This document shows, one piece after another, positions 1-64,000 of a stretch of 64,000 nt of DNA. The notes below the pieces were generated by a model, which had not been told where the DNA came from, searched no databases, and saw only the letters and a list, made by a program, of their open reading frames with translations. Source of the stretch: a bacterium (GTDB lineage: Bacteria; Patescibacteriota; Minisyncoccia; Phycocordibacterales; UBA6899); NCBI GenBank assembly GCA_043756865.1, contig JAYUQG010000024.1:91259-155258 (forward strand), given 5' to 3'. Each line of letters opens with the position of its first letter. Position 1 is the stretch's first letter. Made by a program: the position numbers and the translations under genes.

Positions 1-645
1 ATTGTGATTCCAAAACTCTCAGCGATTATTTTGGAAACAGGAAAGGATTTACCAATCTATACAAAGGCAGTTATTGGCGCGTCGAATTTTATGATAAATT
101 ACGGCCTGCTTTTTGCAGCAGCCATTGCGCTCTTTATTTTTTCTATATGGCGCTACGTACAAACAGATCACGGGAAGGAAGTTATGGCCCGTCTCTCACT
201 CTCAGTCCCGTATATTGGTGACTTATACAAGAAACTCTATTTGGCCCGCATTGCTGATAACTTAAACACAATGCTTTCTTCGGGTATTGCCGTTGTGCGT
301 GCGGTTGAAATCGCAGCGTCAGTTGTCGGCAACGAAGTCTACAAAAACGCACTCCTGAATGTCGCGTCAGATGTACGTACTGGAGTTTCGCTTTCACAGG
401 CAATGGGAAAGCATCCAGAAATTCCCGGAATTATGATTCAAATGATAAAAGTGGGAGAGGAAACAGGGGAAGTGGGAAGTATTCTCGAGACACTCGCAAA
501 GTTTTATAAACGCGAAGTTGATAATGCTGTTGAAACACTCATTGGTATGATTGAGCCAGCAATGATTATTTTGCTGGGGTTGGGGGTTGGGGGACTGTTG
601 GTATCCATCCTCCTCCCAATCTACGACATCACCGCAAGTTTCTAA
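1..645 (+). CDS. pilC: type IV pilus platform protein PilC (GspF family), C-terminal part; 5' end lies outside the window
   Basis: The ORF is open to the window edge. It has the GspF-type C-terminal repeat ...IQMIKVGEETGEVGSILETLAKFYKREVD... followed by a terminal TM helix. A pilin operon lies downstream. Confidence 0.85.
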   Translation: MVIPKLSAIILETGKDLPIYTKAVIGASNFMINYGLLFAAAIALFIFSIWRYVQTDHGKEVMARLSLSVPYIGDLYKKLYLARIADNLNTMLSSGIAVVRAVEIAASVVGNEVYKNALLNVASDVRTGVSLSQAMGKHPEIPGIMIQMIKVGEETGEVGSILETLAKFYKREVDNAVETLIGMIEPAMIILLGLGVGGLLVSILLPIYDITASF

Positions 646-686
646 AATTGACGCATTGCTCGGTTTTCCCTCACTAAACTCACGCA

Positions 687-740
687 ACGTATAAAACATA
701 CGTCTCGTGAGTATTAGCTCAGTCCAAACCTTCGCACTGC
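687..740 (+). repeat. copy a (diverged) of a ~54 nt intergenic repeat carrying the hairpin ACGTAT-N5-ATACGT
   Basis: acgtataaaacatacgt...gctcagtccaaaccttcgcactgc aligns with copies at 786-839 and 22982-23037. Confidence 0.5.
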
Positions 741-785
741 ATCTCATTTTGTGCGTTTTACTCAGCATTATGAACAGTTTTTTGG

Positions 786-839
786 ACGTATAACTCATAC
801 GCCCATCCAAATATCGCCGCAGTCCAGAACTTCGCAATC
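786..839 (+). repeat. copy b of the ~54 nt intergenic repeat
   Basis: acgtataactcatacgcccatccaaatatcgccgcagtccagaacttcgcaatc is about 83% identical by hand alignment to 22982-23037. Confidence 0.65.
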
Positions 840-867
840 TTGGAGCGAGTGTTACCTTTTGGGGGGA

Positions 868-949
868 CTCTCGCAGGAGGGTTGGCTTGGTGTCGCTCTC
901 TTGAGCGACCAACCCGCCGAGAGTGAAGTTGGCGCCCGCAGGAGGCGCC
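868..949 (+). promoter_or_regulatory. strongly structured segment of the long pilin 5' leader/intergenic region
   Basis: Nested helices are present: actctcg(868-874)/cgagagt(918-924) encloses gggttgg(879-885)/ccaaccc(909-915), which encloses gtcgctc/gagcgac. A second hairpin is ggcgcc(931-936)/ggcgcc(944-949). Confidence 0.4.
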
Positions 950-986
950 GACTTGTGCCCCTCAAAAGGCTAACCCGAGCGGTTAT

Positions 987-998
987 TTATCCACACCC
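987..998 (+). promoter_or_regulatory. 12-mer TTATCCACACCC (contains the DnaA-box consensus TTATCCACA), preceded by CCCGAG; shared with the two units flanking sbmA
   Basis: The exact 12-mer recurs at 33723-33734. A one-mismatch copy (TTATGCACACCC) lies at 32045-32056. CCCGAG precedes the motif here and at 32037-32042. Confidence 0.4.
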
Positions 999-1090
999 TC
1001 TTCCCGTACCCTCATTTTGCATGGTACGATATATACAGTGCTTCGAAAATCTGAAGCAATTACATCAGTTATTAATTTTAGTCATTTCTT

Positions 1091-1690
1091 ATGTTCACCT
1101 CTATTAAAGACACGAAGAAAGGTTTCACCCTGATTGAGCTTCTTGTGGTCATTGCGATCATCGGTATTCTCTCTTCAGTTGTGCTCGCATCGCTTTCAAC
1201 CGCGCGCCAAAAGTCACGTGACGCAAAGCGTATCTCTGACGTAGGGCAGATTCAGCTTGCGCTCGAACTCTTCTTCGACGCACAGCAGAGCTACCCACGA
1301 ACAACGCAGCTTGCAAGTACTGTAACGCAGGATGGAGGAGTGCTCGCTCTTACTGCCGCTCAATTTCTTCCTCAGACACCGGTTCCTCCAGCAGGTGGAA
1401 GTCCAAAGTATTTCTACCGCGGTCGTGTAAGCGCAGCGAATCCCCCCGGCATTGCTGATGAGTGTAATGCACTTGCAGAGACATCATGCACTTCGTACAT
1501 TGTTGCAGTCACGCTGGAGCGTGCGGACAACACCGTGCTGACAAGTGATGCCGACACTGACGCAAGTGCTTGGGTTGCCCATGCAGCTGGAGTGGTAGCA
1601 CAGTATGGTGAAGGAGGTGACATCTTTGGTGGCGCTGCAGCTTGTGGGGTCACTGGTGGTGCAGACCTTTGCTACGACATCTCACCGTAA
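1091..1690 (+). CDS. type IV (major) pilin with prepilin-type N-terminal cleavage/methylation domain
   Basis: N-terminus is MFTSIKDTKKGFTLIELLVVIAIIGILSSVVLASL (G/FTLIE class III signal). A terminator follows. Confidence 0.9.
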   Translation: MFTSIKDTKKGFTLIELLVVIAIIGILSSVVLASLSTARQKSRDAKRISDVGQIQLALELFFDAQQSYPRTTQLASTVTQDGGVLALTAAQFLPQTPVPPAGGSPKYFYRGRVSAANPPGIADECNALAETSCTSYIVAVTLERADNTVLTSDADTDASAWVAHAAGVVAQYGEGGDIFGGAAACGVTGGADLCYDISP

Positions 1691-1718
1691 GCAACAGCGA
1701 ATCTTATTTGATTCCAAC

Positions 1719-1746
1719 ACAAGCCCAAGCGGGGCTTGTTTTGTTT
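1719..1746 (+). terminator. rho-independent terminator after the pilin gene
   Basis: Stem acaagccc/gggcttgt is followed by a T-rich run ttttgttt. Confidence 0.7.
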
Positions 1747-1776
1747 CGGGCCACCAAGTATGTCTGAACACTCGAG

Positions 1777-2628
1777 GTGAGATGGTATACTGTGTTCCAC
1801 ATGACGTTGTATATTGGAGTTATATACTTTCTTGCTTTTCTTCTCGGAGCTACTATCGGGAGCTTTCTCAATGTGGTTATTTATCGTATGGGAAGTGGAG
1901 TGGGGTTGGGGGGAAGGTCAAAGTGTCTTTCCTGCGGGCGCGCACTCACCGTGCGCATGCTCATTCCGTTATTCTCGTATTTCTTCCAGAAGGGAAAATG
2001 TGTATTTTGTCGCACAAAAATTGCAGTACAGTATCCCGCTGTTGAATTGGCACTCGCTTCACTTTTCGTTGCTGTTGTAGTGTTGCGTGGATTTGACCCC
2101 CTGCTCGCCACTTGGGTTGAGGTGTTACGAGTATTGCTTGAAATGACCGTGTGGTCGGTTTTACTTGGGGTACTCGTGTATGATCTCAAGCATAAGATTA
2201 TTCCTGACAGATTTTCTGTCATGTTTGCGGTTACTTCAGGAATATTGTTGTTTGTCACTACGCAATTGCAGACACCATCCGTGCAATATATTCCATTCCT
2301 CAATACTACGCCTGCGTGGATTGATTGGGCGGCTGCCCCCCTTATTGCAATTCCGTTTGCGTTACTGTGGCTTCTCTCGGGTGGTCGCGCGATGGGGTTG
2401 GGTGACGCGAAACTTGCTTGGGGGATAGGGTGGTTTCTCGGTTTTTCAGGTGGCGTAACGGCGGTCATTCTCAGTTTTTGGATTGCATTCATCCCAAGTA
2501 TAGTGCTGTTGTTTCTTCGTGCAAAACACTTTACAATGAAAAGTGAGATTCCATTTGCACCCTTTCTTGTGCTCGGCACACTTGTCACTTATTTGTTTGG
2601 GGTCGACATACTCGCATGGACATTTTAG
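1777..2628 (+). CDS. pilD: prepilin peptidase / N-methyltransferase (A24 family)
   Basis: Paired Cys motifs CLSCGRAL...CVFCRTKI and the aspartyl motif MGLGDAKL are present in a multi-TM protein. The start is GTG at 1777 or ATG at 1801. Confidence 0.9.
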   Translation: MRWYTVFHMTLYIGVIYFLAFLLGATIGSFLNVVIYRMGSGVGLGGRSKCLSCGRALTVRMLIPLFSYFFQKGKCVFCRTKIAVQYPAVELALASLFVAVVVLRGFDPLLATWVEVLRVLLEMTVWSVLLGVLVYDLKHKIIPDRFSVMFAVTSGILLFVTTQLQTPSVQYIPFLNTTPAWIDWAAAPLIAIPFALLWLLSGGRAMGLGDAKLAWGIGWFLGFSGGVTAVILSFWIAFIPSIVLLFLRAKHFTMKSEIPFAPFLVLGTLVTYLFGVDILAWTF

Positions 2629-2647
2629 GCGATTCGGTATTTATAAT

Positions 2648-3292
2648 ATGTACAAGAAACAGCCATACACACAGTCCCAGTCATTGGAGAAAGGATTTTC
2701 CCTGCTCGAACTTATTGTTGCCATTTCCATTTTTATTGTCCTTTCGAGTGCTTTTTTGATTAACTATAATTCGTTTAATAAGCGTATCAGTATTGATACA
2801 TTGGCACATCAGATAGGCCAGTGGGTTCGCGATGCTCAAGTTTCTGCAATGAGCGTGAAGCGGACCAGTGTTTCATCGACCGTATTTCCCGGATATGGGT
2901 TGCATTTTTCGACATTAACTCCCAACAAGTTCATCTTTTTTGCAGATTCCCTGACCGCAAATAATCAATATGATGCAGGTGTGGGAATATGCGGCAGCGC
3001 AACCACTGAATGTGAGCGTGAGGTGCAACTCCTGCAGGGGAATGTGCTTGAGGCGCTCTGCGGCGATGCTCCGTCGGGTGCCGCCATTACGGCAAAATGC
3101 GGACTACTCGATACTTCAGAAACATTTGATATTGTGTTCACGCGACCCAATCCTGATGCGGTAATTACTGGCGACCTTGGCGGGGCATCATTCCCCACAG
3201 CGTATTCTCGGGCACAAATTCATTTGCTTTCCCCTGCAGGACACCGACGTGTGGTGGAGGTGTGGACAACTGGCCAGGTATCAATCAGATAA
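2648..3292 (+). CDS. minor pilin / pseudopilin (prepilin-type N-terminal domain)
   Basis: An internal ATG at 2648 gives MYKKQPYTQSQSLEKGFSLLELIVAISIFIVL. The upstream part of tracked ORF 2543 overlaps pilD. Confidence 0.8.
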   Translation: MYKKQPYTQSQSLEKGFSLLELIVAISIFIVLSSAFLINYNSFNKRISIDTLAHQIGQWVRDAQVSAMSVKRTSVSSTVFPGYGLHFSTLTPNKFIFFADSLTANNQYDAGVGICGSATTECEREVQLLQGNVLEALCGDAPSGAAITAKCGLLDTSETFDIVFTRPNPDAVITGDLGGASFPTAYSRAQIHLLSPAGHRRVVEVWTTGQVSIR

Positions 3293-3296
3293 TGCC

Positions 3297-3908
3297 ATGA
3301 AACCAAACGTTATAAAAAAAGCAGGAAAGAAGAATGGATTCACACTCATTGAGATGATTGTCTCGATGTCTATTTTTACCATCGCACTCCTCATTATCGT
3401 TGGAGCGCTTATCAGTCTTGAAAATGCGAGCAGGAAAGCCCGAACAGTGCGTATTGTGACTGACAACTTGAGTGCGGCCATCGACTCCATGTCGCGCAAT
3501 GTGCGCATGGGCACGTATTACCACTGTGGTTGCGTCGGCCCCTATACTACGCCGCTTAACTGCCCAATGACCGACGACACGGGAGGTGGTGGCGCGACAT
3601 GCTTGGCGTTCGAGAGCCAGCGTGGCGATCCATCTATTTCAACCGACCAATATATCTACCGCCTTTCAGGAAATCGCATAGAACGCTCAACAGATGGCGG
3701 AAGCACGTTTCTCGCGCTCACAGCTCCTGAGCTCGATGTAACAAACCTGCGTTTTTATGTCACGGGAACTGAGACAAGCAGCAATCAACCTTATGTGACA
3801 ATGATAGTTCGTGGCTCGGCGTCCACCACACCAAGGACGGCAACAGATTTTAATATTCAAACAACCATCGGCGAGCGAACCCCAAACTTCGACTTCACAG
3901 CACCGTAG
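3297..3908 (+). CDS. minor pilin / pseudopilin (prepilin-type N-terminal domain)
   Basis: ATG at 3297 gives MKPNVIKKAGKKNGFTLIEMIVSMSIFTIALL. Confidence 0.8.
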   Translation: MKPNVIKKAGKKNGFTLIEMIVSMSIFTIALLIIVGALISLENASRKARTVRIVTDNLSAAIDSMSRNVRMGTYYHCGCVGPYTTPLNCPMTDDTGGGGATCLAFESQRGDPSISTDQYIYRLSGNRIERSTDGGSTFLALTAPELDVTNLRFYVTGTETSSNQPYVTMIVRGSASTTPRTATDFNIQTTIGERTPNFDFTAP

Positions 3909-3910
3909 CC

Positions 3911-4510
3911 ATGAAATACTCAAATGCACATCACAAGGGTTTTACACTCATAGAGGCAGTGGTCTCCATTGCAATTTTAGCGTTTGCGGTCGGAGGTCCC
4001 ATGGCACTTTCCGCACAAAGTTTGCGTGCGTCGCGTGAGGCGCGTATCCAGCTGGAAGCTATACACATTGCAGAAGAGGGAATTGAGATTATTCATAACA
4101 TTCGTGACAATAATTCCGCAAAAGACGTTACGCTCACCCGCGATGCATGGATGTCATCCATACTGGGAACATGCGTAGGCGGTTGTATCGCGGATGTTAC
4201 TGACCACTCCGCTGGTGTATGGGGTCCAGCAGCACTTACTGCATGCCCCGCTGGTGACTGCAGTGTTGTAGGGCGCATTTACTATCATCCAACGTCATCA
4301 TTGTATCGACAACGCCAAATCGCGCTTGCGGCGCCGTGGGTGCCAACGGTGTTTACCCGCTCAATGACCGTTGCGGGCGTTGATGACGTGTCGAATCCTG
4401 TGCGACAGGTCGTGGTTACCTCAACGGTGACGTATCAGGGATATAATGGAGCCATCCGTACAATAAGCGTACGTCAGGATCTTTACAATTGGTTTCCTCG
4501 GCTCAACTGA
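3911..4510 (+). CDS. minor pilin / pseudopilin (prepilin-type N-terminal domain)
   Basis: N-terminus is MKYSNAHHKGFTLIEAVVSIAILAFAV. The gene is tightly packed, 2 nt after the previous stop. Confidence 0.8.
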   Translation: MKYSNAHHKGFTLIEAVVSIAILAFAVGGPMALSAQSLRASREARIQLEAIHIAEEGIEIIHNIRDNNSAKDVTLTRDAWMSSILGTCVGGCIADVTDHSAGVWGPAALTACPAGDCSVVGRIYYHPTSSLYRQRQIALAAPWVPTVFTRSMTVAGVDDVSNPVRQVVVTSTVTYQGYNGAIRTISVRQDLYNWFPRLN

Positions 4511-4516
4511 TACTTC

Positions 4517-5041
4517 ATGAAACACTTACGCACACAACTTGAGGATGAAAAACAAGGAGGATATATTCTTCTGCTCACCGTGCTCATTGTCAGCATTATT
4601 CTTGCAATCAGTTTCAGTATTTATGCACTCAGCATAAAGGAAGTAATTCTCGCATCGTTCCTTCGGGAATCAGAAAAGGCATTTACTGCAGCAGACCGTG
4701 CGGTGGAGTGTACAATCTATTGGGACCGTTCGTTCCCTCAGAATGGTTTACCCTACACTGCGTTTGCAACGTCAACAACTTGGGTAGATCCTGTTAATGT
4801 CAATACGGTTGTCTGTGACACCACCTCGCTTCCGCTCATTCCTTGGGATAACACCACAGGGAGAACTGCAACGAGGGGGATTACCACATTTACCATGCAG
4901 TATGTAGATGGTACGTGCGCTGATGTAACAGTCATCAAAGAAAACGGAGGAACAAACATCACCACCAATGGCTATAACAATTGCACACCCGGTGCAGCGC
5001 GAAGAACGCAGCGGACTATTCTGGTTGACAGTAACATTTAA
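4517..5041 (+). CDS. PilX-like pilus-associated protein (N-terminal hydrophobic helix, no canonical GFTLIE)
   Basis: N-terminus is MKHLRTQLEDEKQGGYILLLTVLIVSIILAISF. It is the last gene of the pilin operon. Confidence 0.55.
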   Translation: MKHLRTQLEDEKQGGYILLLTVLIVSIILAISFSIYALSIKEVILASFLRESEKAFTAADRAVECTIYWDRSFPQNGLPYTAFATSTTWVDPVNVNTVVCDTTSLPLIPWDNTTGRTATRGITTFTMQYVDGTCADVTVIKENGGTNITTNGYNNCTPGAARRTQRTILVDSNI

Positions 5042-5047
5042 CACTAA

Positions 5048-7156
<2,109 letters not shown>

Positions 7157-7253
7157 GACGCAGGGGCGGAAGCCCTCCAAGACAATGGGGAAGATTTTTT
7201 ACGAAAAATTTTCTGTTTTGTCAATGAACTCATCATTTCGCAAATGGTGTAGT

Positions 7254-7547
7254 ATGAAGACCATGCTCACAAAAGATGACATCAGTAATCTGGCAGAACT
7301 CGCGCGACTTTCTATTTCTGACGAAGAAAAAGCACTTTTCGCAGAGCGTCTTGGTCCCGTACTTGCCTACGTATCCGAGGTAACCTCCGTTACTACCGAA
7401 GAAGATGCAGTGCCCCGTGTTGGTGCACTAAGAAATGTTATGCGCGAAGATGGCGCGCCCAGAGAAGGCGGAACCTTCACTGACCGTATCCTCACCAACG
7501 CTCCTGCAACCGAAGACGGGTATGTTAAAGTGCGTCAGATTTTCTAG
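7254..7547 (+). CDS. gatC: Asp/Glu-tRNA amidotransferase subunit C
   Basis: Sequence MKTMLTKDDISNLAELARLSISDEEKALFAERLGPVLAYV... lies immediately upstream of gatA. The start is chosen at ATG 7254; 7263 is an alternative. Confidence 0.85.
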   Translation: MKTMLTKDDISNLAELARLSISDEEKALFAERLGPVLAYVSEVTSVTTEEDAVPRVGALRNVMREDGAPREGGTFTDRILTNAPATEDGYVKVRQIF

Positions 7548-7557
7548 TTTTCCACCT

Positions 7558-8991
7558 ATGTCTATCGATATACACAATCTCACAATTAAAGATGCAAGTG
7601 TCGCGCTTCGCGATGGGGAATACACTTCGGTGCAATTGACCGAAGCAGTGCTTACTAATGCAAAAAAAGAAAATCCAGAAATCAATGCGTATGCGGAAAT
7701 TTTTGAAGATGCGGTGGAGCTCGCCGCAAAGGCGGATGCACTGATTGCCCGCAAAGAGGGTGGACCAATGACCGGCATCCCTGTGTCTATAAAGGACAAT
7801 ATGCTCTATCAAGGCAAAGAATCTACTTCAGGCTCGATGATTTTGCGCGGACACAAAGCGACATACAATGGGACAGCAGTTGAAAAACTCATAGCCGGAG
7901 GAGCGGTCATTATTGGACGCACAAATATGGACGAGTTCGCCATGGGAAGCTCAACAGAGACGTGTGCCTATGGGCAGGTAAAGAACCCTATTGACCCCAC
8001 ACGCGTTCCTGGGGGCTCTTCTGGGGGTGCTGCTGCATCGCTTACTATGGGGGGCGCCCTTGGCTCCTACGGCTCGGATACGGGAGGGTCTATTCGTCAG
8101 CCTGCTGCGTTTTGCGGCATCGTTGGGCTAAAGCCCACCTACGGTGCAGTTTCGCGTTACGGACTTATGGCACTGGCGTCATCATTGGACCAGATTGGAC
8201 CATTCGGGAAAACCGTAGAAGACACGAGACTCCTTTTTGATGCAGTGCGTGGGCACGACCCCATGGATAGCACGTCAGTACCCGAAGCACATGCACTCCG
8301 CGCAAAACGCGATGCACCAAAGACGCTCACCATTGGTATTCCGGAGGCATTTATCGACATGGATGGAATGGATGCAGATGTACGTGAAAATTTTCGTGCA
8401 ACGATCGCCCGACTGGAAGCTTCAGGACACAAAATTAAACCTATTGACCTGCCGTCGATGCCGCGATCGCTTGCGGTGTACTACATCATTCAGCCCGCAG
8501 AAGCTTCCGCAAACCTTGCGCGGTATGATGGTATTCGTTTTGGATTCTCGAAATCCGCAGACCGTCTTCGTGAGGTGTATACAGAGACCCGCGGAGAAGG
8601 GTTTGGCAAAGAGGTCCGCCGACGCATCCTCCTTGGAACGTATGTACTTTCTGCAGGATATTACGATGCGTACTACAACAAAGCAGTTGCAGTTCGCCGC
8701 ATGATTATGGAGGAGATGAAGAAGGCGTTTAGTGAGGTAGATGTTATCGCTACACCCACCACCCCTTCTCCCGCATGGAAATTGGGCGCAATGAACGCGG
8801 ATCCACTCAAGATGTATCTCGAAGACATCTTCACTGTACCCGCCAATATTGCCGGTGTGCCAAGCATCTCCATTCCCTCAGGTGTGGTGACGCGCGACGG
8901 CGTGGTGCTTCCCGTGGGTATACAGTTCATGGCGGATGCATTCAACGAAGACGTGCTGTTTCAGGCGGGTTCTGCAGTTGAGCGTATATGA
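7558..8991 (+). CDS. gatA: Asp/Glu-tRNA amidotransferase subunit A (amidase signature family)
   Basis: Amidase signature GGSSGGAAAS and ...IPVSIKDN... are present. ATG at 7558 gives MSIDIHNLTIKDAS. Confidence 0.95.
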   Translation: MSIDIHNLTIKDASVALRDGEYTSVQLTEAVLTNAKKENPEINAYAEIFEDAVELAAKADALIARKEGGPMTGIPVSIKDNMLYQGKESTSGSMILRGHKATYNGTAVEKLIAGGAVIIGRTNMDEFAMGSSTETCAYGQVKNPIDPTRVPGGSSGGAAASLTMGGALGSYGSDTGGSIRQPAAFCGIVGLKPTYGAVSRYGLMALASSLDQIGPFGKTVEDTRLLFDAVRGHDPMDSTSVPEAHALRAKRDAPKTLTIGIPEAFIDMDGMDADVRENFRATIARLEASGHKIKPIDLPSMPRSLAVYYIIQPAEASANLARYDGIRFGFSKSADRLREVYTETRGEGFGKEVRRRILLGTYVLSAGYYDAYYNKAVAVRRMIMEEMKKAFSEVDVIATPTTPSPAWKLGAMNADPLKMYLEDIFTVPANIAGVPSISIPSGVVTRDGVVLPVGIQFMADAFNEDVLFQAGSAVERI

Positions 8992-9638
8992 CTATGTCAG
9001 ACAAACCCCCAGCAAAAGGACCACCAAAAGCAGCAGTAGGAGCGCCAAGCGGAAACAAGATATTTGCGGAGGTTGGAGGTATTCTCATAGCACTCCTCGT
9101 GTTTCTTCCAATCTTAAGCTCGCTTGCGGGGTCGCTCGGATTTCTTGGAGTGGTTGGTGACACGGTGGCTTCTGTTTTCTCTTATGTAAAGATGCTCGCT
9201 ACGGTTATTTCAATGGTTGCATTGATTATTGCTGTCTATTCGTTTATACGTATTTCAGAAATTGCCGCTGAGGAAACAAAGAAGCTTGGGCTCGCGCTCA
9301 ATTGGACAAGTGAACGAAAGCAGAAGAATGCACGTTGGGAGCGCGTAGAGACATACATGACTTCGCTGAATTCCTCTGACTGGAAAATTGCGATTCTTGA
9401 GGCTGATAACATTCTCGACCAAGTAGTAGAACGGATGGGCTACAAGGGGACCACGCTTGGGGAGCGCATGAAGCATATCGAAGCAAGTGATTTCCCGTAT
9501 CTTGAGGACGCATGGACTGCACATAAGACAAGAAATGCGATAGCGCATAAAGGGACTGACTATGAAGTATCCCGCAGTGATGCGGAGCAAACCATCAATA
9601 TCTATCACAGAATTTTTAAGGAGTTGGGGTATTTGTAA
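8988..9638 (+). CDS. hypothetical membrane protein
   Basis: The start overlaps the gatA stop (ATGA). It has an N-terminal Lys/Pro/Ala-rich tail and 2 TM helices. No family was recognised. Confidence 0.6.
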   Translation: MTMSDKPPAKGPPKAAVGAPSGNKIFAEVGGILIALLVFLPILSSLAGSLGFLGVVGDTVASVFSYVKMLATVISMVALIIAVYSFIRISEIAAEETKKLGLALNWTSERKQKNARWERVETYMTSLNSSDWKIAILEADNILDQVVERMGYKGTTLGERMKHIEASDFPYLEDAWTAHKTRNAIAHKGTDYEVSRSDAEQTINIYHRIFKELGYL

Positions 9639-9646
9639 AGCCCAGT

Positions 9647-10756
9647 TTATTCTGCCCATGGACTCGCCAATGGTTCGCCTACAAAAACACCTTGTGCAGG
9701 AAACGCAACGCTTTTCCAGTATGACTCAATCAGCGTCTCTCCTTGAGTGTAGTGAGTAATCACTATTTGTGGGTCAGGAAATTTTTTTTTCAGCGCGTAC
9801 GGTTCGCTTACTGTGCCGTAACTCCCTGTTACTCCAGCTTCAATAAATTCAAGTATGCTCATTTGCGAAGTGTCAGTCAGCATTCCACCAAATGAGGTTA
9901 GGTGGTCTGCTACTGCCCCATTGGGAAATTTGTTTGACGAAATGTTGGGGACCTTGGTTAGACCCTGAAAATAAAAGAGTGCATCGGTAGTATTAGAAAT
10001 GTAATTTTCTGAGGATGCTTTTGTTGATGTGGCACTCTCGGGTTGCGCAGAAAGAAGTTTCACGTGCACTTGCTGGCTAATTGCATGCCCAAGCATCGAT
10101 TTTGAATAATTATTTGCACGCATGCTTCTTATTTGATCTGATGTTTTCATAATGTACGCACTCCCAAATGGTTGTGAATTGTCAGAGGCGACCCCCCGCT
10201 CAATTAATTTTTTTACGCTCGAGACTGATTTTCCCGCGAGCATCATTGATGGCCTAAACCCAAAATCTGTATATGGTGCCAGAGACAGAGAATTATAATA
10301 GGGAAGTGCATCGGGCACATTCCGAGGATCAACGCACGCCATATCGTTGTACCCGAGAGATATTGCGGAGGTAATTCCGTTGCAATTAACGCGTGAGGGG
10401 TTTGTCCACGCAACGGCAATAATCTGAACTGTCTTTGGCAATGCAGCGTTTACTTCCTGAGATAATGCACCGAATTCCTCAGCAGTTAATTGATTTTTTA
10501 GGGGGAGGCTAACATGGACAATATTTTCATTCGGTATACCCCTTTTTGTTTGGTAGTACCATCCAATCTCGATACTTTCGGGGTCATTTTTGTTAATAAC
10601 AATTCCGGTGTTTTGACTGGTTACTTCCCTGTGAAACGTGAGCAATTTCTTTACTGGGGAGATTGTAACCCCACCTTCACTTCGGAAATGTCCAACAAAG
10701 TAGGTACTTACAAACATATAAGCAAGGACAAAAAGAAATATTTCTTTTCTAGGCAT
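9647..10756 (-). CDS. secreted hypothetical protein, possibly TIGR03790-like
   Basis: ATG at 10756 gives MPRKEIFLFVLAYMFV (signal anchor). The segment GIVINKNDPESIEIGWYYQTKRGIPNENIVHVSLP resembles the TIGR03790 N-terminus as I recall it. The tracked ORF start at 10777 is a TTG. Confidence 0.55.
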   Translation of the reverse strand: MPRKEIFLFVLAYMFVSTYFVGHFRSEGGVTISPVKKLLTFHREVTSQNTGIVINKNDPESIEIGWYYQTKRGIPNENIVHVSLPLKNQLTAEEFGALSQEVNAALPKTVQIIAVAWTNPSRVNCNGITSAISLGYNDMACVDPRNVPDALPYYNSLSLAPYTDFGFRPSMMLAGKSVSSVKKLIERGVASDNSQPFGSAYIMKTSDQIRSMRANNYSKSMLGHAISQQVHVKLLSAQPESATSTKASSENYISNTTDALFYFQGLTKVPNISSNKFPNGAVADHLTSFGGMLTDTSQMSILEFIEAGVTGSYGTVSEPYALKKKFPDPQIVITHYTQGETLIESYWKSVAFPAQGVFVGEPLASPWAE

Positions 10757-11058
10757 GCATACAGAATAGCATAGCAAGAAAGCAGGCTTAGCCTAAGGGA
10801 ACTCTCGGCTACCGCCGCGGGTGATATTCAATCTCGACGACTTGATAATGGATATCCTTTCTTCAGCAGACGGGACTCTAGCATAAGAGGCGCAACACCC
10901 ATTTCCAATTTTCAGAACGAGACTCTGTCGCGAATATTTTGCTTGCCGCCGAGCGCAAAATTTCTCGACCCCAGCTCGTGGTTTCGCCTGCTGACGAAAC
11001 ATCGCTCCGCTTTTCGAGTCCCTCGTTGAGTGCGGCAGCGCACTCAACACCGCCGTGC

Positions 11059-11080
11059 AAAAATACCACCTTACGGTGGC
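11059..11080 (-). terminator. rho-independent terminator closing the tRNA operon
   Basis: The minus strand reads gccacc-gtaa-ggtggt followed by attttt. Confidence 0.65.
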
Positions 11081-11092
11081 TTTTTGTATTTG

Positions 11093-11166
11093 CGCGGCGG
11101 ACGGGACTCGAACCCGCAACCTCCCACGTGACAGGCGGGTGCTCTAACCAGTTGAGCTACCACCGC
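11093..11166 (-). tRNA. tRNA-Asp (GTC); CCA not encoded
   Basis: Hand-folded cloverleaf: GCGGTGG acceptor, anticodon loop CTGTCAC, T-loop TTCGAGT. Confidence 0.85.
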
Positions 11167-11195
11167 AAATATTATTTTCTGGCCACCTTGACCAG

Positions 11196-11272
11196 TGGTG
11201 TCGACGGGAGGGAACGATCCTCCGACCTCGGGCTTATGAGTCCCGCGCTCTAACCAACTGAGCTACGTCGAC
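11196..11272 (-). tRNA. tRNA with CAT anticodon (elongator Met or Ile2); CCA encoded
   Basis: Acceptor GTCGACG/CGTCGAC and anticodon loop CTCATAA. It has an atypical T-loop ATCGTTC (A54, T58) and an A31-G39 mismatch. Confidence 0.75.
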
Positions 11273-11399
11273 ATATAAACATGCGTGCTCCAGTCACACC
11301 AATGAGCACAGTGGATTTATAGCATATTCTGTCTCAAAATCAAACTTGGATGTCATTTGCATGCGGTTAGGAATTAATCACCAGTCCTAAGTTCACAGA

Positions 11400-11519
11400 C
11401 AGGACTCGGTCACGAGTTACTAAGTCTTTTGGTGCGAAGGCCACCAAAAGCCCAAGTACTCCCGACCCCGACTCGCCCGTCTCACAAGGCTTCGACATGG
11501 CTCCGTCTTTCGATTCCTG
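11400..11519 (-). repeat. copy Y of the structured repeat family (see 36030-36186), inside the tRNA operon spacer
   Basis: The minus strand reads caggaatcgaa...cttttggtg-gccttcg-caccaaaag-acttagtaactcgtgaccgagtcctg. The 3' 26 nt match 36152-36178 apart from one mismatch and one 1-nt indel. Confidence 0.6.
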
Positions 11520-11552
11520 ATGAAAGTGCCATTGGGCGCTTTTTTGTAATTG

Positions 11553-11623
11553 TTGCGGGGACAGGAATCGAACCTGTGCCTGAAGGTTATGAGCCTTCCG
11601 AGCTACCGCTGCTCCACCCCGCT
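11553..11623 (-). tRNA. initiator-like tRNA-Met (CAT); CCA not encoded
   Basis: Sequence AGCGGGGTGGAGCAGCGGTAGCTCGGAAGGCTCATAACCTTC... is close to E. coli tRNA-fMet. It has an unpaired 1:72 position (A-A) and A11:T24, but only two G-C pairs next to the anticodon loop. Confidence 0.8.
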
Positions 11624-11672
11624 ATATTCAATAGTTCCTTGTCCGCATGACTAAGGAAGTGATGATTTCGGC

Positions 11673-11701
11673 ATTATAAGCAATAGAGCCATTTTTCGCA
11701 A
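11673..11701 (-). promoter_or_regulatory. sigma70-like promoter of the tRNA operon
   Basis: The minus strand reads TTGCGA-17 nt-TATAAT, about 45 nt upstream of the initiator tRNA. Confidence 0.5.
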
Positions 11702-11748
11702 GGACTTGCGTAGTGGGCGCAAAACGATAAATCCGATATGATGGAACA

Positions 11749-12369
11749 ATGAATTTGTTCTCACATATTGTGCATTCTCCACTCATAAATATCTCCCTCG
11801 GTTTTATGCTTTCTATGGTATGGGTAATCTTTGCATTTTCACACGTACAGGCATGGCAATCGACGGGCGAATTCGCGCTCCTCGCATTCTGCCTTTCGGA
11901 GACTTTGCAGGCAATGTTTTTTTTGTTTCGTAAGGTTCCCGAAACAGTATCTGTCGACCCCTTTGACTGGCTTGTTGCAGGAGGGGGAACTTTTGCGCCA
12001 CTGCTTTTTCGTCCGGGGGGAGAGGTGCTGTTTGCCCATGGCGACAAAATATTGCTTATTGGCGTATTTTTGCAAATTGCCGCATTAATTTCTTTGAATA
12101 GGAGTTTTGCAATTGTTGCTGCCAAGCGCTCGGTGAAAACAAAAGGCATGTATAGGATTGTGCGCCATCCTATGTATGCGAGTTATATATTCCTTTTGTT
12201 TGGCTACATACTGTTCAACGCCTCAATCGTCAATGTTTTTTTGCTTATGATGGCGTTTCTGTTTATGTATCTGCGGATTGAACAAGAAGAAAAGCACTTA
12301 CTGCAGGATTCGCTCTATCTTGCCTTCACAAAAAAAACAAAGTGGCGACTGATTCCTTTCGTGTATTAG
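11749..12369 (+). CDS. isoprenylcysteine carboxyl methyltransferase (ICMT/PEMT) family membrane methyltransferase
   Basis: Motif GMYRIVRHPMYASYIFLLFGY...EEKHL is present in a multi-TM protein. Confidence 0.75.
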   Translation: MNLFSHIVHSPLINISLGFMLSMVWVIFAFSHVQAWQSTGEFALLAFCLSETLQAMFFLFRKVPETVSVDPFDWLVAGGGTFAPLLFRPGGEVLFAHGDKILLIGVFLQIAALISLNRSFAIVAAKRSVKTKGMYRIVRHPMYASYIFLLFGYILFNASIVNVFLLMMAFLFMYLRIEQEEKHLLQDSLYLAFTKKTKWRLIPFVY

Positions 12370-12379
12370 GAGAGAGGAA

Positions 12380-12408
12380 TTGTAAAATAGTGTTGTATCA
12401 TGTATATT
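12380..12408 (+). promoter_or_regulatory. sigma70-like promoter of the tRNA-Thr pair
   Basis: TTGTAA-17 nt-TATATT ends about 30 nt before the first tRNA. Confidence 0.45.
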
Positions 12409-12438
12409 CTCGGTACTGTGAATTGATTCGCGTTTTAT

Positions 12439-12514
12439 GCCGTTTTAGCTCAGCTGGTAGAGCATTTCCATGGTAAGGAAAAGGTCCCCGGTTCGATTCC
12501 GGGAAACGGCTCCA
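12439..12514 (+). tRNA. tRNA-Thr (GGT); CCA encoded
   Basis: Acceptor GCCGTTT/AAACGGC, anticodon loop ATGGTAA, T-loop TTCGATT. Confidence 0.9.
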
Positions 12515-12537
12515 TGCTAGTATCTCGCTACTAGTTT

Positions 12538-12610
12538 GCCGCCTTAGCTCATCTGGTAGAGCAACGGTATCGTAAATCGTAGGTGCCCAGTTCGAGTCTG
12601 GGAGGCGGCT
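12538..12610 (+). tRNA. tRNA-Thr (CGT); CCA not encoded
   Basis: Acceptor GCCGCCT/AGGCGGC, anticodon loop ATCGTAA, T-loop TTCGAGT. Confidence 0.9.
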
Positions 12611-12613
12611 CAA

Positions 12614-13087
12614 ATGAATTCCTCGGCAAATAATCCGCGTGTGGGTATCGGGGTCATGATATTTCGTGACTTTCCTGCGTACGCAGGTGGAACTGTAGTC
12701 AAAAAAATATTACTAGGAAAACGAAAGAGTAAGCTTGGGCAGGGCGATTGGTCGTTTCCCGGCGGACACCTCGAAGCAGGGGAGTCCTTCGCTACGTGCG
12801 CAATTCGCGAAACTCAGGAAGAGACGGGAATAGAAATAACAAATATGCAATTTCAATTATTGGGAAATATTCCCAACACGTTTTCGGCGCATTATGTCCA
12901 GATTGCATTCACGGCGGATTGGAAGTCCGGTGAGCCTACAGTGATGGAACCGGAGAAGTGTGAACGCTGGGAGTGGAGTACGCTAAATGACTTACCTGAA
13001 CCACTGTTTGTACCAACGCGGATGATGATTGATGCATGGAAAGAGGGAATACATTTTTTAGATAGTAAGCAAAAAAGTAATATTTAG
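12614..13087 (+). CDS. NUDIX hydrolase
   Basis: Nudix box GGHLEAGESFATCAIRETQEETGI is present. Confidence 0.85.
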   Translation: MNSSANNPRVGIGVMIFRDFPAYAGGTVVKKILLGKRKSKLGQGDWSFPGGHLEAGESFATCAIRETQEETGIEITNMQFQLLGNIPNTFSAHYVQIAFTADWKSGEPTVMEPEKCERWEWSTLNDLPEPLFVPTRMMIDAWKEGIHFLDSKQKSNI

Positions 13088-13092
13088 TATTT

Positions 13093-13118
13093 AAAAAGCC
13101 GCGCAATGCGCGGCTTGT
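13093..13118. terminator. bidirectional hairpin terminator between convergent genes
   Basis: aaaaa-agccgcgc-aat-gcgcggct-t. The T-run is on the minus-strand reading. Confidence 0.6.
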
Positions 13119-13120
13119 GG

Positions 13121-13612
13121 CTATGTTCTGAGAACTCGTGGAATATCCCCCGAGTAAATACGCCTGAGAATCAGGGGAATGAGCAATGCGTTACTGAGAA
13201 GAAAAAGCACAGTGCCCAACCATCGGCAGAGATCGCCGATACTCACGATGTTTACGCCCCCCTCGAAGGGGTAGTCAAGCCATTTGCCCCACCACCGAAT
13301 TGCGGAACCGATGGCTCCACGCGGAATCTCGTCTTCCCAATTCGGAAAGTCGATACGCACTCGGTCTGCAAGTATGAGCAGTTTGCCATCATCTACGAAC
13401 TGGCGAGGTGTTCCTGCGTTGGTCGTGATAATTCCGGGTATATCGACAATGACCGGCATGACCCCGTCATTTACTTCCACCACTATGCCGTTCATCACAA
13501 CTCCCCATGCATTGAGCGCAAGCCCAATGACGACAAGGAGAGTGAGCGCGGTATCAACGAAACCCCATTTGGTTCGCTCGCGACGAAGATTCAGTTCTTG
13601 AGAGAGTTCCAT
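13121..13612 (-). CDS. hypothetical membrane protein
   Basis: It is a 163 aa ORF with TM helices at both ends. It is chosen over the plus-strand shadow (tracked ORF 13106..14227), whose first ~210 codons look non-protein-like. Confidence 0.55.
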   Translation of the reverse strand: MELSQELNLRRERTKWGFVDTALTLLVVIGLALNAWGVVMNGIVVEVNDGVMPVIVDIPGIITTNAGTPRQFVDDGKLLILADRVRIDFPNWEDEIPRGAIGSAIRWWGKWLDYPFEGGVNIVSIGDLCRWLGTVLFLLSNALLIPLILRRIYSGDIPRVLRT

Positions 13613-13741
13613 GTGTACTCCTTAGAATGGAAAGATGTGTCAGCCAAGTATAATAATAGTACAAAAAAACTGAATTGTCAAACACGCAAGTCAGTAACAA
13701 GGAGGACATGCAGTGTTCGTCTAGGTATTTGCTATACTCGC

Positions 13742-14227
13742 ATGATGAATACGTACACCGTGCGCACCGCAACAAAAAAAGATATAGACGCGCTTATTCC
13801 ACTGCAAAAAGAGATGGCAAAATATCACCACGCGCTCGATTCCATCTGGAATAAGGGAGCAAAGGATGATTCTGTTTGGCGTGAAATGCTTCTTGGGTTT
13901 TTTAAAAGAGGAAAAAATTTTTCCTTTCTCGTGCTTGAGTGTAATGGAAAAATAGTTGGTTATGCGAACGCAGAAATAAAGGTCGCGAGTCCCGCATATG
14001 CAGTCAAGTTGCTCGGGCATATAGGTAGTGTGTATGTGCAAAAACCCTATCGTCGCTCAGGTCTTGCAAGTATGGCAGTTGACCACTCCATGGACTGGTT
14101 TAAGAAAAATAAGGTGACATGGGTTACGCTTCAGGTTGATACAGACAATCCTTTGGGCACTAAAACGTGGAAGAAACTTGGATTTGAGGAGTGGCGCTTG
14201 GTGTTACGCAAGAAGCTACGTACATAG
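13742..14227 (+). CDS. GNAT family N-acetyltransferase
   Basis: ATG at 13742 gives MMNTYTVRTATKKDIDALIPL. The acetyl-CoA motif is VYVQKPYRRSGLASMAV. Confidence 0.8.
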   Translation: MMNTYTVRTATKKDIDALIPLQKEMAKYHHALDSIWNKGAKDDSVWREMLLGFFKRGKNFSFLVLECNGKIVGYANAEIKVASPAYAVKLLGHIGSVYVQKPYRRSGLASMAVDHSMDWFKKNKVTWVTLQVDTDNPLGTKTWKKLGFEEWRLVLRKKLRT

Positions 14228-14269
14228 CCTGTTGGTTGCATCGCGCGCAGTTCTCGCTATGATACCTCT

Positions 14270-14962
14270 ATGTCCAAGCATAAGGAGTTTTGGAATAAAG
14301 AATACAAGACTGCAGAGCACCTGCAGCTTTCAGACGAGCCCGCAGAGGACTTGGAGAAGTTTTGTCGTTGGCTGGAGCGCAATCATGGCAAAAAATATTT
14401 GAACGTGACAACGCGCGTGCTGGACCTCGGCAGCGGCAATGGCCGTAACCTGATTTATCTTGCACAGAACTATGGCATGCGTGCGGTGGGATATGACATT
14501 TCCGAGGAGGGAGTGAAGCTTGCAACTAAGGCATCTCAAGGTATGCCAATCAAATATGTTACTCGTTCGATTGCGGGAGAGTTTGAGGAAAAAGATTCCT
14601 CGTTCGATGTGGTGATGGATATGATGACCTCACATTTTCTTCGCGAACAAGAACGCGAAATGCTGCTTCGCGAGACACTTCGCGTACTTAAGCCAGGGGG
14701 ATGGCTTTTTTATAAATCTTTCCTCGCCGACCAAGACTTGAATGTTAAACGACTCCTAAATAAACATAGTGCAGATGAAAAAGATTCATACATCCACCCG
14801 ACGCTCGGCGTGTACGAGCATGTTTGGACAGAAGAAACATTGCACGAGTTTTTTGCTCCTCATTTCGTTATTGAAAAGGTTGAGAAGTCGTTTAAGCATA
14901 TTCGTGACGGAAAGGCATTTAAGCGCAGAACCGTTGTCGCATATCTCAGAAAGCCTTTTTAG
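14270..14962 (+). CDS. class I SAM-dependent methyltransferase
   Basis: Motif I is VLDLGSGNGRN, with a post-I acidic residue. Confidence 0.8.
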   Translation: MSKHKEFWNKEYKTAEHLQLSDEPAEDLEKFCRWLERNHGKKYLNVTTRVLDLGSGNGRNLIYLAQNYGMRAVGYDISEEGVKLATKASQGMPIKYVTRSIAGEFEEKDSSFDVVMDMMTSHFLREQEREMLLRETLRVLKPGGWLFYKSFLADQDLNVKRLLNKHSADEKDSYIHPTLGVYEHVWTEETLHEFFAPHFVIEKVEKSFKHIRDGKAFKRRTVVAYLRKPF

Positions 14963-15001
14963 GGTAAATAGGATATGTGAGTACTATCGCGCCACGACTT
15001 A

Positions 15002-15030
15002 TAAAAAAGCGCCAGCACAATTTGCTGGCG
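15002..15030 (-). terminator. rho-independent terminator (minus strand) downstream of the small Zn-ribbon ORF
   Basis: The minus strand reads cgccagc-aaattgt-gctggcg followed by ctttttt. Confidence 0.6.
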
Positions 15031-15047
15031 AGTGTTGCTTCATTCTC

Positions 15048-15251
15048 TCACGAGACGCAAACGGGCGTCGCGGTGTGTTTTGCGTGGTACTCACTTGGGG
15101 GAAGTCCACCGATTTGCGCAAATGGCGTTTCGCCTGCGACGTATCCCCAAGAGCAGACGCCGCATGTGCATGAGCCACCTTTGTCAAAGTGGGCTGGGAG
15201 AGTGTCCTTGCATTGCGGGCAATGCGCTGTGATGACCTTCGAGGTGACCAT
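15048..15251 (-). CDS. small (67 aa) putative zinc-ribbon protein
   Basis: GGAAGGA lies 4 nt (cgcc) upstream of the ATG (15251). The sequence MVTSKVITAHCPQCKDTL...CTCGVC carries a CxxC...CxC(x2)C pattern. A terminator follows directly. Confidence 0.5.
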   Translation of the reverse strand: MVTSKVITAHCPQCKDTLPAHFDKGGSCTCGVCSWGYVAGETPFAQIGGLPPSEYHAKHTATPVCVS

Positions 15252-15432
15252 GGCGTCCTTCCATTGATTGTTGCAACCCAAAATATACACTAAGTTATAC
15301 ATATTGTCAATGTTTTTGTTGGAGGGGTACATATTTACAAAGCTTAAATTATCTTGCAAAAAGATGTGGTTGGAATAGCATTAGCCCAGAGCTGTTATTT
15401 CACATAGTTCAACTTTATAAAGGGGATCAGAT

Positions 15433-18027
15433 ATGGGCTGGTTCAAAAATGGGGCGGGTGACGAAGCTGAGCGCAGAAAAAGTGAACGGCGCGCAGCAGC
15501 GTTAGCACAGAACGCAAAGCGCTCCCGTGTCTGGCGTTTCTTTGCTGTCGGACTCCCTGCACTGGCTTGGACACTCTTGTGGCTTGTTGGCCTTCCGCTC
15601 GCATGCTTCGGCATGATTGGATTGTGGTACTTCGCCGACAGTCTGCTCGACACCAATACGCTTGAAAGCGTTGCGATCGTCTTCTCCACCGTTGTGTCCG
15701 AATTCATCTATGCAGTGGATATGCGCACGGGTTGGTTCTCGTATGAGATGCCAAAGGTATTCACGCTCGGAGTCAAAGAGTACATACTCACCATTCCGTT
15801 TGTTTTTTACCTGAAAGTTGCGAGTGCGGCACTCGTTGCGCTTACTGCGTTCTTTGTGGCGATTCGCTACAAAAAGGCGCGCTGGGCAGCATCGCTTATT
15901 GCGCTCATCCTGTTCACCGGAATTTCCGTCGGGTACTACACCGTTTTGGATCCCGTGGCCGCACCTCCTGCCTACGGAACACAGCTGCGCGACTTTCGCA
16001 TGCGTGAAGCTACTCATGTCACCGACGCGACAGGCACAAACGAGATTGGCTGTTTTGCGCATGAAAATCGCAACATCGTCGACCTTGCGCAGGTGAGTCC
16101 GCATCTCCTTCAAGCCATTCTTGCGTCCGAAGACCACAAGTTTTACGACCATGCGGGAGTGAACCTGTACGCGATTGTGCGTGCGGCGTTTGCAAACGCC
16201 ATGAAAGCAAAGATTGCTTCAGGCGCTTCGACGATTCCGATGCAACTGACGAAAAACGTGTTTTTGACTCCGGAAAAGTCGCTTATCCGCAAGGCGCGGG
16301 AGGCGGTCATCGCCATACATCTGGAGCATTCGGTTTCAAAAGACGAACTCCTGTATTTGTACATCAACCTTGTGTACTTCGGTGGCGCATATGGCGTCGA
16401 GGCGGCGAGTCAATCGTACTTCGGCAAGTCGGCAAAAAATGTGACCATTGCGGAAGCGGCATTTCTCGCAGCGCTCATCAACCAACCTGAAGCATATCGC
16501 CGTGGCGGCACTGCTGGGCGAAAAGCAATCATGGTGCGCCAAGTGCGCGTTGTGGACTTGATGGTCAAACGCGGAATGATTTCGGCAAGAGATGGCGACC
16601 TCGCAAAACAGCAAACGCTCGCGCCGCAAGAGTACAAGGGTACCTGCACACGTACTGAGGCGTACATTAACGCTGCGGTGAATCGTGAATTCGGCATTGA
16701 CCGCAAGATACCGATTGCAAGCGCCGGACTCAATATTCAAACGACTATTGACCTCGCGAAGCAGTCGGTGCTCGACAAGGCATGCAGAAAGGCCATTGAA
16801 GACTATCTGAAGCGTCGTCCGGAAAATGCGGAAACGATACGCTGCTCGTCGCTTGCGATAAAGACGCAGACGGGTGAAGTTGTCGCCATGGTGAGCGGTC
16901 AGAACTTTAAGATCGATCAGTATGACCACGTGGAGATGTCTGAACGCCAAGCGGGTTCGGTGTTCAAGCCCTTCGTGTATGCGGCACTCTTGGAAAAAAT
17001 CGAACTCGACGAGCTGGCGCTTCGCGAAGAACGCTGCTCCTCCATCACGGAAGACGAATGCACCGCACTCATGTCCATTCCAATTGACCTGAACTCGCTC
17101 TGCAAGGTCCTCGACGCTCCTGTTTGGGTGCCTCAAGTCGTGGGGTGGAAAGGTCGCATCGTCTCACGGCATGTGATCAACAACTACCCCTATGAGGCGC
17201 GCCCACAGCATCGTGGATGGATTTCCTGCACGCTTGCGCTCGGAGAAAGTCGCAATACTGCAACCATCTGGGGTGAAGGTCAGCTGGCTCCCGCAAGTTG
17301 GGGAGAACTGGAGCGCTGGGTTTACGGGGCGAAGACTGTGGTTAGCATGGCGCACCGCTTGGGTGTGAAGAGTCCGCTCGAACACAAGAGCGTAACCGGC
17401 AAGACCGCAGAAGAGCGTGCACAATCGCTCCCCAACTACACCATCGGCATCGGTTCCGCTGAGGTGACATTGTGGGAAATGGCAGAAGCATTCTTGCCGC
17501 TTATGAATGGAGGATGCAAACAAAGCATCTCATTCATCAAGAAAGCGACGAACGCTGAAGGCAAGGTCATCTACGAACACCTGCTCGCACCTTCGTGCAA
17601 GCGCGTGCTCTCACCGCGAGTGGCGGCCGCAATGCGCGACTTGATGACCGCATCGATTGATGTGCGCGGACAGCGTGGCTCGAATGCTCCCGGGGACGTA
17701 CTCCTCGGCACGGCTGCAAGCTTGCGCAAGTCTTTCCCGGAGGGCGTGCTCTACGGGAAGACAGGTACCGCTACGGGCCCAGATGGAACCTCATCGACCG
17801 AGAACTGGTTCATCGGTGCGAGCGCCGATTACCTTGTGGCGACAAGGCTGAATAACGTCAACAAGACGCCCCTCGGCAAGAAAGAGACCGGCGGCAGGAA
17901 CGCGCTTCCTGTATTTGATATCTTCAACAGGGAATTGAAACTCTTCGACCCGCTCGCCGTTTCTCCTCCCATCGACACCAGTGCGTCGTGGGCCCCTCCG
18001 GCACCACGGCCGATGGCAACCCGTTGA
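15433..18027 (+). CDS. class A penicillin-binding protein (glycosyltransferase GT51 + transpeptidase) with a long multi-TM N-terminal extension
   Basis: GT51 motif ILASEDHKFYDHAGVN. Transpeptidase motifs are GSVFKPF (SxxK), GESRN (SxN) and GKTGTA (KTG). About 190 aa with several hydrophobic helices precede GT51. Confidence 0.9.
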   Translation: MGWFKNGAGDEAERRKSERRAAALAQNAKRSRVWRFFAVGLPALAWTLLWLVGLPLACFGMIGLWYFADSLLDTNTLESVAIVFSTVVSEFIYAVDMRTGWFSYEMPKVFTLGVKEYILTIPFVFYLKVASAALVALTAFFVAIRYKKARWAASLIALILFTGISVGYYTVLDPVAAPPAYGTQLRDFRMREATHVTDATGTNEIGCFAHENRNIVDLAQVSPHLLQAILASEDHKFYDHAGVNLYAIVRAAFANAMKAKIASGASTIPMQLTKNVFLTPEKSLIRKAREAVIAIHLEHSVSKDELLYLYINLVYFGGAYGVEAASQSYFGKSAKNVTIAEAAFLAALINQPEAYRRGGTAGRKAIMVRQVRVVDLMVKRGMISARDGDLAKQQTLAPQEYKGTCTRTEAYINAAVNREFGIDRKIPIASAGLNIQTTIDLAKQSVLDKACRKAIEDYLKRRPENAETIRCSSLAIKTQTGEVVAMVSGQNFKIDQYDHVEMSERQAGSVFKPFVYAALLEKIELDELALREERCSSITEDECTALMSIPIDLNSLCKVLDAPVWVPQVVGWKGRIVSRHVINNYPYEARPQHRGWISCTLALGESRNTATIWGEGQLAPASWGELERWVYGAKTVVSMAHRLGVKSPLEHKSVTGKTAEERAQSLPNYTIGIGSAEVTLWEMAEAFLPLMNGGCKQSISFIKKATNAEGKVIYEHLLAPSCKRVLSPRVAAAMRDLMTASIDVRGQRGSNAPGDVLLGTAASLRKSFPEGVLYGKTGTATGPDGTSSTENWFIGASADYLVATRLNNVNKTPLGKKETGGRNALPVFDIFNRELKLFDPLAVSPPIDTSASWAPPAPRPMATR

Positions 18028-18053
18028 GCGGTATGTGAAATAGTTCTTAGCAT

Positions 18054-18085
18054 CCCCCGCGCCTTGGCGCGGGGGCTTTCTTTTT
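18054..18085 (+). terminator. rho-independent terminator after the PBP gene
   Basis: cccccgcgcc-tt-ggcgcggggg followed by ctttcttttt. Confidence 0.75.
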
Positions 18086-18140
18086 GCCAAATTCACGTTA
18101 TGGTGAGATGAGACAGCTGTTTAACTTTTTGGAGAATAAC

Positions 18141-19466
18141 ATGAAAGCACTCCTCGCAGTGTTTTTGAGCGCTACTACAGTTGCGTGTCTCGCAGCGCCA
18201 CCTTTGCCGACCGTTGCTCCTGAGTTGCGCGGTGAATACATTTTGACTAAAGTCGCCGAGGCAGAAGAGCGTTGTCGCGATGAGCCGCTCACGCTTCCGC
18301 AGTCACCTGATCCGAAGGGCGCAAACAATACCTGGTTCATTGAACGCCCCGTGCTTTTGTGCGCCTACAGTGAAGTCAATCGCACTTGGCACCCCGTTGT
18401 GGTCACGATTCCGTCTCCCGTTCCTCGCGAATATTTTGCGTGTATCGGTGCAGCGCAGACTGTGCAAGACCGCAAATCATGTGTCATGCCCTATCGTATA
18501 ATTAGCGATGGGTATAGGCTCGCACACCTTGGCGGCACTGGAGCAACCCGACTTTCATTCAATGTTTGGCATCAAGCAACGGGGGAGCGTCTCACGGTCT
18601 ACCGTACGCGACATCTCTGGCTTGACGATGATGCACTCAAGAGTAGAGACATTACTCGAGTCATCGCCACGATGCGGACGATTAGCTACACACCGTATCA
18701 CGCCGATCTTTATGATCCTGCGTTGGTGGTCGAGGGGAAAGAGTTTCTCTATCGCGCCGTGGAGCGGTCGCTTGCGGAGATGACACACGTGCCATCAAAC
18801 GCATTTCCTGATCGGACCCTCTCGAAATCAGTCCCATGGGAAATTCCCATGGCACTCGCGATCATTGAGCAGATGGATGACAAGGCATTTGAGGAGTTGC
18901 CCACCGTAACGACAGAGGCAGTGTTTGTGGAATACGCGCTCAACCGCGAGCGCACGTTTATGTGGACGCAATCATCCGCAATGGCAATTGGTCCAATGCA
19001 GTTCACCAACGGTAATGGCAACGGCACCTATTCATCCGTGGTCGCGCGATGCCCAGAGGCCAAGCTCAATCCGAACTTTGATGTTGGCGCACGCGAACTG
19101 ACGAACTCAATTAAGGCAGCGATTTGCCTGATTGATCTTGAGGTTGCGCAGTTCCCACGTATCGCTAAGCTGTTCGAGCGCAGCCCGATCCTGGCAGGTA
19201 TCTATCCTGTCGCTGCCTATAACGGCTCGCCCGCCTCTGCGCGCGCACTCTATGACTGGGTTTTGCGTCGAGGTATCGACATCGAGGCTGACGCCGTGGC
19301 TGTGCCGGATGCACTGCATATGAAACGCCACGAATCATGCCCCTGTCGTCTTGCGAACGGAAAGCTCCGCAAAAAGGGAACTCGGCTTGTGATAAAGCAA
19401 AACACCGAAACACCGGGGTACATCAAGAAATACATTTTTGTCATCAATTACCTTTCAAAGGAATAA
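18141..19466 (+). CDS. secreted/lipoprotein-like hypothetical protein; weak lytic-transglycosylase-like motif
   Basis: GGAGA lies 5 nt before ATG 18141. The N-terminus MKALLAVFLSATTVAC looks like a signal peptide with a lipobox-like Cys. The motif SSAMAIGPMQFT resembles the SLT GLMQ motif, but no clear catalytic E-S was seen. Confidence 0.6.
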   Translation: MKALLAVFLSATTVACLAAPPLPTVAPELRGEYILTKVAEAEERCRDEPLTLPQSPDPKGANNTWFIERPVLLCAYSEVNRTWHPVVVTIPSPVPREYFACIGAAQTVQDRKSCVMPYRIISDGYRLAHLGGTGATRLSFNVWHQATGERLTVYRTRHLWLDDDALKSRDITRVIATMRTISYTPYHADLYDPALVVEGKEFLYRAVERSLAEMTHVPSNAFPDRTLSKSVPWEIPMALAIIEQMDDKAFEELPTVTTEAVFVEYALNRERTFMWTQSSAMAIGPMQFTNGNGNGTYSSVVARCPEAKLNPNFDVGARELTNSIKAAICLIDLEVAQFPRIAKLFERSPILAGIYPVAAYNGSPASARALYDWVLRRGIDIEADAVAVPDALHMKRHESCPCRLANGKLRKKGTRLVIKQNTETPGYIKKYIFVINYLSKE

Positions 19467-19470
19467 ATAA

Positions 19471-19496
19471 ACACCCGCCATGGCGGGTGTTTTCTT
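19471..19496 (+). terminator. rho-independent terminator, overlapping the 3' end of the convergent GDPD gene
   Basis: acacccgcc-at-ggcgggtgt followed by tttctt. Confidence 0.65.
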
Positions 19497-20169
19497 ATGC
19501 AAACAAATGCGGCTTGTCCGTGAAGATGCGCTCGGCTCCCCAGTCATAGACGCGCTTAGCCGTCTTCAGGTCATTTACTGTCCATACCCACACATGAAAG
19601 CTTAGTGCTTTGGCGCGAGCCATGAACTCACCTCCGTTTTGCATGTCCATGTCTGCGTTCATATATTCCATGTGCAGATTATCTATCTGCGCTTCGTGGA
19701 GGATATCGAGGTAGCGCACATCGGGGATAGCGTCCATGATGACGCCGACCGTGAGGCGGGGGGAGCGTTTTTTGATGAGCAACGCAGTGGGGTGGTGAAA
19801 TGTGGAAATGACAAATTGCTCTGCCCGCCATCCAGCATGGGTGATGTACCAATGCATAATCTCCAGCACTCTTTGCCATATGGCTGGGTCTTTGATTTCG
19901 ATATTTACACGACAGGAATCATTGATCACATCGAGCGCATCCACGATAGTTGGAACATTGCCTCCAGAATAAGGGTCATGCGCAATGACAGGAAAATTTT
20001 TATCCCCAAGTGGGTTTATTCTTGCATCGAATTCGATCATTACTGCACCTCTATCAATCGAGGCACGAAACGCCGCAAGTGAGTTTTCGGCAATGAGGAC
20101 AATATGCCCTCCGCAGTTGACATATCCGTGCCGGCCTCGATGGTCGATGAGATCTTTCTGGGTGAACAT
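19495..20169 (-). CDS. glycerophosphodiester phosphodiesterase (GDPD) family protein
   Basis: The HRG...ENSLAAFRASIDRGAVMIEFDARI motif is present. ATG at 20169 is preceded by GGAG. The tracked start at 20181 is a TTG. Confidence 0.75.
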   Translation of the reverse strand: MFTQKDLIDHRGRHGYVNCGGHIVLIAENSLAAFRASIDRGAVMIEFDARINPLGDKNFPVIAHDPYSGGNVPTIVDALDVINDSCRVNIEIKDPAIWQRVLEIMHWYITHAGWRAEQFVISTFHHPTALLIKKRSPRLTVGVIMDAIPDVRYLDILHEAQIDNLHMEYMNADMDMQNGGEFMARAKALSFHVWVWTVNDLKTAKRVYDWGAERIFTDKPHLFA

Positions 20170-20260
20170 GCAACACTCCAAGGAACACTGTCCTCATTCA
20201 ACCAAGTTTACAAAAGGAGTCAACCCGAGATAAAGGTTGCTATTTGCTATACTGGATTTC

Positions 20261-21145
20261 ATGAGTGACCAACCACACCCACATCAAACCCGTATTGCCG
20301 AAATTGAAAACGTAATGCTTACGGGAGATTTCTGGAGTGATAAAGAAAAGGCGCATGCGCTCATTAAGGAGCTTCAGGATTTAAAGACTGAAGTCGAAGG
20401 GGGAGGAAAATATGACAAGGCAAATGCGATTATCACCATCTTCTCTGGCGCCGGTGGCGACGACTCCGAAGATTTCTCCGCAATGTTGGTGCGCATGTAT
20501 TTCAAATACTGCGAACGCAAAGGTTGGGGATACGATGTACTGCACGCCCACGACAATGACCATGGGGGATATCGCAATATCACATTTGAGGTAGTGGGCA
20601 AAGCATCATACGGTGAACTCAAGAATGAATCCGGTGTGCATCGACTGGTGCGCATCTCGCCGTTTAATTCAAATGCAAAACGACACACCTCCTTCTCAAT
20701 GGTCGAGGTCATACCGAAATTCAAAAAAGGTGAAATTGAAGCACTTCCAGAAGCAGAAGTGCGTTTCGAGTACTCGCGCTCTGGTGGCGCAGGTGGGCAG
20801 AACGTAAACAAGCGCGAGACCGCAGTGCGTGCCGTGCATGAGCCAACAGGACTTGCCGTACATGTGTCTGCCGAGCGCTCGCAGCTCCAAAACAAAGAGC
20901 GCGCACTCGAGATTCTCGCTGCGAAGGTTTTTCATTTGCGCGAATCACTCACTCAGGCGGAAAAAGAAAAGATGTATGTATCCAAAACCACAAAGGTGGA
21001 ATGGGGCAATCAGATACGCTCATATGTCCTTCATCCCTACAAGATGGTAAAGGATCATCGCACCGATGTAGAGACATCGAAGGTTGATGACGTACTTCTG
21101 CACGGGGAGCTCGATGAGTTTATTGAGGCCGAGCGAGGGTTGTAG
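20261..21145 (+). CDS. prfB: peptide chain release factor 2, uninterrupted, with a short N-terminal domain
   Basis: It carries the SPF tripeptide (RISPFNSNAKRHTSF) and the GGQ motif (SGGAGGQNVNK). It is 294 aa from ATG 20261. No in-frame TGA or +1 shift site was seen. Confidence 0.9.
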   Translation: MSDQPHPHQTRIAEIENVMLTGDFWSDKEKAHALIKELQDLKTEVEGGGKYDKANAIITIFSGAGGDDSEDFSAMLVRMYFKYCERKGWGYDVLHAHDNDHGGYRNITFEVVGKASYGELKNESGVHRLVRISPFNSNAKRHTSFSMVEVIPKFKKGEIEALPEAEVRFEYSRSGGAGGQNVNKRETAVRAVHEPTGLAVHVSAERSQLQNKERALEILAAKVFHLRESLTQAEKEKMYVSKTTKVEWGNQIRSYVLHPYKMVKDHRTDVETSKVDDVLLHGELDEFIEAERGL

Positions 21146-21246
21146 TTCGGCACCCACTCAGTTTCCTAAGAGTTTCTTGACCCACCAGAGGACTTCCCGT
21201 AGCTTTATATATAGACGCATATTGTTCGTTTACTGGGGGTATCACC

Positions 21247-22158
21247 ATGAAGCACGTGGAAATGCTCAATCGATATTTTGATCCGCTCTCCGTACGAGCA
21301 AGCATCATCCATGAAAATTGGAGCCAAACGCCTTCTCGGAGTTTCGCTCATTTGGTTCGCCGCATTCAAAATGGGTTTGCGCGCATCCTTGATGACGAGT
21401 CACAGCATGCACCGTTTTTGATTTCTGAAGCACTTTACGAGCGCGACGAGAATGGCGAGGAATACGAGGTCGGTCTACTACCTAAGCGCACCGGGGGAGT
21501 GAAGCGTGTACTCACACCCACTGAGGCAATCGAAGGCCGTAAGTCATACGACACAAATAAATGGCGCTTCCATTATGGCGATGACTTGTTACCCCATCTC
21601 GCGGGTCAGACAGAGGTGCTGCGCGCACATCGCGATTTTCTTTCGGCATGCCGCATTATGAACAATCGTGGTGCATATCTCGCCACGCAGCTTGCTCGTG
21701 CATTTGACCAGTGTGGGTACCCTGGTAATCTGGAAGCGAAGTTTGCAAAAGGAAAAGCATTCACGCGTGTGTTGCGCTATGAGCAACCGCAAGGAAATGC
21801 TCCAGACGCGGGACTCCACCGCGACCGGTCTGCACTGACTTTTCACTGGTACTCCTCACACTCGGGACTCGTACTGTTTAACCAGGCGGGCAATCCGATG
21901 CAAGGAAACGAGACCGACCCCCGTGCAGTCATGACGTTTCCGGGAACTAAATTCTGGGCAATGACTCGAGGGAGGTATGGCAAAGGAACCATTCATGGTG
22001 TGCGCGACAACCGTCGTGATTTGCAAGCTGCGACAACAAATCAGGCGCGCTACGCAATTGTGACCTTTGTGCACTCAATGCTCGACCCCGACGACGTATT
22101 GTTTATGCGCGAACACCTACCTGAACTCCGCATCGACCAAGGTGCATACCGTATCTAA
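21247..22158 (+). CDS. putative 2OG-Fe(II) oxygenase superfamily protein
   Basis: A possible HxD...H facial triad (GLHRDRSALTF ... GTIHGV) and a distal RYAIVTF are present. The call is motif-level only. Confidence 0.45.
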   Translation: MKHVEMLNRYFDPLSVRASIIHENWSQTPSRSFAHLVRRIQNGFARILDDESQHAPFLISEALYERDENGEEYEVGLLPKRTGGVKRVLTPTEAIEGRKSYDTNKWRFHYGDDLLPHLAGQTEVLRAHRDFLSACRIMNNRGAYLATQLARAFDQCGYPGNLEAKFAKGKAFTRVLRYEQPQGNAPDAGLHRDRSALTFHWYSSHSGLVLFNQAGNPMQGNETDPRAVMTFPGTKFWAMTRGRYGKGTIHGVRDNRRDLQAATTNQARYAIVTFVHSMLDPDDVLFMREHLPELRIDQGAYRI

Positions 22159-22183
22159 CACCCCGCCGTGGGGTGTTTTCTCT
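22158..22183 (+). terminator. rho-independent terminator
   Basis: acacccc-gccgt-ggggtgt followed by tttctctt. Confidence 0.65.
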
Positions 22184-22260
22184 TGGTGAGCAATAGAACT
22201 ACACATATCCCATTGGAGATTCTTTTCCTTCGTGTGTGAAAAAGCTATACTAGAGCAACG

Positions 22261-22938
22261 ATGATTTATTTCGATAATGTCACCAAGCTGTACTCCGACC
22301 ACGCAGCACTTTCCGATGTGACGTTTGGAATTCAAACGGGGGAGTTCGTCTCTATCGTGGGGCATTCTGGCGCCGGCAAGACTACTATGCTTCGTCTGCT
22401 GATGGTGGAAGACAAGCCGACAAGTGGGGCGATTTTTTTTGAATCTACAAATGTGCACCGTATCAAGTCTTCCAGCGTGCCAGAGTATCGACGCAGAATT
22501 GGGACGGTTTTTCAGGATTTCCGCTTGCTTCCAAATAAGACCGCTTATGAAAACATCGCCTTTGCCATGGAAGCTGCGGGACGCCCCGACGAGGAGATTC
22601 ACTCCGATGTTCCTCAAGTACTCGAACTTGTCGACTTATCATCGAAGGCACTGCATTTTCCTCACGAACTTTCAGGCGGTGAAAAACAGCGCGTCGCTAT
22701 CGCGCGCGCGATCATAAGCCAGCCTGATGTGTTGATAGCTGACGAGCCGACAGGAAACCTTGATCCCGTGAATACATACGACATCATCCAGATACTCAAA
22801 AAGATAAACGACATGGGAACGACGATTATTTTGACGACACACAATAAGGGCATTATTGATGCATTGAAACGACGGGTGATTACGATGGAGCATGGAAAGA
22901 TTATCCGTGACGACCAGCACGGCAAGTATATTCTCTAG
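22261..22938 (+). CDS. ftsE: cell division ATP-binding protein FtsE
   Basis: Walker [10 protein letters not shown], signature [14 protein letters not shown] and Walker [13 protein letters not shown] are present. The size (225 aa) and N-terminus [11 protein letters not shown] are typical of FtsE. Confidence 0.9.
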
Positions 22939-22981
22939 TATTTGGGCGCACTACTCGCCCTTCCTTTGGCAAATTTGGAGG

Positions 22982-23037
22982 ACGTATCACTCATACGCCC
23001 TCGCAAATATTGCCGCAGTCCAGGACTTCGTACTGCG
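22982..23037 (+). repeat. copy c of the ~54 nt intergenic repeat (see 786-839)
   Basis: Sequence is acgtatcactcatacgccctcgcaaatattgccgcagtccaggacttcgtactgcg. It has hairpins cgtat/atacg and gcagt/actgc. Confidence 0.65.
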
Positions 23038-23097
23038 ACCAATTTTTATTAGCGGTATCCGCCTTAGAAAAATGAAGTACTCTTGTGGTGCATCCCA

Positions 23098-23156
23098 AAT
23101 ATTAGAGAATACACGAGTTCTTGCGCCTCGTAATGCGCTGAGAATATTAGAGAATA
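23098..23156 (+). repeat. two exact 14-nt direct repeats AATATTAGAGAATA, 45 nt apart (possible operator pair)
   Basis: The copies lie at 23098-23111 and 23143-23156, upstream of the membrane-protein gene at 23195. Confidence 0.5.
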
Positions 23157-23194
23157 TGCGTGACCGTGATTTTGGTGTGCTATATTTTGGATAC

Positions 23195-24394
23195 ATGGAA
23201 CAAGAAAACAGAGTCCAACACATGAAGCAAAACGGCTCAAATATTTTCCTTGGAATTGTAGCGATACTCACGGGGGTATTCGCATTGCTTGTTGGTTTCG
23301 GCCTCATTCAAACTGACGGGAATGACAATGATGTTCCTCTCGGGATTGCGCGCATTACAGGAGGGATCTTTTTTGTTGCAGGAGTGATGGCGCTTGGAAT
23401 AGGAAAGTTTCCCCCACGTTTATACAACATACTGGGTGCAGTCCTCATGACCCTTTTTTCTTTTATAGCGGGATGGGTGGCATTCGGACCCGGCAACAGA
23501 GTGTTTGGTGGTGCTGGACCAATGTTGGGACGCATGGTTTTTGGATTTTCGGCATTTATTTGTGTTTATATGGCTATAGTGGCATGGAAGCGAGTTTTTA
23601 TGAGCGAAGTAAATGAGGGGAATAAAACCATAGTTATTGATAAGCCTAAAGGATTTTTTACTCTGTTTTTATTTTTATTTCCGTTTATGGTTTGGCCTTT
23701 TGTTGTGTTTTTCTTTGTTCAATCTGACGGGTCGTGGAAGTTCCCCACACTTGATGTCCTGCCGACAACCTCGTCGACAATGCAGCAACATGAAGAATTA
23801 TTAAACCGACAAGGATTCACCCTCCACACTGCGGAAAAGAATGGTACACATATATTCGACGGTGCCATTATTGTCGCGTTTGACAAACAAACAGGGGCGA
23901 TCGTGGGCGAAGCGATTATCGACATGGATGGTAATGCACAATTTATCCTACCGTACGGACATTATGAGTTTCGTCCGCATCCTCTTAAGGAAGATAAAGT
24001 TGTTGGCAGTCTTGATTTTGATATGTTTGCCACAAAACTACAACCAACCATACTGTATCTTTCCGAGATAGGCCCACATGGGTTCGGAACACCACTAAAG
24101 AGTTGCGAAGAAAAAAAGGATGTTCTTGCTGTGGCTGTCGAAAATAAGAATTACTGCGATGATGATGGGGACTGTAAATTTCTGAATACTTATTTTGGCT
24201 GCCCGTATCTTGTAAACAGACATGCTGATCTTGAGATATTTAAGGATCGTGATGAAGATGTTTTAAAATCTTGTCCGACTATTGTGGATATGTTGTGTCC
24301 TCTTTCTTCTCAAAATCTGAGGTGTGAGAAACATTCTTGTGTTTCAGGTTCTCGGGGAAATGGGGAAAGTCAAACAATTGACAATGCTATATAA
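23195..24394 (+). CDS. hypothetical membrane protein with a Cys-rich extracytoplasmic C-terminal region
   Basis: Start is ATG 23195 or 23222. The 5' 300 nt of the tracked ORF cover intergenic repeats. It has at least 5 TM helices, then DGNAQFILPYGHYEF (carboxypeptidase-regulatory-like strand pattern) and a CxxxxDC-rich tail. The gene is A+T-rich. Confidence 0.6.
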   Translation: MEQENRVQHMKQNGSNIFLGIVAILTGVFALLVGFGLIQTDGNDNDVPLGIARITGGIFFVAGVMALGIGKFPPRLYNILGAVLMTLFSFIAGWVAFGPGNRVFGGAGPMLGRMVFGFSAFICVYMAIVAWKRVFMSEVNEGNKTIVIDKPKGFFTLFLFLFPFMVWPFVVFFFVQSDGSWKFPTLDVLPTTSSTMQQHEELLNRQGFTLHTAEKNGTHIFDGAIIVAFDKQTGAIVGEAIIDMDGNAQFILPYGHYEFRPHPLKEDKVVGSLDFDMFATKLQPTILYLSEIGPHGFGTPLKSCEEKKDVLAVAVENKNYCDDDGDCKFLNTYFGCPYLVNRHADLEIFKDRDEDVLKSCPTIVDMLCPLSSQNLRCEKHSCVSGSRGNGESQTIDNAI

Positions 24395-24473
24395 AAGTGA
24401 TATAATATATATGGCACAGTGAATTCTAGTTACGTCCTGTACGTTGGTATTGTCATTCCACTAGGAGAGACAC

Positions 24474-24776
24474 ATGTTGGAAACCGTTCCCGTCCCGTTG
24501 GTCCGCTTCGACCTGAAATCGGAATCCCCATTCGACCTCACCGAGGCTATCTCGGTGACGGAGTGGAAGGGCTTCGCCGTCGGTATGACCGTGGACGTCA
24601 ACATTGCGCGCGGTACGGCACTCGGCGAGATTCACACGATTTGGCTCGGCGCCAAGTCGCACAACGACGCACACGTGGTCGCTTTCGAAGTTCACGTCGA
24701 CAACATACAGCATTACCTCACCCAGCGCGGCGTGCATCACGTCGTCGTCGATGACCTCGCACACCGCCTTCACTGA
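24474..24776 (+). CDS. hypothetical 100 aa protein in a visibly G+C-rich patch
   Basis: AGGAGA lies 5 nt (cacac) before the ATG. A strong terminator lies about 20 nt after the stop. No family was recognised. Confidence 0.6.
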   Translation: MLETVPVPLVRFDLKSESPFDLTEAISVTEWKGFAVGMTVDVNIARGTALGEIHTIWLGAKSHNDAHVVAFEVHVDNIQHYLTQRGVHHVVVDDLAHRLH

Positions 24777-24795
24777 CTCCCTTCGAGGAGTCAAC

Positions 24796-24828
24796 ACACC
24801 GTAGCTATTGCTACGGTGTACTTTTTTC
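24796..24828 (+). terminator. rho-independent terminator
   Basis: acaccgtagc-tatt-gctacggtgt followed by acttttttc. Confidence 0.8.
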
Positions 24829-24842
24829 TAACAGGCTTTTAA

Positions 24843-24867
24843 GAAAAACATCCGCGCGCTGCGGATG
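24843..24867 (-). terminator. rho-independent terminator (minus strand)
   Basis: The minus strand reads catccgc-agcgc-gcggatg followed by tttttc. Confidence 0.65.
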
Positions 24868-24873
24868 TCGATA

Positions 24874-25131
24874 TTAGGAGTTCGGACCTTGTGGGCGCTT
24901 GAGTGCTATCCACCGGACGCGGTGGGTGATGTCAGTTCGAGCGGGGCCTTCTGCGTAGAACCTGCTATTTCGGGCACCGTAAACGGCCATGACTGCATGC
25001 GCGTCACCTGTACATTTCACCATGAGAAATGCGGGAATGACACTTGGTGCTTGTTCCGGCCACTTGAGCCATTCGATTACTTCGCCAATCATATGCACCT
25101 CTGTGAGAACGCTCGTATGACCATAACACAC
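24874..25131 (-). CDS. hypothetical small protein (72-85 aa)
   Basis: The minus-strand terminator directly downstream favours this strand over the overlapping plus ORF 24865..25197. The start is GTG 25131 or ATG 25092. Confidence 0.35.
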   Translation of the reverse strand: MCYGHTSVLTEVHMIGEVIEWLKWPEQAPSVIPAFLMVKCTGDAHAVMAVYGARNSRFYAEGPARTDITHRVRWIALKRPQGPNS

Positions 25132-25251
25132 GAACTTTTAAAGACAAGTATGTGCGTAACTAGGCGTGAATTACTGAATTTCACTAATAATATCTAACGT
25201 CTTTCTATCCCCATTTCGCATTCTCTGCATATCATGGGAAAATAAAGGCTT

Positions 25252-26181
25252 ATGGGAGTTTTCACGAGTACACGCAGGATTATTAAGGCTGGCTTCATTA
25301 ATTTTTGGAGAAATGCGGTGGTTTCGCTTTCTGCGATTTTTGTAATGACCGTCGCACTCTTTGTCGTTGGGGCAACTATCTTGTCTTCAGCGTTTCTCGA
25401 CTCGGCTCTGCGGGAAATCAAAAGCAAGGTTGATATCAACGTCTATTTCAATCCTGACGCTGAGGAATCAGACATCTTCGTGATGAAACGCTCGCTAGAA
25501 GACCTGCCCGAAGTTGCGGCTGTTGAGTATATCGCACGTGAAACCGCTATCGAGAATTTCAAGCAGCGTCATGAGAACGACTATCTCATGAAACAGGCGC
25601 TCGACGAGCTCATTGATAATCCGCTCGGTGCAATTTTGAACATCAAAGCGAAAGACACTTCACAGTACGAGGCTATCGCCAAGCACATTAGGGCAGAACA
25701 AGAAGACGCAGGTCCAAGTGGGAACCTTATCTACAACGTCAACTACGGCAAAAACAAAATTGTTATCGACAAACTGACCGCTATCACAAGGGGTGTCGAG
25801 CGTGTCTCCTTGGCGGTACTCCTACTCCTTATTGTCATTGCTATTGTGATTACGTTTAACACTATTCGCCTCGCTATTTATGTATCGCGCGAAGAAATTG
25901 CAATCATGAGACTCGTTGGTGCGAACAACATGTTTGTCCGAGGGCCATTTGTTGTTGAGGGAATCATGTATGGCATGGTTTCCGCAATTGTGGCCACTGC
26001 GCTCTTCTATCCTGTTACGGTGTGGTTGCGCGATTCCACTGAGAATTTCTACGGAGGGATAGACCTCTTTGTCTACTACATTACAAACTTCAATCAAATA
26101 TTTCTCGTACTGCTTTTTAGTGGAATGTTCCTTGGAGCGGTGTCAGCATTTCTGGCGGTCAGAAGGTATTTAAAAGTATAA
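25252..26181 (+). CDS. ftsX: cell division permease-like protein FtsX
   Basis: The 309 aa protein has the topology N-terminal TM, large periplasmic loop, then three C-terminal TM helices. The motif IAIMRLVGANNMFVRGPF is typical of FtsX. Confidence 0.85.
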   Translation: MGVFTSTRRIIKAGFINFWRNAVVSLSAIFVMTVALFVVGATILSSAFLDSALREIKSKVDINVYFNPDAEESDIFVMKRSLEDLPEVAAVEYIARETAIENFKQRHENDYLMKQALDELIDNPLGAILNIKAKDTSQYEAIAKHIRAEQEDAGPSGNLIYNVNYGKNKIVIDKLTAITRGVERVSLAVLLLLIVIAIVITFNTIRLAIYVSREEIAIMRLVGANNMFVRGPFVVEGIMYGMVSAIVATALFYPVTVWLRDSTENFYGGIDLFVYYITNFNQIFLVLLFSGMFLGAVSAFLAVRRYLKV

Positions 26182-26284
26182 ACACGATTCATGAGTGAAT
26201 GCACACCACAACAAGAAAGTGAGACCCCCTCACTTCTCGTCTCCGAGTTTCGTTTTATACAGCAAGTAATAACACATAAACAGT

Positions 26285-27931
26285 ATGGCAAAAAATCATA
26301 AATACATCTTTGTTGTGGGTGGTGTGATGAGCGGGGTGGGGAAGGGTGTGGCCACTTCATCTATCGCGCTTTTGTTGCAATCACGCGGGTTCAAAATTTC
26401 GCCAATTAAAATTGACCCGTATCTAAACGTGGACGCGGGCACGATGAATCCAACCGAGCACGGTGAGGTGTTTGTATTAAATTCCGGGCTTGAGACTGAC
26501 CAAGACATGGGCTCGTACGAGCGCTTTCTCGGAAGGGACCTGAATACTGAGAACTATATGACGGGAGGATTGGTGTATAAGACCGTGATTGACCGTGAGC
26601 GTGCACTTGGCTATGGCGGAAAATGTGTCGAGCCTGTGCCACATATTCCTGAGGAAGTTATTCGTCGCATTAAAGCGGCAGGAGAGAAAGATAAGTCCGA
26701 TATCACCATTGTGGAAATCGGAGGGACACTCGGCGAGTACCAGAGCGTCATGTTTATCGAAGCGGCACGTACGCTTCATCTCGATAATCCCGATGACGTC
26801 CTCTTTGTACTCGTCTCCTATCTTCCTGTTCCGGGAAAGTTGGGTGAAATGAAGACGAAACCCACACAGTATGCGGTACGCACGATGAATTCGTACGGTG
26901 TGCAGCCTGATATTATCATTGCACGCGGTGAGGTTGCACTCGACCAAAAGCGCAAAGAGAAGATTGCCGCATCTTCGGGTATGCGGGTGGAGCAGGTTAT
27001 TGCTGCCCCTGACGTGGACAGTGTCTATGACGTACCGCTGAACTTCGAAGACGACTACATGGCGGACATTGTCATGAAGATTTTGAAACTCAAAGCGAAG
27101 CGCCCCGTCAATCTTCTGCCATGGAAAGGTTTTGTCCGTAAGGTGAACAACGCAAAGGGTGAAGTCCGTATTGGTATGGTGGGAAAGTATTTTGCAACGG
27201 GAGATTTCGTACTTGCCGACTCTTACCTTTCCGTTATCGAGGCACTGAAATACGCCGCATACCATGCAGGGAAGAAACCCGTGATTGATTGGATTGCCGC
27301 CACGGACTTTGAGGGTAGCGGGGCATCAAAAAATCTTGCGAAGCTCGCAAAGTATGACGGCATTGTCATTCCGGGAGGATTTGGGTCACGCGGTGTGGAG
27401 GGAAAGCTTAAAGTTATAGCATATGCACGCACGCACAAAATTCCGTATTTCGGACTGTGCTATGGCATGCAGCTTATGGTCGTCGAATACGCACGCAATG
27501 TGCTTGGCCTCAAGGGCGCAATCACTACCGAAATTGACCCGAAGACAAAGTATCCTGTAATAGACGTGATGCCCGACCAAAAAGCAAAGCTTGCAGAGGG
27601 GGATTATGGAGGATCTATGCGCCTCGGCACATACCCTGCATATCTGAAGGAAAAGACAGTTGCGCGATTGGCATATAAATCCGAAATGGTGCACGAGCGT
27701 CACCGCCATCGCTATGAGGTGAACCCTGAGTATGTGTCGCAGCTTGAAGCGGCAGGACTCGTCTTTTCAGGCATATCGCCCGATCGTGCACTTATGGAAA
27801 TTGCGGAACTTCCAAAATCAAAGCACCCCTTCTTTTTGGGAACGCAGTTTCACCCCGAGTTTACGGCCCGCCCACTTACCTCGCACCCACTTTTCGACGC
27901 GTTCATCAAGGCAGCGGCAAAAAGAAAGTAG
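26285..27931 (+). CDS. pyrG: CTP synthase
   Basis: It has the N-terminal VVGGVMSGVGKG motif, the GATase Cys motif GLCYGMQ and the C-terminal HPEF motif. Confidence 0.95.
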   Translation: MAKNHKYIFVVGGVMSGVGKGVATSSIALLLQSRGFKISPIKIDPYLNVDAGTMNPTEHGEVFVLNSGLETDQDMGSYERFLGRDLNTENYMTGGLVYKTVIDRERALGYGGKCVEPVPHIPEEVIRRIKAAGEKDKSDITIVEIGGTLGEYQSVMFIEAARTLHLDNPDDVLFVLVSYLPVPGKLGEMKTKPTQYAVRTMNSYGVQPDIIIARGEVALDQKRKEKIAASSGMRVEQVIAAPDVDSVYDVPLNFEDDYMADIVMKILKLKAKRPVNLLPWKGFVRKVNNAKGEVRIGMVGKYFATGDFVLADSYLSVIEALKYAAYHAGKKPVIDWIAATDFEGSGASKNLAKLAKYDGIVIPGGFGSRGVEGKLKVIAYARTHKIPYFGLCYGMQLMVVEYARNVLGLKGAITTEIDPKTKYPVIDVMPDQKAKLAEGDYGGSMRLGTYPAYLKEKTVARLAYKSEMVHERHRHRYEVNPEYVSQLEAAGLVFSGISPDRALMEIAELPKSKHPFFLGTQFHPEFTARPLTSHPLFDAFIKAAAKRK

Positions 27932-28190
27932 CACCCCCTTATGTATCTCTCGCTCCTTCTGCTCCTGCTTGCAAAAGTTCCCTACACTTAACCCCAGATT
28001 CCGTTGGGAATTTATGTGGTAGTAAAGTTCCTTGTGCTCGTAGCCTTCGGGGCTGGAATTGGGCGCTTCTTTGTTTTTTGCCGCGTTTGCGCATTTTATC
28101 GCGCTTCGGCGCCTCGATAACTCTGCCTATGCGTGGTTTGCGGTAGCGGTGATTGGAGCGCTCCTTGTGTCGATGTTATAATAGGGGCAT

Positions 28191-28619
28191 ATGAATTTTG
28201 CGCGTTTGCCATTCTCATTCTGGGTTGTCTTCCTCGTCGCTGATATCGGGCTTCTCTTTACGCTACTTCTCTCCATTTCATACATTACCGACCTCAAATT
28301 TATTCAAGAGCCCGTGAGGTTCTTGCTCGGGCTCCCAATATACTATTTTGAGTTTCTCCTATTTCTTGTCATCGATGTTGTTTCCGTCTTTGTGCTGACG
28401 CGCGATTATGACATCTATCGTGTGCACATGATCACTGGCGCAATGAGCACCCTTGGAATTCTGCTTTCGGGTGTGTACTCAGCACTTGAAATGACCACCC
28501 TCATGCAACAGGGTGTTGGCGCATACACACTGCTGGCACCCACAAGTGTGTTCTCACTCGTATTGTTTATGATTGCGCTCGTGGCGGCCGCGCTGTCACT
28601 GTCGAGTCGACCTGAGTAG
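28191..28619 (+). CDS. hypothetical membrane protein (4 TM)
   Basis: The call rests on the ORF and its hydrophobic helices. No family was recognised. Confidence 0.55.
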   Translation: MNFARLPFSFWVVFLVADIGLLFTLLLSISYITDLKFIQEPVRFLLGLPIYYFEFLLFLVIDVVSVFVLTRDYDIYRVHMITGAMSTLGILLSGVYSALEMTTLMQQGVGAYTLLAPTSVFSLVLFMIALVAAALSLSSRPE

Positions 28620-29181
28620 TGGTGCTTCGCTTCCCTAGAATTAGGGTCACCGAGATTAGTACATTAATCACAAGCAAGTATGCAGGGATCAACATGTCGG
28701 GGAGTGCATAGGCGGGTATCGCATATAATGCAAGTGAGTTTGCAATTACAGATAATGCATAGGTTAAGAATGTTTCTTCGCTCGGCCTTCTCCATGCATG
28801 AAGAACGGTGGGTATTGCGCCAATGGCGTCCGTGACTACGAAGCCGATTATCGCTGCAGTGGGGTTGTCGGTGAGCCACCATGCCAATAGACCAAGTAAC
28901 GCACCTGCTTGGCAAAATGCGTCGAAACGCGTGTATGTGTAATGCCCTTTCCCAAGTGAAAATAGCACGATGACAAAACTTTCTATCGTAAGCGCCATGG
29001 CCAAAATAGCCGATGCATAGGCGCCCTCTATAAACGCCGCAATTGATGCAATTCCCGCAAGCACCATCCATGTCATCCAGCTCACTATCGCGGGCTTAGT
29101 CGTTCCACGACGAATATCACGAATGTACGGAAGAGCTGTACTTGCTTCAAGGATTCCGGCCAGAATAAGGAGTGGCAGCAT
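28567..29181 (-). CDS. hypothetical multi-TM membrane protein
   Basis: ATG at 29181 gives MLPLLILAGILEAS. The protein has about 7 TM helices. Its 3' end overlaps the convergent gene by about 50 nt. Confidence 0.55.
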   Translation of the reverse strand: MLPLLILAGILEASTALPYIRDIRRGTTKPAIVSWMTWMVLAGIASIAAFIEGAYASAILAMALTIESFVIVLFSLGKGHYTYTRFDAFCQAGALLGLLAWWLTDNPTAAIIGFVVTDAIGAIPTVLHAWRRPSEETFLTYALSVIANSLALYAIPAYALPDMLIPAYLLVINVLISVTLILGKRSTTTQVDSTVTARPPRAQS

Positions 29182-29243
29182 TTTTCGATAATAACACATG
29201 AACCCCATGGAATGGTTGAGTCGTCTGCATATGTTGCTATACT

Positions 29244-30059
29244 GTGATGTATATGAAAAATAACACAATATTGAGCATCGGAGTGGGTGTTGTTGCACTC
29301 GTTTTTACTCCAGCGGGACTTATTACTGCAGAAACTACAGGTGCGGGAGTACAGAGTAAGCCGCAGCCGCTCCTTTATATGGAGGCAGGTGGTGAGGCGG
29401 GAGGAGAAGGGGGTATTATCATGGAAGACCGGGTGAAAATGGAAGGAACTACCATGACAAAAGAAGAGATGGAAAATGCTCGTCCCATGGAAAAAAATAT
29501 TGATGCAATCAAAAACGAAATAGACACGGACGATGATACTGACGAGGATCTTTTTGATATCGAGATAGATATTGATGTGGACGCACTCATGAATGATAAG
29601 AATGAGTCAAGTCATACTCATGAAGGTAAGAGTGATATAGATGAGGCAGATGATGTTGACTCTGCGGCTGATTTCGAACATTTCGTCTCTTTTAAAGTGA
29701 AGGCAGATGATCGCATCAAAGATGTTGATATTAAGGACGGAAATCTCGTTGTCACCTACGCTCTCCCTGTTAAATTCTTTGGATTTTGGAAAACATCGTT
29801 GAACACTACAGCGGAGGTGGATAGTGCGGGCACTGTGGAAGTCCGATACCCCTGGTATGCGATATTCATGAGAAAAGAGTTTTCGAAGAAAACACTCGAG
29901 CCAATATTCACCGCATCGCTTGAAGCAGAGCAGGGCGGAAGTGCAAAGGCCTATGTCGTACCCCATGTTTTTGATACTGTTGTAAAAACTTTTAGCGAAG
30001 TTTCTTCCAGTGAGTTGTCTTACTCCGCGAAAACAGGAAAAACGGGAAAGACGAAGTAG
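29244..30059 (+). CDS. secreted acidic hypothetical protein
   Basis: A signal-like N-terminus is followed by a D/E-rich region (DTDDDTDEDLFDIEIDIDVD). A terminator follows. Confidence 0.6.
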   Translation: MMYMKNNTILSIGVGVVALVFTPAGLITAETTGAGVQSKPQPLLYMEAGGEAGGEGGIIMEDRVKMEGTTMTKEEMENARPMEKNIDAIKNEIDTDDDTDEDLFDIEIDIDVDALMNDKNESSHTHEGKSDIDEADDVDSAADFEHFVSFKVKADDRIKDVDIKDGNLVVTYALPVKFFGFWKTSLNTTAEVDSAGTVEVRYPWYAIFMRKEFSKKTLEPIFTASLEAEQGGSAKAYVVPHVFDTVVKTFSEVSSSELSYSAKTGKTGKTK

Positions 30060-30068
30060 CGTTAAAAA

Positions 30069-30091
30069 AGACCCCGATTGGGGTCTTTTTG
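30069..30091 (+). terminator. rho-independent terminator
   Basis: agacccc-gatt-ggggtct followed by ttttt. Confidence 0.75.
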
Positions 30092-30150
30092 CTATCCCTT
30101 GATGTATCACCGTAAACCCGTTACGCTACAGCTACTCATTTGTATAACGT

Positions 30151-32034
30151 ATGACACAAGACACCGCACTTACAATTATGAAAACCGGGGCAAATATTTT
30201 CCTCACTGGTGAGCCGGGGTCTGGAAAAACACATACCGTGAACGCATATGTGCGGTACCTGAAGGAGCATGGTATTCAACCTTCCATCACTGCGTCGACG
30301 GGGATTGCCGCAACACATGTCGGAGGTATGACGATTCACTCATGGAGCGGTATTGGGATACGTCGCGCACTCTCCGAATATGACCTTGATGCAATGGCCT
30401 CGAACGAGGGGCTGGTCCGCCGACTCGCGAAAGCCAAAGTGCTTATCATCGACGAAATCTCGATGCTTGATGGCACGGTGCTCGACATGGTCGACCAAGT
30501 CTCGCGCACGATAAGGATGAAACAAGAACCCTTTGGCGGGCTACAGGTGATTTTGGTGGGTGACTTCTTTCAGCTCCCGCCGATTGCAAAGCAAGGCGAA
30601 CGTGCGCAGTTTGCGTTTGATTCAAAGGCGTGGAAACTCGCCAATCCAATTATTTGCTATCTTTCTGAACAGCATCGCCAAGAAGACACGGCGTTTCTCT
30701 CGACCTTGGGTGCGATACGTCGCGGGGAATTGGAGGACAGTGTCTTTGAGTATATTGGTGAGCGTAACGTGGCACCGGGTGAACACCCACTCGATATTCC
30801 CCAACTGTACACACACAATATCGACGTCGACAAAAAGAACACCATAGAACTAGAAAAGCTCACCAGCGCACCTGTGGTCTTTCTGATGGAAACAAAGGGG
30901 AGTACGGGGCGGGTAGAACAGTTGGTAAAAGGATGCCTCTCGCCAGAGGAATTGGTCTTGAAGGAAGGTGCGTCTGTCATGTTTACCAAGAACAGCTTTG
31001 ATTCAGGTTATGTAAATGGCACACTCGGTACGGTCATCGGGTTTGATGCTGACAACGGATTTCCTATCGTGGAAACACGTGATGGCGATGAGATAACGGC
31101 GTTTCCGTCGGAGTGGGCAGTGGACGATAGTGGCAAGGTCCTCGCGACCATCACGCAAGTGCCACTACGACTCGCATGGGCTATCACGGTGCACAAAAGC
31201 CAAGGACTCTCGCTGGACGCGGCGGTCATGGACCTCTCACGTGCGTTTGAGTACGGTCAGGGGTATGTCGCACTCTCACGTGTTCGTGAATTCGCTGGTC
31301 TGCATATTCTTGGTATCAACCAGCGCGCGTTTGAGGTACATCCACTCGTCCTTGAACGCGATCAAGCATTCCGCGAACGCTCCGACGATGCAGAGCGTGG
31401 TTTTGAAGACATGCCACCGTCTGATCTCCTGGCACTCCACAATAATTTTATTACTGCTATGGGGGGAACGATTCATGCCGTCGCGCTTGATGAAGCGACA
31501 AAAGCCCCGAAGATTTCTACATATGAACAAACACTCGCACTGGTCGCAGACGGAAAAACTCTTGCAGAGATTATCGCACTTCGCGGGATGACCGAGGGTA
31601 CAATTGTGAAACATCTCGAAGAGCTCGCGCTTTCGGGCAATCTTCCGCCCCTCGAGATGGCACAATTCACAGGACTCGAGCAGCGTGGGCTCGACGATAT
31701 ACGGGAAGCCATCCTCGGCGTAGAAGGAGGTTACTTAAAGCCTATTTATGAAGCGCTCGATGAAGCCTATTCTTATGAAATGATTCGACTTGTGCGCTTA
31801 GCCACAGGCGCTCTGGCAAAGCGTAAAGAAGAGAGCACAGAGCAAAAAGTCGCTCGTAAAGAACCAGCCACTGCGAAGCCAGACAATCTTGGTGCCAAAT
31901 GGTCAACGGAAGAGGAGTCACGTCTGAGAGAAATGTTTCAATCGGGAATGAAGACTGCGCACATCGCCCGCGAGCTCAAGCGTCAATCGGGAGGTATCCG
32001 TGCGCGACTCAAGAAGCTCGGGTTGCTTGAATAG
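30151..32034 (+). CDS. Pif1/RecD-like SF1 DNA helicase with a C-terminal helical/HTH-like extension
   Basis: Walker A GEPGSGKTH, Walker B LIIDEISML, and motifs VGDFFQLPP and ITVHKSQGLS are present. Confidence 0.85.
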   Translation: MTQDTALTIMKTGANIFLTGEPGSGKTHTVNAYVRYLKEHGIQPSITASTGIAATHVGGMTIHSWSGIGIRRALSEYDLDAMASNEGLVRRLAKAKVLIIDEISMLDGTVLDMVDQVSRTIRMKQEPFGGLQVILVGDFFQLPPIAKQGERAQFAFDSKAWKLANPIICYLSEQHRQEDTAFLSTLGAIRRGELEDSVFEYIGERNVAPGEHPLDIPQLYTHNIDVDKKNTIELEKLTSAPVVFLMETKGSTGRVEQLVKGCLSPEELVLKEGASVMFTKNSFDSGYVNGTLGTVIGFDADNGFPIVETRDGDEITAFPSEWAVDDSGKVLATITQVPLRLAWAITVHKSQGLSLDAAVMDLSRAFEYGQGYVALSRVREFAGLHILGINQRAFEVHPLVLERDQAFRERSDDAERGFEDMPPSDLLALHNNFITAMGGTIHAVALDEATKAPKISTYEQTLALVADGKTLAEIIALRGMTEGTIVKHLEELALSGNLPPLEMAQFTGLEQRGLDDIREAILGVEGGYLKPIYEALDEAYSYEMIRLVRLATGALAKRKEESTEQKVARKEPATAKPDNLGAKWSTEEESRLREMFQSGMKTAHIARELKRQSGGIRARLKKLGLLE

Positions 32035-32061
32035 CTATCCCGAGTTATGCACACCCACCCC

Positions 32062-32089
32062 TTGCGTAATTCTACACAGGGTGTATATT
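32062..32089 (+). promoter_or_regulatory. sigma70-like promoter of repeat unit A1
   Basis: TTGCGT-16 nt-TATATT has the same architecture as the tRNA promoters in this window. Confidence 0.45.
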
Positions 32090-32095
32090 TCATTC

Positions 32096-32150
32096 ATCGA
32101 GACGATACGTCGTCTCAATTTAACAAAGCCTGTCACCCGACGGGCTTTTT
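32096..32150 (+). ncRNA. candidate ~55 nt sRNA, copy 1 (inside repeat unit A1, 32043-32154)
   Basis: Downstream of the promoter lies a 7-bp hairpin gagacga-tacg-tcgtctc (32099-32116). It is followed by the linker aatttaacaaa and a terminator gcctgtc-accc-gacgggc + tttttt. There is no ORF, and both neighbouring genes end or point away. Confidence 0.45.
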
Positions 32151-32177
32151 TACGCCTCGATAAAGTATTAAGTATTT

Positions 32178-32226
32178 CAGCGCGAAGCGCAGAGATAGTG
32201 AGTCCTCGAGCGACAACGCCAAATAG
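32178..32226 (+). repeat. repeat B, copy 1
   Basis: cagcgcgaagcgcagagatagtgagtcctcgagcgacaacgccaaatag is about 80% identical to 33667-33714. Confidence 0.55.
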
Positions 32227-32254
32227 AAAGAAAAAACCGCCTTTTAGAGGCGGT
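32227..32254 (-). terminator. rho-independent terminator of sbmA
   Basis: The minus strand reads accgcc-tctaaaa-ggcggt followed by ttttttt. Confidence 0.7.
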
Positions 32255-32262
32255 CTGGTTTT

Positions 32263-33591
32263 TTAAGCTACTTCGTCGATTTTCTCAAGCGGGCGATCAT
32301 TGATTGCACGTTCAAGTGAACTCAAACGTTTGTAGATTGAGAGCATTTCGACAATAGTCGGCCAATTGAGGACCAAATATTGAAAAGAACTTTCTACTCT
32401 TCCGAATGCGCGCACAATCTGCTGCATGACTCCAAGGGTGAATCCTGCAAGTATCGCCTCTTTGGAAAGCAGGGTTGGTGCGAGTGCGATGTAGGGAACG
32501 AGTGCACCCGCCTGTAGATAGCTATACCGCACCATGTTGAAGTACATGTAGTGAAAGTACATCCGAAAGTAGTTTGTTCTCACGTGACCAAACAGCTCAC
32601 GCAATGTCTTCGGTTGTGCCCGAGTTTCGTCCTCTTCGCCGAATACTAGCTCCTTGCGGTAAGCGTGCTCCACTCGTTGGTTGTGGAATTTCAATGTCGG
32701 CAGATAATAACCCGTCAGTGCGAGCACAATCGTACCGAAAACAGACCAGCAGACTGCAATAATCACCAATCCATGGGCGATCGGTCCGATGACGGGTATC
32801 TCCGAGACAAACTTCGTCGAGAGCATCCAAAGAATCGGCAAGAACGCAATGAGCGTCATCACCGCATCAAGCAGTCCCGCACCCAATCCTTCCATGATGT
32901 CTGCAAAACGCATCGTGTCGTCTTGAATACGTTGGGACGCTCCTTCGATGTGACGGACTTTGCTCCATTTCCCAGTATAGTACTCGTTCATCGCGGTGCG
33001 CCACCGGAAGTTGTAGTGCTGGATGAAATAGTTTCCCAGCGTTCTCACAATCACAAACACCGCTGCAATGGTGAAAAAGGTGGCCAGACGTCCGTAGTAC
33101 TCAGTATTTTCGATAGTTCCGGGGTTCGCAAACATGGTTTGAATCATGTTGTAAAACCCACCGAACCATTCGTTAATCATGACATCGAGTTGCACCTGAA
33201 ACCACGTGAAAAAGATAATCACAGCGGAACCAAGAAGCGACCACTTCAGCCATTTGTGTGAACTACAGAAGTACCAGCAGGCAATAAATATTCCGTAGCA
33301 AGGGATGAGGAATTGGTATGCCCAAAAAGTCACCGCGCTTCCGAGCGCACTTATCTGGGATTGCACCAACTTTACTCGCTCGGGGTCTGTCTTTGCACCG
33401 AATCGCGCCGCTTCCTTTTGTAGCGTTTCGAGTAATCCGTAGTCGAGTTGAGCAAAGCCGAACCATTGACCAACGGAATACATTTGACCTGTTTGCTCTC
33501 CTAATGTGAACCAAAACACCAAGCAGGCAAGTGCCCATATCACAAATGAGCCAAAGAAGAGGAGCGGCCTCGGAAAGAAGGAATTAAACAT
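32263..33591 (-). CDS. sbmA: SbmA/BacA-family peptide (antimicrobial peptide/cofactor) transporter
   Basis: It is collinear with E. coli SbmA as I recall it. Examples: MFNSFFPRPLLFFGSFVIWAL vs MFKSFFPKPGTFFLSAFVWAL, FRWRTAMNEYY, RHIEGASQRIQDDTMRFA, FHNQRVEHAYRKELV, YFHYMYFN and SIYKRL. Confidence 0.9.
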   Translation of the reverse strand: MFNSFFPRPLLFFGSFVIWALACLVFWFTLGEQTGQMYSVGQWFGFAQLDYGLLETLQKEAARFGAKTDPERVKLVQSQISALGSAVTFWAYQFLIPCYGIFIACWYFCSSHKWLKWSLLGSAVIIFFTWFQVQLDVMINEWFGGFYNMIQTMFANPGTIENTEYYGRLATFFTIAAVFVIVRTLGNYFIQHYNFRWRTAMNEYYTGKWSKVRHIEGASQRIQDDTMRFADIMEGLGAGLLDAVMTLIAFLPILWMLSTKFVSEIPVIGPIAHGLVIIAVCWSVFGTIVLALTGYYLPTLKFHNQRVEHAYRKELVFGEEDETRAQPKTLRELFGHVRTNYFRMYFHYMYFNMVRYSYLQAGALVPYIALAPTLLSKEAILAGFTLGVMQQIVRAFGRVESSFQYLVLNWPTIVEMLSIYKRLSSLERAINDRPLEKIDEVA

Positions 33592-33666
33592 TGGGGGACC
33601 CCTTTTGTGTCGAGAACTTTGTCTGTCAAAAGTCTAAAGGAAGGCGCAAATATAGCAACTGCATTA

Positions 33667-33714
33667 AGCGCGAAGCACCCGGATAGTGAGTCCGCGAGCG
33701 GTAACGTCAAATAG
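33667..33714 (+). repeat. repeat B, copy 2 (directly abuts unit A2)
   Basis: Sequence is agcgcgaagcacccggatagtgagtccgcgagcggtaacgtcaaatag. Confidence 0.55.
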
Positions 33715-33739
33715 CCCCCAAGTTATCCACACCCACCCC

Positions 33740-33767
33740 TTGCGTAATTCTACACAGGGTGTATATT
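33740..33767 (+). promoter_or_regulatory. sigma70-like promoter of repeat unit A2
   Basis: The sequence is identical to 32062-32089. Confidence 0.45.
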
Positions 33768-33773
33768 TCATTC

Positions 33774-33828
33774 ATCGAGACGATACGTCGTCTCAATTTA
33801 ACAAAGCCCGTCTCTGACGGGCTTTTTT
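33774..33828 (+). ncRNA. candidate ~55 nt sRNA, copy 2 (inside repeat unit A2, 33721-33831)
   Basis: Copy 2 is identical to copy 1 through the hairpin and linker. Its terminator stem is gcccgtc-tct-gacgggc, and the differences from copy 1 keep pairing (C-G in place of the T-G wobble). Confidence 0.45.
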
Positions 33829-33856
33829 ACGTCTCCACAACCGCCACAGCTTTTTC

Positions 33857-33887
33857 AAGAAAAAAACCGCCAACTGTTGATGGCGGT
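33857..33887 (-). terminator. rho-independent terminator of the 33902..34621 gene
   Basis: The minus strand reads accgcc-atcaacagtt-ggcggt followed by ttttttt. The stem sequence is the same as in the sbmA terminator. Confidence 0.65.
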
Positions 33888-33901
33888 TTATTGTGTTTCT
33901 G

Positions 33902-34621
33902 CTATTTACGCAGTTTGCGAATGAGCGGTTTCACGAGTATGAGGGTGATGTTGAGTGCAATCAGGCAAAGCCACAATCCAAATAGGTATTTCATGGCTGT
34001 GAAAAACCAGTCATGTTCAGTCCAGATTTCTTTGAGCGTGAACACGAAGTAGTCTGGGTCATGCCACGCGAATGCGACGATTGCTGCCACAAAAAGTGAG
34101 GTGAGGATGATTTGCCCTCGTGGTTCCTCCACAAGCCACGCGCCGATGCGCTCGAGACGATTCGTGATTTTGCTCCACCCCTCCGCCGTTCGTACGGCGA
34201 TGGGTGTCCAGAATGCACGGAGTGCTTCGTGAATTGGATCCCATGCCATATGCCAAATCTTGGTGACCCAACTTGCGGTAGCATTCCACATGCGGGCAAG
34301 TCTGTCGCCGAGTCTCAGCACGCTCACGATGGCCACTATGGTGAGGGCGACCTGACCCAAGATTGCAAAGGGAAGTCCCACAATAAGGAGCGGAATACCC
34401 CACCATGCACCTGCAGAAATTCGTTCAACAAATGCACTGCCGAGCAGTAGCGCAAAAGAGAGAATCGCCACTCCCCATGCAGGTAAGAGTGGCATTTCAT
34501 GGCGGAGCCAAAATTTGAGCCCCACAAACAGGTGGAAGTAATAAGCAATTCCTGATTTCTCGGGAACTGATTCATGCCTTGCGAGGTACGGACGCTCAAA
34601 GAAAAACCGTGCAATGTTCAT
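33902..34621 (-). CDS. hypothetical multi-TM membrane protein
   Basis: It is a 239 aa ORF with hydrophobic helices. No family was recognised. Confidence 0.55.
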   Translation of the reverse strand: MNIARFFFERPYLARHESVPEKSGIAYYFHLFVGLKFWLRHEMPLLPAWGVAILSFALLLGSAFVERISAGAWWGIPLLIVGLPFAILGQVALTIVAIVSVLRLGDRLARMWNATASWVTKIWHMAWDPIHEALRAFWTPIAVRTAEGWSKITNRLERIGAWLVEEPRGQIILTSLFVAAIVAFAWHDPDYFVFTLKEIWTEHDWFFTAMKYLFGLWLCLIALNITLILVKPLIRKLRK

Positions 34622-34758
34622 GTGATGAACCCCTTTTTATCTTTCTGCAAACTACAACGATAAATGGTTATTGTAAAGAGCTTGTCGTCATGTGGTGTAT
34701 TGCACTCTCCGCCCCCACCCCGTATCATTTGCACCAGCATGTACAGCGGGAAAAGGTA

Positions 34759-35055
34759 ATGGGCAAAATGGATACATGGCGTATGACCGAAACAGGCACG
34801 GTCGGAGAATGGATACAGGCACCCAATGGTGAATTTGTGGGGACTATTGTCTCCGACTGTGGCGATGTGTACATCGCAGGAAGCAAGGACTGCCCTGATC
34901 CCTACGATGGCGCGCTCATTACCAAAGGCACGCGCGTGCGCTTCGTCCCCGAGCAAAAGGGGAACAAGGTGAAAGACATGGACACGGGTGTTCCGTACTC
35001 TTGGGGCGTCGCTCGAGAAATCGCGATTGTTCCTAAAACACTCAAGCACCGTTAG
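34759..35055 (+). CDS. small hypothetical protein (98 aa), possibly an OB-fold/cold-shock-like beta protein
   Basis: ATG at 34759 gives MGKMDTWRMTETGTVGEWIQAPNGEFVGTIV... The upstream part of the tracked ORF overlaps the divergent gene start. Family assignment is weak. Confidence 0.45.
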   Translation: MGKMDTWRMTETGTVGEWIQAPNGEFVGTIVSDCGDVYIAGSKDCPDPYDGALITKGTRVRFVPEQKGNKVKDMDTGVPYSWGVAREIAIVPKTLKHR

Positions 35056-35396
35056 CGGTGCTTTTTCTTTGCACCGCTAATTTCCGCGGACTCACGCACC
35101 CAGGCGTCGATTTGCTCGCGGTCAGTCATGATTTCTTCGGGGACTTCCCAGTAGCTCATGGCTACCTTCTTTTGGTCTTTGCTTGAATATGCAAACGGGG
35201 CGCTGCCTAGCGTTTCATAGTGAGCACGGTTTGTCTCGTTCACCTTGAAATAAAGCGTGCTTTCGGCAATGATTCCAAAAATTATCCCGTCTAAGTACAG
35301 CCCATAGCCGCCAAACATGGATTTGGAGGTAATGCCACGAATGCGCCCTAAGACATCATGCACCACATAGTCGTGGAACTCACTCGATTTTTTCAT
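35052..35396 (-). CDS. TfoX N-terminal domain protein
   Basis: The SKSMFGGYGLYLDGIIFGIIAESTLYFKVNE pattern is typical of TfoX_N. Confidence 0.75.
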   Translation of the reverse strand: MKKSSEFHDYVVHDVLGRIRGITSKSMFGGYGLYLDGIIFGIIAESTLYFKVNETNRAHYETLGSAPFAYSSKDQKKVAMSYWEVPEEIMTDREQIDAWVRESAEISGAKKKHR

Positions 35397-35848
35397 GGAC
35401 GTGGTTTGTGCAATGCTTCTTGCTCAGTCTTAAAACGAAACCATACTTTTCTCCAGTACTGGTAAGTGAGAAAAATAAAGACTCCTGCTAAGGCCGACCA
35501 TGCTCCAAGCAGAAAAAAGTAGGCACACCAGAAAAGTTCTTTGATATAAAAATATTTGATGAGTTTTGGGTAGCAACTCACCTCCGCCTGTGTGGCGTCG
35601 GGGTACTTTCTGCGCTGCGCTTCTTCTAGACTGTTTGCCACTGATGCGTGCATCCAAGAAAAGAATACCGCACAGACACCGAGATATTCGATCCAACCCT
35701 TGTTTGAAATATACGCAGTAGTAAGCAATACGAAAGCCACAATAATGGATTCAACTTGCCACGTATGCATGCCCGTCAGCTTCTGTATGCGCACCATACC
35801 GAGGCAAAAGAGGTTTTTCATAGTGCAAATTGTAACATGGACAGACAT
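35393..35848 (-). CDS. hypothetical membrane protein
   Basis: The stop overlaps the start of the TfoX gene. The protein has 3-4 TM helices. The start is uncertain; alternative ATGs lie at 35821 and 35770. Confidence 0.5.
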   Translation of the reverse strand: MSVHVTICTMKNLFCLGMVRIQKLTGMHTWQVESIIVAFVLLTTAYISNKGWIEYLGVCAVFFSWMHASVANSLEEAQRRKYPDATQAEVSCYPKLIKYFYIKELFWCAYFFLLGAWSALAGVFIFLTYQYWRKVWFRFKTEQEALHKPRP

Positions 35849-35860
35849 GGGGGTAATACC

Positions 35861-35888
35861 TTGAAAAATAGACGCATTTGGCTATACT
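35861..35888 (+). promoter_or_regulatory. sigma70-like promoter of tRNA-Gln
   Basis: TTGAAA-16 nt-TATACT ends 30 nt upstream of the tRNA. Confidence 0.5.
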
Positions 35889-35918
35889 GCGTAGGTTAGT
35901 TGGATTGATATAACATAT

Positions 35919-35989
35919 TGCGGGTTCGTCTAATGGTAGGACGTTACCCTCTGGAGGTAAATATTGGGGTTCGAGTCCCTGACCCGCAG
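35919..35989 (+). tRNA. tRNA-Gln (CTG); CCA not encoded
   Basis: Acceptor TGCGGGT/ACCCGCA has the U1-A72 pair typical of bacterial tRNA-Gln. The anticodon loop is CTCTGGA and the T-loop is TTCGAGT. Confidence 0.85.
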
Positions 35990-36002
35990 TTACCACACAA
36001 AA

Positions 36003-36029
36003 ACACTCTGCCAAGAGTGTTTTTGTTTT
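36003..36029 (+). terminator. rho-independent terminator of tRNA-Gln
   Basis: acactct-gcca-agagtgt followed by ttttgtttt. Confidence 0.75.
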
Positions 36030-36186
36030 GTGGTAACTCGCGGGTCAGGGACTCGAAATGCGTAAGGTGGTATACAAGACGAGCGAAGCGAGTGCTTGTC
36101 ACCGAGCCGGGGTCGAGAGCACTTTGTAGTTCGGTGGCCTTGCGCCGAAATACTTAGTGACTCGTGACCGAGTCCCTGACCCGCAG
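36030..36186 (+). repeat. copy X of a structured repeat family with 16-bp terminal inverted repeats derived from, or identical to, the tRNA-Gln 3' end
   Basis: gcgggtcagggactcg (36040-36055) is the exact reverse complement of cgagtccctgacccgc (36169-36184). An internal hairpin ttcggtg-gccttg-cgccgaa lies at 36130-36149. The unit is homologous to 11400-11519(-) and, at its ends, to 37154-37331. Confidence 0.65.
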
Positions 36187-36199
36187 CAATGTCGCAACG

Positions 36200-36221
36200 T
36201 CACCCTTTTTGGGTGATTTTG
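36200..36221 (+). terminator. hairpin plus T-run directly after repeat X (plus strand)
   Basis: tcaccc-ttttt-gggtga followed by tttt. Confidence 0.45.
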
Positions 36222-36392
36222 CTATGGGTGAAAATTGTTTGTGAGGGTGATGTTTTTCTCCCCCCGCTCAATTATGCCAATATATGTGCGGTGCACCTCG
36301 GCGCGCTCTGTGAGTTTTTCTTGGGAAAGCTCGCGTTTCAAGCGTTCCTCGCGGACTCGTTTGCCGAATTTGGTTAGCAACTGTTTATTCAT
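36222..36392 (-). CDS. XRE-family helix-turn-helix transcriptional regulator (56 aa; below the ORF-track cutoff)
   Basis: My translation of the minus strand is MNKQLLTKFGKRVREERLKRELSQEKLTERAEVHRTYIGIIERGEKNITLTNNFHP. This is the classic HTH_3 pattern (LSQEKLAE...RTYI..IERGE.N.T). Confidence 0.7.
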   Translation of the reverse strand: MNKQLLTKFGKRVREERLKRELSQEKLTERAEVHRTYIGIIERGEKNITLTNNFHP

Positions 36393-36452
36393 ATCTACAT
36401 GTACAGTGTAGGAAGTTGCCTACCATGGTTCTACATACTAAAGTTAGCAAAT

Positions 36453-37043
36453 ATGGACAATAATGCGGTGATATTTATACTAGTTGTTTTTGTTGTTTTT
36501 ATTGTGATGAAGATGTTTTTTCAAAAAAAGACACACACAAACACTCATTCAAAAAGCGGACTAATCCTTTCAATCATCTCGCTTTTGTTACCATTCGCGA
36601 AGGAGTTTTTAGAAAAGAGACAGGAGGAAAAGAAGTATATTACAGAAGACGCTCGATATAGTAAAAAACAATATTTCATGACGACCGCTGAGCATCATGT
36701 TTTCGACCAGTTGTTAAAAATAGCAGGGGAGAAATATCACGTCTTTCCGCAGGTGCACTACAGTAAAATTATGTACGCCGAGGGACAGCAGAATTTCCAT
36801 AATCCGTGGTTCAACAAGATAGACCGAAAGTCCGCAGACTTTGTACTTTTTGACAAGCACGACATTTCTCCTGTTTTGGTGATTGAGCATGACGATAAGA
36901 CTCATAATCGTAAAGACCGAATTGAAAGGGACGATTTTATTGACCACACACTTGAAAAAAGTGGAATTTCAATTGTGCATGTTCGACCATTCGCGACCGA
37001 AGAGGAACTGAAGAAACTACTCCAAGTAAAAATCAGTATATAA
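36453..37043 (+). CDS. DUF2726-domain (restriction-endonuclease-like fold) protein with N-terminal TM helices
   Basis: The pattern ...FMTTAEHHVFDQLLKIAGEKYHVFPQVHYSKIM...KSADFVLFDKHDISPVLVIEHDDKTHNRKDRIERDDFI...GISIVHV matches DUF2726. ATG at 36453 is the chosen start. Confidence 0.65.
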   Translation: MDNNAVIFILVVFVVFIVMKMFFQKKTHTNTHSKSGLILSIISLLLPFAKEFLEKRQEEKKYITEDARYSKKQYFMTTAEHHVFDQLLKIAGEKYHVFPQVHYSKIMYAEGQQNFHNPWFNKIDRKSADFVLFDKHDISPVLVIEHDDKTHNRKDRIERDDFIDHTLEKSGISIVHVRPFATEEELKKLLQVKISI

Positions 37044-37153
37044 GCTTGGATTGGCTTAAAATTGTTCCAACGTCGTCCCACACTCCCAGCAAATGGAAGC
37101 ACCCCTTGGGGGTGTTTTCATTTGCGGGAAAAAGTGCTCTGCAGCACTTTTGG

Positions 37154-37331
37154 CAGGGACTCGAAGCCGTTCTCCCCTATTTGTGAAGGATTCTTATCCT
37201 GAGTAAATGGAAAACGGGTACTGCCCCTGTAAGGGGAGAGTCTCTGACTCGGAAGACTGAGGCGAAACACTTGGCACATAAGCACTCCTGTGCGAATATG
37301 TTTAGTAACTAATGACCAGTCCCTGACCCGC
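37154..37331 (+). repeat. copy Z of the structured repeat family (ends conserved, interior different)
   Basis: The 5' end is cagggactcgaagcc. The 3' end gtttagtaactaatgaccagtccctgacccgc compares with acttagtgactcgtgaccgagtccctgacccgc in copy X. Confidence 0.5.
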
Positions 37332-37364
37332 TACTAAATTGAGTGAGGTTCGGTTCGCGAGAGT

Positions 37365-37790
37365 ATGATTATGACGCCAGAAAATTTAATAAACATAATA
37401 AGTATCGGAGGGGCACTACTAGGTGTTGTTGTTGGAGCACTCCTTAATCACTTTCTAGAAAAAGATAGAAATAAAGACTCTTTAATCTTAAATAAGAAAA
37501 TTGATATTTACTCCTCCCTGTTAGTTAAATTAAATACAGTATTTCAAGACAGTGAGAAAAATATTCTTAATGACCCACTCTTTGAAACAACAATCAGAAC
37601 AACCCTTGCACAATCATTGTCAGAAGCTCGCCTAATAGCTGATGCAAAATTAGAACAGAAACTCAGGGACTACTATGATGAAGCAGTGCTTTTTTGGGAG
37701 AATAAAAAGTACGACAACACCATGCCTAATTTAGTTATTGAGATTGAGCAGTTGATGCGAATTGAGCTAGGAAAAGAACGTCTGCATTAA
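37365..37790 (+). CDS. hypothetical protein with one N-terminal TM helix and a helical C-terminal domain
   Basis: It is a 141 aa A+T-rich ORF. No family was recognised. Confidence 0.5.
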   Translation: MIMTPENLINIISIGGALLGVVVGALLNHFLEKDRNKDSLILNKKIDIYSSLLVKLNTVFQDSEKNILNDPLFETTIRTTLAQSLSEARLIADAKLEQKLRDYYDEAVLFWENKKYDNTMPNLVIEIEQLMRIELGKERLH

Positions 37791-37894
37791 TCATTTTGCT
37801 GAGCGCCGAAATGACTTCTTTCAAATCGCCTTATATATCATTATTGGCTTAATGGGGGAAAGTAGGACGCAGGGGGCTGCGGTAAAACCACGAA

Positions 37895-38614
37895 GTGAAA
37901 AGAAGTATCGATCCAATGAAAAACGAAAAAATTAACTCAAAAATCATCGCTCTGTGGAACAAGTATTTTCAGAATGACACTGAGGTGTACGCACCGATGT
38001 TCTACGATGACTTCAAGCGGGGCGGGTTATTGTTTGTCGGCATGAACCCGTCATTTAGCGAGCGAGGATTCAAGACGATCTTGAAAGGCACAAAGTATGA
38101 GAAGATTGACCCCACTTCGTTTTTCAGGTGGAGTAATATTTCCTCAAACCCTGATCTTATCAGCGACTGTATTGCGGTCGAGACCCATGCGTACGAGAAT
38201 TACAAACCCTTCTTTGCTCGTCCTGTTGCGATCGCAAAAGAAGTCGGGCTTGATTGGCAACACATTGATCTATTTCTTTATAAAGAAACATCGCAGGCAG
38301 ATTTCAAGAAACGCATTAAGGATGGTGACTTGCTGAATCAATTTGCACTCGAGCAAATCGCGCTCTTTGAGGAGGTGCTCCTTGCGATTGAGCCGAAGTG
38401 CATCATCGTTGCGAACGCATTCGGCTCCGAGCTTCTCCGTGAACACATCAAGAATGACCTCTTGTGGGATAAAGAGCGGGGATTTCACTGGTTCACCAAA
38501 GGAGGACGAAAGATTCCCATGCTCTTTTCCTCCATGCTTAGTGGGCAAAGAGCACTTGATCGGTGGTCGTATGAACGCTTGAAATGGCACGTTGGGCAGG
38601 CGGTAAAATCATGA
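37895..38614 (+). CDS. hypothetical protein with weak uracil-DNA-glycosylase-superfamily-like motifs
   Basis: LLFVGMNPSF resembles the GxNPG/GMNPG motif of MUG/SMUG-type enzymes. ...MLFSSMLSGQRA resembles the PSxSxxN/R-type second motif. This is motif-level only. The start is GTG 37895 or ATG 37916. Confidence 0.5.
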   Translation: MKRSIDPMKNEKINSKIIALWNKYFQNDTEVYAPMFYDDFKRGGLLFVGMNPSFSERGFKTILKGTKYEKIDPTSFFRWSNISSNPDLISDCIAVETHAYENYKPFFARPVAIAKEVGLDWQHIDLFLYKETSQADFKKRIKDGDLLNQFALEQIALFEEVLLAIEPKCIIVANAFGSELLREHIKNDLLWDKERGFHWFTKGGRKIPMLFSSMLSGQRALDRWSYERLKWHVGQAVKS

Positions 38615-39321
38615 AAATTATGACAGGAATATTTTTTTCACATCCACATACACTTTCAGATCAAGTAGGTAAAATCTTGGAAAGAGTTGGTCCTCAGAAA
38701 TTCTTTTCAAGTTCTGACAAAGAAGTGAAGAAAGCACAAGAAGGATTCGCGGCATATTTCTTCACTCTTACTTTAAAGAAATACACAGGAAGAGACTGGT
38801 GGTTAGCTCAATACGATCAAGCGGCTCGGTCTTATCCAGATTTTAATTTTATATCATTCGCCGAAAATCCTGGCGATATAAAGATGGAACCAGTAGAACT
38901 AACTGGTATTTATCCTCATTTCAAAACTTTTGATGAGGCCTTAAGAGTTGTTGAAAATAAAAAGAAGAAATATGGATCTGAGCCAGTGAATTTTAGTCTG
39001 CTGGTATTTGTTAATCACGAAAAAAGCGAAGAGTGGATTAATCTGCTAAGGGAGAAAGTGAGTAGCGAGCATCCATTCCTAAGTATTTGGACTATACACT
39101 TGAGATTCAAGAAGGGTGGAAAGGAAGTTGGTAAGTCGGTCGCCCAAAGCATACCCCCCTTGCCATGGCTGAGGATTGAAGCAGATACTGATGATTCAGA
39201 AGTGCACAAGCGCCAGCCGCTCCCATCCTATATGGAAGAGCATCATGAAGGAAGGAATACTTACGTCACATTCAAACCCGAGTTTCTTGATAAGATCAGG
39301 TCGTTGCAAAAAAGTGCCTAG
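38611..39321 (+). CDS. hypothetical protein, translationally coupled to the preceding gene
   Basis: ATG 38611 overlaps the upstream TGA (ATGA). The protein is 236 aa. No family was recognised. Confidence 0.5.
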   Translation: MKIMTGIFFSHPHTLSDQVGKILERVGPQKFFSSSDKEVKKAQEGFAAYFFTLTLKKYTGRDWWLAQYDQAARSYPDFNFISFAENPGDIKMEPVELTGIYPHFKTFDEALRVVENKKKKYGSEPVNFSLLVFVNHEKSEEWINLLREKVSSEHPFLSIWTIHLRFKKGGKEVGKSVAQSIPPLPWLRIEADTDDSEVHKRQPLPSYMEEHHEGRNTYVTFKPEFLDKIRSLQKSA

Positions 39322-39806
39322 TTTGTTGGTGCTGTAAGAATATCCCCGAATGGCTTCACTGTACGGTATTTGTTGTAAATGAGGCAGAGACAGAGACGGG
39401 TGTTTTGTGTCTTATCTGTAGCATTCACAAAATGACCCCAGTGACCGAGACGCCTAGTTACAAGAGTAGAAGGGGTGGTAAGATATCCGTATAAGGTCTT
39501 GCCCTACATGTTTGAGACCGAGATAGTCAGCTATCAACAATAGGTTCGGCTGACCGAGTGCTATCAGAACTGGAAATTTAAAGATTCACTCAATTCCATC
39601 CCGACATACCGGCTGAGTGCCGTATCTAGAAACTCAAAGTCGCTCAATGGGCGACTTTGAGTTTGAGTTGTAGAATAGGTCTGTAATCTATAGGATATAC
39701 AAATGTCAGTCAAACTCATTCTGAAGAGATAGTCCGCTTCTTGAAAACCACAGAGCCGGAAGCCATTTGTATTAGGGGTGAATAGGGTGTCAGATTTGCA
39801 ACTTTC

Positions 39807-39835
39807 GGTTCGAATCCCTGAAGCATTACCTCCAC
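39807..39835 (+). repeat. degenerate copy of the tRNA-Gln T-arm/3' flank (possible distal island boundary)
   Basis: ggttcgaatccctga matches tRNA 35968-35982 ggttcgagtccctga at 14/15. It is followed by ..ttacctccac, compared with ..ttaccacac after the tRNA. Confidence 0.4.
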
Positions 39836-39933
39836 GGAATTGCACTGTACTTTCACCTTTTTTTATATTGCCTTGCGTTTTGTGCAGATATTGATAGTTT
39901 GAGCAGTATTATTTATCAACGCACGGCTTCTTT

Positions 39934-42681
39934 ATGCGTAAACTCGTCACCGTCTTATTCCTCGCCCTCACGCTTTTAGCTATCTCTCTGCCCACTGCGT
40001 TTGCAGCCTTCCCTGTTTTTCCTCCGACACTCAATAAAAGTCCCGACGCTGGGTATGCGGATGATTCAGTGAGCAGTGGAGTGGTGCCGAACATTGGTAC
40101 AACGAGTGCTACAGTCTTCACCTTTAAGGTGCTGTATGCACAGTCACAGAATCGTGAGCCATGGGACATTAATCTTGTTGTCACTGATGGAACAACCACT
40201 GCAATTCATGCGATGAATCATGATGTGGGTGCGAATGATCCAATATTACGCGATGGGAATTATGCGAATGGGGAACAGTACATCTTCGCTGCAACGCTCA
40301 CTCCAGGCATGTGGCAATACCACTTTGAAAGCGATTTCGGCGCACAACTTCCGGGAGCGGGGGAGTGGGATTTCACAGTGAGTGTCGATACGACTCCTTC
40401 GAAGTGTGGGGTGGATTGTTACTCAAATGTGCTTTTCCTGCCTGGACTTGAGGCGAGCAGATTATTTTGGACAGATCCAAATTGCATTTTCCTCAATTGC
40501 GAAAACCAACTATGGCTTGCCAATAGTGATACAGATGCAAAACAACTCTACCTTAATTCAAACGGCACAAGCATATTGAATGACATTTATACGAGTGTTG
40601 AACGAGGTGCGATCGACGAGGCGGCGATTCCTGTGGCGGGCACAAATATATATAAAACTTTTCTCAATAGTCTCAGTGAATGGAAGAATGAAGAGCATCT
40701 TATTGCCGACTACGCAGTAGCACCGTATGACTGGAGATTGTCAGTTGATGATGTGCTCACGAAGGGAATAAAAAACGGAGACAATATTTATTATGGTGGC
40801 GCGAGCGGGACATATATTCTTGATGAACTTTTACGCATGGCGTCCACGTCGAAAACGCAAAAAGTTACAATTGTTGCGCACTCAAATGGTGGATTAGTTG
40901 CAAAACAGTTAATGCTGAAGCTCCGCGAGCTAGGCAAGGAGGACTTGATTGACAGGCTCATTCTCGTCGCTGTTCCACAGGTTGGAACACCAAAGGCAGT
41001 CGGTGGACTACTTCACGGAACAGATCTTGGTCTCCCGTTCATTCTTGATGAGGAGCACGCTCGAACTCTTGGCGAGAATATGCCGAGTGCCTATGCATTG
41101 ATGCCATCTCAGAAATATTTCGAGACCATCAATCCGAATTCAATTACAAACAAACTCATTTCATTTACCGACTCACCGCTGTATGCGCCAGAGAGATCAC
41201 AGTACGGATTTTTGGTGAGCAACATGACGGAGCTTCGGGGCTATCTACTCGGCAGTGAAGGACGAACAGAGCCTGCCGATTCTGATCTCGATTCACCAAA
41301 TGTGCTGAAGTTCGAACTTCTCGATCAAGCATCATCAACCCATGCGCTACTCGATGAATGGCAACCTGCGAGTACGACCGAAGTGGTGCAAATTGGGGGA
41401 TGGGGAGAGAAAACCATATCCGGAGTCAGCTATTACACGGAACAACAACGTGATTGTGTGACTGTGCAGGGTCAGTTTGGCGCTAGTCACCAAGAGTGCG
41501 GTCCGTATTATGAGGTGAAAAAATACAAACCCAATTTTACGACAGAGGGCGATGGTACGGTGGTTGTTCCGAGTGCGCTTTGGATAGCGACAAGCACTTC
41601 GCAGGTTGAGAGGTATTGGGTGGATTTGAAAAAATACAATGATGAGAACATCGATAAAGACCACGCGAAAATACTGGAAGTGAGCACTCTCCTCGACTTC
41701 ATTAAGACCAAACTCACTAATGTGACGTCCTCACTCCCGAACTACATAGTAAACTCCGCATCGACGCTGAGCGACGCTCCAGACATAAAGTTTGTCTATA
41801 CACTCCACTCGCCGCTTTCGCTCAATCTCTACGACACTTTAGGAAATCATACGGGAATATCTACCACAACAGGTTACGTGGAGCAAAATATCTCAGGGTC
41901 TCGCTACGGCACATTCGGCGAAGTGAAGTATATTATTGCAAATGCCGATGTCGCTCAACATCTTGCGCTTCAGGGGTATGCGACAGGAACGTTCAGTTTG
42001 GATGTTGAAAAAGTACGTGGAGATATAATTCTCGCGAGCACCACCTTTGCTTCGGTGCCCGTATCTCCAAACACCATTGCGACATTCTCGCTTCCTGCAA
42101 ATGGTGACTTCTCATCTTCGACACCATTACGGGTTGACGTTGATGGAAATGGGGCAAATGATATCGTGCTCGTACCAGAGATTGGAGCAACTGTATATCC
42201 AGACTTCACTCCACCCGAAGCGATATTCTCATTTAATGCAATTACTAAAGATGTTGTGATTTTGGGGGAAGATAACGTTGGGACAACCTCAACACTAATC
42301 ACACCAACGTCGACCACCATCACTGACCAGTCGGGAAATACACTCAGCATCCCATTCATCAAGTTCAAAGAGAAGCCAACTAAATTAAAAATTGCATTCG
42401 ATACGTTAATTTATAACGGAGTAGCGACCGCAACACCATGGGTGACTATTGAGTATGAATGGGTGATTAAGAATAACGGCATGCTCCAGTCACTTTCACA
42501 GGATATTCGCATCAAGGGTGCGCGCCGTGTGACTGCAGACTATTCTTTGAGCAAGGGTGAAACCAAGATTATGGACAGAATCAGGGAGGATGGGGAAAAG
42601 AGTGTCACAAAAACTGTAAAAACGGGTGTAACCGTGCTTCCGCTGTCGACAAAAGCAGGAGCACTCGACGTGACGTATTGA
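39934..42681 (+). CDS. large secreted alpha/beta-hydrolase, LCAT-like (lecithin:cholesterol acyltransferase / phospholipase family)
   Basis: It has the signal peptide MRKLVTVLFLALTLLAISLPTAFA. LCAT-type motifs are FLPGLEASRLF and APYDWRLS, and the nucleophile elbow is VAHSNGG. The long C-terminal half is beta-rich and 915 aa in total. Confidence 0.7.
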   Translation: MRKLVTVLFLALTLLAISLPTAFAAFPVFPPTLNKSPDAGYADDSVSSGVVPNIGTTSATVFTFKVLYAQSQNREPWDINLVVTDGTTTAIHAMNHDVGANDPILRDGNYANGEQYIFAATLTPGMWQYHFESDFGAQLPGAGEWDFTVSVDTTPSKCGVDCYSNVLFLPGLEASRLFWTDPNCIFLNCENQLWLANSDTDAKQLYLNSNGTSILNDIYTSVERGAIDEAAIPVAGTNIYKTFLNSLSEWKNEEHLIADYAVAPYDWRLSVDDVLTKGIKNGDNIYYGGASGTYILDELLRMASTSKTQKVTIVAHSNGGLVAKQLMLKLRELGKEDLIDRLILVAVPQVGTPKAVGGLLHGTDLGLPFILDEEHARTLGENMPSAYALMPSQKYFETINPNSITNKLISFTDSPLYAPERSQYGFLVSNMTELRGYLLGSEGRTEPADSDLDSPNVLKFELLDQASSTHALLDEWQPASTTEVVQIGGWGEKTISGVSYYTEQQRDCVTVQGQFGASHQECGPYYEVKKYKPNFTTEGDGTVVVPSALWIATSTSQVERYWVDLKKYNDENIDKDHAKILEVSTLLDFIKTKLTNVTSSLPNYIVNSASTLSDAPDIKFVYTLHSPLSLNLYDTLGNHTGISTTTGYVEQNISGSRYGTFGEVKYIIANADVAQHLALQGYATGTFSLDVEKVRGDIILASTTFASVPVSPNTIATFSLPANGDFSSSTPLRVDVDGNGANDIVLVPEIGATVYPDFTPPEAIFSFNAITKDVVILGEDNVGTTSTLITPTSTTITDQSGNTLSIPFIKFKEKPTKLKIAFDTLIYNGVATATPWVTIEYEWVIKNNGMLQSLSQDIRIKGARRVTADYSLSKGETKIMDRIREDGEKSVTKTVKTGVTVLPLSTKAGALDVTY

Positions 42682-42709
42682 TTTAGGATTTGAGGTATAA
42701 TTAAAATGT

Positions 42710-43090
42710 ATGGAGATATTGCAAAAATCTAGTTTTAAGTTTTTCTTGACGACAGCCGTCTTGTTGGCTGCAGTCTTTTTGGTCGGAATTTTTACTGGCG
42801 CACACCTCATGAACTTAGATGGCACCCTCCAAACAGTGGGGTCTGTACTACTTTCCCTCTTCGTGTGTTCTTTTTTTGCGTTATTTGTGAAGCCAGAAGT
42901 ATTTAAGTCATGGCTACACTATATGTATTGGTGGATTGTTCCACTACTCTTCGCATACAGTCTCACATTAAGTCGTGGGGGCGGGTTCAGTGGCATTAAT
43001 CCTTGGGAACCCCTGTTTCCAATTTTTCTCTTTTTGTTTGTCCTCTCGACTCCGATTTATCTCTATATCAAATCTAAAAGGCTGAAATAG
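42710..43090 (+). CDS. hypothetical membrane protein (4 TM)
   Basis: The ORF lies 28 nt downstream of the hydrolase gene and is hydrophobic. Confidence 0.5.
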   Translation: MEILQKSSFKFFLTTAVLLAAVFLVGIFTGAHLMNLDGTLQTVGSVLLSLFVCSFFALFVKPEVFKSWLHYMYWWIVPLLFAYSLTLSRGGGFSGINPWEPLFPIFLFLFVLSTPIYLYIKSKRLK

Positions 43091-43423
43091 TGCGGAAAGA
43101 AATTAATAAAAAACGGCTTTATTACGAGGTCGTTTTGGAAAGAGGAGATTTTAATCCCTCAATTCCCCTCAGCTTGCTGGGGGGTATCCGCTAAGGAAGA
43201 GTTTGAGAAACCGCTGGTTTCTCAAGATGATTCAGAGCGGAGCTCCTATGATACCCCGCCGATACGGAGCGGTAGCGGAGTGAGGGTAGCAGCTTGCTGC
43301 GGGGAGCTTCATTATTCTCAGCGATCATCGTCTCGGGCTGTGTGTATTTTCTCGTGAGGAAGTAGGGAAAGGCCTATTATAAAAAGACGTGCACGTTTTT
43401 CCTCCCTTTCCTCTATACTCGAT

Positions 43424-44034
43424 ATGTCCCAACCCCCCTATCTTGCACCAACAGAAAATGGGTGTAAGTTTACTCATGCGATAAAAAAGAAATTCTCGCT
43501 TGCCTCTGGAGCACTCATGATTCTCGGTGGGTTATTCACTGCAGAGGGTTGCCATAGCGGCGGGTGGTTCGCCGTTTGACCGACTTGCGGCTGCACTCGG
43601 AGAGCTGCGGAGAGACCTCTCCAGCCTCGAAGTGTGCATTAACAACTTGGTACTTGTACCCGGTCCGCAGGGACCTCGAGGTATTCAGGGAGAGGTTGGA
43701 CCGCAGGGTTTACAGGGTGCTCCTGGTACACAGGGAGCGGTCGGTCGACTGATTACTTACCGTGTGACCTTACCATTCGCCGACATCGCGCTTAATTCTT
43801 CGGCTGCTGCAATCGCAAGGTGCGAACGCGGTGACCAGATACTCTGGTGGGTACTTCCTTCAGGGCTCGACTACTCAGATAGTGGACACAAGGCCTGACT
43901 ATATGGATTGGAACGGAACAAGTTTCGTCGAAGGATGGAAAGTCGTAGGTAGCAATACGAATCCTCCGGCAGGAATTCCCTCAAGCATCGGACTCATTGC
44001 CGCATACGCGCTGTGTAATGACGCCACGCCGTAG
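43424..44034 (+). pseudogene. collagen-like triple-helix-repeat surface protein disrupted by two +1 frameshifts
   Basis: Frame 1 (43424-43579) encodes MSQPPYLAPTENGCKFTHAIKKKFSLASGALMILGGLFTAEG..., a signal anchor. Frame 2 (to 43898) encodes GPQGPRGIQGEVGPQGLQGAPGTQGAVG. Frame 3 (43831-44034) encodes a globular C-terminal domain. Confidence 0.6.
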
Positions 44035-44178
44035 TCTTGCTCGTTTATCAAAAAAACCGCTACTTGGCGTTGCCGCTCGAAGACTCACTTTTTTTGCGCG
44101 CTTTGCGCGGTAGATACAAAAAGCCATCACGTGGTTTTTTGGTAACACGGTCTCTATGTATTTTGCTAGAATACATTA

Positions 44179-44529
44179 ATGGAAAAACACCGTATCTACA
44201 CAATGAGCTTTGCTAGTGTTTATCCATTGTATGTCGCCAAGGCAGAGAAAAAGGGGCGTACGAAAAAAGAGGTGGATGAGGTCATCCGTTGGCTGACGAG
44301 GTACAGCCAGAAAGAATTGGGCACGCAACTGAAAAAACAAACAGACTTCGAGACGTTTTTTGGTGAGGCACCCGAAATGAATCCTGCGCGAGCATTAATT
44401 ACCGGTGTTATTTGTGGTGTGCGATTAGAAGATATTGAGGAAGCGCTTATGCGCGAAATCCGTTATCTGGATAAACTTATCGACGAGCTGGCTAAGGGGC
44501 GTACGATGGAGAGGATTTTGCGAAAGTAA
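44179..44529 (+). CDS. DUF2200 family protein
   Basis: The N-terminus [36 protein letters not shown] is characteristic of the family. Confidence 0.75.
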
Positions 44530-44577
44530 CACATCATCAGATGATGGAGTCACCAAGCTAAATGTTACAATTCCAAT

Positions 44578-44967
44578 ATGACAAAAAATAAAACAAAGTA
44601 TGTCGACGGGTTCGTGCTTATTGTTCCTCAAAAAAATGTAGCAGCTTACAAAAAAATGGCACAGAGTGCAGGGAAAATGTGGATGCGCTGTGGCGCTCTT
44701 GAGTACGTGGAATGTATGGGAGACGACATGTATCCACCATCCATGGGCATGCAGTCACTCACTTTTCCTAAATTGGCAAACGCGAAAAAGGGCGAGACGG
44801 TGTGGTTCTCCTACATTACGTACAAGTCTCGTGCGCATCGTGATCAGGTGAACAAAAAAGTATACGCAGAAATGAATAAAGTTGCTGCAAAGTACAAGAA
44901 CATGAAGATGCCCTTTGACATGAAGAAAATGGCATTCGGAGGCTTTAAGGTGATGGTACACAACTAA
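44578..44967 (+). CDS. DUF1428 family protein
   Basis: YVDGFVLIVPQKNVAAYKKMAQSAGKMWMRCGALEYVECMGDD matches the DUF1428 pattern. Confidence 0.75.
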   Translation: MTKNKTKYVDGFVLIVPQKNVAAYKKMAQSAGKMWMRCGALEYVECMGDDMYPPSMGMQSLTFPKLANAKKGETVWFSYITYKSRAHRDQVNKKVYAEMNKVAAKYKNMKMPFDMKKMAFGGFKVMVHN

Positions 44968-44972
44968 TCTCT

Positions 44973-45380
44973 ATGCCGAAATCAGTCACAAAGTTACACG
45001 CAGACATCGAAGCATACAACAAGGCACAGTCTCGTGACGACAAAGCGATTTGCGTCATGTTGGCAGAAGAGATAATGCACAATCTTCCCGATGCTGAAAA
45101 TAAAATCTGGCACAGGCATCCTGTATGGTTTCTGGATGGAAATCCTGTTGTGGGGTATAGCAAGCTGAAGGATTCCGTCCGTCTCCTGTTTTGGAGCGGG
45201 CAGTCTTTTGATGAAGCGGGTTTAACGAATGAGGGAAGTTTTAAGGCAGCGGACATGCGCTATACGGAACTGTCACAGATAAACAAAAAAGACCTCAAGC
45301 GCTGGCTAAGGAAATCCGAGGATATTCAATGGGACTACAAAAACATTGTCAAAAGAAAGGGTGTGCTGATTAGATTGTAA
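44973..45380 (+). CDS. DUF1801 (YdhG-like) domain protein
   Basis: The pattern ...NKIWHRHPVWFLDGNPVVGYSKLKDSVRLLFWSGQSF is present. Confidence 0.65.
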   Translation: MPKSVTKLHADIEAYNKAQSRDDKAICVMLAEEIMHNLPDAENKIWHRHPVWFLDGNPVVGYSKLKDSVRLLFWSGQSFDEAGLTNEGSFKAADMRYTELSQINKKDLKRWLRKSEDIQWDYKNIVKRKGVLIRL

Positions 45381-45482
45381 GCAGCGTTGTGGGTGCATAA
45401 TAACTTCAATATTTGCGAGGGAAAAATTTTGACAACCAGCCGTACGTATTCAAGACGGGAATTCTTTTGATATAATTAGTGC

Positions 45483-45830
45483 ATGCCTGATTTCGTCGTG
45501 AATACGTTTATTTCACTCGAGTCCAACGAACTGAGTGGAATTACATTGCTTGCAGCATTGGGGATCGTGTTTGTATTTTTTTGTTATTGGGGGATGCGAC
45601 TACTTCTGCCTTTGTTCCAAACAAATAAGCTACATATTTCAAAAAGACAAAAAATGATTTATGCATGGGGAGTCGTGGGTATTCTTTCACTTATTTTTTT
45701 AGGTATGATCAGAGAAAAGTTCCTTCCTTGGGTAGATAGCGATATCTTTATTTTCACATTCTCAGCAATTATTGTGTCGGGTTGTATCTATTTTTTGTTG
45801 AAGAAGGAGGATAAGACTATGCAAAAGTGA
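45483..45830 (+). CDS. hypothetical membrane protein (3 TM)
   Basis: The call rests on the ORF and its hydrophobic helices. Confidence 0.5.
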   Translation: MPDFVVNTFISLESNELSGITLLAALGIVFVFFCYWGMRLLLPLFQTNKLHISKRQKMIYAWGVVGILSLIFLGMIREKFLPWVDSDIFIFTFSAIIVSGCIYFLLKKEDKTMQK

Positions 45831-45980
45831 ACTACTGTTTATTCAACCATTCACTCGTTCTCCCTTACGTTTGCTTTAGCATGCACTACGGGACCACGTA
45901 AGATCTGGGGGTGTCACCATGCCCATTCCGCTTAATGATATATTCTGCTACTCTCATTTCATAAATCTAATTTTATACAC

Positions 45981-46424
45981 ATGGCACGCGTCAGCACTTA
46001 TCTCAATTTCACTCGTTCGACGGAAGAAGCATTCAATTTTTACCAGTCAATCTTTGGAGGTACGTTCACGGGCGGAATCGCACGACTCGGTGATGCGCCT
46101 GCACAAGAGGGCATGCCCCCACTTGCTGATGGAGACAAAAATCTCGTTATGCATGTTGCACTCCCGATTCTCGGCGGTCACGTACTCATGGGCACCGATG
46201 CTCCAGAATCACTGGGATTTAAAGTCAGCTTTGGGAACAATATCTATATTAACCTTGAGCCGGACACTCGTACCCAAACAAAGAAATTGTTTGATGCGTT
46301 GTCGCAAGGAGGTAAAATTGAAATGGAGTTACAGGAAATGTTTTGGGGAGACTACTATGGTTCATGCACGGACAAATATGGGGTGCACTGGATGTTTAAT
46401 TGTAGTACTGCCCTTTCCAAATAA
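45981..46424 (+). CDS. VOC (glyoxalase/PhnB-like) family protein
   Basis: MARVSTYLNFTRSTEEAFNFYQSIFGG...LVMHVAL...FWGDYYGSCTDKYGVHWMFN is the typical PhnB/3-demethylubiquinone-methyltransferase-like pattern. Confidence 0.8.
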   Translation: MARVSTYLNFTRSTEEAFNFYQSIFGGTFTGGIARLGDAPAQEGMPPLADGDKNLVMHVALPILGGHVLMGTDAPESLGFKVSFGNNIYINLEPDTRTQTKKLFDALSQGGKIEMELQEMFWGDYYGSCTDKYGVHWMFNCSTALSK

Positions 46425-46603
46425 ACTTAATGAAAAACATGCCACTTTTGCCCCATGCACACCATTCCCGCAAAACCCCTTTTCACCGTAATGCTATTAC
46501 GCCTCAAGGGTTTTTGCGCTTCATGGCAGCGCATGAGACAAAAGTCATCACGTTTGTTCTTGTTAAGTTAATTTAGAAAGAGCAGTAGTAAAACATAACT
46601 CAT

Positions 46604-47011
46604 ATGCCACAAATCACCGTTCACACAAGCGTAAACGCACCGGTGGAAAAAGTTTGGCAATATTACACGGAACCTATGCATGTCACGATGTGGAATAACG
46701 CCTCACCTGATTGGCACTCACCCCACGCAGAGAACGACTTGCGTGTCGGGGGCAACTTTAGCTTCAGAATGGAGGCGATGGACGGCAGTGCGGGATTTGA
46801 TTTTGCGGGGACATACACTGAAATAGTGCCCCTCCAAAAGATTGCATACACTTTTGGTGGCAGAAATGCATCTGTTTTATTTGCAGAACAAGGGGAAAAG
46901 ACCGACGTAACCATTGTGTTTGATGCAGAGTCTGAAAACTCCCTCGTAATGCAGCAAGACGGGTGGCAGGCGATTCTTGATAATTTCAAGAAGCATGTTG
47001 AAGCTGTGTAA
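46604..47011 (+). CDS. SRPBCC (AHSA1/START-like) domain protein
   Basis: The pattern ITVHTSVNAPVEKVWQYYTEP...GGNFSFRMEAMDGSAGFDFAGTYTEIVPLQKIAYTF is present. Confidence 0.8.
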   Translation: MPQITVHTSVNAPVEKVWQYYTEPMHVTMWNNASPDWHSPHAENDLRVGGNFSFRMEAMDGSAGFDFAGTYTEIVPLQKIAYTFGGRNASVLFAEQGEKTDVTIVFDAESENSLVMQQDGWQAILDNFKKHVEAV

Positions 47012-47060
47012 CCTGTTCTGTGCGTTGACAGCACCACAAAGCCATCTATCATGAACTGAG

Positions 47061-47717
47061 ATGTCCCCTGAAGGGAAGCGCATGAATACGCCCATTGCTC
47101 CTCGCCGCGACACTCAACCAAAGCGTACGCGCAAACCGCCACTTCGCTATGCGTTTGATCATCTTGCGATCGTGCTCGATGAGCAAACATATAGGGCATT
47201 GCGTCTGCGCCTGCCTATCCCAAAAGCGCGCGTCGCTTACGAAACACCGTATGTCGGAAACGATGCGGACGGCATGGAGACGTTCGTACTTCAGCGCGAT
47301 GACGTACGTATTGCATTTATGGTGGGAAGAGAAAAAGCAGCGGGTGCTGTTTCTCAGATCACACGGTACCAGATACGTTATGGAAATATGAAGCTCCAGC
47401 ACATCGCACTGCGCACAAATAACATCGAGCGCGCCGTGAGGGAATGGGAACGTGACGGACATCGTTTTCTCACCCGTTCCGCAGACGGCAAGCCTGCGAT
47501 ACTCAAGAGTGTAGATGAGCGTGGTGTGGTGTATCAGTGTTTTACCATGCCGATCGCGGACGGTCTGTTTTTTGAACTGAAGGAAGTATGCAAAAAAGAA
47601 CGCACACTTGTCGGCTTTCAGGAATTTCGAGACGACAACATTGAAGGCCTCTGGGGAGCCGTTGAACGCGAAATTCATGACGGCGAAGATCGATTCTGGC
47701 AGTACACTCTTTTTTGA
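47061..47717 (+). CDS. VOC-superfamily protein resembling the C-terminal module of 4-hydroxyphenylpyruvate dioxygenase
   Basis: The pattern LQHIALRTNNIERAVREWERDGHRFL...VVYQCFTMPIADGLFFELKEV...GFQEFRDDNIEGLWGAVEREI is present. A terminator follows. ATG 47082 is an alternative start. Confidence 0.6.
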   Translation: MSPEGKRMNTPIAPRRDTQPKRTRKPPLRYAFDHLAIVLDEQTYRALRLRLPIPKARVAYETPYVGNDADGMETFVLQRDDVRIAFMVGREKAAGAVSQITRYQIRYGNMKLQHIALRTNNIERAVREWERDGHRFLTRSADGKPAILKSVDERGVVYQCFTMPIADGLFFELKEVCKKERTLVGFQEFRDDNIEGLWGAVEREIHDGEDRFWQYTLF

Positions 47718-47723
47718 CTCCCT

Positions 47724-47752
47724 CCCGCCATCTTGCGCACGGCGGGTTTTTT
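47724..47752 (+). terminator. rho-independent terminator
   Basis: cccgcc-11 nt loop-ggcggg followed by tttttt. Confidence 0.65.
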
Positions 47753-47853
47753 ATACGTTTTTAAAAATCGTATAGGAACGGATTGCATTTGAAGCCCACT
47801 TCAATTGCGCATGCGTGGGCGCACTTGCTATGTAGCTGATAGAATAAGCATAT

Positions 47854-48045
47854 ATGAATCCGAAACTCACATATTTTTCAACCGCGATTATCTTGTCGCT
47901 TTTTATTTTAGTACTCGCAATGTTTGCAGGGTCAGCTTTAAAGGAACCGCAATTATTTTGGCTAGGTACAGTAGCCGTTATTTTTTGTGTTAATCTCGTG
48001 TGCTACATGCTGAGTCGGCGCGCCGCAAAGAAAAAAGCAAAGTGA
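47854..48045 (+). CDS. small two-TM membrane protein (63 aa)
   Basis: The ORF has two hydrophobic helices and a K-rich C-terminus. Confidence 0.45.
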   Translation: MNPKLTYFSTAIILSLFILVLAMFAGSALKEPQLFWLGTVAVIFCVNLVCYMLSRRAAKKKAK

Positions 48046-48174
48046 CTGCCGCTATTTCCAGCTGTGCACCGCAATTACAGTTTTAATGCACCCACACCAT
48101 CCTCTTTGAGTCTGGGCGCTTTTCATTCAAAACACATCTTGAAGGGGTAACGTGAAGGCATAAACGCAAAACAT

Positions 48175-48378
48175 ATGTCCAAACCCAAAATCACCGCACA
48201 GTCACAAGTGGTATTGGATACTTGCGCAAAAAAACTCGATGAGGCGGGGATAGAAGTCTCACACACGGAATACAAGGGAGTCTTTCATGAATTCTTTGGG
48301 ATGATAGGAGCTATCGATGAGGCGAGCGATGCCCTCGCCGAAGCAGCGAGGCGTTTGAATGTGGTATTTGGACAATAA
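48175..48378 (+). pseudogene. C-terminal fragment of an alpha/beta-hydrolase-fold-3 esterase/lipase
   Basis: The 67 aa ORF ...CAKKLDEAGIEVSHTEYKGVFHEFFGMIGAIDEA... matches only the last ~60 residues (catalytic His region, HxF) of ~300 aa esterases. Confidence 0.5.
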
Positions 48379-48426
48379 GCAATCTTCATATTCCGGACTT
48401 TTTGCCGGAGTGTTATACTAGCTCAC

Positions 48427-48852
48427 ATGGACCAAAATTACACATTGATACTCTTGGCTACGGTCGCCCAGTTTATCTTGGGAGCGATGTGGTATTCGCC
48501 GCTTATGTTCGGGAAGTGGTGGATGGAAATCATGGAAAGCACTCATTTATCAAAAGAAGAATTGCAGAAGATACAAAAAGCAATGGCGCCATTCTATGGC
48601 CTGCAATTTTTGCTGACTGTACTCTCTACGTTTGTCCTTTCCCTGTTTATTCATTACCTTCAGATGGCGAACGTTGGTTTTTACGCATACGGCATCGCGG
48701 GGTGGGTGTGGCTCGGTTTTATAGTACCCAGCCAAGTGGCTGGTGTGGTGTGGGCGAATACAAAACAAAAATATTGGGTGAAACAAATTTTTGTGATGAC
48801 CAGCTATTCGTTGGTGGCGATGATGATTGCCGCATGGATATTGTCGCAATAG
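48427..48852 (+). CDS. DUF1761 family membrane protein
   Basis: The N-terminus LILLATVAQFILGAMWYSPLMFGKWWME is characteristic of the family. Confidence 0.7.
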   Translation: MDQNYTLILLATVAQFILGAMWYSPLMFGKWWMEIMESTHLSKEELQKIQKAMAPFYGLQFLLTVLSTFVLSLFIHYLQMANVGFYAYGIAGWVWLGFIVPSQVAGVVWANTKQKYWVKQIFVMTSYSLVAMMIAAWILSQ

Positions 48853-48885
48853 TATCGCAGTAGTAGTATAAATTAAGTACTGAGT

Positions 48886-49080
48886 ATGATCGAAGAAACA
48901 GAGAATGAAGTAAGCACAGAGGCTCCACAAGAAAACAGTCGAGAACTGGGTGATTCACTTGTACCCGACGCTGGTCCCAGTCCTGTTGGCGAAGATACAA
49001 AACTGGGCAGCGGCATCCTTGTCATGGCACTTGTTGGAGTTGCGGTAATTGTGTATGTCTTGTTAATTCAGTCCAATTAA
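48886..49080 (+). CDS. small C-terminally membrane-anchored acidic protein (64 aa)
   Basis: The call rests on the ORF and one C-terminal TM helix. Confidence 0.4.
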   Translation: MIEETENEVSTEAPQENSRELGDSLVPDAGPSPVGEDTKLGSGILVMALVGVAVIVYVLLIQSN

Positions 49081-49120
49081 TGCCATCCCCAACTAATCAT
49101 CTTATAAAAAACTCCTCACT

Positions 49121-49708
49121 ATGTTACATATATATCTCGTACGACACGGCGAGGACCAAGACAATATGCACGGGGTATTGAATGGCCGCAGGGATCAATC
49201 ACTGACGTTGCGCGGTGAAGCGCAGGCTATGAGCGCTGCAAAGCAACTACGCGCACTGGATATACCTTTTGCTGTTGTATACACATCACCACTTGTGCGT
49301 GCCGTCAAAACTGCGGAAATTATTACCAATGAGCTTCGCGCGAAAAGGGCGGAGATACTCTCGGACCTTATTGAGAGAGATTTTGGAGTGATGACTGGGG
49401 AATTGGTTACACGAATTCCCGAATTGTGTGGGCCGAACATTCTCGTGACAGAAAAGAATACATATTTTCTCTCTGCAAAAAAAGCAGAGGCATTTCCTCA
49501 GATGATGACACGGGCACGCCGATTGCTAAAACGCATTGCCTTACGTACGCCGAATGGAGCGGTTATTCTGGTTACTCATGGCGATATCGGGAAGATGATT
49601 TACGCGAGTTACTACGAGTTAGACTGGAAAGAAGTGCTCGAATCGTTACATTTCGACAATTGCGATGTTCTGCTCCTTTCGCCAGATGCAGACCTCGACG
49701 AACCTTAG
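49121..49708 (+). CDS. histidine phosphatase (phosphoglycerate-mutase-like) family protein
   Basis: The RHG motif (LVRHGE) and the distal LVTHGD motif are present. Confidence 0.8.
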   Translation: MLHIYLVRHGEDQDNMHGVLNGRRDQSLTLRGEAQAMSAAKQLRALDIPFAVVYTSPLVRAVKTAEIITNELRAKRAEILSDLIERDFGVMTGELVTRIPELCGPNILVTEKNTYFLSAKKAEAFPQMMTRARRLLKRIALRTPNGAVILVTHGDIGKMIYASYYELDWKEVLESLHFDNCDVLLLSPDADLDEP

Positions 49709-49866
49709 AGCCTATCCCAGCAGGAACTTTCCTGCTGCAACACGCGATCTTCAATAAAAACACGCAAAACCTTTGTCGTCTTGTCTCGACAAGCCTTCGC
49801 AGGTTTTGCATGTTTTTATAATAAAGCTCTCGCGTTTCGCTACGGAGGTCCTACTGGGATAGGCTC
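49708..49866. repeat. ~159 nt nested palindromic element (MITE-like or large RNA hairpin) containing a bidirectional terminator
   Basis: The outer 14-bp inverted repeat is perfect: agagcctatcccag / ctgggataggctct. The inner 17-nt arms aaaaacacgcaaaacct / aggttttgcatgttttt match at 16/17. A small hairpin caggaa-cttt-cctg is also present. Confidence 0.55.
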
Positions 49867-49950
49867 TTATGTGTTCATGCAGGAAGACCGCAATAACTAG
49901 TCCGCACATCCCGTTTCTGCTAATTGCTAAAGTGCGTATAATAGCCACAT

Positions 49951-50502
49951 ATGCAAAAAGTCACACTCAGCGCACTTGTATTCTTACTCGTGCTTTTCCC
50001 GTACTCCGCAAGCGCACACGGAGCAGGGGAGAGTATCCAAGTTGAGCACAACGGATACACGCTTTCGCTCGGTTCTGCTGCGGAATTTGTCACCGCTGCC
50101 GCCGCTGAGCGACTAAATTTGGAAATTGAGACAGTGGGCGATGAGGATTTTCAGGGATATACCGGCGTGTGGGTGCGCATCGTCGACCCAAGCGGTGAGT
50201 TTCTTTTTGCAGGAACAATCGACAAGGCACCTACGGGGCTGTTGACCGGTATGACTTTTTTCTTTCCTGTATCTGGAACATACGATATGACACTGCGATT
50301 TATGGACGATGAAAAAGTCATTGCAGAGGGACAATTCCCGCTTCCAGTCCGCGACAGCAAAGTCTCAGCTGGGGGCACAAAAGAGAATGGGGAAAGTGGT
50401 AAGATGCTGCCGTTGTATTTTTTTGTTTCTGGTTTGGGGGGTCTCATCATCGGACTACTGTTTGCCGTGCGGTTACGCAAGTCAGCACTTACACAAAAGT
50501 AA
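49951..50502 (+). CDS. secreted hypothetical protein with a C-terminal TM anchor
   Basis: It has a signal peptide ...PYSASAHG and a beta-rich domain. It lies upstream of the DUF411 gene. Confidence 0.55.
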   Translation: MQKVTLSALVFLLVLFPYSASAHGAGESIQVEHNGYTLSLGSAAEFVTAAAAERLNLEIETVGDEDFQGYTGVWVRIVDPSGEFLFAGTIDKAPTGLLTGMTFFFPVSGTYDMTLRFMDDEKVIAEGQFPLPVRDSKVSAGGTKENGESGKMLPLYFFVSGLGGLIIGLLFAVRLRKSALTQK

Positions 50503-50510
50503 TTTCTATC

Positions 50511-51212
50511 ATGATTATTCAACGATACTTTTTCGCCCTCATGAGTGTGGTTTGTGTCAGCGTCCCGAGCGCCGTGTTTGCGCACGGTGGCGAGCATCCC
50601 ATGATGATGACTGAGCCACGGTACGCAGCCTACCTCTTGCCGGCGAGCGCCATCTTTGCGGGGTGCATTATTGGCGGGCTTTTGTTTGCGAAAACTCGTT
50701 CAAAAAAAGATGCCGGTATGCTCGGCCTTATCTCCGCACTTGTTGTGTTGATAGTCAGTCCGATGGTGTTCCCGCAATTGGGTAGTACGCCACATGACAT
50801 GAGCACTATGGCACCGATCGGAATGACTCCTGTGGGACAAATACTGTTGGGGTCTACTGCGACCGTGTATCGTTCACCTGGATGCGGTTGCTGTGGAGGA
50901 TATATAGAGGAGCTTAAGGCTGCGGGGGCTGCCGTCACCGAGACACAAGTGACGGATGCGGAGCTGGCTCTATTAAAACAGAAGCATAACGTTCCAAATG
51001 AGTTATATAGTTGCCACACAAGCATCATTGACGGATACGTCGTTGAGGGTCATGTGCCTTTTGAGGCAGTCGCCAAACTCTTGAAAGAGAAACCTACTAT
51101 ATCAGGAATCGCACTCCCGGGGATGCCGATTGGAACACCCGGGATGCCGGGCACGAAGACGAAACCCTTTGAAATTAAAACACTTTCAGGGGAAGAGTTC
51201 ATGAATCTTTAA
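50511..51212 (+). CDS. DUF411 (CopG-like) metal-binding protein with N-terminal TM region
   Basis: The motif SPGCGCCGGYIEELK...CHTSIIDGYVVEGHVP...GMPIGTPGM is present. Confidence 0.8.
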   Translation: MIIQRYFFALMSVVCVSVPSAVFAHGGEHPMMMTEPRYAAYLLPASAIFAGCIIGGLLFAKTRSKKDAGMLGLISALVVLIVSPMVFPQLGSTPHDMSTMAPIGMTPVGQILLGSTATVYRSPGCGCCGGYIEELKAAGAAVTETQVTDAELALLKQKHNVPNELYSCHTSIIDGYVVEGHVPFEAVAKLLKEKPTISGIALPGMPIGTPGMPGTKTKPFEIKTLSGEEFMNL

Positions 51213-51261
51213 TTAAATAGGTTCGTTCAGGGCACGGTATTCAAATGCTATAATAAGTTTA

Positions 51262-52467
51262 ATGAAAAAAATCCTCCTTATCCTTGTGGGAATAGTGCTC
51301 CTCGTTCTCCTTGGGGCCGCACTCTTTGTTTGGTACACCTACGGCAGTATTAATGTTCCTCGCAAGAGTGGCACTCCCGCCACCGCAGGAGCATTCACTG
51401 TCCCAGCAGGTTTTGCGTTCACGGAATTTTCGGGTGACGTGCCTCACGCACGCACGATGGCTATTGCACCGCGGGGAGTGCTTATTGTGGCGCAACCAGC
51501 AGAGGGGATTATTTCCGCACTTCCAGATGCGGACGGAAACCACAAGGCGGAAACACCGGTCATCGTTGTGGAAGGACTTAATCATCCGCATGGCCTCGCG
51601 TTTCGTTGTGTAAATATTGAAACACCTGACGTGTGCAACCTCTATGTAGCCGAACACGATGCACTGAGTGTGTTTACGTACGACGCAGCAACTATGCGTG
51701 CAACAAACAAACAGCATCTCCTCGACCTTCCTGTGTCGAAAGCAATAGGTGCACACAAAACACGTTCGCTCCTTTTTCTTCCGTCACCAAATGAGGATGA
51801 ACTCCTCATTGCGCTCGGCTCCACATGCAATGTGTGCGAAGAAGATGACGAACGTTTTGCGGCGGTGCTTAAATACAACATCAAATCAAAGAAAGTGGAG
51901 CAGTATGCGTCGGGACTCCGAAATGCAGTATATATGACACTCCACCCCGTCACTGGGGCAGTGTGGGCTACTGAGATGGGACGCGATGGGTTGGGTGACG
52001 ACTTGCCTCCAGACGAAGTAAATATTGTGCAGGAAGGTGCATGGTATGGATGGCCGTGGTTTTATGGAAAAAATACTGAGGACATGACGTTTCATCCGAA
52101 TATGCGCCCAAGCTTTGGGCAAATGGCAGCAGAAAGTCTTGTTGATATTCCTGCACACTCCGCACCCCTTGGCATCGGGTTTATACCAGAGGAAGGCTGG
52201 CCTGAGGAATATTGGTTTAATGCGCTTGTGGCTTACCATGGGTCGTGGAATAGAAGTACTCCAACGGGATACAAGGTTGTGCGCATGATGTTTGATCAAG
52301 CGGGAACATACAAGGGTGAAGTAGATTTTATTACCGGTTGGTTGGGTGCTGACGGAAAAACTATTGGCAGGCCCGCTGATGTGCTTGTGCTTTCAGGGGG
52401 CACAATGTATGTGTCCGACGACCAAGCAGGGAAGGTATACGTCCTCACGAACGCTCGAGGAGAGTAA
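51262..52467 (+). CDS. PQQ-dependent sugar (glucose/sorbosone) dehydrogenase-like beta-propeller protein
   Basis: An N-terminal anchor is followed by ...GRDGLGDDLPPDEVNIV..GAWYGWPWFYG...AYHGSWNRS. Confidence 0.7.
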   Translation: MKKILLILVGIVLLVLLGAALFVWYTYGSINVPRKSGTPATAGAFTVPAGFAFTEFSGDVPHARTMAIAPRGVLIVAQPAEGIISALPDADGNHKAETPVIVVEGLNHPHGLAFRCVNIETPDVCNLYVAEHDALSVFTYDAATMRATNKQHLLDLPVSKAIGAHKTRSLLFLPSPNEDELLIALGSTCNVCEEDDERFAAVLKYNIKSKKVEQYASGLRNAVYMTLHPVTGAVWATEMGRDGLGDDLPPDEVNIVQEGAWYGWPWFYGKNTEDMTFHPNMRPSFGQMAAESLVDIPAHSAPLGIGFIPEEGWPEEYWFNALVAYHGSWNRSTPTGYKVVRMMFDQAGTYKGEVDFITGWLGADGKTIGRPADVLVLSGGTMYVSDDQAGKVYVLTNARGE

Positions 52468-52514
52468 TCGTATCCTGTATTGTCATCCGATACGAGACTG
52501 GTAACATAGAACGT

Positions 52515-53858
52515 ATGCACAAAGCCTTCACCTGCGTACTTGGCGTGTTCGTACTATTCTCAGGAACAGTGGTTTATGCACAAGCAGGAGACGGTACTTC
52601 GGGAGGACTCCCTCCTCGCGATTCTTCGGCAGCAACAACTTCAACGGGACAAACGTCACCGACGGGCGACCCCAAACCCGATACTACCCCTTCTCCCGCG
52701 CCCGCAAGCAGCACGCCCCCTTTAGCTGTAGCATCTTCCACCGCTTCCACCCCACCGAGTACTCCCACCGGAAATGCTGTGGCCACCACCTCACCAGCGA
52801 CATTCCCAGTAACGCAAGAGGCACTTCCTGACCCCCAAGTATTCCCCCCGTTCATAGCGCCAATCAGTCACCCTTCTCCTCTCGACCCTCTTGAAGCGAA
52901 CACGGGGGAAAACATCAGCATGTTGCTTTCAATTGTTCTCGCAGGAGCCACTTTTTCGTTGATCGGCGGAGTTCTCGTTGCTGCACGAGCAAAAAAGAAA
53001 ATACCCAAAAGCGACCCATGTGGTGCATTACAAAAAAAGCTCGAACTTGCGCAGTCCGCGCACGAAATGGTTACGGAGCGCATCAGCATGCAGGAGCGAA
53101 TTATTACGCAACTAGAGCGTTCGATAGTTGAAGTGAGAGACGCACTCAAAGGAAAGATACAGGCACAGGTGCGACATGTCGCAGTCAAGATGACGACAGA
53201 AATATTGGAAGCAGAAAAAAGTGGAATACTGGAAGAGTCACTCGCCCTCGCAGGAGAAGCCAAAGTGGCATATGAGCAACTCTCAAAGCGATATAAGCAG
53301 GCGAAAGAATTGATGGAAATACTACAGGCGCGAGCGCATGGACTTTCCAACGAGGTCCGCGAACAGCAAGCACTACTGCAGATTTGCCAAGATGGTGTTG
53401 CTGCACTCACCACGAATCAAGGTGGCGGAGAAAAAATCGCAACTATCGGACACGTGCCCGAAGAAAAAACCATTCTGGTTGACGCGATTGATGCATTTGT
53501 AACCGACGAGGGCATTTTCCGCGAAATGTATGACCTACTCGAGACATACCCACACAGGAAAATTCTACTGACGGGTGCAAATGACGAGCAATGTGCAAAG
53601 TTCAGTTTAGGACTGATGCCCTATGAAGTGTTTACGCAGAAGCACAATCCGGAAAAGACCGACCCCCAATATTATGAACTTATGCTCCGCAATTTTGGTT
53701 TATCGAAAGACGATGTCATTTATTTTGAGCACAACGAGCAGGCCGCGCAAAGCGCAATATCGGTGGGGATTCCGACGTATCATTACGACAGCGCAACCCG
53801 AGACCTGCAATCACTGAAGCAATTTCTTGACACACAGTTAACTTCTCCAATTTTATGA
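52515..53858 (+). CDS. composite membrane protein: signal peptide, P/T/S-rich region, TM helix, coiled coil, C-terminal HAD-like domain
   Basis: The parts are the low-complexity PTGDPKPDTTPSPAPASSTPP region, the TM helix LLSIVLAGATFSLIGGVLVAA, and the C-terminal ...KILLTGANDEQ...KTDPQYYELMLRNFGLSKDDVIYFEHNEQAAQSAISVGI. HAD motif I looks degenerate (VDAIDAF). Confidence 0.5.
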   Translation: MHKAFTCVLGVFVLFSGTVVYAQAGDGTSGGLPPRDSSAATTSTGQTSPTGDPKPDTTPSPAPASSTPPLAVASSTASTPPSTPTGNAVATTSPATFPVTQEALPDPQVFPPFIAPISHPSPLDPLEANTGENISMLLSIVLAGATFSLIGGVLVAARAKKKIPKSDPCGALQKKLELAQSAHEMVTERISMQERIITQLERSIVEVRDALKGKIQAQVRHVAVKMTTEILEAEKSGILEESLALAGEAKVAYEQLSKRYKQAKELMEILQARAHGLSNEVREQQALLQICQDGVAALTTNQGGGEKIATIGHVPEEKTILVDAIDAFVTDEGIFREMYDLLETYPHRKILLTGANDEQCAKFSLGLMPYEVFTQKHNPEKTDPQYYELMLRNFGLSKDDVIYFEHNEQAAQSAISVGIPTYHYDSATRDLQSLKQFLDTQLTSPIL

Positions 53859-54040
53859 AAGATGTAGTTGTTATTTTGGGTGTGGAATAAATGTGGACGG
53901 CTCATTGCCTGAGTTGCCTCGGCGATGCGTCGACAAAGGAATTAGCTTCTGTAATGCCCATGACACTGCTAATATGATTAACATCAGGTACCATAAGAAG
54001 GGCGTTCTCGCTTGGTGAGCAGAGTGTTACCATAAGACAT

Positions 54041-54334
54041 ATGACAAACAGCGCAACCAATAACGCACCCACCGTCTCCATTCAAAAGCTCTCTGACGCA
54101 GAGCTTCGCGAGCGGGGAGTTTTCAATTGGGAGATATGGGAGAAAGAGGTCTCCGAATTTGCATATCATTACGACTCGGAAGAGCAATGTTATTTTCTTG
54201 CTGGGGATGTGGTGGTGACCACTGAGGAGGCAACGTATGCATTCGGAAAAGGAGATTTTGTGGTGTTCCCCAAAGGACTTTCCTGCACTTGGCACATTCG
54301 CGAGGCGGTACGCAAGCACTATCGCTTTGTGTAG
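54041..54334 (+). CDS. cupin domain protein (DUF861 / cupin_3)
   Basis: The pattern WEIWEKEVSEFAYHYDSEEQCYFLAGDVVVT...GDFVVFPKGLSCTWHIREAVRKHYRF is present. Confidence 0.75.
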   Translation: MTNSATNNAPTVSIQKLSDAELRERGVFNWEIWEKEVSEFAYHYDSEEQCYFLAGDVVVTTEEATYAFGKGDFVVFPKGLSCTWHIREAVRKHYRFV

Positions 54335-54413
54335 CACACCCCATCTCCTAGGCCACTTTACGCTCGGGCGGTACAATACTATACATCATTACATAAGCGT
54401 ACTGTCCCAATCT

Positions 54414-55307
54414 GTGAATAAACAATATCTTATTTTTGGAGCAATCGGCGTAATCGTGCTCGCCACAGGGGGATTCCTGTTGATGCAAAAGGGAAACGCT
54501 ACGGGTGGAGTTGCTAATTCGGTGACGCAGGGCATGGCAAAGCTTTTTAATGCAGAGTGTCGATATAATGACGCCGAGCTGTGTAAGTTTATGAATGACT
54601 GGGAAATGCCCACAGAGTATGCGATGCGCTTGACCATGACTTCAAAGGGCGGGCCCAAAACAGAATTTGAAAGCATAATAAAGGGTGAGGATTCCCACAC
54701 TACTATGAAGGAATCGGGGAAGGTAATCCAAGAGTTGATTACGCTATCAGGAGTCGACTACATCAAAGACTTGAGTGATGGGAAGTGGTGGAAGGTTCCC
54801 AAGGAAAAGGCGACGGAGACACCAGCTGAAGACATGATAGAGGTGGACTATGACTTTACTGAGAAAATGCAAGAAGTGGAGGACAAGACAACATATGTAC
54901 GTATTGGAATGGACGCGTGCGGATCTGCCCAGTGTTACAAATATGAGGTGGTTGATCCCGCAAACAAAACATTAAAAGAATTTATTTGGTTCGATGACGA
55001 AGACTACCTCATGCGCAAGAAGCGCTCTGAGGAGATTGGCGGAGAAATGTCTGTGTCGGAAGTTGAGAACACATACGGCAACATGACTATTGTGACGCCT
55101 GCCCCAGTGAAGGAAGGCACCGCACTTGATGTGTATGGTGCATCTTCCGGCATGAGCAAGGCAGAGATTGAACAAATGAAGAAAGACCAAGTTGAGGCTG
55201 AAAAAGAAGCTGCCTCGTATATGAAAATGATGAACAATCCAAGCGCGAGTGGAGATATGCAAATGCAGTGGGGTACATCGCCTGACATGCCTCAGGATGC
55301 TCCTTAG
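54414..55307 (+). CDS. membrane-anchored secreted hypothetical protein
   Basis: GTG at 54414 gives (M)NKQYLIFGAIGVIVLATGGFLL. The upstream part of the tracked ORF overlaps the cupin gene. Confidence 0.5.
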   Translation: MNKQYLIFGAIGVIVLATGGFLLMQKGNATGGVANSVTQGMAKLFNAECRYNDAELCKFMNDWEMPTEYAMRLTMTSKGGPKTEFESIIKGEDSHTTMKESGKVIQELITLSGVDYIKDLSDGKWWKVPKEKATETPAEDMIEVDYDFTEKMQEVEDKTTYVRIGMDACGSAQCYKYEVVDPANKTLKEFIWFDDEDYLMRKKRSEEIGGEMSVSEVENTYGNMTIVTPAPVKEGTALDVYGASSGMSKAEIEQMKKDQVEAEKEAASYMKMMNNPSASGDMQMQWGTSPDMPQDAP

Positions 55308-55443
55308 CAGGAGATGGCCTACTGGGGGAGTGGGAGCACGAGGTTATGTAAATGCGAAATACGAAAAAGTCGCAAGTGTTCCGTGCTCCTTGCCCGATTC
55401 CTTGCCGGTCTATATGCTTTGAGTAGAAGTTAACGGAGTATCC

Positions 55444-56041
55444 ATGAACATTATTCTTTCTAGTCGGAACAAAAGCAAAATTCTCCAAATTAAAGCCGCC
55501 CTGGACGGCCTCGGGGTAGATGTCCTCTCACTTGAAGACGCGGGCATCGTAGGCGAGGCTGTCGAGGATGGGACAACACTTCATGAGAATGCACTCAAAA
55601 AGGCGCTTTTCGCTCACCAACAAACAGGGGGGGTGGGTAGTTGCCGAGGACACTGGTTTCTTCATTGACGCCTTGGGTGGCAGGCCCGGTATTTATGCCG
55701 CACGGTGGGCTGGTGATGGGCTTACAACCGAAGAAATTATGCACTACACACTTCGTGAACTGAAAGACATTCCTGAAGAAGCCCGCACGGCAACATTCAC
55801 CACCGTCGCGGTACTCGTATCTCCCGAAGGAGTTGTTTCTGTCTTTACAGGTTCGGTTCTCGGAAGTCTGCTCACAAGTCCACGGACGGAATGTCAACCG
55901 AATATGCCGTACAGCGCACTATTTATGCCGAGTGGCACGAACAAAGTTTGGGCGGAAATGGAAGTCGCAGAAGAGAACGCCATTAGTCACCGTGGTAAAG
56001 CGTTTCGTCAGGTACGCGACTACCTGAGTGAGATACTCTAG
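55444..56041 (+). pseudogene. rdgB: dITP/XTP pyrophosphatase (RdgB/HAM1 family) interrupted by a frameshift in a G7 run
   Basis: ORF 55444..55668 gives the N-terminal part MNIILSSRNKSKILQIK... ORF 55568..56041 gives ...WVVAEDTGFFIDALGGRPGIYAARWAG...ISHRGKAF. Deleting one G in 55627-55633 restores a single frame. Confidence 0.75.
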
Positions 56042-56175
56042 CGCTCAAAAGACATGCGAATGCATGTCTGTTTATTTACAGACGCGATAGCCGTGGAGTA
56101 CAATCAGCACACGAGTATCCACCTCAAATAATCACAGCAAGGTCATTTCCTTTTTCTTCACGTACTACCCGAATT

Positions 56176-56652
56176 ATGAAAACTACGAGCACAACACAGC
56201 GTATTACCGTATTTTTCCTGCGCATATGCTTGGGGTGGTTTATGTTTTTTGCTGGTTTTGAGAAGGTGCTTGACCCCGCATGGACTGCCAAGGGCTTTCT
56301 TCTCGGTGCTAAAACTTTTCCTGACTTTTATGTGTGGTTCGCACTCCCCGCAAATACGTGGTGGGTAGATCCCCTAAATGCATGGGGGATACTTTTGGTT
56401 GGAGTTGCACTCCTCTTGGGACTAGGGGTGCGGCTTGCCTCATTGTGTGGCGCAGCACTCATGACCCTCTACTACTTCCCGCAAATTACGTTTCCGTATG
56501 TCCCGCATGGCTATATCGTCGACGACCATATTATCTACGCAGCGGCATTCATTTTTCTTGCGTTACTTCCACATAAAGAACATTTTGGTATCGGCAACGT
56601 CCTGCGCCGCACCCGCCTCGGACGTGTTCCCGTGGTTCGCTCACTCCTCTGA
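56176..56652 (+). CDS. DoxX family membrane protein
   Basis: The N-terminus ITVFFLRICLGWFMFFAGFEKVLDP is present in a 4-TM protein. Confidence 0.7.
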   Translation: MKTTSTTQRITVFFLRICLGWFMFFAGFEKVLDPAWTAKGFLLGAKTFPDFYVWFALPANTWWVDPLNAWGILLVGVALLLGLGVRLASLCGAALMTLYYFPQITFPYVPHGYIVDDHIIYAAAFIFLALLPHKEHFGIGNVLRRTRLGRVPVVRSLL

Positions 56653-56847
56653 TTGAGCCGCTGTGTGTATTTCACGCTCTTTTGTGGATTTCCGCGACGC
56701 AAAAACCTCACTTTGAGGTCGCGCGCACCTCGATAATAGTCAAGAAAGACAAGCCCGTTTTAAATATGTCCCAAAAGGAGGGGGGTGCTTGACCTGAGGC
56801 CACAGGACTCTGTTTAAACCTATTTTCCTAGCCAGAGCCCTGTAGGG

Positions 56848-56856
56848 TGGTATAAT
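56848..56856 (+). promoter_or_regulatory. extended -10 promoter element TGgTATAAT upstream of the SWIB gene
   Basis: It matches the extended -10 consensus exactly and ends 28 nt before the ATG. The -35 is weak. Confidence 0.4.
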
Positions 56857-56884
56857 GGATGGATTAATTAAACATCAGTAAAAC

Positions 56885-57175
56885 ATGCCAACAGCAAAAC
56901 CAGCAGCAAAAGCAAAACCAGCTGCAAAAGCAAATTCCGCGTTTATGAAACCGCTTGCAGTGAGCGAAGAACTCGCCGCAGTGGTCGGAACGGGCCCGCT
57001 GCCTCGCTCAGAAGTCGTCAAGAAACTCTGGGTGTATATCAAGAAGCATGATCTTCAGGATCCAAAAAACAAGCGCAATATCATCGCTGACGTCAATCTC
57101 CTCCCTGTATTTGGTGGAAAGGATGTGGTCAACATGTTTGAAATGACGAAACTCGTTTCAAAACATCTCTCATAA
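56885..57175 (+). CDS. SWIB/MDM2 domain protein with a Lys/Ala/Pro-rich N-terminal tail
   Basis: The tail is PTAKPAAKAKPAAKA. The SWIB pattern is LPRSEVVKKLWVYIKKHDLQDPKNKRNIIAD..L..VFG. Confidence 0.8.
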   Translation: MPTAKPAAKAKPAAKANSAFMKPLAVSEELAAVVGTGPLPRSEVVKKLWVYIKKHDLQDPKNKRNIIADVNLLPVFGGKDVVNMFEMTKLVSKHLS

Positions 57176-57264
57176 TTGCCATCTTACGGTAATGCACAAA
57201 TTGCTCCAATTGGAGCGATTTTTGTTACGCCTCGTTGGCGCAGATGTTGTGTTACCATGAATTT

Positions 57265-57777
57265 ATGAAGGAAAAGGTGTTTATTGTTGACTATGCATCC
57301 GGATTTCTTCCTGAGATTTGTGCCCCAGACCACATCTCGGTTGCGCGCACTCAAGCTGCACTTCGTGCCTTCCACGCATACCCCAATGCGAAGATTGTGC
57401 TTGGGGCGGGCCTTCGTGAGCGCACTATGGGTTGCGGTCCGCTTGCAGAAATGATGCATACCGCTCTCACTCTGCAGGGGATACCCGAGGATGCTATTTT
57501 AGAGAACGCACTTGGGCACGATACACTTTCGGAAACCGAAGCTGCATATGCGGTCATCGTGAAACAGGGAGGGGGAACAATAGTCTGTGCAACCTCGCGC
57601 TATCACATGCGCCGCGTGTGGTGTTTGTGGTTTTTTCGTTTCGGAATTACTCCAAAAATGTTCCCCGCGGAGATTCGTCCCAGTAGTCAAGAGCAATTTC
57701 GCGAGTATTGCAAGCTCCCTGTTGATTGTCTACGTGCATTAATCCATCGATTCACCAATGAAACCTCAAGCCAATAA
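57265..57777 (+). CDS. DUF218 (YdcF/ElyC-like) domain protein
   Basis: The pattern ...GHDTLSETEAAYAVIVKQGGGTIVCATSRYHMRRV is present. The start is uncertain (57235 TTG, 57244 or 57265 ATG). Confidence 0.6.
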   Translation: MKEKVFIVDYASGFLPEICAPDHISVARTQAALRAFHAYPNAKIVLGAGLRERTMGCGPLAEMMHTALTLQGIPEDAILENALGHDTLSETEAAYAVIVKQGGGTIVCATSRYHMRRVWCLWFFRFGITPKMFPAEIRPSSQEQFREYCKLPVDCLRALIHRFTNETSSQ

Positions 57778-58093
57778 GATTACCTTTTCGGAGCGTGTTG
57801 TGCGGCTTGCGCGCGCGATACCTGCCGGCCGCGTGACTACGTACGGACGTATTTCTCGGGCTGCTGGTGGCGGAGGCATGGCGGCACAAAGCATTACAAC
57901 TATTCTTAGCAAAGCGTGGGATGTGGGTATTAAAGATATTCCCTTTCATCGTATTGTGTATGCGAATGGGAGAATTTGGGTTGACGAAGCGCATCGCGCG
58001 AAACGCATGCAGCTCTACAAAAAAGAAGGAATTCTTATCGACAATCGTGACCGTGTTGTGCATTTTAACGACATTCTTCTTGAGTATAAGTAG
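57758..58093 (+). CDS. MGMT-family DNA-binding protein lacking the acceptor Cys (alkyltransferase-like, ATL)
   Basis: The pattern VVRLARAIPAGRVTTYGRISRAAG...IPFHRIV places F where O6-alkylguanine transferases have the PCHR cysteine. The protein is 111 aa. Confidence 0.7.
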   Translation: MKPQANKITFSERVVRLARAIPAGRVTTYGRISRAAGGGGMAAQSITTILSKAWDVGIKDIPFHRIVYANGRIWVDEAHRAKRMQLYKKEGILIDNRDRVVHFNDILLEYK

Positions 58094-58155
58094 CATGTTG
58101 CGAAACTGAGGTATCTGCCTATACTCATGAGAGATGTCAGTCACTGGAGTTTAAA

Positions 58156-58842
58156 ATGCAGTTTCGTCCTCAGACCATTCTGGCCTACGTGATGGTTGCC
58201 ATGGTTGCAATCTACTTATTCTTCCCTTCCACTTCACCTGAGATAGAAACGGTGGTGGTGCCGAGTCGCCCAGATACACAGACCTTGATGAATGAGTCAG
58301 TCATTCGCATCAAGGATTTCGAACTGACCGTCCGGCTTGCTGGAGGGCATGCAGAATTTCCCGCAGACCCAAACGAGCCTGATGGCGTGAAGGGTACAGT
58401 TGAGCTGCTCCCAATCGTCGCCAAGAAGGAGGTCATTGTCGGGGAGGGTGACCCACCGCGGAAGGCCACATATGTCTTTAGCGTCGCTGTGGTGAATGCA
58501 GGGGGGAGCGGAAGCTTCTCATATCTTCTGATGTACTACGATGACGGCAAATCGCTTGGCCACGTTGCCTCCGCCGGTCTTGGTGACCGCGTAGTTATCC
58601 AAGAACTGAAAGTGGGAGAGTTTCTGGATAGGGGAGGAGAAAACTTCCCTGTGATGGTCCGCATACTTGGGCGTGAAGAAGGTGGTGCAGGTGGAAGCCC
58701 TCCACAGGTTTCAAAAGTGCTCATCTTTCGAGTCAAAAAAGACTCAGAAACATTGACTCCTGAAGTTATGTCGCCACAGGTGGTTCCGTATGTTCCGGGT
58801 AATCCGACAATCCCACCGGCTCCACCGTTGGGCGGGGATTAA
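58156..58842 (+). CDS. membrane-anchored secreted hypothetical protein
   Basis: It has an N-terminal TM helix. No family was recognised. A terminator follows. Confidence 0.55.
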   Translation: MQFRPQTILAYVMVAMVAIYLFFPSTSPEIETVVVPSRPDTQTLMNESVIRIKDFELTVRLAGGHAEFPADPNEPDGVKGTVELLPIVAKKEVIVGEGDPPRKATYVFSVAVVNAGGSGSFSYLLMYYDDGKSLGHVASAGLGDRVVIQELKVGEFLDRGGENFPVMVRILGREEGGAGGSPPQVSKVLIFRVKKDSETLTPEVMSPQVVPYVPGNPTIPPAPPLGGD

Positions 58843-58844
58843 TC

Positions 58845-58872
58845 AAAACCGCGAAAGTATCGCGGTTTTTTT
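58845..58872. terminator. bidirectional rho-independent terminator between convergent genes
   Basis: aaaa-accgcga-aagta-tcgcggt-ttttttt. Confidence 0.75.
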
Positions 58873-58877
58873 ATATC

Positions 58878-59888
58878 TCAGAGAGTGTACGCGCCACCTT
58901 CAAAAATTATTTCGTCGTCGACAAGTACGCGGTCAACGACGGGGAAGAGGTCGACATGAAAGCGCGCTTTGTGTGTTACGATGCCCTCCTTTTTGTATAC
59001 GCTATGCTTTTCTCCAAGCGAAAGATGCTGCCCAAGAATTCGTTCAAACGCGGTAACGTCATCGATGTAGCGTTCGCGTGTAATGGCACGATTTAGTCCA
59101 AAGCCGATTTCGCGCACCAGGGGTCGCTCGTTTGCGGTGATGCTCGCAATAACTTCGGGAAATGATGCAGGGGCATTCTCCGCCCAGCCTATAACGACGC
59201 CTTCTTTCACATCTACGCGAAAGGGTTCGTGCATAGCAACTGAGAAGTCGCTTCCCGCATACGCATAGACGACGAAGGAGCCATTCATTTGTGCAAAGTC
59301 GCGACTTTCAGTAAATACTTCTCCGATAGGGAATGTGCCGCCGATGTTCTCCATACCCGCATAGTCACCAAGATTTGGTTTCGGGGTTTCAAGCCCCCCT
59401 GTCACCACAAGTGCATGTGTGCCCGCTTCGATGCGCAGCACTTTGCAGTTGGCCAGCTTTGTTTGGAGCTTCGGTCCGATGACTCGGTACCACGATGGGT
59501 CATAGGCAAGCGCGTTGATATACACATCCCACACCTCTTCTTTGTTGCGATAGAGATGGGTGTGCTCGATAACCTTTAGCTTGAGTTTAAAGAGATGCAG
59601 ACGTATGCGAAAGTCATCCAGTCGGAAACTCGAGGTTTGGATAAGCACAACAAGGTCGCGCGGACTGAGTCCGTCGAATGCGGCAATCACTTCCTCCTTT
59701 GTCACCGTATCGAAGTCGATAAACTGTGCGTGAGGTAGCACGGTGCGATATGCAGCAGTCAGAATGTCTGTAAGACCATTTTGGGTGTCATAGACGACAA
59801 GTGCCCGCTCGGGGCTCTTGTGTTCGAGTGCAAGGGTGACCATGTCGCCGATATTCTTTGTTGCGAGCTGGAGCAGTTCCGCGTTCAT
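58878..59888 (-). CDS. aminopeptidase, M29 (aminopeptidase T/AmpS)-like
   Basis: The C-terminal pattern REIGFGLNRAI...ERILGQHLSLGEKHS...HVDLF resembles the M29 E.G.G.N...EK..G..H.A.G...H.D arrangement. The call is motif-level only. Confidence 0.55.
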   Translation of the reverse strand: MNAELLQLATKNIGDMVTLALEHKSPERALVVYDTQNGLTDILTAAYRTVLPHAQFIDFDTVTKEEVIAAFDGLSPRDLVVLIQTSSFRLDDFRIRLHLFKLKLKVIEHTHLYRNKEEVWDVYINALAYDPSWYRVIGPKLQTKLANCKVLRIEAGTHALVVTGGLETPKPNLGDYAGMENIGGTFPIGEVFTESRDFAQMNGSFVVYAYAGSDFSVAMHEPFRVDVKEGVVIGWAENAPASFPEVIASITANERPLVREIGFGLNRAITRERYIDDVTAFERILGQHLSLGEKHSVYKKEGIVTHKARFHVDLFPVVDRVLVDDEIIFEGGAYTL

Positions 59889-60065
59889 ACCAAGAGCCTA
59901 TCGTAAATATATTGAAATACCAAATTTATTTTGTTCAACAAAAAACCCGACATTGGCGTGGATGTATCACGGTTTCCCTGAGGAGTGATCTGGGAACTGC
60001 TGTTCAGCTATAACACACTTGCTTGACTGGCACACACATTCATGTTATTTTAAAACCAGTAACAC

Positions 60066-60656
60066 ATGACAACACTTCCCGATTTATCGATAGGAACACA
60101 AATGAGTTTTGAACAAATGGTGACTGCAGTACGCGAACTTGGTGACAATGGCGCCTATATCGGCCGGCTTTGCCCTCCGCATTTGGGGCACCTCTATCTC
60201 GCCGACCTCCTGCTTCAGGCGTTTCCCAGCACGCACATGATTGGGGTCGGAAGTTGCAACGAGAAGGTTTCGTTCAAGCACCTCTTCAACTACGGTGATA
60301 AGCGCGATGTGTTGCGCCTCGTATATCCACAAGCGACGATTCTCCCAGTTCCCGACTTCGGCAACGATGCGCTCTGGTTTTCCGCCATCGATGACCAGTT
60401 GAGTGCAATGGGAAGAAATCCCAAGGACACCGTCTTCATCGGCGGGTGCGAAGAAGAAGTTGAGTTCTACTACAAGGCTGGGCGAAAGGTCTTCATCGTG
60501 AATCGCTTCGGGGGGCTCACCACCAAGGTGAGCGGCACTGAAGTACGCGACGCACTCATCGAAGGGAGACCACTTGATGGAATGCTCCATCCAAGCACAA
60601 TTCCACTTGTGAAAGAACGTTTCGTGTTGCGCTGGGAAGAATTGCGCAGCAAATAG
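60066..60656 (+). CDS. nicotinamide-nucleotide adenylyltransferase-like cytidylyltransferase-family protein
   Basis: It has the (H/T)xGH motif in GAYIGRLCPPHLGHLYL and the distal SGTEVRDAL motif. ATG 60102 is an alternative start. Confidence 0.6.
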   Translation: MTTLPDLSIGTQMSFEQMVTAVRELGDNGAYIGRLCPPHLGHLYLADLLLQAFPSTHMIGVGSCNEKVSFKHLFNYGDKRDVLRLVYPQATILPVPDFGNDALWFSAIDDQLSAMGRNPKDTVFIGGCEEEVEFYYKAGRKVFIVNRFGGLTTKVSGTEVRDALIEGRPLDGMLHPSTIPLVKERFVLRWEELRSK

Positions 60657-60667
60657 CAAACAGACAG

Positions 60668-60693
60668 CACCCGCATGATGCGGGTGTTTTTTT
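60668..60693 (+). terminator. rho-independent terminator
   Basis: cacccgca-tga-tgcgggtg followed by ttttttt. Confidence 0.8.
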
Positions 60694-60720
60694 GTGTACA
60701 AAATAACACGCCTTGGCGTG

Positions 60721-61365
60721 TTATGTAATTACGATGCGCAGATTTTTTCCCGTTCTCTGTGCATGCCCGACTACTTTCTCACCGATATATATCATCGTGT
60801 CCGCAAGTGTGGAACAAACAAAAAACGCACTTGCGATATATTCTTGAAACATGAAGAGCGTTGCAGTTTCGATGCGGGAGTACTGCCTGTGCAGATACAT
60901 GTGGTACAGGGAGAGTCGGTGGGGAAGCCAGCCTGGCGCAATCCTCCGTTCTGCCAAGAGGTCAATTTCGAATTGCATCGATTCCCCCGTGTCTTCGCAC
61001 GGACGCGATATTGCCTCTTTCGGAAGCGTAATCGTGAGTGCCGTCGCAGGAGAGTGGGCGAATGACTTCAGCACAGTTTCAAATGCGGTATGGTGACATA
61101 GAGTTCCGGTGTGCCCGACAATCGTAAGTTCGGTGCAATCGGCAAGGATTTGTCGCGTAAAGTCCTCGTGCATTTCACCAAGTGACGAACGTTGGTGCTG
61201 CAGGGTGTCGCTTTTGCGTAAGTACGTGAACGCCTCGGCTCGGTTGAGAATGACGAAGATGTCTCGTTCGTCATACTGTGTAACGTGAGCGATAATTGCA
61301 GCTCGCGTGAGGTGCATTGTGTCGTAGCGGGTTTGCGGATGCACCACGAGAAGTTTCTTTCCCAT
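60721..61365 (-). CDS. hypothetical protein (weak isochorismatase/cysteine-hydrolase-like pattern)
   Basis: AGAGAGGA lies 2 nt (ct) before the ATG. LTIVGHTGTLCHHTAFETV resembles the l.i.G..t..CV..TA motif. The assignment is weak. Confidence 0.5.
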   Translation of the reverse strand: MGKKLLVVHPQTRYDTMHLTRAAIIAHVTQYDERDIFVILNRAEAFTYLRKSDTLQHQRSSLGEMHEDFTRQILADCTELTIVGHTGTLCHHTAFETVLKSFAHSPATALTITLPKEAISRPCEDTGESMQFEIDLLAERRIAPGWLPHRLSLYHMYLHRQYSRIETATLFMFQEYIASAFFVCSTLADTMIYIGEKVVGHAQRTGKNLRIVIT

Positions 61366-61440
61366 AGTCCTCTCTTAACAAGTCTGTCATCAGAAAACAC
61401 CCACAGTGCTACTTTTGCAAGTTTGCGCGAAGCACACAAT

Positions 61441-61460
61441 AAAAAAGCCCCCTAGGGGGC
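61441..61460 (-). terminator. rho-independent terminator (minus strand)
   Basis: The minus strand reads gccccc-tagggggc followed by tttttt. Confidence 0.65.
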
Positions 61461-61479
61461 TTTGTGTACAAAAGTAGAT

Positions 61480-62733
61480 TCAGTCTTTCCCGACTTCGCG
61501 AAGCATCGGTGCTTCGGCTGGGCCAGTCGGGGTGGGGGTGCCACCACGGCGAGAGACAACTTCGTCTTCGATTCTGTTCTTGGCTTCGATATTGTCGTAG
61601 ATGTAGCCGAAACGCTTCAGGAAGGCGTTGAAGACATCATGCAGGATGCGCAACGTGATGATCTTGCGGATTGCGCGCAGGCCCATGCTGAAAGGCCAGA
61701 AGAAGACCCACAGGAACAGTTGCCCCTTGTGTTCGTTCTTCGTCGTGGGGCTACGCTTCGTTGCCTTGCCGATGATGTAGTCGCTGAACTCGGGAACGAG
61801 GACGGTTTTCTCGGGCGTCGAACGACCAAGTTGCTGCGACCAGTACTTCAGGTCTTCGTCGGTGAAGGGGGCGTCTTCGGCTCCCTCTGCTTTCGTGAAC
61901 GCAGCCCTGAGTCTGTTTTCTTCGTCAGAGATGGCTTTCAGACCATACTGCACATCTTGCGAGTTGAAACTGCCCATCGAGACAGCCTTGGTGGGCAAGG
62001 GGTCATCTTTCGACAGTCCCGTACCCTTGCGGAAGTCCGTGCGCAGCTTGACCAGTGCGTCCATGCTCTCCTTGAGTTGGAGCGCCAGTTGCGTCTTGGT
62101 CTCGGTGAAGAGTTCGTGCAGGAAGGCACTGAAGTCTTTCCAGCGGTACACGCTCCAGCCGATGCCGATGGCCACCCAGATGGCGATTGCAGGCGCTGCC
62201 TTCCATGACATCAGCGTTTCCCAGATGGGAAGACCACCGTAGTTCAGGAATGCGAGCATGCCGACGAAAATCAGGGTTGTGGCGAACTCGTGCGTGTCGA
62301 TGCGCTCGCGCTGTCCGCGCTTGCTTTCACGCCAGAACCACCCGATACGCGAGTCGGAATATTCCGACAAGATACCGATTGCAGCCATGGGAATGAAGAG
62401 CACGAGGGCAAACGCGAGCCAGCCGATGGTGCCCATGCCGACCAAGAGCCAGCCACCCGCAAAGAGTGCGCCGAATGCAGCGGTGACACCAACGAACAGG
62501 CCTTTGAGAAAGCCGGTGTTTTCAGATTGCGCTGTGGTTGTTTCCGCGGCGACGCGGACGACGGTTTCAGGTGCGCGGGAGGGTGTGGACTGCGCAGCAG
62601 TACCCGATGGTGTTTGCGCATTTGCCACGACGGTAGCCGTTGCAACAGTACTTGCTGTCGTCGCGTCAGCGGGCGGTTTGAAGACAAACCATCCTGCTAT
62701 CGCAAGAACTATTACGAAAAACAAAGTCTTCAT
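61480..62733 (-). CDS. hypothetical multi-TM membrane protein in a visibly G+C-rich segment
   Basis: The 417 aa protein has the signal/TM sequence MKTLFFVIVLAIAGWFVF and a T/A-rich linker. Further features are several TM helices and a minus-strand terminator. The long plus-strand ORFs here are read as GC-driven shadows. Confidence 0.6.
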   Translation of the reverse strand: MKTLFFVIVLAIAGWFVFKPPADATTASTVATATVVANAQTPSGTAAQSTPSRAPETVVRVAAETTTAQSENTGFLKGLFVGVTAAFGALFAGGWLLVGMGTIGWLAFALVLFIPMAAIGILSEYSDSRIGWFWRESKRGQRERIDTHEFATTLIFVGMLAFLNYGGLPIWETLMSWKAAPAIAIWVAIGIGWSVYRWKDFSAFLHELFTETKTQLALQLKESMDALVKLRTDFRKGTGLSKDDPLPTKAVSMGSFNSQDVQYGLKAISDEENRLRAAFTKAEGAEDAPFTDEDLKYWSQQLGRSTPEKTVLVPEFSDYIIGKATKRSPTTKNEHKGQLFLWVFFWPFSMGLRAIRKIITLRILHDVFNAFLKRFGYIYDNIEAKNRIEDEVVSRRGGTPTPTGPAEAPMLREVGKD

Positions 62734-62883
62734 GTCTCAATCTCTCTTTCTCACTGTGTTGTAAAGAAGGGCCTCCGTAATAACTACTACGTTTTATAAA
62801 ATTGTCAAGCGTCTCTGTTGGGAGCATGTGTTTAATTTTTCAAAATCACTTATAATAGAGTAAATCACTTAACCTCATCTACT

Positions 62884-63090
62884 ATGAATAAAACAACCCT
62901 TATTGGGATACTGCTATTTATCGCACTTTTGCTTGTCGGGGCATTAGGGTTTCTTTTGTTTGGCTCGTCGGGCAGCGACGAGGCTCGCGCGTGTACCGAA
63001 GAAGCAAAACTTTGCCCAGATGGAAGTGCTGTTGGCAGGACTGGCCCCAATTGTGCATTCGCTGTATGTCCCGAAGTCTCAAAGCTGTAG
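62884..63090 (+). CDS. small secreted Cys-containing protein (68 aa)
   Basis: It has a signal anchor MNKTTLIGILLFIALLLVGALGFLLF and the four-Cys motif ACTEEAKLCPDGS...GPNCAFAVCP. Confidence 0.5.
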   Translation: MNKTTLIGILLFIALLLVGALGFLLFGSSGSDEARACTEEAKLCPDGSAVGRTGPNCAFAVCPEVSKL

Positions 63091-63190
63091 GTTTTTGACA
63101 TTGCAGATGGTACGGAAATCAAGTGGAGATTTGACGGAGTACTGCCCACACTTATACTGCACTTAGTTGGTACAACATCTTGGAGGTCGA

Positions 63191-63961
63191 ATGACCGAAG
63201 CTATAAATGTGCGCATTCCCGACCTTATCACTCCGAAAACGGATGAAGACTTCTTTGCAATTGGCAGGTTGCTCTTGCCACGCTCGACGTGCTTGAAGAC
63301 TCAAACTGCTGCGCTTATCGTGCAGGACGGTGTCATCGTCTCGTACGGGTACAACATGTGCTGTCCGCAGGGGCAACTTTACGGCATGCCCGTAGCGCAC
63401 TGTCCTCGTGTGGACACGAAGACGGGTACCGCATATGCACTTTGCAAGCCGATTCATGCTGAGGTGGTTGCAGTCTTAAACGCATTTGGTATTAGCCACG
63501 CAGAACGCACATCGCTCTGGCATTTCCCTGGGCATCTGGTGAAGCTTTTTCAGTACAAAGACTACTTCAGGGGTAAGGCGACGTTATACTTGCTCGGTCA
63601 CTACTGGGCGTGCGAGGAGTGTGTTGCCTTTCTCAAGCTCATTGGAATAACGGAAATAAAGTTTGATGACCTCTCTGGCAATGCAACGCTCTCGACATAT
63701 GCCAGAGCAGGGCTGACTGGTACCGAAAGCGGCTGTGTCACTTCGGGGACGCTGCTTATGGGTGTGGTATCCGTTACGCTCACACCTACGGCAAGCGAAA
63801 GCGAACTCTGCGCACGCCTCGGCCTCACCACAGGGCTCTGTCTACCTAAAGAAACAGGTGTTGCACTCCTGCGGGTTCCTGCCGGGACAGAGTTTGAGTG
63901 GGCGAAGCTCCTCGCAACCGATGCTTCCGTCATTGAAGCAAACTTGATTTATCGGCACTGA
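63191..63961 (+). CDS. dCMP/cytidine deaminase zinc-binding family protein with a ~100 aa C-terminal extension
   Basis: GGAGG lies 4 nt before ATG 63191. The motifs are HAEVVAV and YWACEECVAF (HAE...CxxC). Confidence 0.75.
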   Translation: MTEAINVRIPDLITPKTDEDFFAIGRLLLPRSTCLKTQTAALIVQDGVIVSYGYNMCCPQGQLYGMPVAHCPRVDTKTGTAYALCKPIHAEVVAVLNAFGISHAERTSLWHFPGHLVKLFQYKDYFRGKATLYLLGHYWACEECVAFLKLIGITEIKFDDLSGNATLSTYARAGLTGTESGCVTSGTLLMGVVSVTLTPTASESELCARLGLTTGLCLPKETGVALLRVPAGTEFEWAKLLATDASVIEANLIYRH

Positions 63962-63965
63962 CGCT

Positions 63966-63990
63966 ACCGGCACAACACTGTGCCGGTTTT
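63966..63990 (+). terminator. rho-independent terminator
   Basis: accggcaca-acac-tgtgccggt followed by tttgcttt. Confidence 0.7.
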
Positions 63991-64000
63991 GCTTTGCAAA

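Follow-up and report, generated by a model that had tools for sequence, protein, structure and literature searches.

What are the structured repeats that stand behind tRNA genes in this patescibacterial genome, and why do their ends look like the ends of those genes? The first-pass annotation of the window (the whole stretch of 64,000 nucleotides analysed here) described three of them, X, Y and Z, as a family whose terminal inverted repeats equal the T arm and acceptor of tRNA-Gln, and offered three candidate explanations: a novel small structured RNA, a tRNA-targeting MITE-like element, or fossil att flanks. The kinship of X, Y and Z proved to be real, and the number of copies had been set too low. 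A covariance-model search of the window detected a fourth, divergent unit, W, behind tRNA-Asp (45.6 bits, E = 4e-11), which carries a P0 hairpin with a CUGC loop. With X and Z behind tRNA-Gln, Y behind tRNA-Met and W behind tRNA-Asp, three of the four tRNA loci of the window are consequently occupied by a unit.

Unit X shows the organization most clearly (Table 1). Its arms GCGGGTCAGGGACTCG and CGAGTCCCTGACCCGC pair as a perfect 16-bp stem, as had been read from its two ends, and the 3' end of tRNA-Gln, the spacer and the 5' arm of X together form a near-perfect palindrome of ~87 nt (35970-36057). Within the core, the P2 hairpin has the tip GAGCGAAGCGAG and the P3 hairpin contains the conserved U.U mismatch of CUUAG/CUUAG. 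The hairpin plus T-run reported to follow X is present, and we infer that it was the original terminator of tRNA-Gln. Compared with shuffled sequence, X folds far better (z = -6.3); the values for Y and Z are z = -3.0 and z = -2.1.

The second unit behind tRNA-Gln, Z, is degenerate and scores only 9.7 bits with the family covariance model. The insert with the CCUGUAAGG hairpin that it contains is common to a long subfamily of units, and Z is therefore considered a real but decayed member of the family. The sequence AGTCCCTGACCCGC, found in tRNA-Gln and X, has a third copy at the end of Z, and the P0 hairpin module that precedes Z recurs in W and in many other loci. Behind tRNA-Gln, intact X is followed by the two cargo genes (HTH, then DUF2726) and by the decayed Z; next come three ORFs lacking annotation, the trio of GACCGAG remnants and finally a T-arm fragment. 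This last fragment is probably the distal boundary of a low-GC island attached to tRNA-Gln. The GC content of the 36-40 kb region is 0.425 against about 0.48-0.50 in its surroundings. The model search of the window found no units between the small accessory genes located at 43-58 kb.

The 5' arm of Y, CAGGAATCGAA, is the exact complement of the T loop and stem of tRNA-Met, TTCGATTCCTG, and not of tRNA-Gln. The assignment of the terminal repeats to tRNA-Gln thus holds for X and Z and fails for Y. The homology between X and Y that had been noticed by eye is confirmed by a common 24-nt block, ACTTAGTRACTCGTGACCGAGTCC, for which 0 matches are expected by chance, and by a common GGTGGCCTT(C)GCRCC hairpin in which the reported compensatory changes are present.

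Table 1. Location of tRNA genes, units and neighbouring features in the window
Feature	Position	Strand	Remark
W, divergent unit	10917-11056	-	model match 10917-11024; P0 hairpin and antisense acceptor fragment 11025-11056
tRNA-Asp(GTC)	11093-11166	-	followed by a terminator, an antisense acceptor fragment, a P0 hairpin and unit W
Y, full unit	11398-11520	-	100.2 bits; directly 3' of same-strand tRNA-Met
tRNA-Met(CAT)	11553-11623	-	template for Y 5' arm
tRNA-Gln(CTG)	35919-35989	+	X and Z arms are templated by its 3' end, from T loop to discriminator
Spacer	35990-36039	+	A-tract/hairpin/T-tract palindrome, terminator-like
X, whole unit	36040-36186	+	directly 3' of same-strand tRNA-Gln
X 5' arm	36040-36057	+	18/18 Watson-Crick complement to tRNA-Gln 35970-35987
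X core	36058-36168	+	three-way junction; 98 bits with family model
X 3' arm	36169-36186	+	18/18 direct copy of tRNA-Gln 35972-35989
Hairpin and T-run	36199-36217	+	terminator-like; 3' of X
Cargo ORF, HTH_3 (XRE-type)	36222-36392	-	between X and Z
Cargo ORF, DUF2726	36399-37043	+	between X and Z
P0-type hairpin	37130-37151	+	CUGC loop; abuts Z 5' arm on its 5' side
Z, degenerate unit of the long subfamily	37154-37333	+	5' arm CAGGGACTCGAA, 3' arm CCAGTCCCTGACCCGC; behind tRNA-Gln
Three decayed unit 3' ends (GACCGAG remnants)	39441-39559	+	GTGACCGAG, GAGACCGAG, TGACCGAGT
Sense fragment of tRNA-Gln-like T arm	39807-39821	+	GGTTCGAATCCCTGA

The repeats are not restricted to this genome. A single scan of species-representative genomes with the pattern TTAGTRACTNRTGACCNAGTCC returned 112 loci, of which 111 belong to Patescibacteria and one is a chance match in Lactiplantibacillus. 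The matching records, from the Parcubacteria group, are labelled Paceibacterota/Paceibacteria, Kaiser-, Nomura-, Vogel-, Yonath-, Campbell-, Wolfe- and Lloydbacteria, and Minisyncoccia. A covariance model built from an alignment of 71 units recognized 146 units in 100 of these loci; they are folded, measure 100-250 nt and occur in several copies per genome. No fewer than 110 species-level genomes contain the family, which in the window occupies the majority of tRNA loci. The first-pass annotation had considered the possibility that further homologues and covariation beyond chance might both be lacking; the 146 units and the strong covariation described below clearly indicate the opposite.

The failure to assign the repeats by eye to tRNA, tmRNA, SRP, RNase P or 6S RNA was borne out by the Rfam 15 search of the window, which also covered Y RNA, ribozymes and riboswitches and in which only six tRNAs reached the gathering score; at E <= 10 the X/Z and Y/W regions gave nothing except spurious miRNA-precursor and plastid matches. 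The miRNA-precursor matches pick up the palindrome formed by tRNA-Gln, the spacer and the X 5' arm. Hammerhead and other ribozyme cores were considered and rejected, as the junction strands do not fit by eye and Rfam is silent. The group I introns described in patescibacterial tRNA genes are located in the anticodon loop and are unrelated to the units. Our literature searches gave no description of such an element, and the units apparently constitute a large, undescribed family in Patescibacteria. These bacteria have tiny genomes in which few mobile elements or non-coding RNAs have been characterized.

The placement of the units is strict. In 119 cases a same-strand tRNA gene is found upstream at a distance of 300 nt or less, whereas no other geometry accounts for more than 14 cases, and 94 of the 146 units start no more than 150 nt behind such a gene. 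All 18 tRNA isotypes sampled are represented. Among the 146 units, 21 stand in tandem behind another unit, 13 are located at contig edges and a few flank cargo genes. At one locus (L044) the unit lies behind the tmRNA gene, beside smpB, and its arms match the T arm of tmRNA. The orientation is always that of the tRNA and not that of replication.

This placement could be expected of an intergenic repeat of the REP/BIME or Correia type with a role in termination, protection against 3' exonucleases or insulation, as the units are always found, on the same strand, at the 3' end of transcription units of tRNA, tmRNA or cargo genes, are rich in hairpins, are flanked by terminators and occur several times per genome. 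However, REP sequences are short and species-specific, whereas a 130-nt three-way junction is conserved here in sequence across many candidate phyla of the Parcubacteria group, and a terminator would not need arms copied from the neighbouring tRNA. We therefore consider such a repeat an improbable explanation.

Read along the tRNA strand, the common anatomy consists of the tRNA gene, a terminator-like palindromic spacer, a 5' arm (B*), the core and a 3' arm (B), after which another terminator typically follows. B* is the Watson-Crick complement of the tRNA T loop, the 3' strand of the T stem and the 3' strand of the acceptor; B repeats this part of the tRNA gene directly. Together with the spacer and B*, the 3' end of the tRNA makes up one long near-perfect palindrome, which includes the encoded CCA where the gene has one. 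The ends of the units read GGACTCGAA ... CCGAGTCC plus tRNA-derived sequence.

Both arms follow the tRNA beside them. Eleven arm positions are variable (the rest of the T stem, the acceptor 3' strand and the discriminator); of these, 7.5 agree with the unit's own tRNA in the 3' arm and 6.3 in the 5' arm, in comparison with 3.2-3.3 for tRNAs of another isotype. Where the neighbouring tRNA has a rare T-loop variant (GATTCC, GAATCC, AAATCC), the 5' arm copies it, in six of six cases. Since both arms match the tRNA independently, and there are few sites at which both arms depart from the tRNA and still agree, the outer stem is not maintained by compensatory evolution. The match is frequently incomplete: only between about a quarter and 40% of units have the whole acceptor part of the stem in both arms, and beyond GAGTC about one 3' arm in two agrees with its tRNA at fewer than 9 of 14 positions. 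The latter observation counts against a mobile element, and a reading of this kind requires that such poor 3' arms result from decay or deletion. An origin of the arms from a previous host tRNA of another isotype was also tried and rejected, as it fits only one of 49 non-matching arms (the 3' arm of L081); this scarcity of arms from another isotype also counts against a mobile element.

The resemblance of the 5' arm to the 5' strands of an acceptor and T stem invites another explanation, a degenerate duplicate of the tRNA gene, or pseudogene, whose T loop would have received a large insertion or an intron. The optional P0 hairpin is placed exactly where the D and anticodon arms of a tRNA would be, and the whole can be drawn as a giant tRNA. 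The G.U positions of the tRNA T stem discriminate between the two origins: in 37 of 50 cases the arm reads there as the complement of the 3' strand, and in 2 of 50 as the tRNA 5' strand, indicating an antisense copy and not a tRNA pseudogene. In addition, the part of the arm that corresponds to the T loop is antisense (ACTCGAA), and neither Rfam nor ARAGORN recognizes a tRNA at this place. We consequently give a tRNA pseudogene next to no credence.

For the core, the alignment of 71 units supports a three-way junction in which P1 is the stem of both arms, P2 contains a conserved 3x2 internal loop, and P3 combines the U.U mismatch with an invariant G.U pair kept in 68 of 71 sequences. In this alignment 91.2% of cells are paired, as opposed to 31-41% when the partners are slid by 1-3 columns, and the covariation score is 0.31 against 0.05-0.07. 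Individual pairs illustrate the exchange of bases: one occurs as AU 27, GC 21, CG 20 and UA 2 times, and another as UA 49 and CG 22 times, none of them broken. The junction nucleotides show a high conservation that the search pattern had not imposed. G.T pairs outnumber A.C pairs by 121 to 36, and GCGNAGC mini-hairpins with tandem G.A on their flanks number 90, where 6.6 would be expected; their reverse complement is found 3 times. These two biases place the folded structure on the tRNA-sense strand; RNA and folded single-stranded DNA fit alike.

These observations bear on the proposal of a small structured RNA, which gains from the strong covariation and from the lack of an Rfam entry; single-stranded DNA would fit equally, and no promoter was seen. 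In its most explicit form, the unit would be a host non-coding RNA within the tRNA transcript, the B*/B stem of which would mimic the acceptor/T-arm helix and allow RNase P, RNase Z and the CCA-adding enzyme to excise and finish it. The junction would bind a protein partner or act as a decoy or sensor, and the mobile-like spread would be secondary. The conserved junction, the sense-strand structure always co-oriented with the tRNA rather than with replication, the terminator that follows the unit, the position of P0 and the presence of a unit at all but one of the four tRNA loci of the window are all consistent with this explanation. A full-length RNA fold in which the 5' half of tRNA-Gln closes onto the 3' arm of X is also available. 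In the pair of loci L032 and L033 the cores are 90% identical while the outer 5' arm has retained 56% and the spacer ~72% identity, the flanks having diverged too. This contrast in sequence conservation suggests that the core has been under selection after insertion, which an RNA function would fit at least as well as mobility, and it helps to keep the RNA explanation alive.

Several results speak against a co-transcribed RNA. The promoter scan found no promoter-like site between the tRNA-Gln terminator and X, and the spacer looks as if it would terminate transcription efficiently in both directions. There is no co-evolution between the arms, and, as mentioned above, only a minority of units have retained a complete acceptor stem in both. 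Many decayed copies stand beside intact ones, the cores ignore isotype, and units are also found behind protein-coding cargo. Mini-hairpins of the d(GCGAAGC) type, with a GNA triloop, are more typical of folded DNA; such GNA-triloop mini-hairpins are frequent in the units, and UUCG loops, in line with DNA, are absent. We regard an RNA of this kind as the main rival explanation, although a rather unlikely one. If it exists, the units would represent an abundant new class of tRNA-linked RNA.

Other properties of the family point to mobility. The cores show no clustering by isotype: the nearest core from a different genome has the same isotype 10 times out of 51, compared with 5.7 by chance. Cores that are 93% identical are found at tRNA-Asp and tRNA-Gln in different genomes, and cores that are 87% identical at tRNA-Met and tRNA-Ala in one genome. 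At two loci (L083 and L018) an identical block of tRNA end, spacer and B* is repeated around different cores. Serial 3' fragments of units form what could be called graveyards at L099, at L019 and in the window at 39441-39821; it is the tRNA-distal copies that decay.

Cassette-like arrangements with genes are also present. L040 has the order tRNA-Asp, unit, ORF, unit, in which the repeated module starts with the last 7 nt of the tRNA; L053 carries a GNAT gene followed by a unit; and L095 has a unit, a DUF4116 gene, a unit, an ORF and a unit, comparable to X, HTH plus DUF2726 and Z in the window. NUDIX/His-phosphatase genes followed by a unit occur at other loci. However, two thirds of the units have a 45-nt spacer and carry nothing else, which counts against a mobile element.

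When the 1,869 ORFs of 114 loci were clustered all against all, no recombinase, transposase or reverse transcriptase was associated with the units; the only neighbours obtained, named by eye from their sequences, are housekeeping genes such as those of a pseudouridine synthase, IF-2, RbfA and RF-1. Comparison of the 57 ORFs of the window with Pfam likewise gave no integrase, transposase or reverse transcriptase. An exact-protein look-up yielded two contigs, the longer of which has the same gene arrangement across the island, the other being too short to reach the locus; the metagenome relatives of the TfoX neighbour are at most 57% identical and have no units. Neither an excised form nor a pair of filled and empty orthologous sites was observed in the contigs and relatives thus retrieved. 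These negative results, like the absence from viral contigs described below, count against a mobile element.

Fossil att flanks, the third of the initial candidates, would be passive scars of attP arms left by classical integrase-bearing islands or prophages that formerly resided in these tRNA genes. The direct repeats of the tRNA 3' end, the low-GC island with its distal tRNA fragment behind tRNA-Gln and the putative T4SS pilin-like membrane proteins, so judged by eye, that recur downstream in some loci are in agreement with this explanation. The candidate has in its favour that the 3' arm resembles a displaced original tRNA 3' end; it leaves unexplained a conserved, covarying three-way junction found in more than 100 species, as neutral relics would be expected to show far less covariation and conservation. 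No integrase is found near any unit, 94 of the 146 units are free of cargo, and an inverted copy of the tRNA end is foreign to double-stranded attP arms. The family is also absent from 2.9 million viral contigs of IMG/VR: the strict pattern gave 0 matches, and a looser 17-mer gave 41 loci which are due to chance, since none of them fits the covariance model. Passive scars therefore appear quite unlikely, a little more so than a REP-like repeat.

It is the order of the parts that suggests a mechanism. Recombination between a folded single-stranded site and a duplex target, as in attC x attI or CTX attP(+) x dif, leaves exactly the succession of tRNA end, spacer or cargo, inverted arm, structured loop and tRNA end that is seen here. 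On this basis we propose that X, Y, Z and W belong to a Patescibacteria-wide group of non-coding, non-autonomous integrative elements, similar to attC and CTX attP, that home to the 3' ends of tRNA and tmRNA genes; we lend this explanation about even credence. The free element would be a closed molecule consisting of B, spacer, B* and core; cargo genes, if any, would lie between B and the spacer. Once the single strand, which may be DNA or RNA, is folded, B would pair with B* and recreate the duplex of the tRNA gene 3' end. A recombinase supplied in trans could then bring about a crossover between this stem and the tRNA gene, close to CGAGTCC of the T loop. The tRNA would receive a replacement 3' end and terminator from the element, and its original 3' end and terminator would be displaced to the far side, where they would become the 3' arm and subsequently decay. 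Repeated insertion at the same tRNA would generate tandem and cassette-like gene arrays in which the distal copies decay, and recombination of shared cores with tRNA-specific arm modules would account for cores that ignore isotype.

Integration of this kind would explain the perfect palindromes, the 3' arms that are first complete and then decay, the tandem and cassette arrays and the use of tmRNA. If the units are mobile elements, they would illustrate how these genomes acquire genes and small elements even though the element encodes no integrase, they would offer an example of a recombination site with arms copied from the target, and they could serve as a marker of genomic islands in metagenome-assembled genomes.

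By analogy, the family would function most like attC and CTX-attP sites and like tRNA-targeting satellites, while lacking the defining features of each. Similarly to the units, integron attC sites are imperfect palindromes of 60-150 nt situated at the 3' end of a cassette, in which one specific strand folds and mismatches mark the strand; the structured single-strand site is maintained by covariation, as is the core described here. Like the arrays of units, integron arrays grow at one fixed chromosomal site and carry small unrelated genes on the same strand (GNAT, NUDIX, DUFs). In contrast, the units have no R''/R' core sites (RYYYAAC ... GTTRRRY), they lack attI, IntI was detected neither near them nor among the 57 ORFs of the window, and the array begins at a tRNA. 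The units dock at the end of a tRNA or tmRNA gene, have a sequence-conserved three-way junction and a stem that copies the target, and are mostly geneless.

The attP(+) of CTX phage and other XerCD-dif elements (IMEX) likewise rely on a folded single strand, the stem of which imitates the duplex target, and on a recombinase acting in trans, as we propose for the units. Their order of target copy, element, inverted arm, loop and target copy is exactly that of the units. Here, however, the target is the tRNA 3' end and not dif, no Xer-type sites were recognized, and the elements, down to ~200 nt in size, carry no phage genes and are absent from viral contigs.

Genomic islands of tRNA and tmRNA genes and their cargo-only satellites (tycheposons, CIMEs) share with the units the flanking direct repeat of the tRNA 3' end, the restoration of the tRNA by the insert, the tandem accretion with more decayed distal copies and the use of tmRNA. 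Unlike classical islands, the units have no adjacent tyrosine or serine integrase; in addition they contain the tRNA end in inverted form and a core that is conserved and covaries, and their minimal form is geneless.

Among the initial candidates, a tRNA-targeting MITE-like element comes closest to the comparative data, with 18 isotypes and tmRNA as targets, arms taken from the local tRNA, arrays, cargo and decay. Like MITEs (Correia/NEMIS, RUP, ERIC), the units are small, non-autonomous, non-coding and multicopy, and have terminal inverted repeats and an RNA-like fold; the arrays of Neisseria NIMEs (dRS3-RS) resemble them in the alternation of palindromes and variable blocks. The target-site duplications for which a search had been recommended do not flank the copies: outside the constant part of the arms, the sequences are inverted rather than direct, and are tRNA-derived. 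In further contrast to MITEs, the inverted repeats of the units take their sequence from the target and vary between loci, the units are strictly placed and oriented with respect to tRNAs, and they are conserved across a whole branch of the superphylum.

The remaining comparisons are more distant. The processing signals of mascRNA, of tRNA-linked small RNAs and of the tRNA-like domain of tmRNA also put an acceptor/T-stem-like helix at the ends of RNAs that are not tRNAs, next to or fused with genes of the tRNA type; in the units, however, the T loop is paired with its own antisense, the acceptor part is often missing and no Rfam family matches. Retrons (msr/msd) share with the units the presence of inverted repeats (a1/a2), but no reverse transcriptase is located near any unit. 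With respect to the bridge RNA of IS110 and the seekRNA of IS1111, no linked DEDD-type recombinase is present, and the target-matching segments lie in the closing stem and not in loops.

A bolder possibility, which we put forward only tentatively, is that Patescibacteria of the Parcubacteria group possess a new integron-like system of gene capture and mobility, a tRNA-templated cassette or mini-replicon system in which the ends of tRNA and tmRNA genes would be the docks and the three-way-junction tail would play the role of attC. Its minimal form would be a closed single-stranded dumbbell of ~200 nt, made of DNA or RNA, with a stem mimicking the tRNA acceptor/T-arm helix. As the closing stem is templated by the target tRNA, one and the same core could be re-aimed at any tRNA. 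Folding of resident copies on the lagging-strand template was considered as a requirement and is unsupported: the GC skew is positive throughout the window, yet the units lie on both strands.

Minimum-energy folding of the entire stretch from tRNA-Gln to X, the unit behind it, was performed both as RNA and as DNA. In either case the 3' arm of X is predicted to pair with the 5' acceptor strand of the tRNA and its 5' arm with the tRNA's own 3' end; in the RNA fold only, the 5' strand of the tRNA-Gln T stem is also predicted to pair with the 3' arm of X. The predicted pairings give an alternative structure, a 'giant tRNA'. Some units carry an optional 5' module, P0, a 9-bp hairpin (GCAAG....CUGC....CUUGC) whose middle pairs covary. 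P0 is inserted where a tRNA has its D and anticodon arms, with the antisense acceptor on one side and the antisense T stem on the other.

One unit lies behind a tmRNA gene adjoined by smpB, and its arms match the T arm of the tmRNA; tmRNA is therefore a target of the family in addition to tRNAs. Arrays with type 1 cores also contain cores of a second subfamily, type 2 (...GGGGTCGCGAGTTCTTAGTG...CACTAAGAACTGGAGACCGAGTCC). Because type 2 cores reach only 43-45 bits with the covariance model, the counts underestimate the true size of the family. An arm from a different isotype is clear in one unit only, L081, which lies behind tRNA-Arg: its 3' arm agrees with a tRNA-Lys tail at 12 of 14 positions. 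The pattern scan returned a single locus outside Patescibacteria, in Lactiplantibacillus (L101); inspection of the sequence around this match revealed nothing unit-like, and it was taken as a chance match.

Features of the window and of pattern-scan loci (L-numbers)
Feature	Locus	Positions	Strand	Remark
P0	L029, L089, L098, L105, L108
P0	window	11025-11048
P0	window	37130-37151
Unit behind tmRNA	L044	3550-4142	-
Type 2 core	L083	2381-2524
Type 2 core	L019	5452-5647
Unit behind tRNA-Arg	L081	5250-5397	-	3' arm CTACCGGGCGTACC
tRNA-Gln and X, folded	window	35919-36225
Non-coding stretch	window	39330-39930
Three decayed unit 3' ends	window	39441-39559		GACCGAG motifs
tRNA-Gln-like T-arm fragment	window	39807-39821	sense	GGTTCGAATCCCTGA
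~190-nt repeat	window	32039-32226
SbmA/BacA-like gene	window	32263-33591	-
~190-nt repeat	window	33664-33840
Accessory ORFs	window	43500-58000	all same	DUF2200, DUF1428, DUF1801, AHSA1, His_Phos_1, DUF411, Ham1, DoxX, DUF218

A non-coding stretch of 600 nt, which contains the decayed unit 3' ends and the T-arm fragment, is probably the distal boundary of the 3.8-kb low-GC island behind tRNA-Gln.

Elsewhere in the window, a ~190-nt repeat lies on both sides of an SbmA/BacA-like gene. Its two copies share blocks that are 97%, 88% and 82% identical, arranged in different order, and include a promoter-like stretch; no Rfam family matched the repeat at the gathering score. The spaces within a long run of small accessory ORFs contained neither units nor other shared repeats, and the run itself looks like cassettes.
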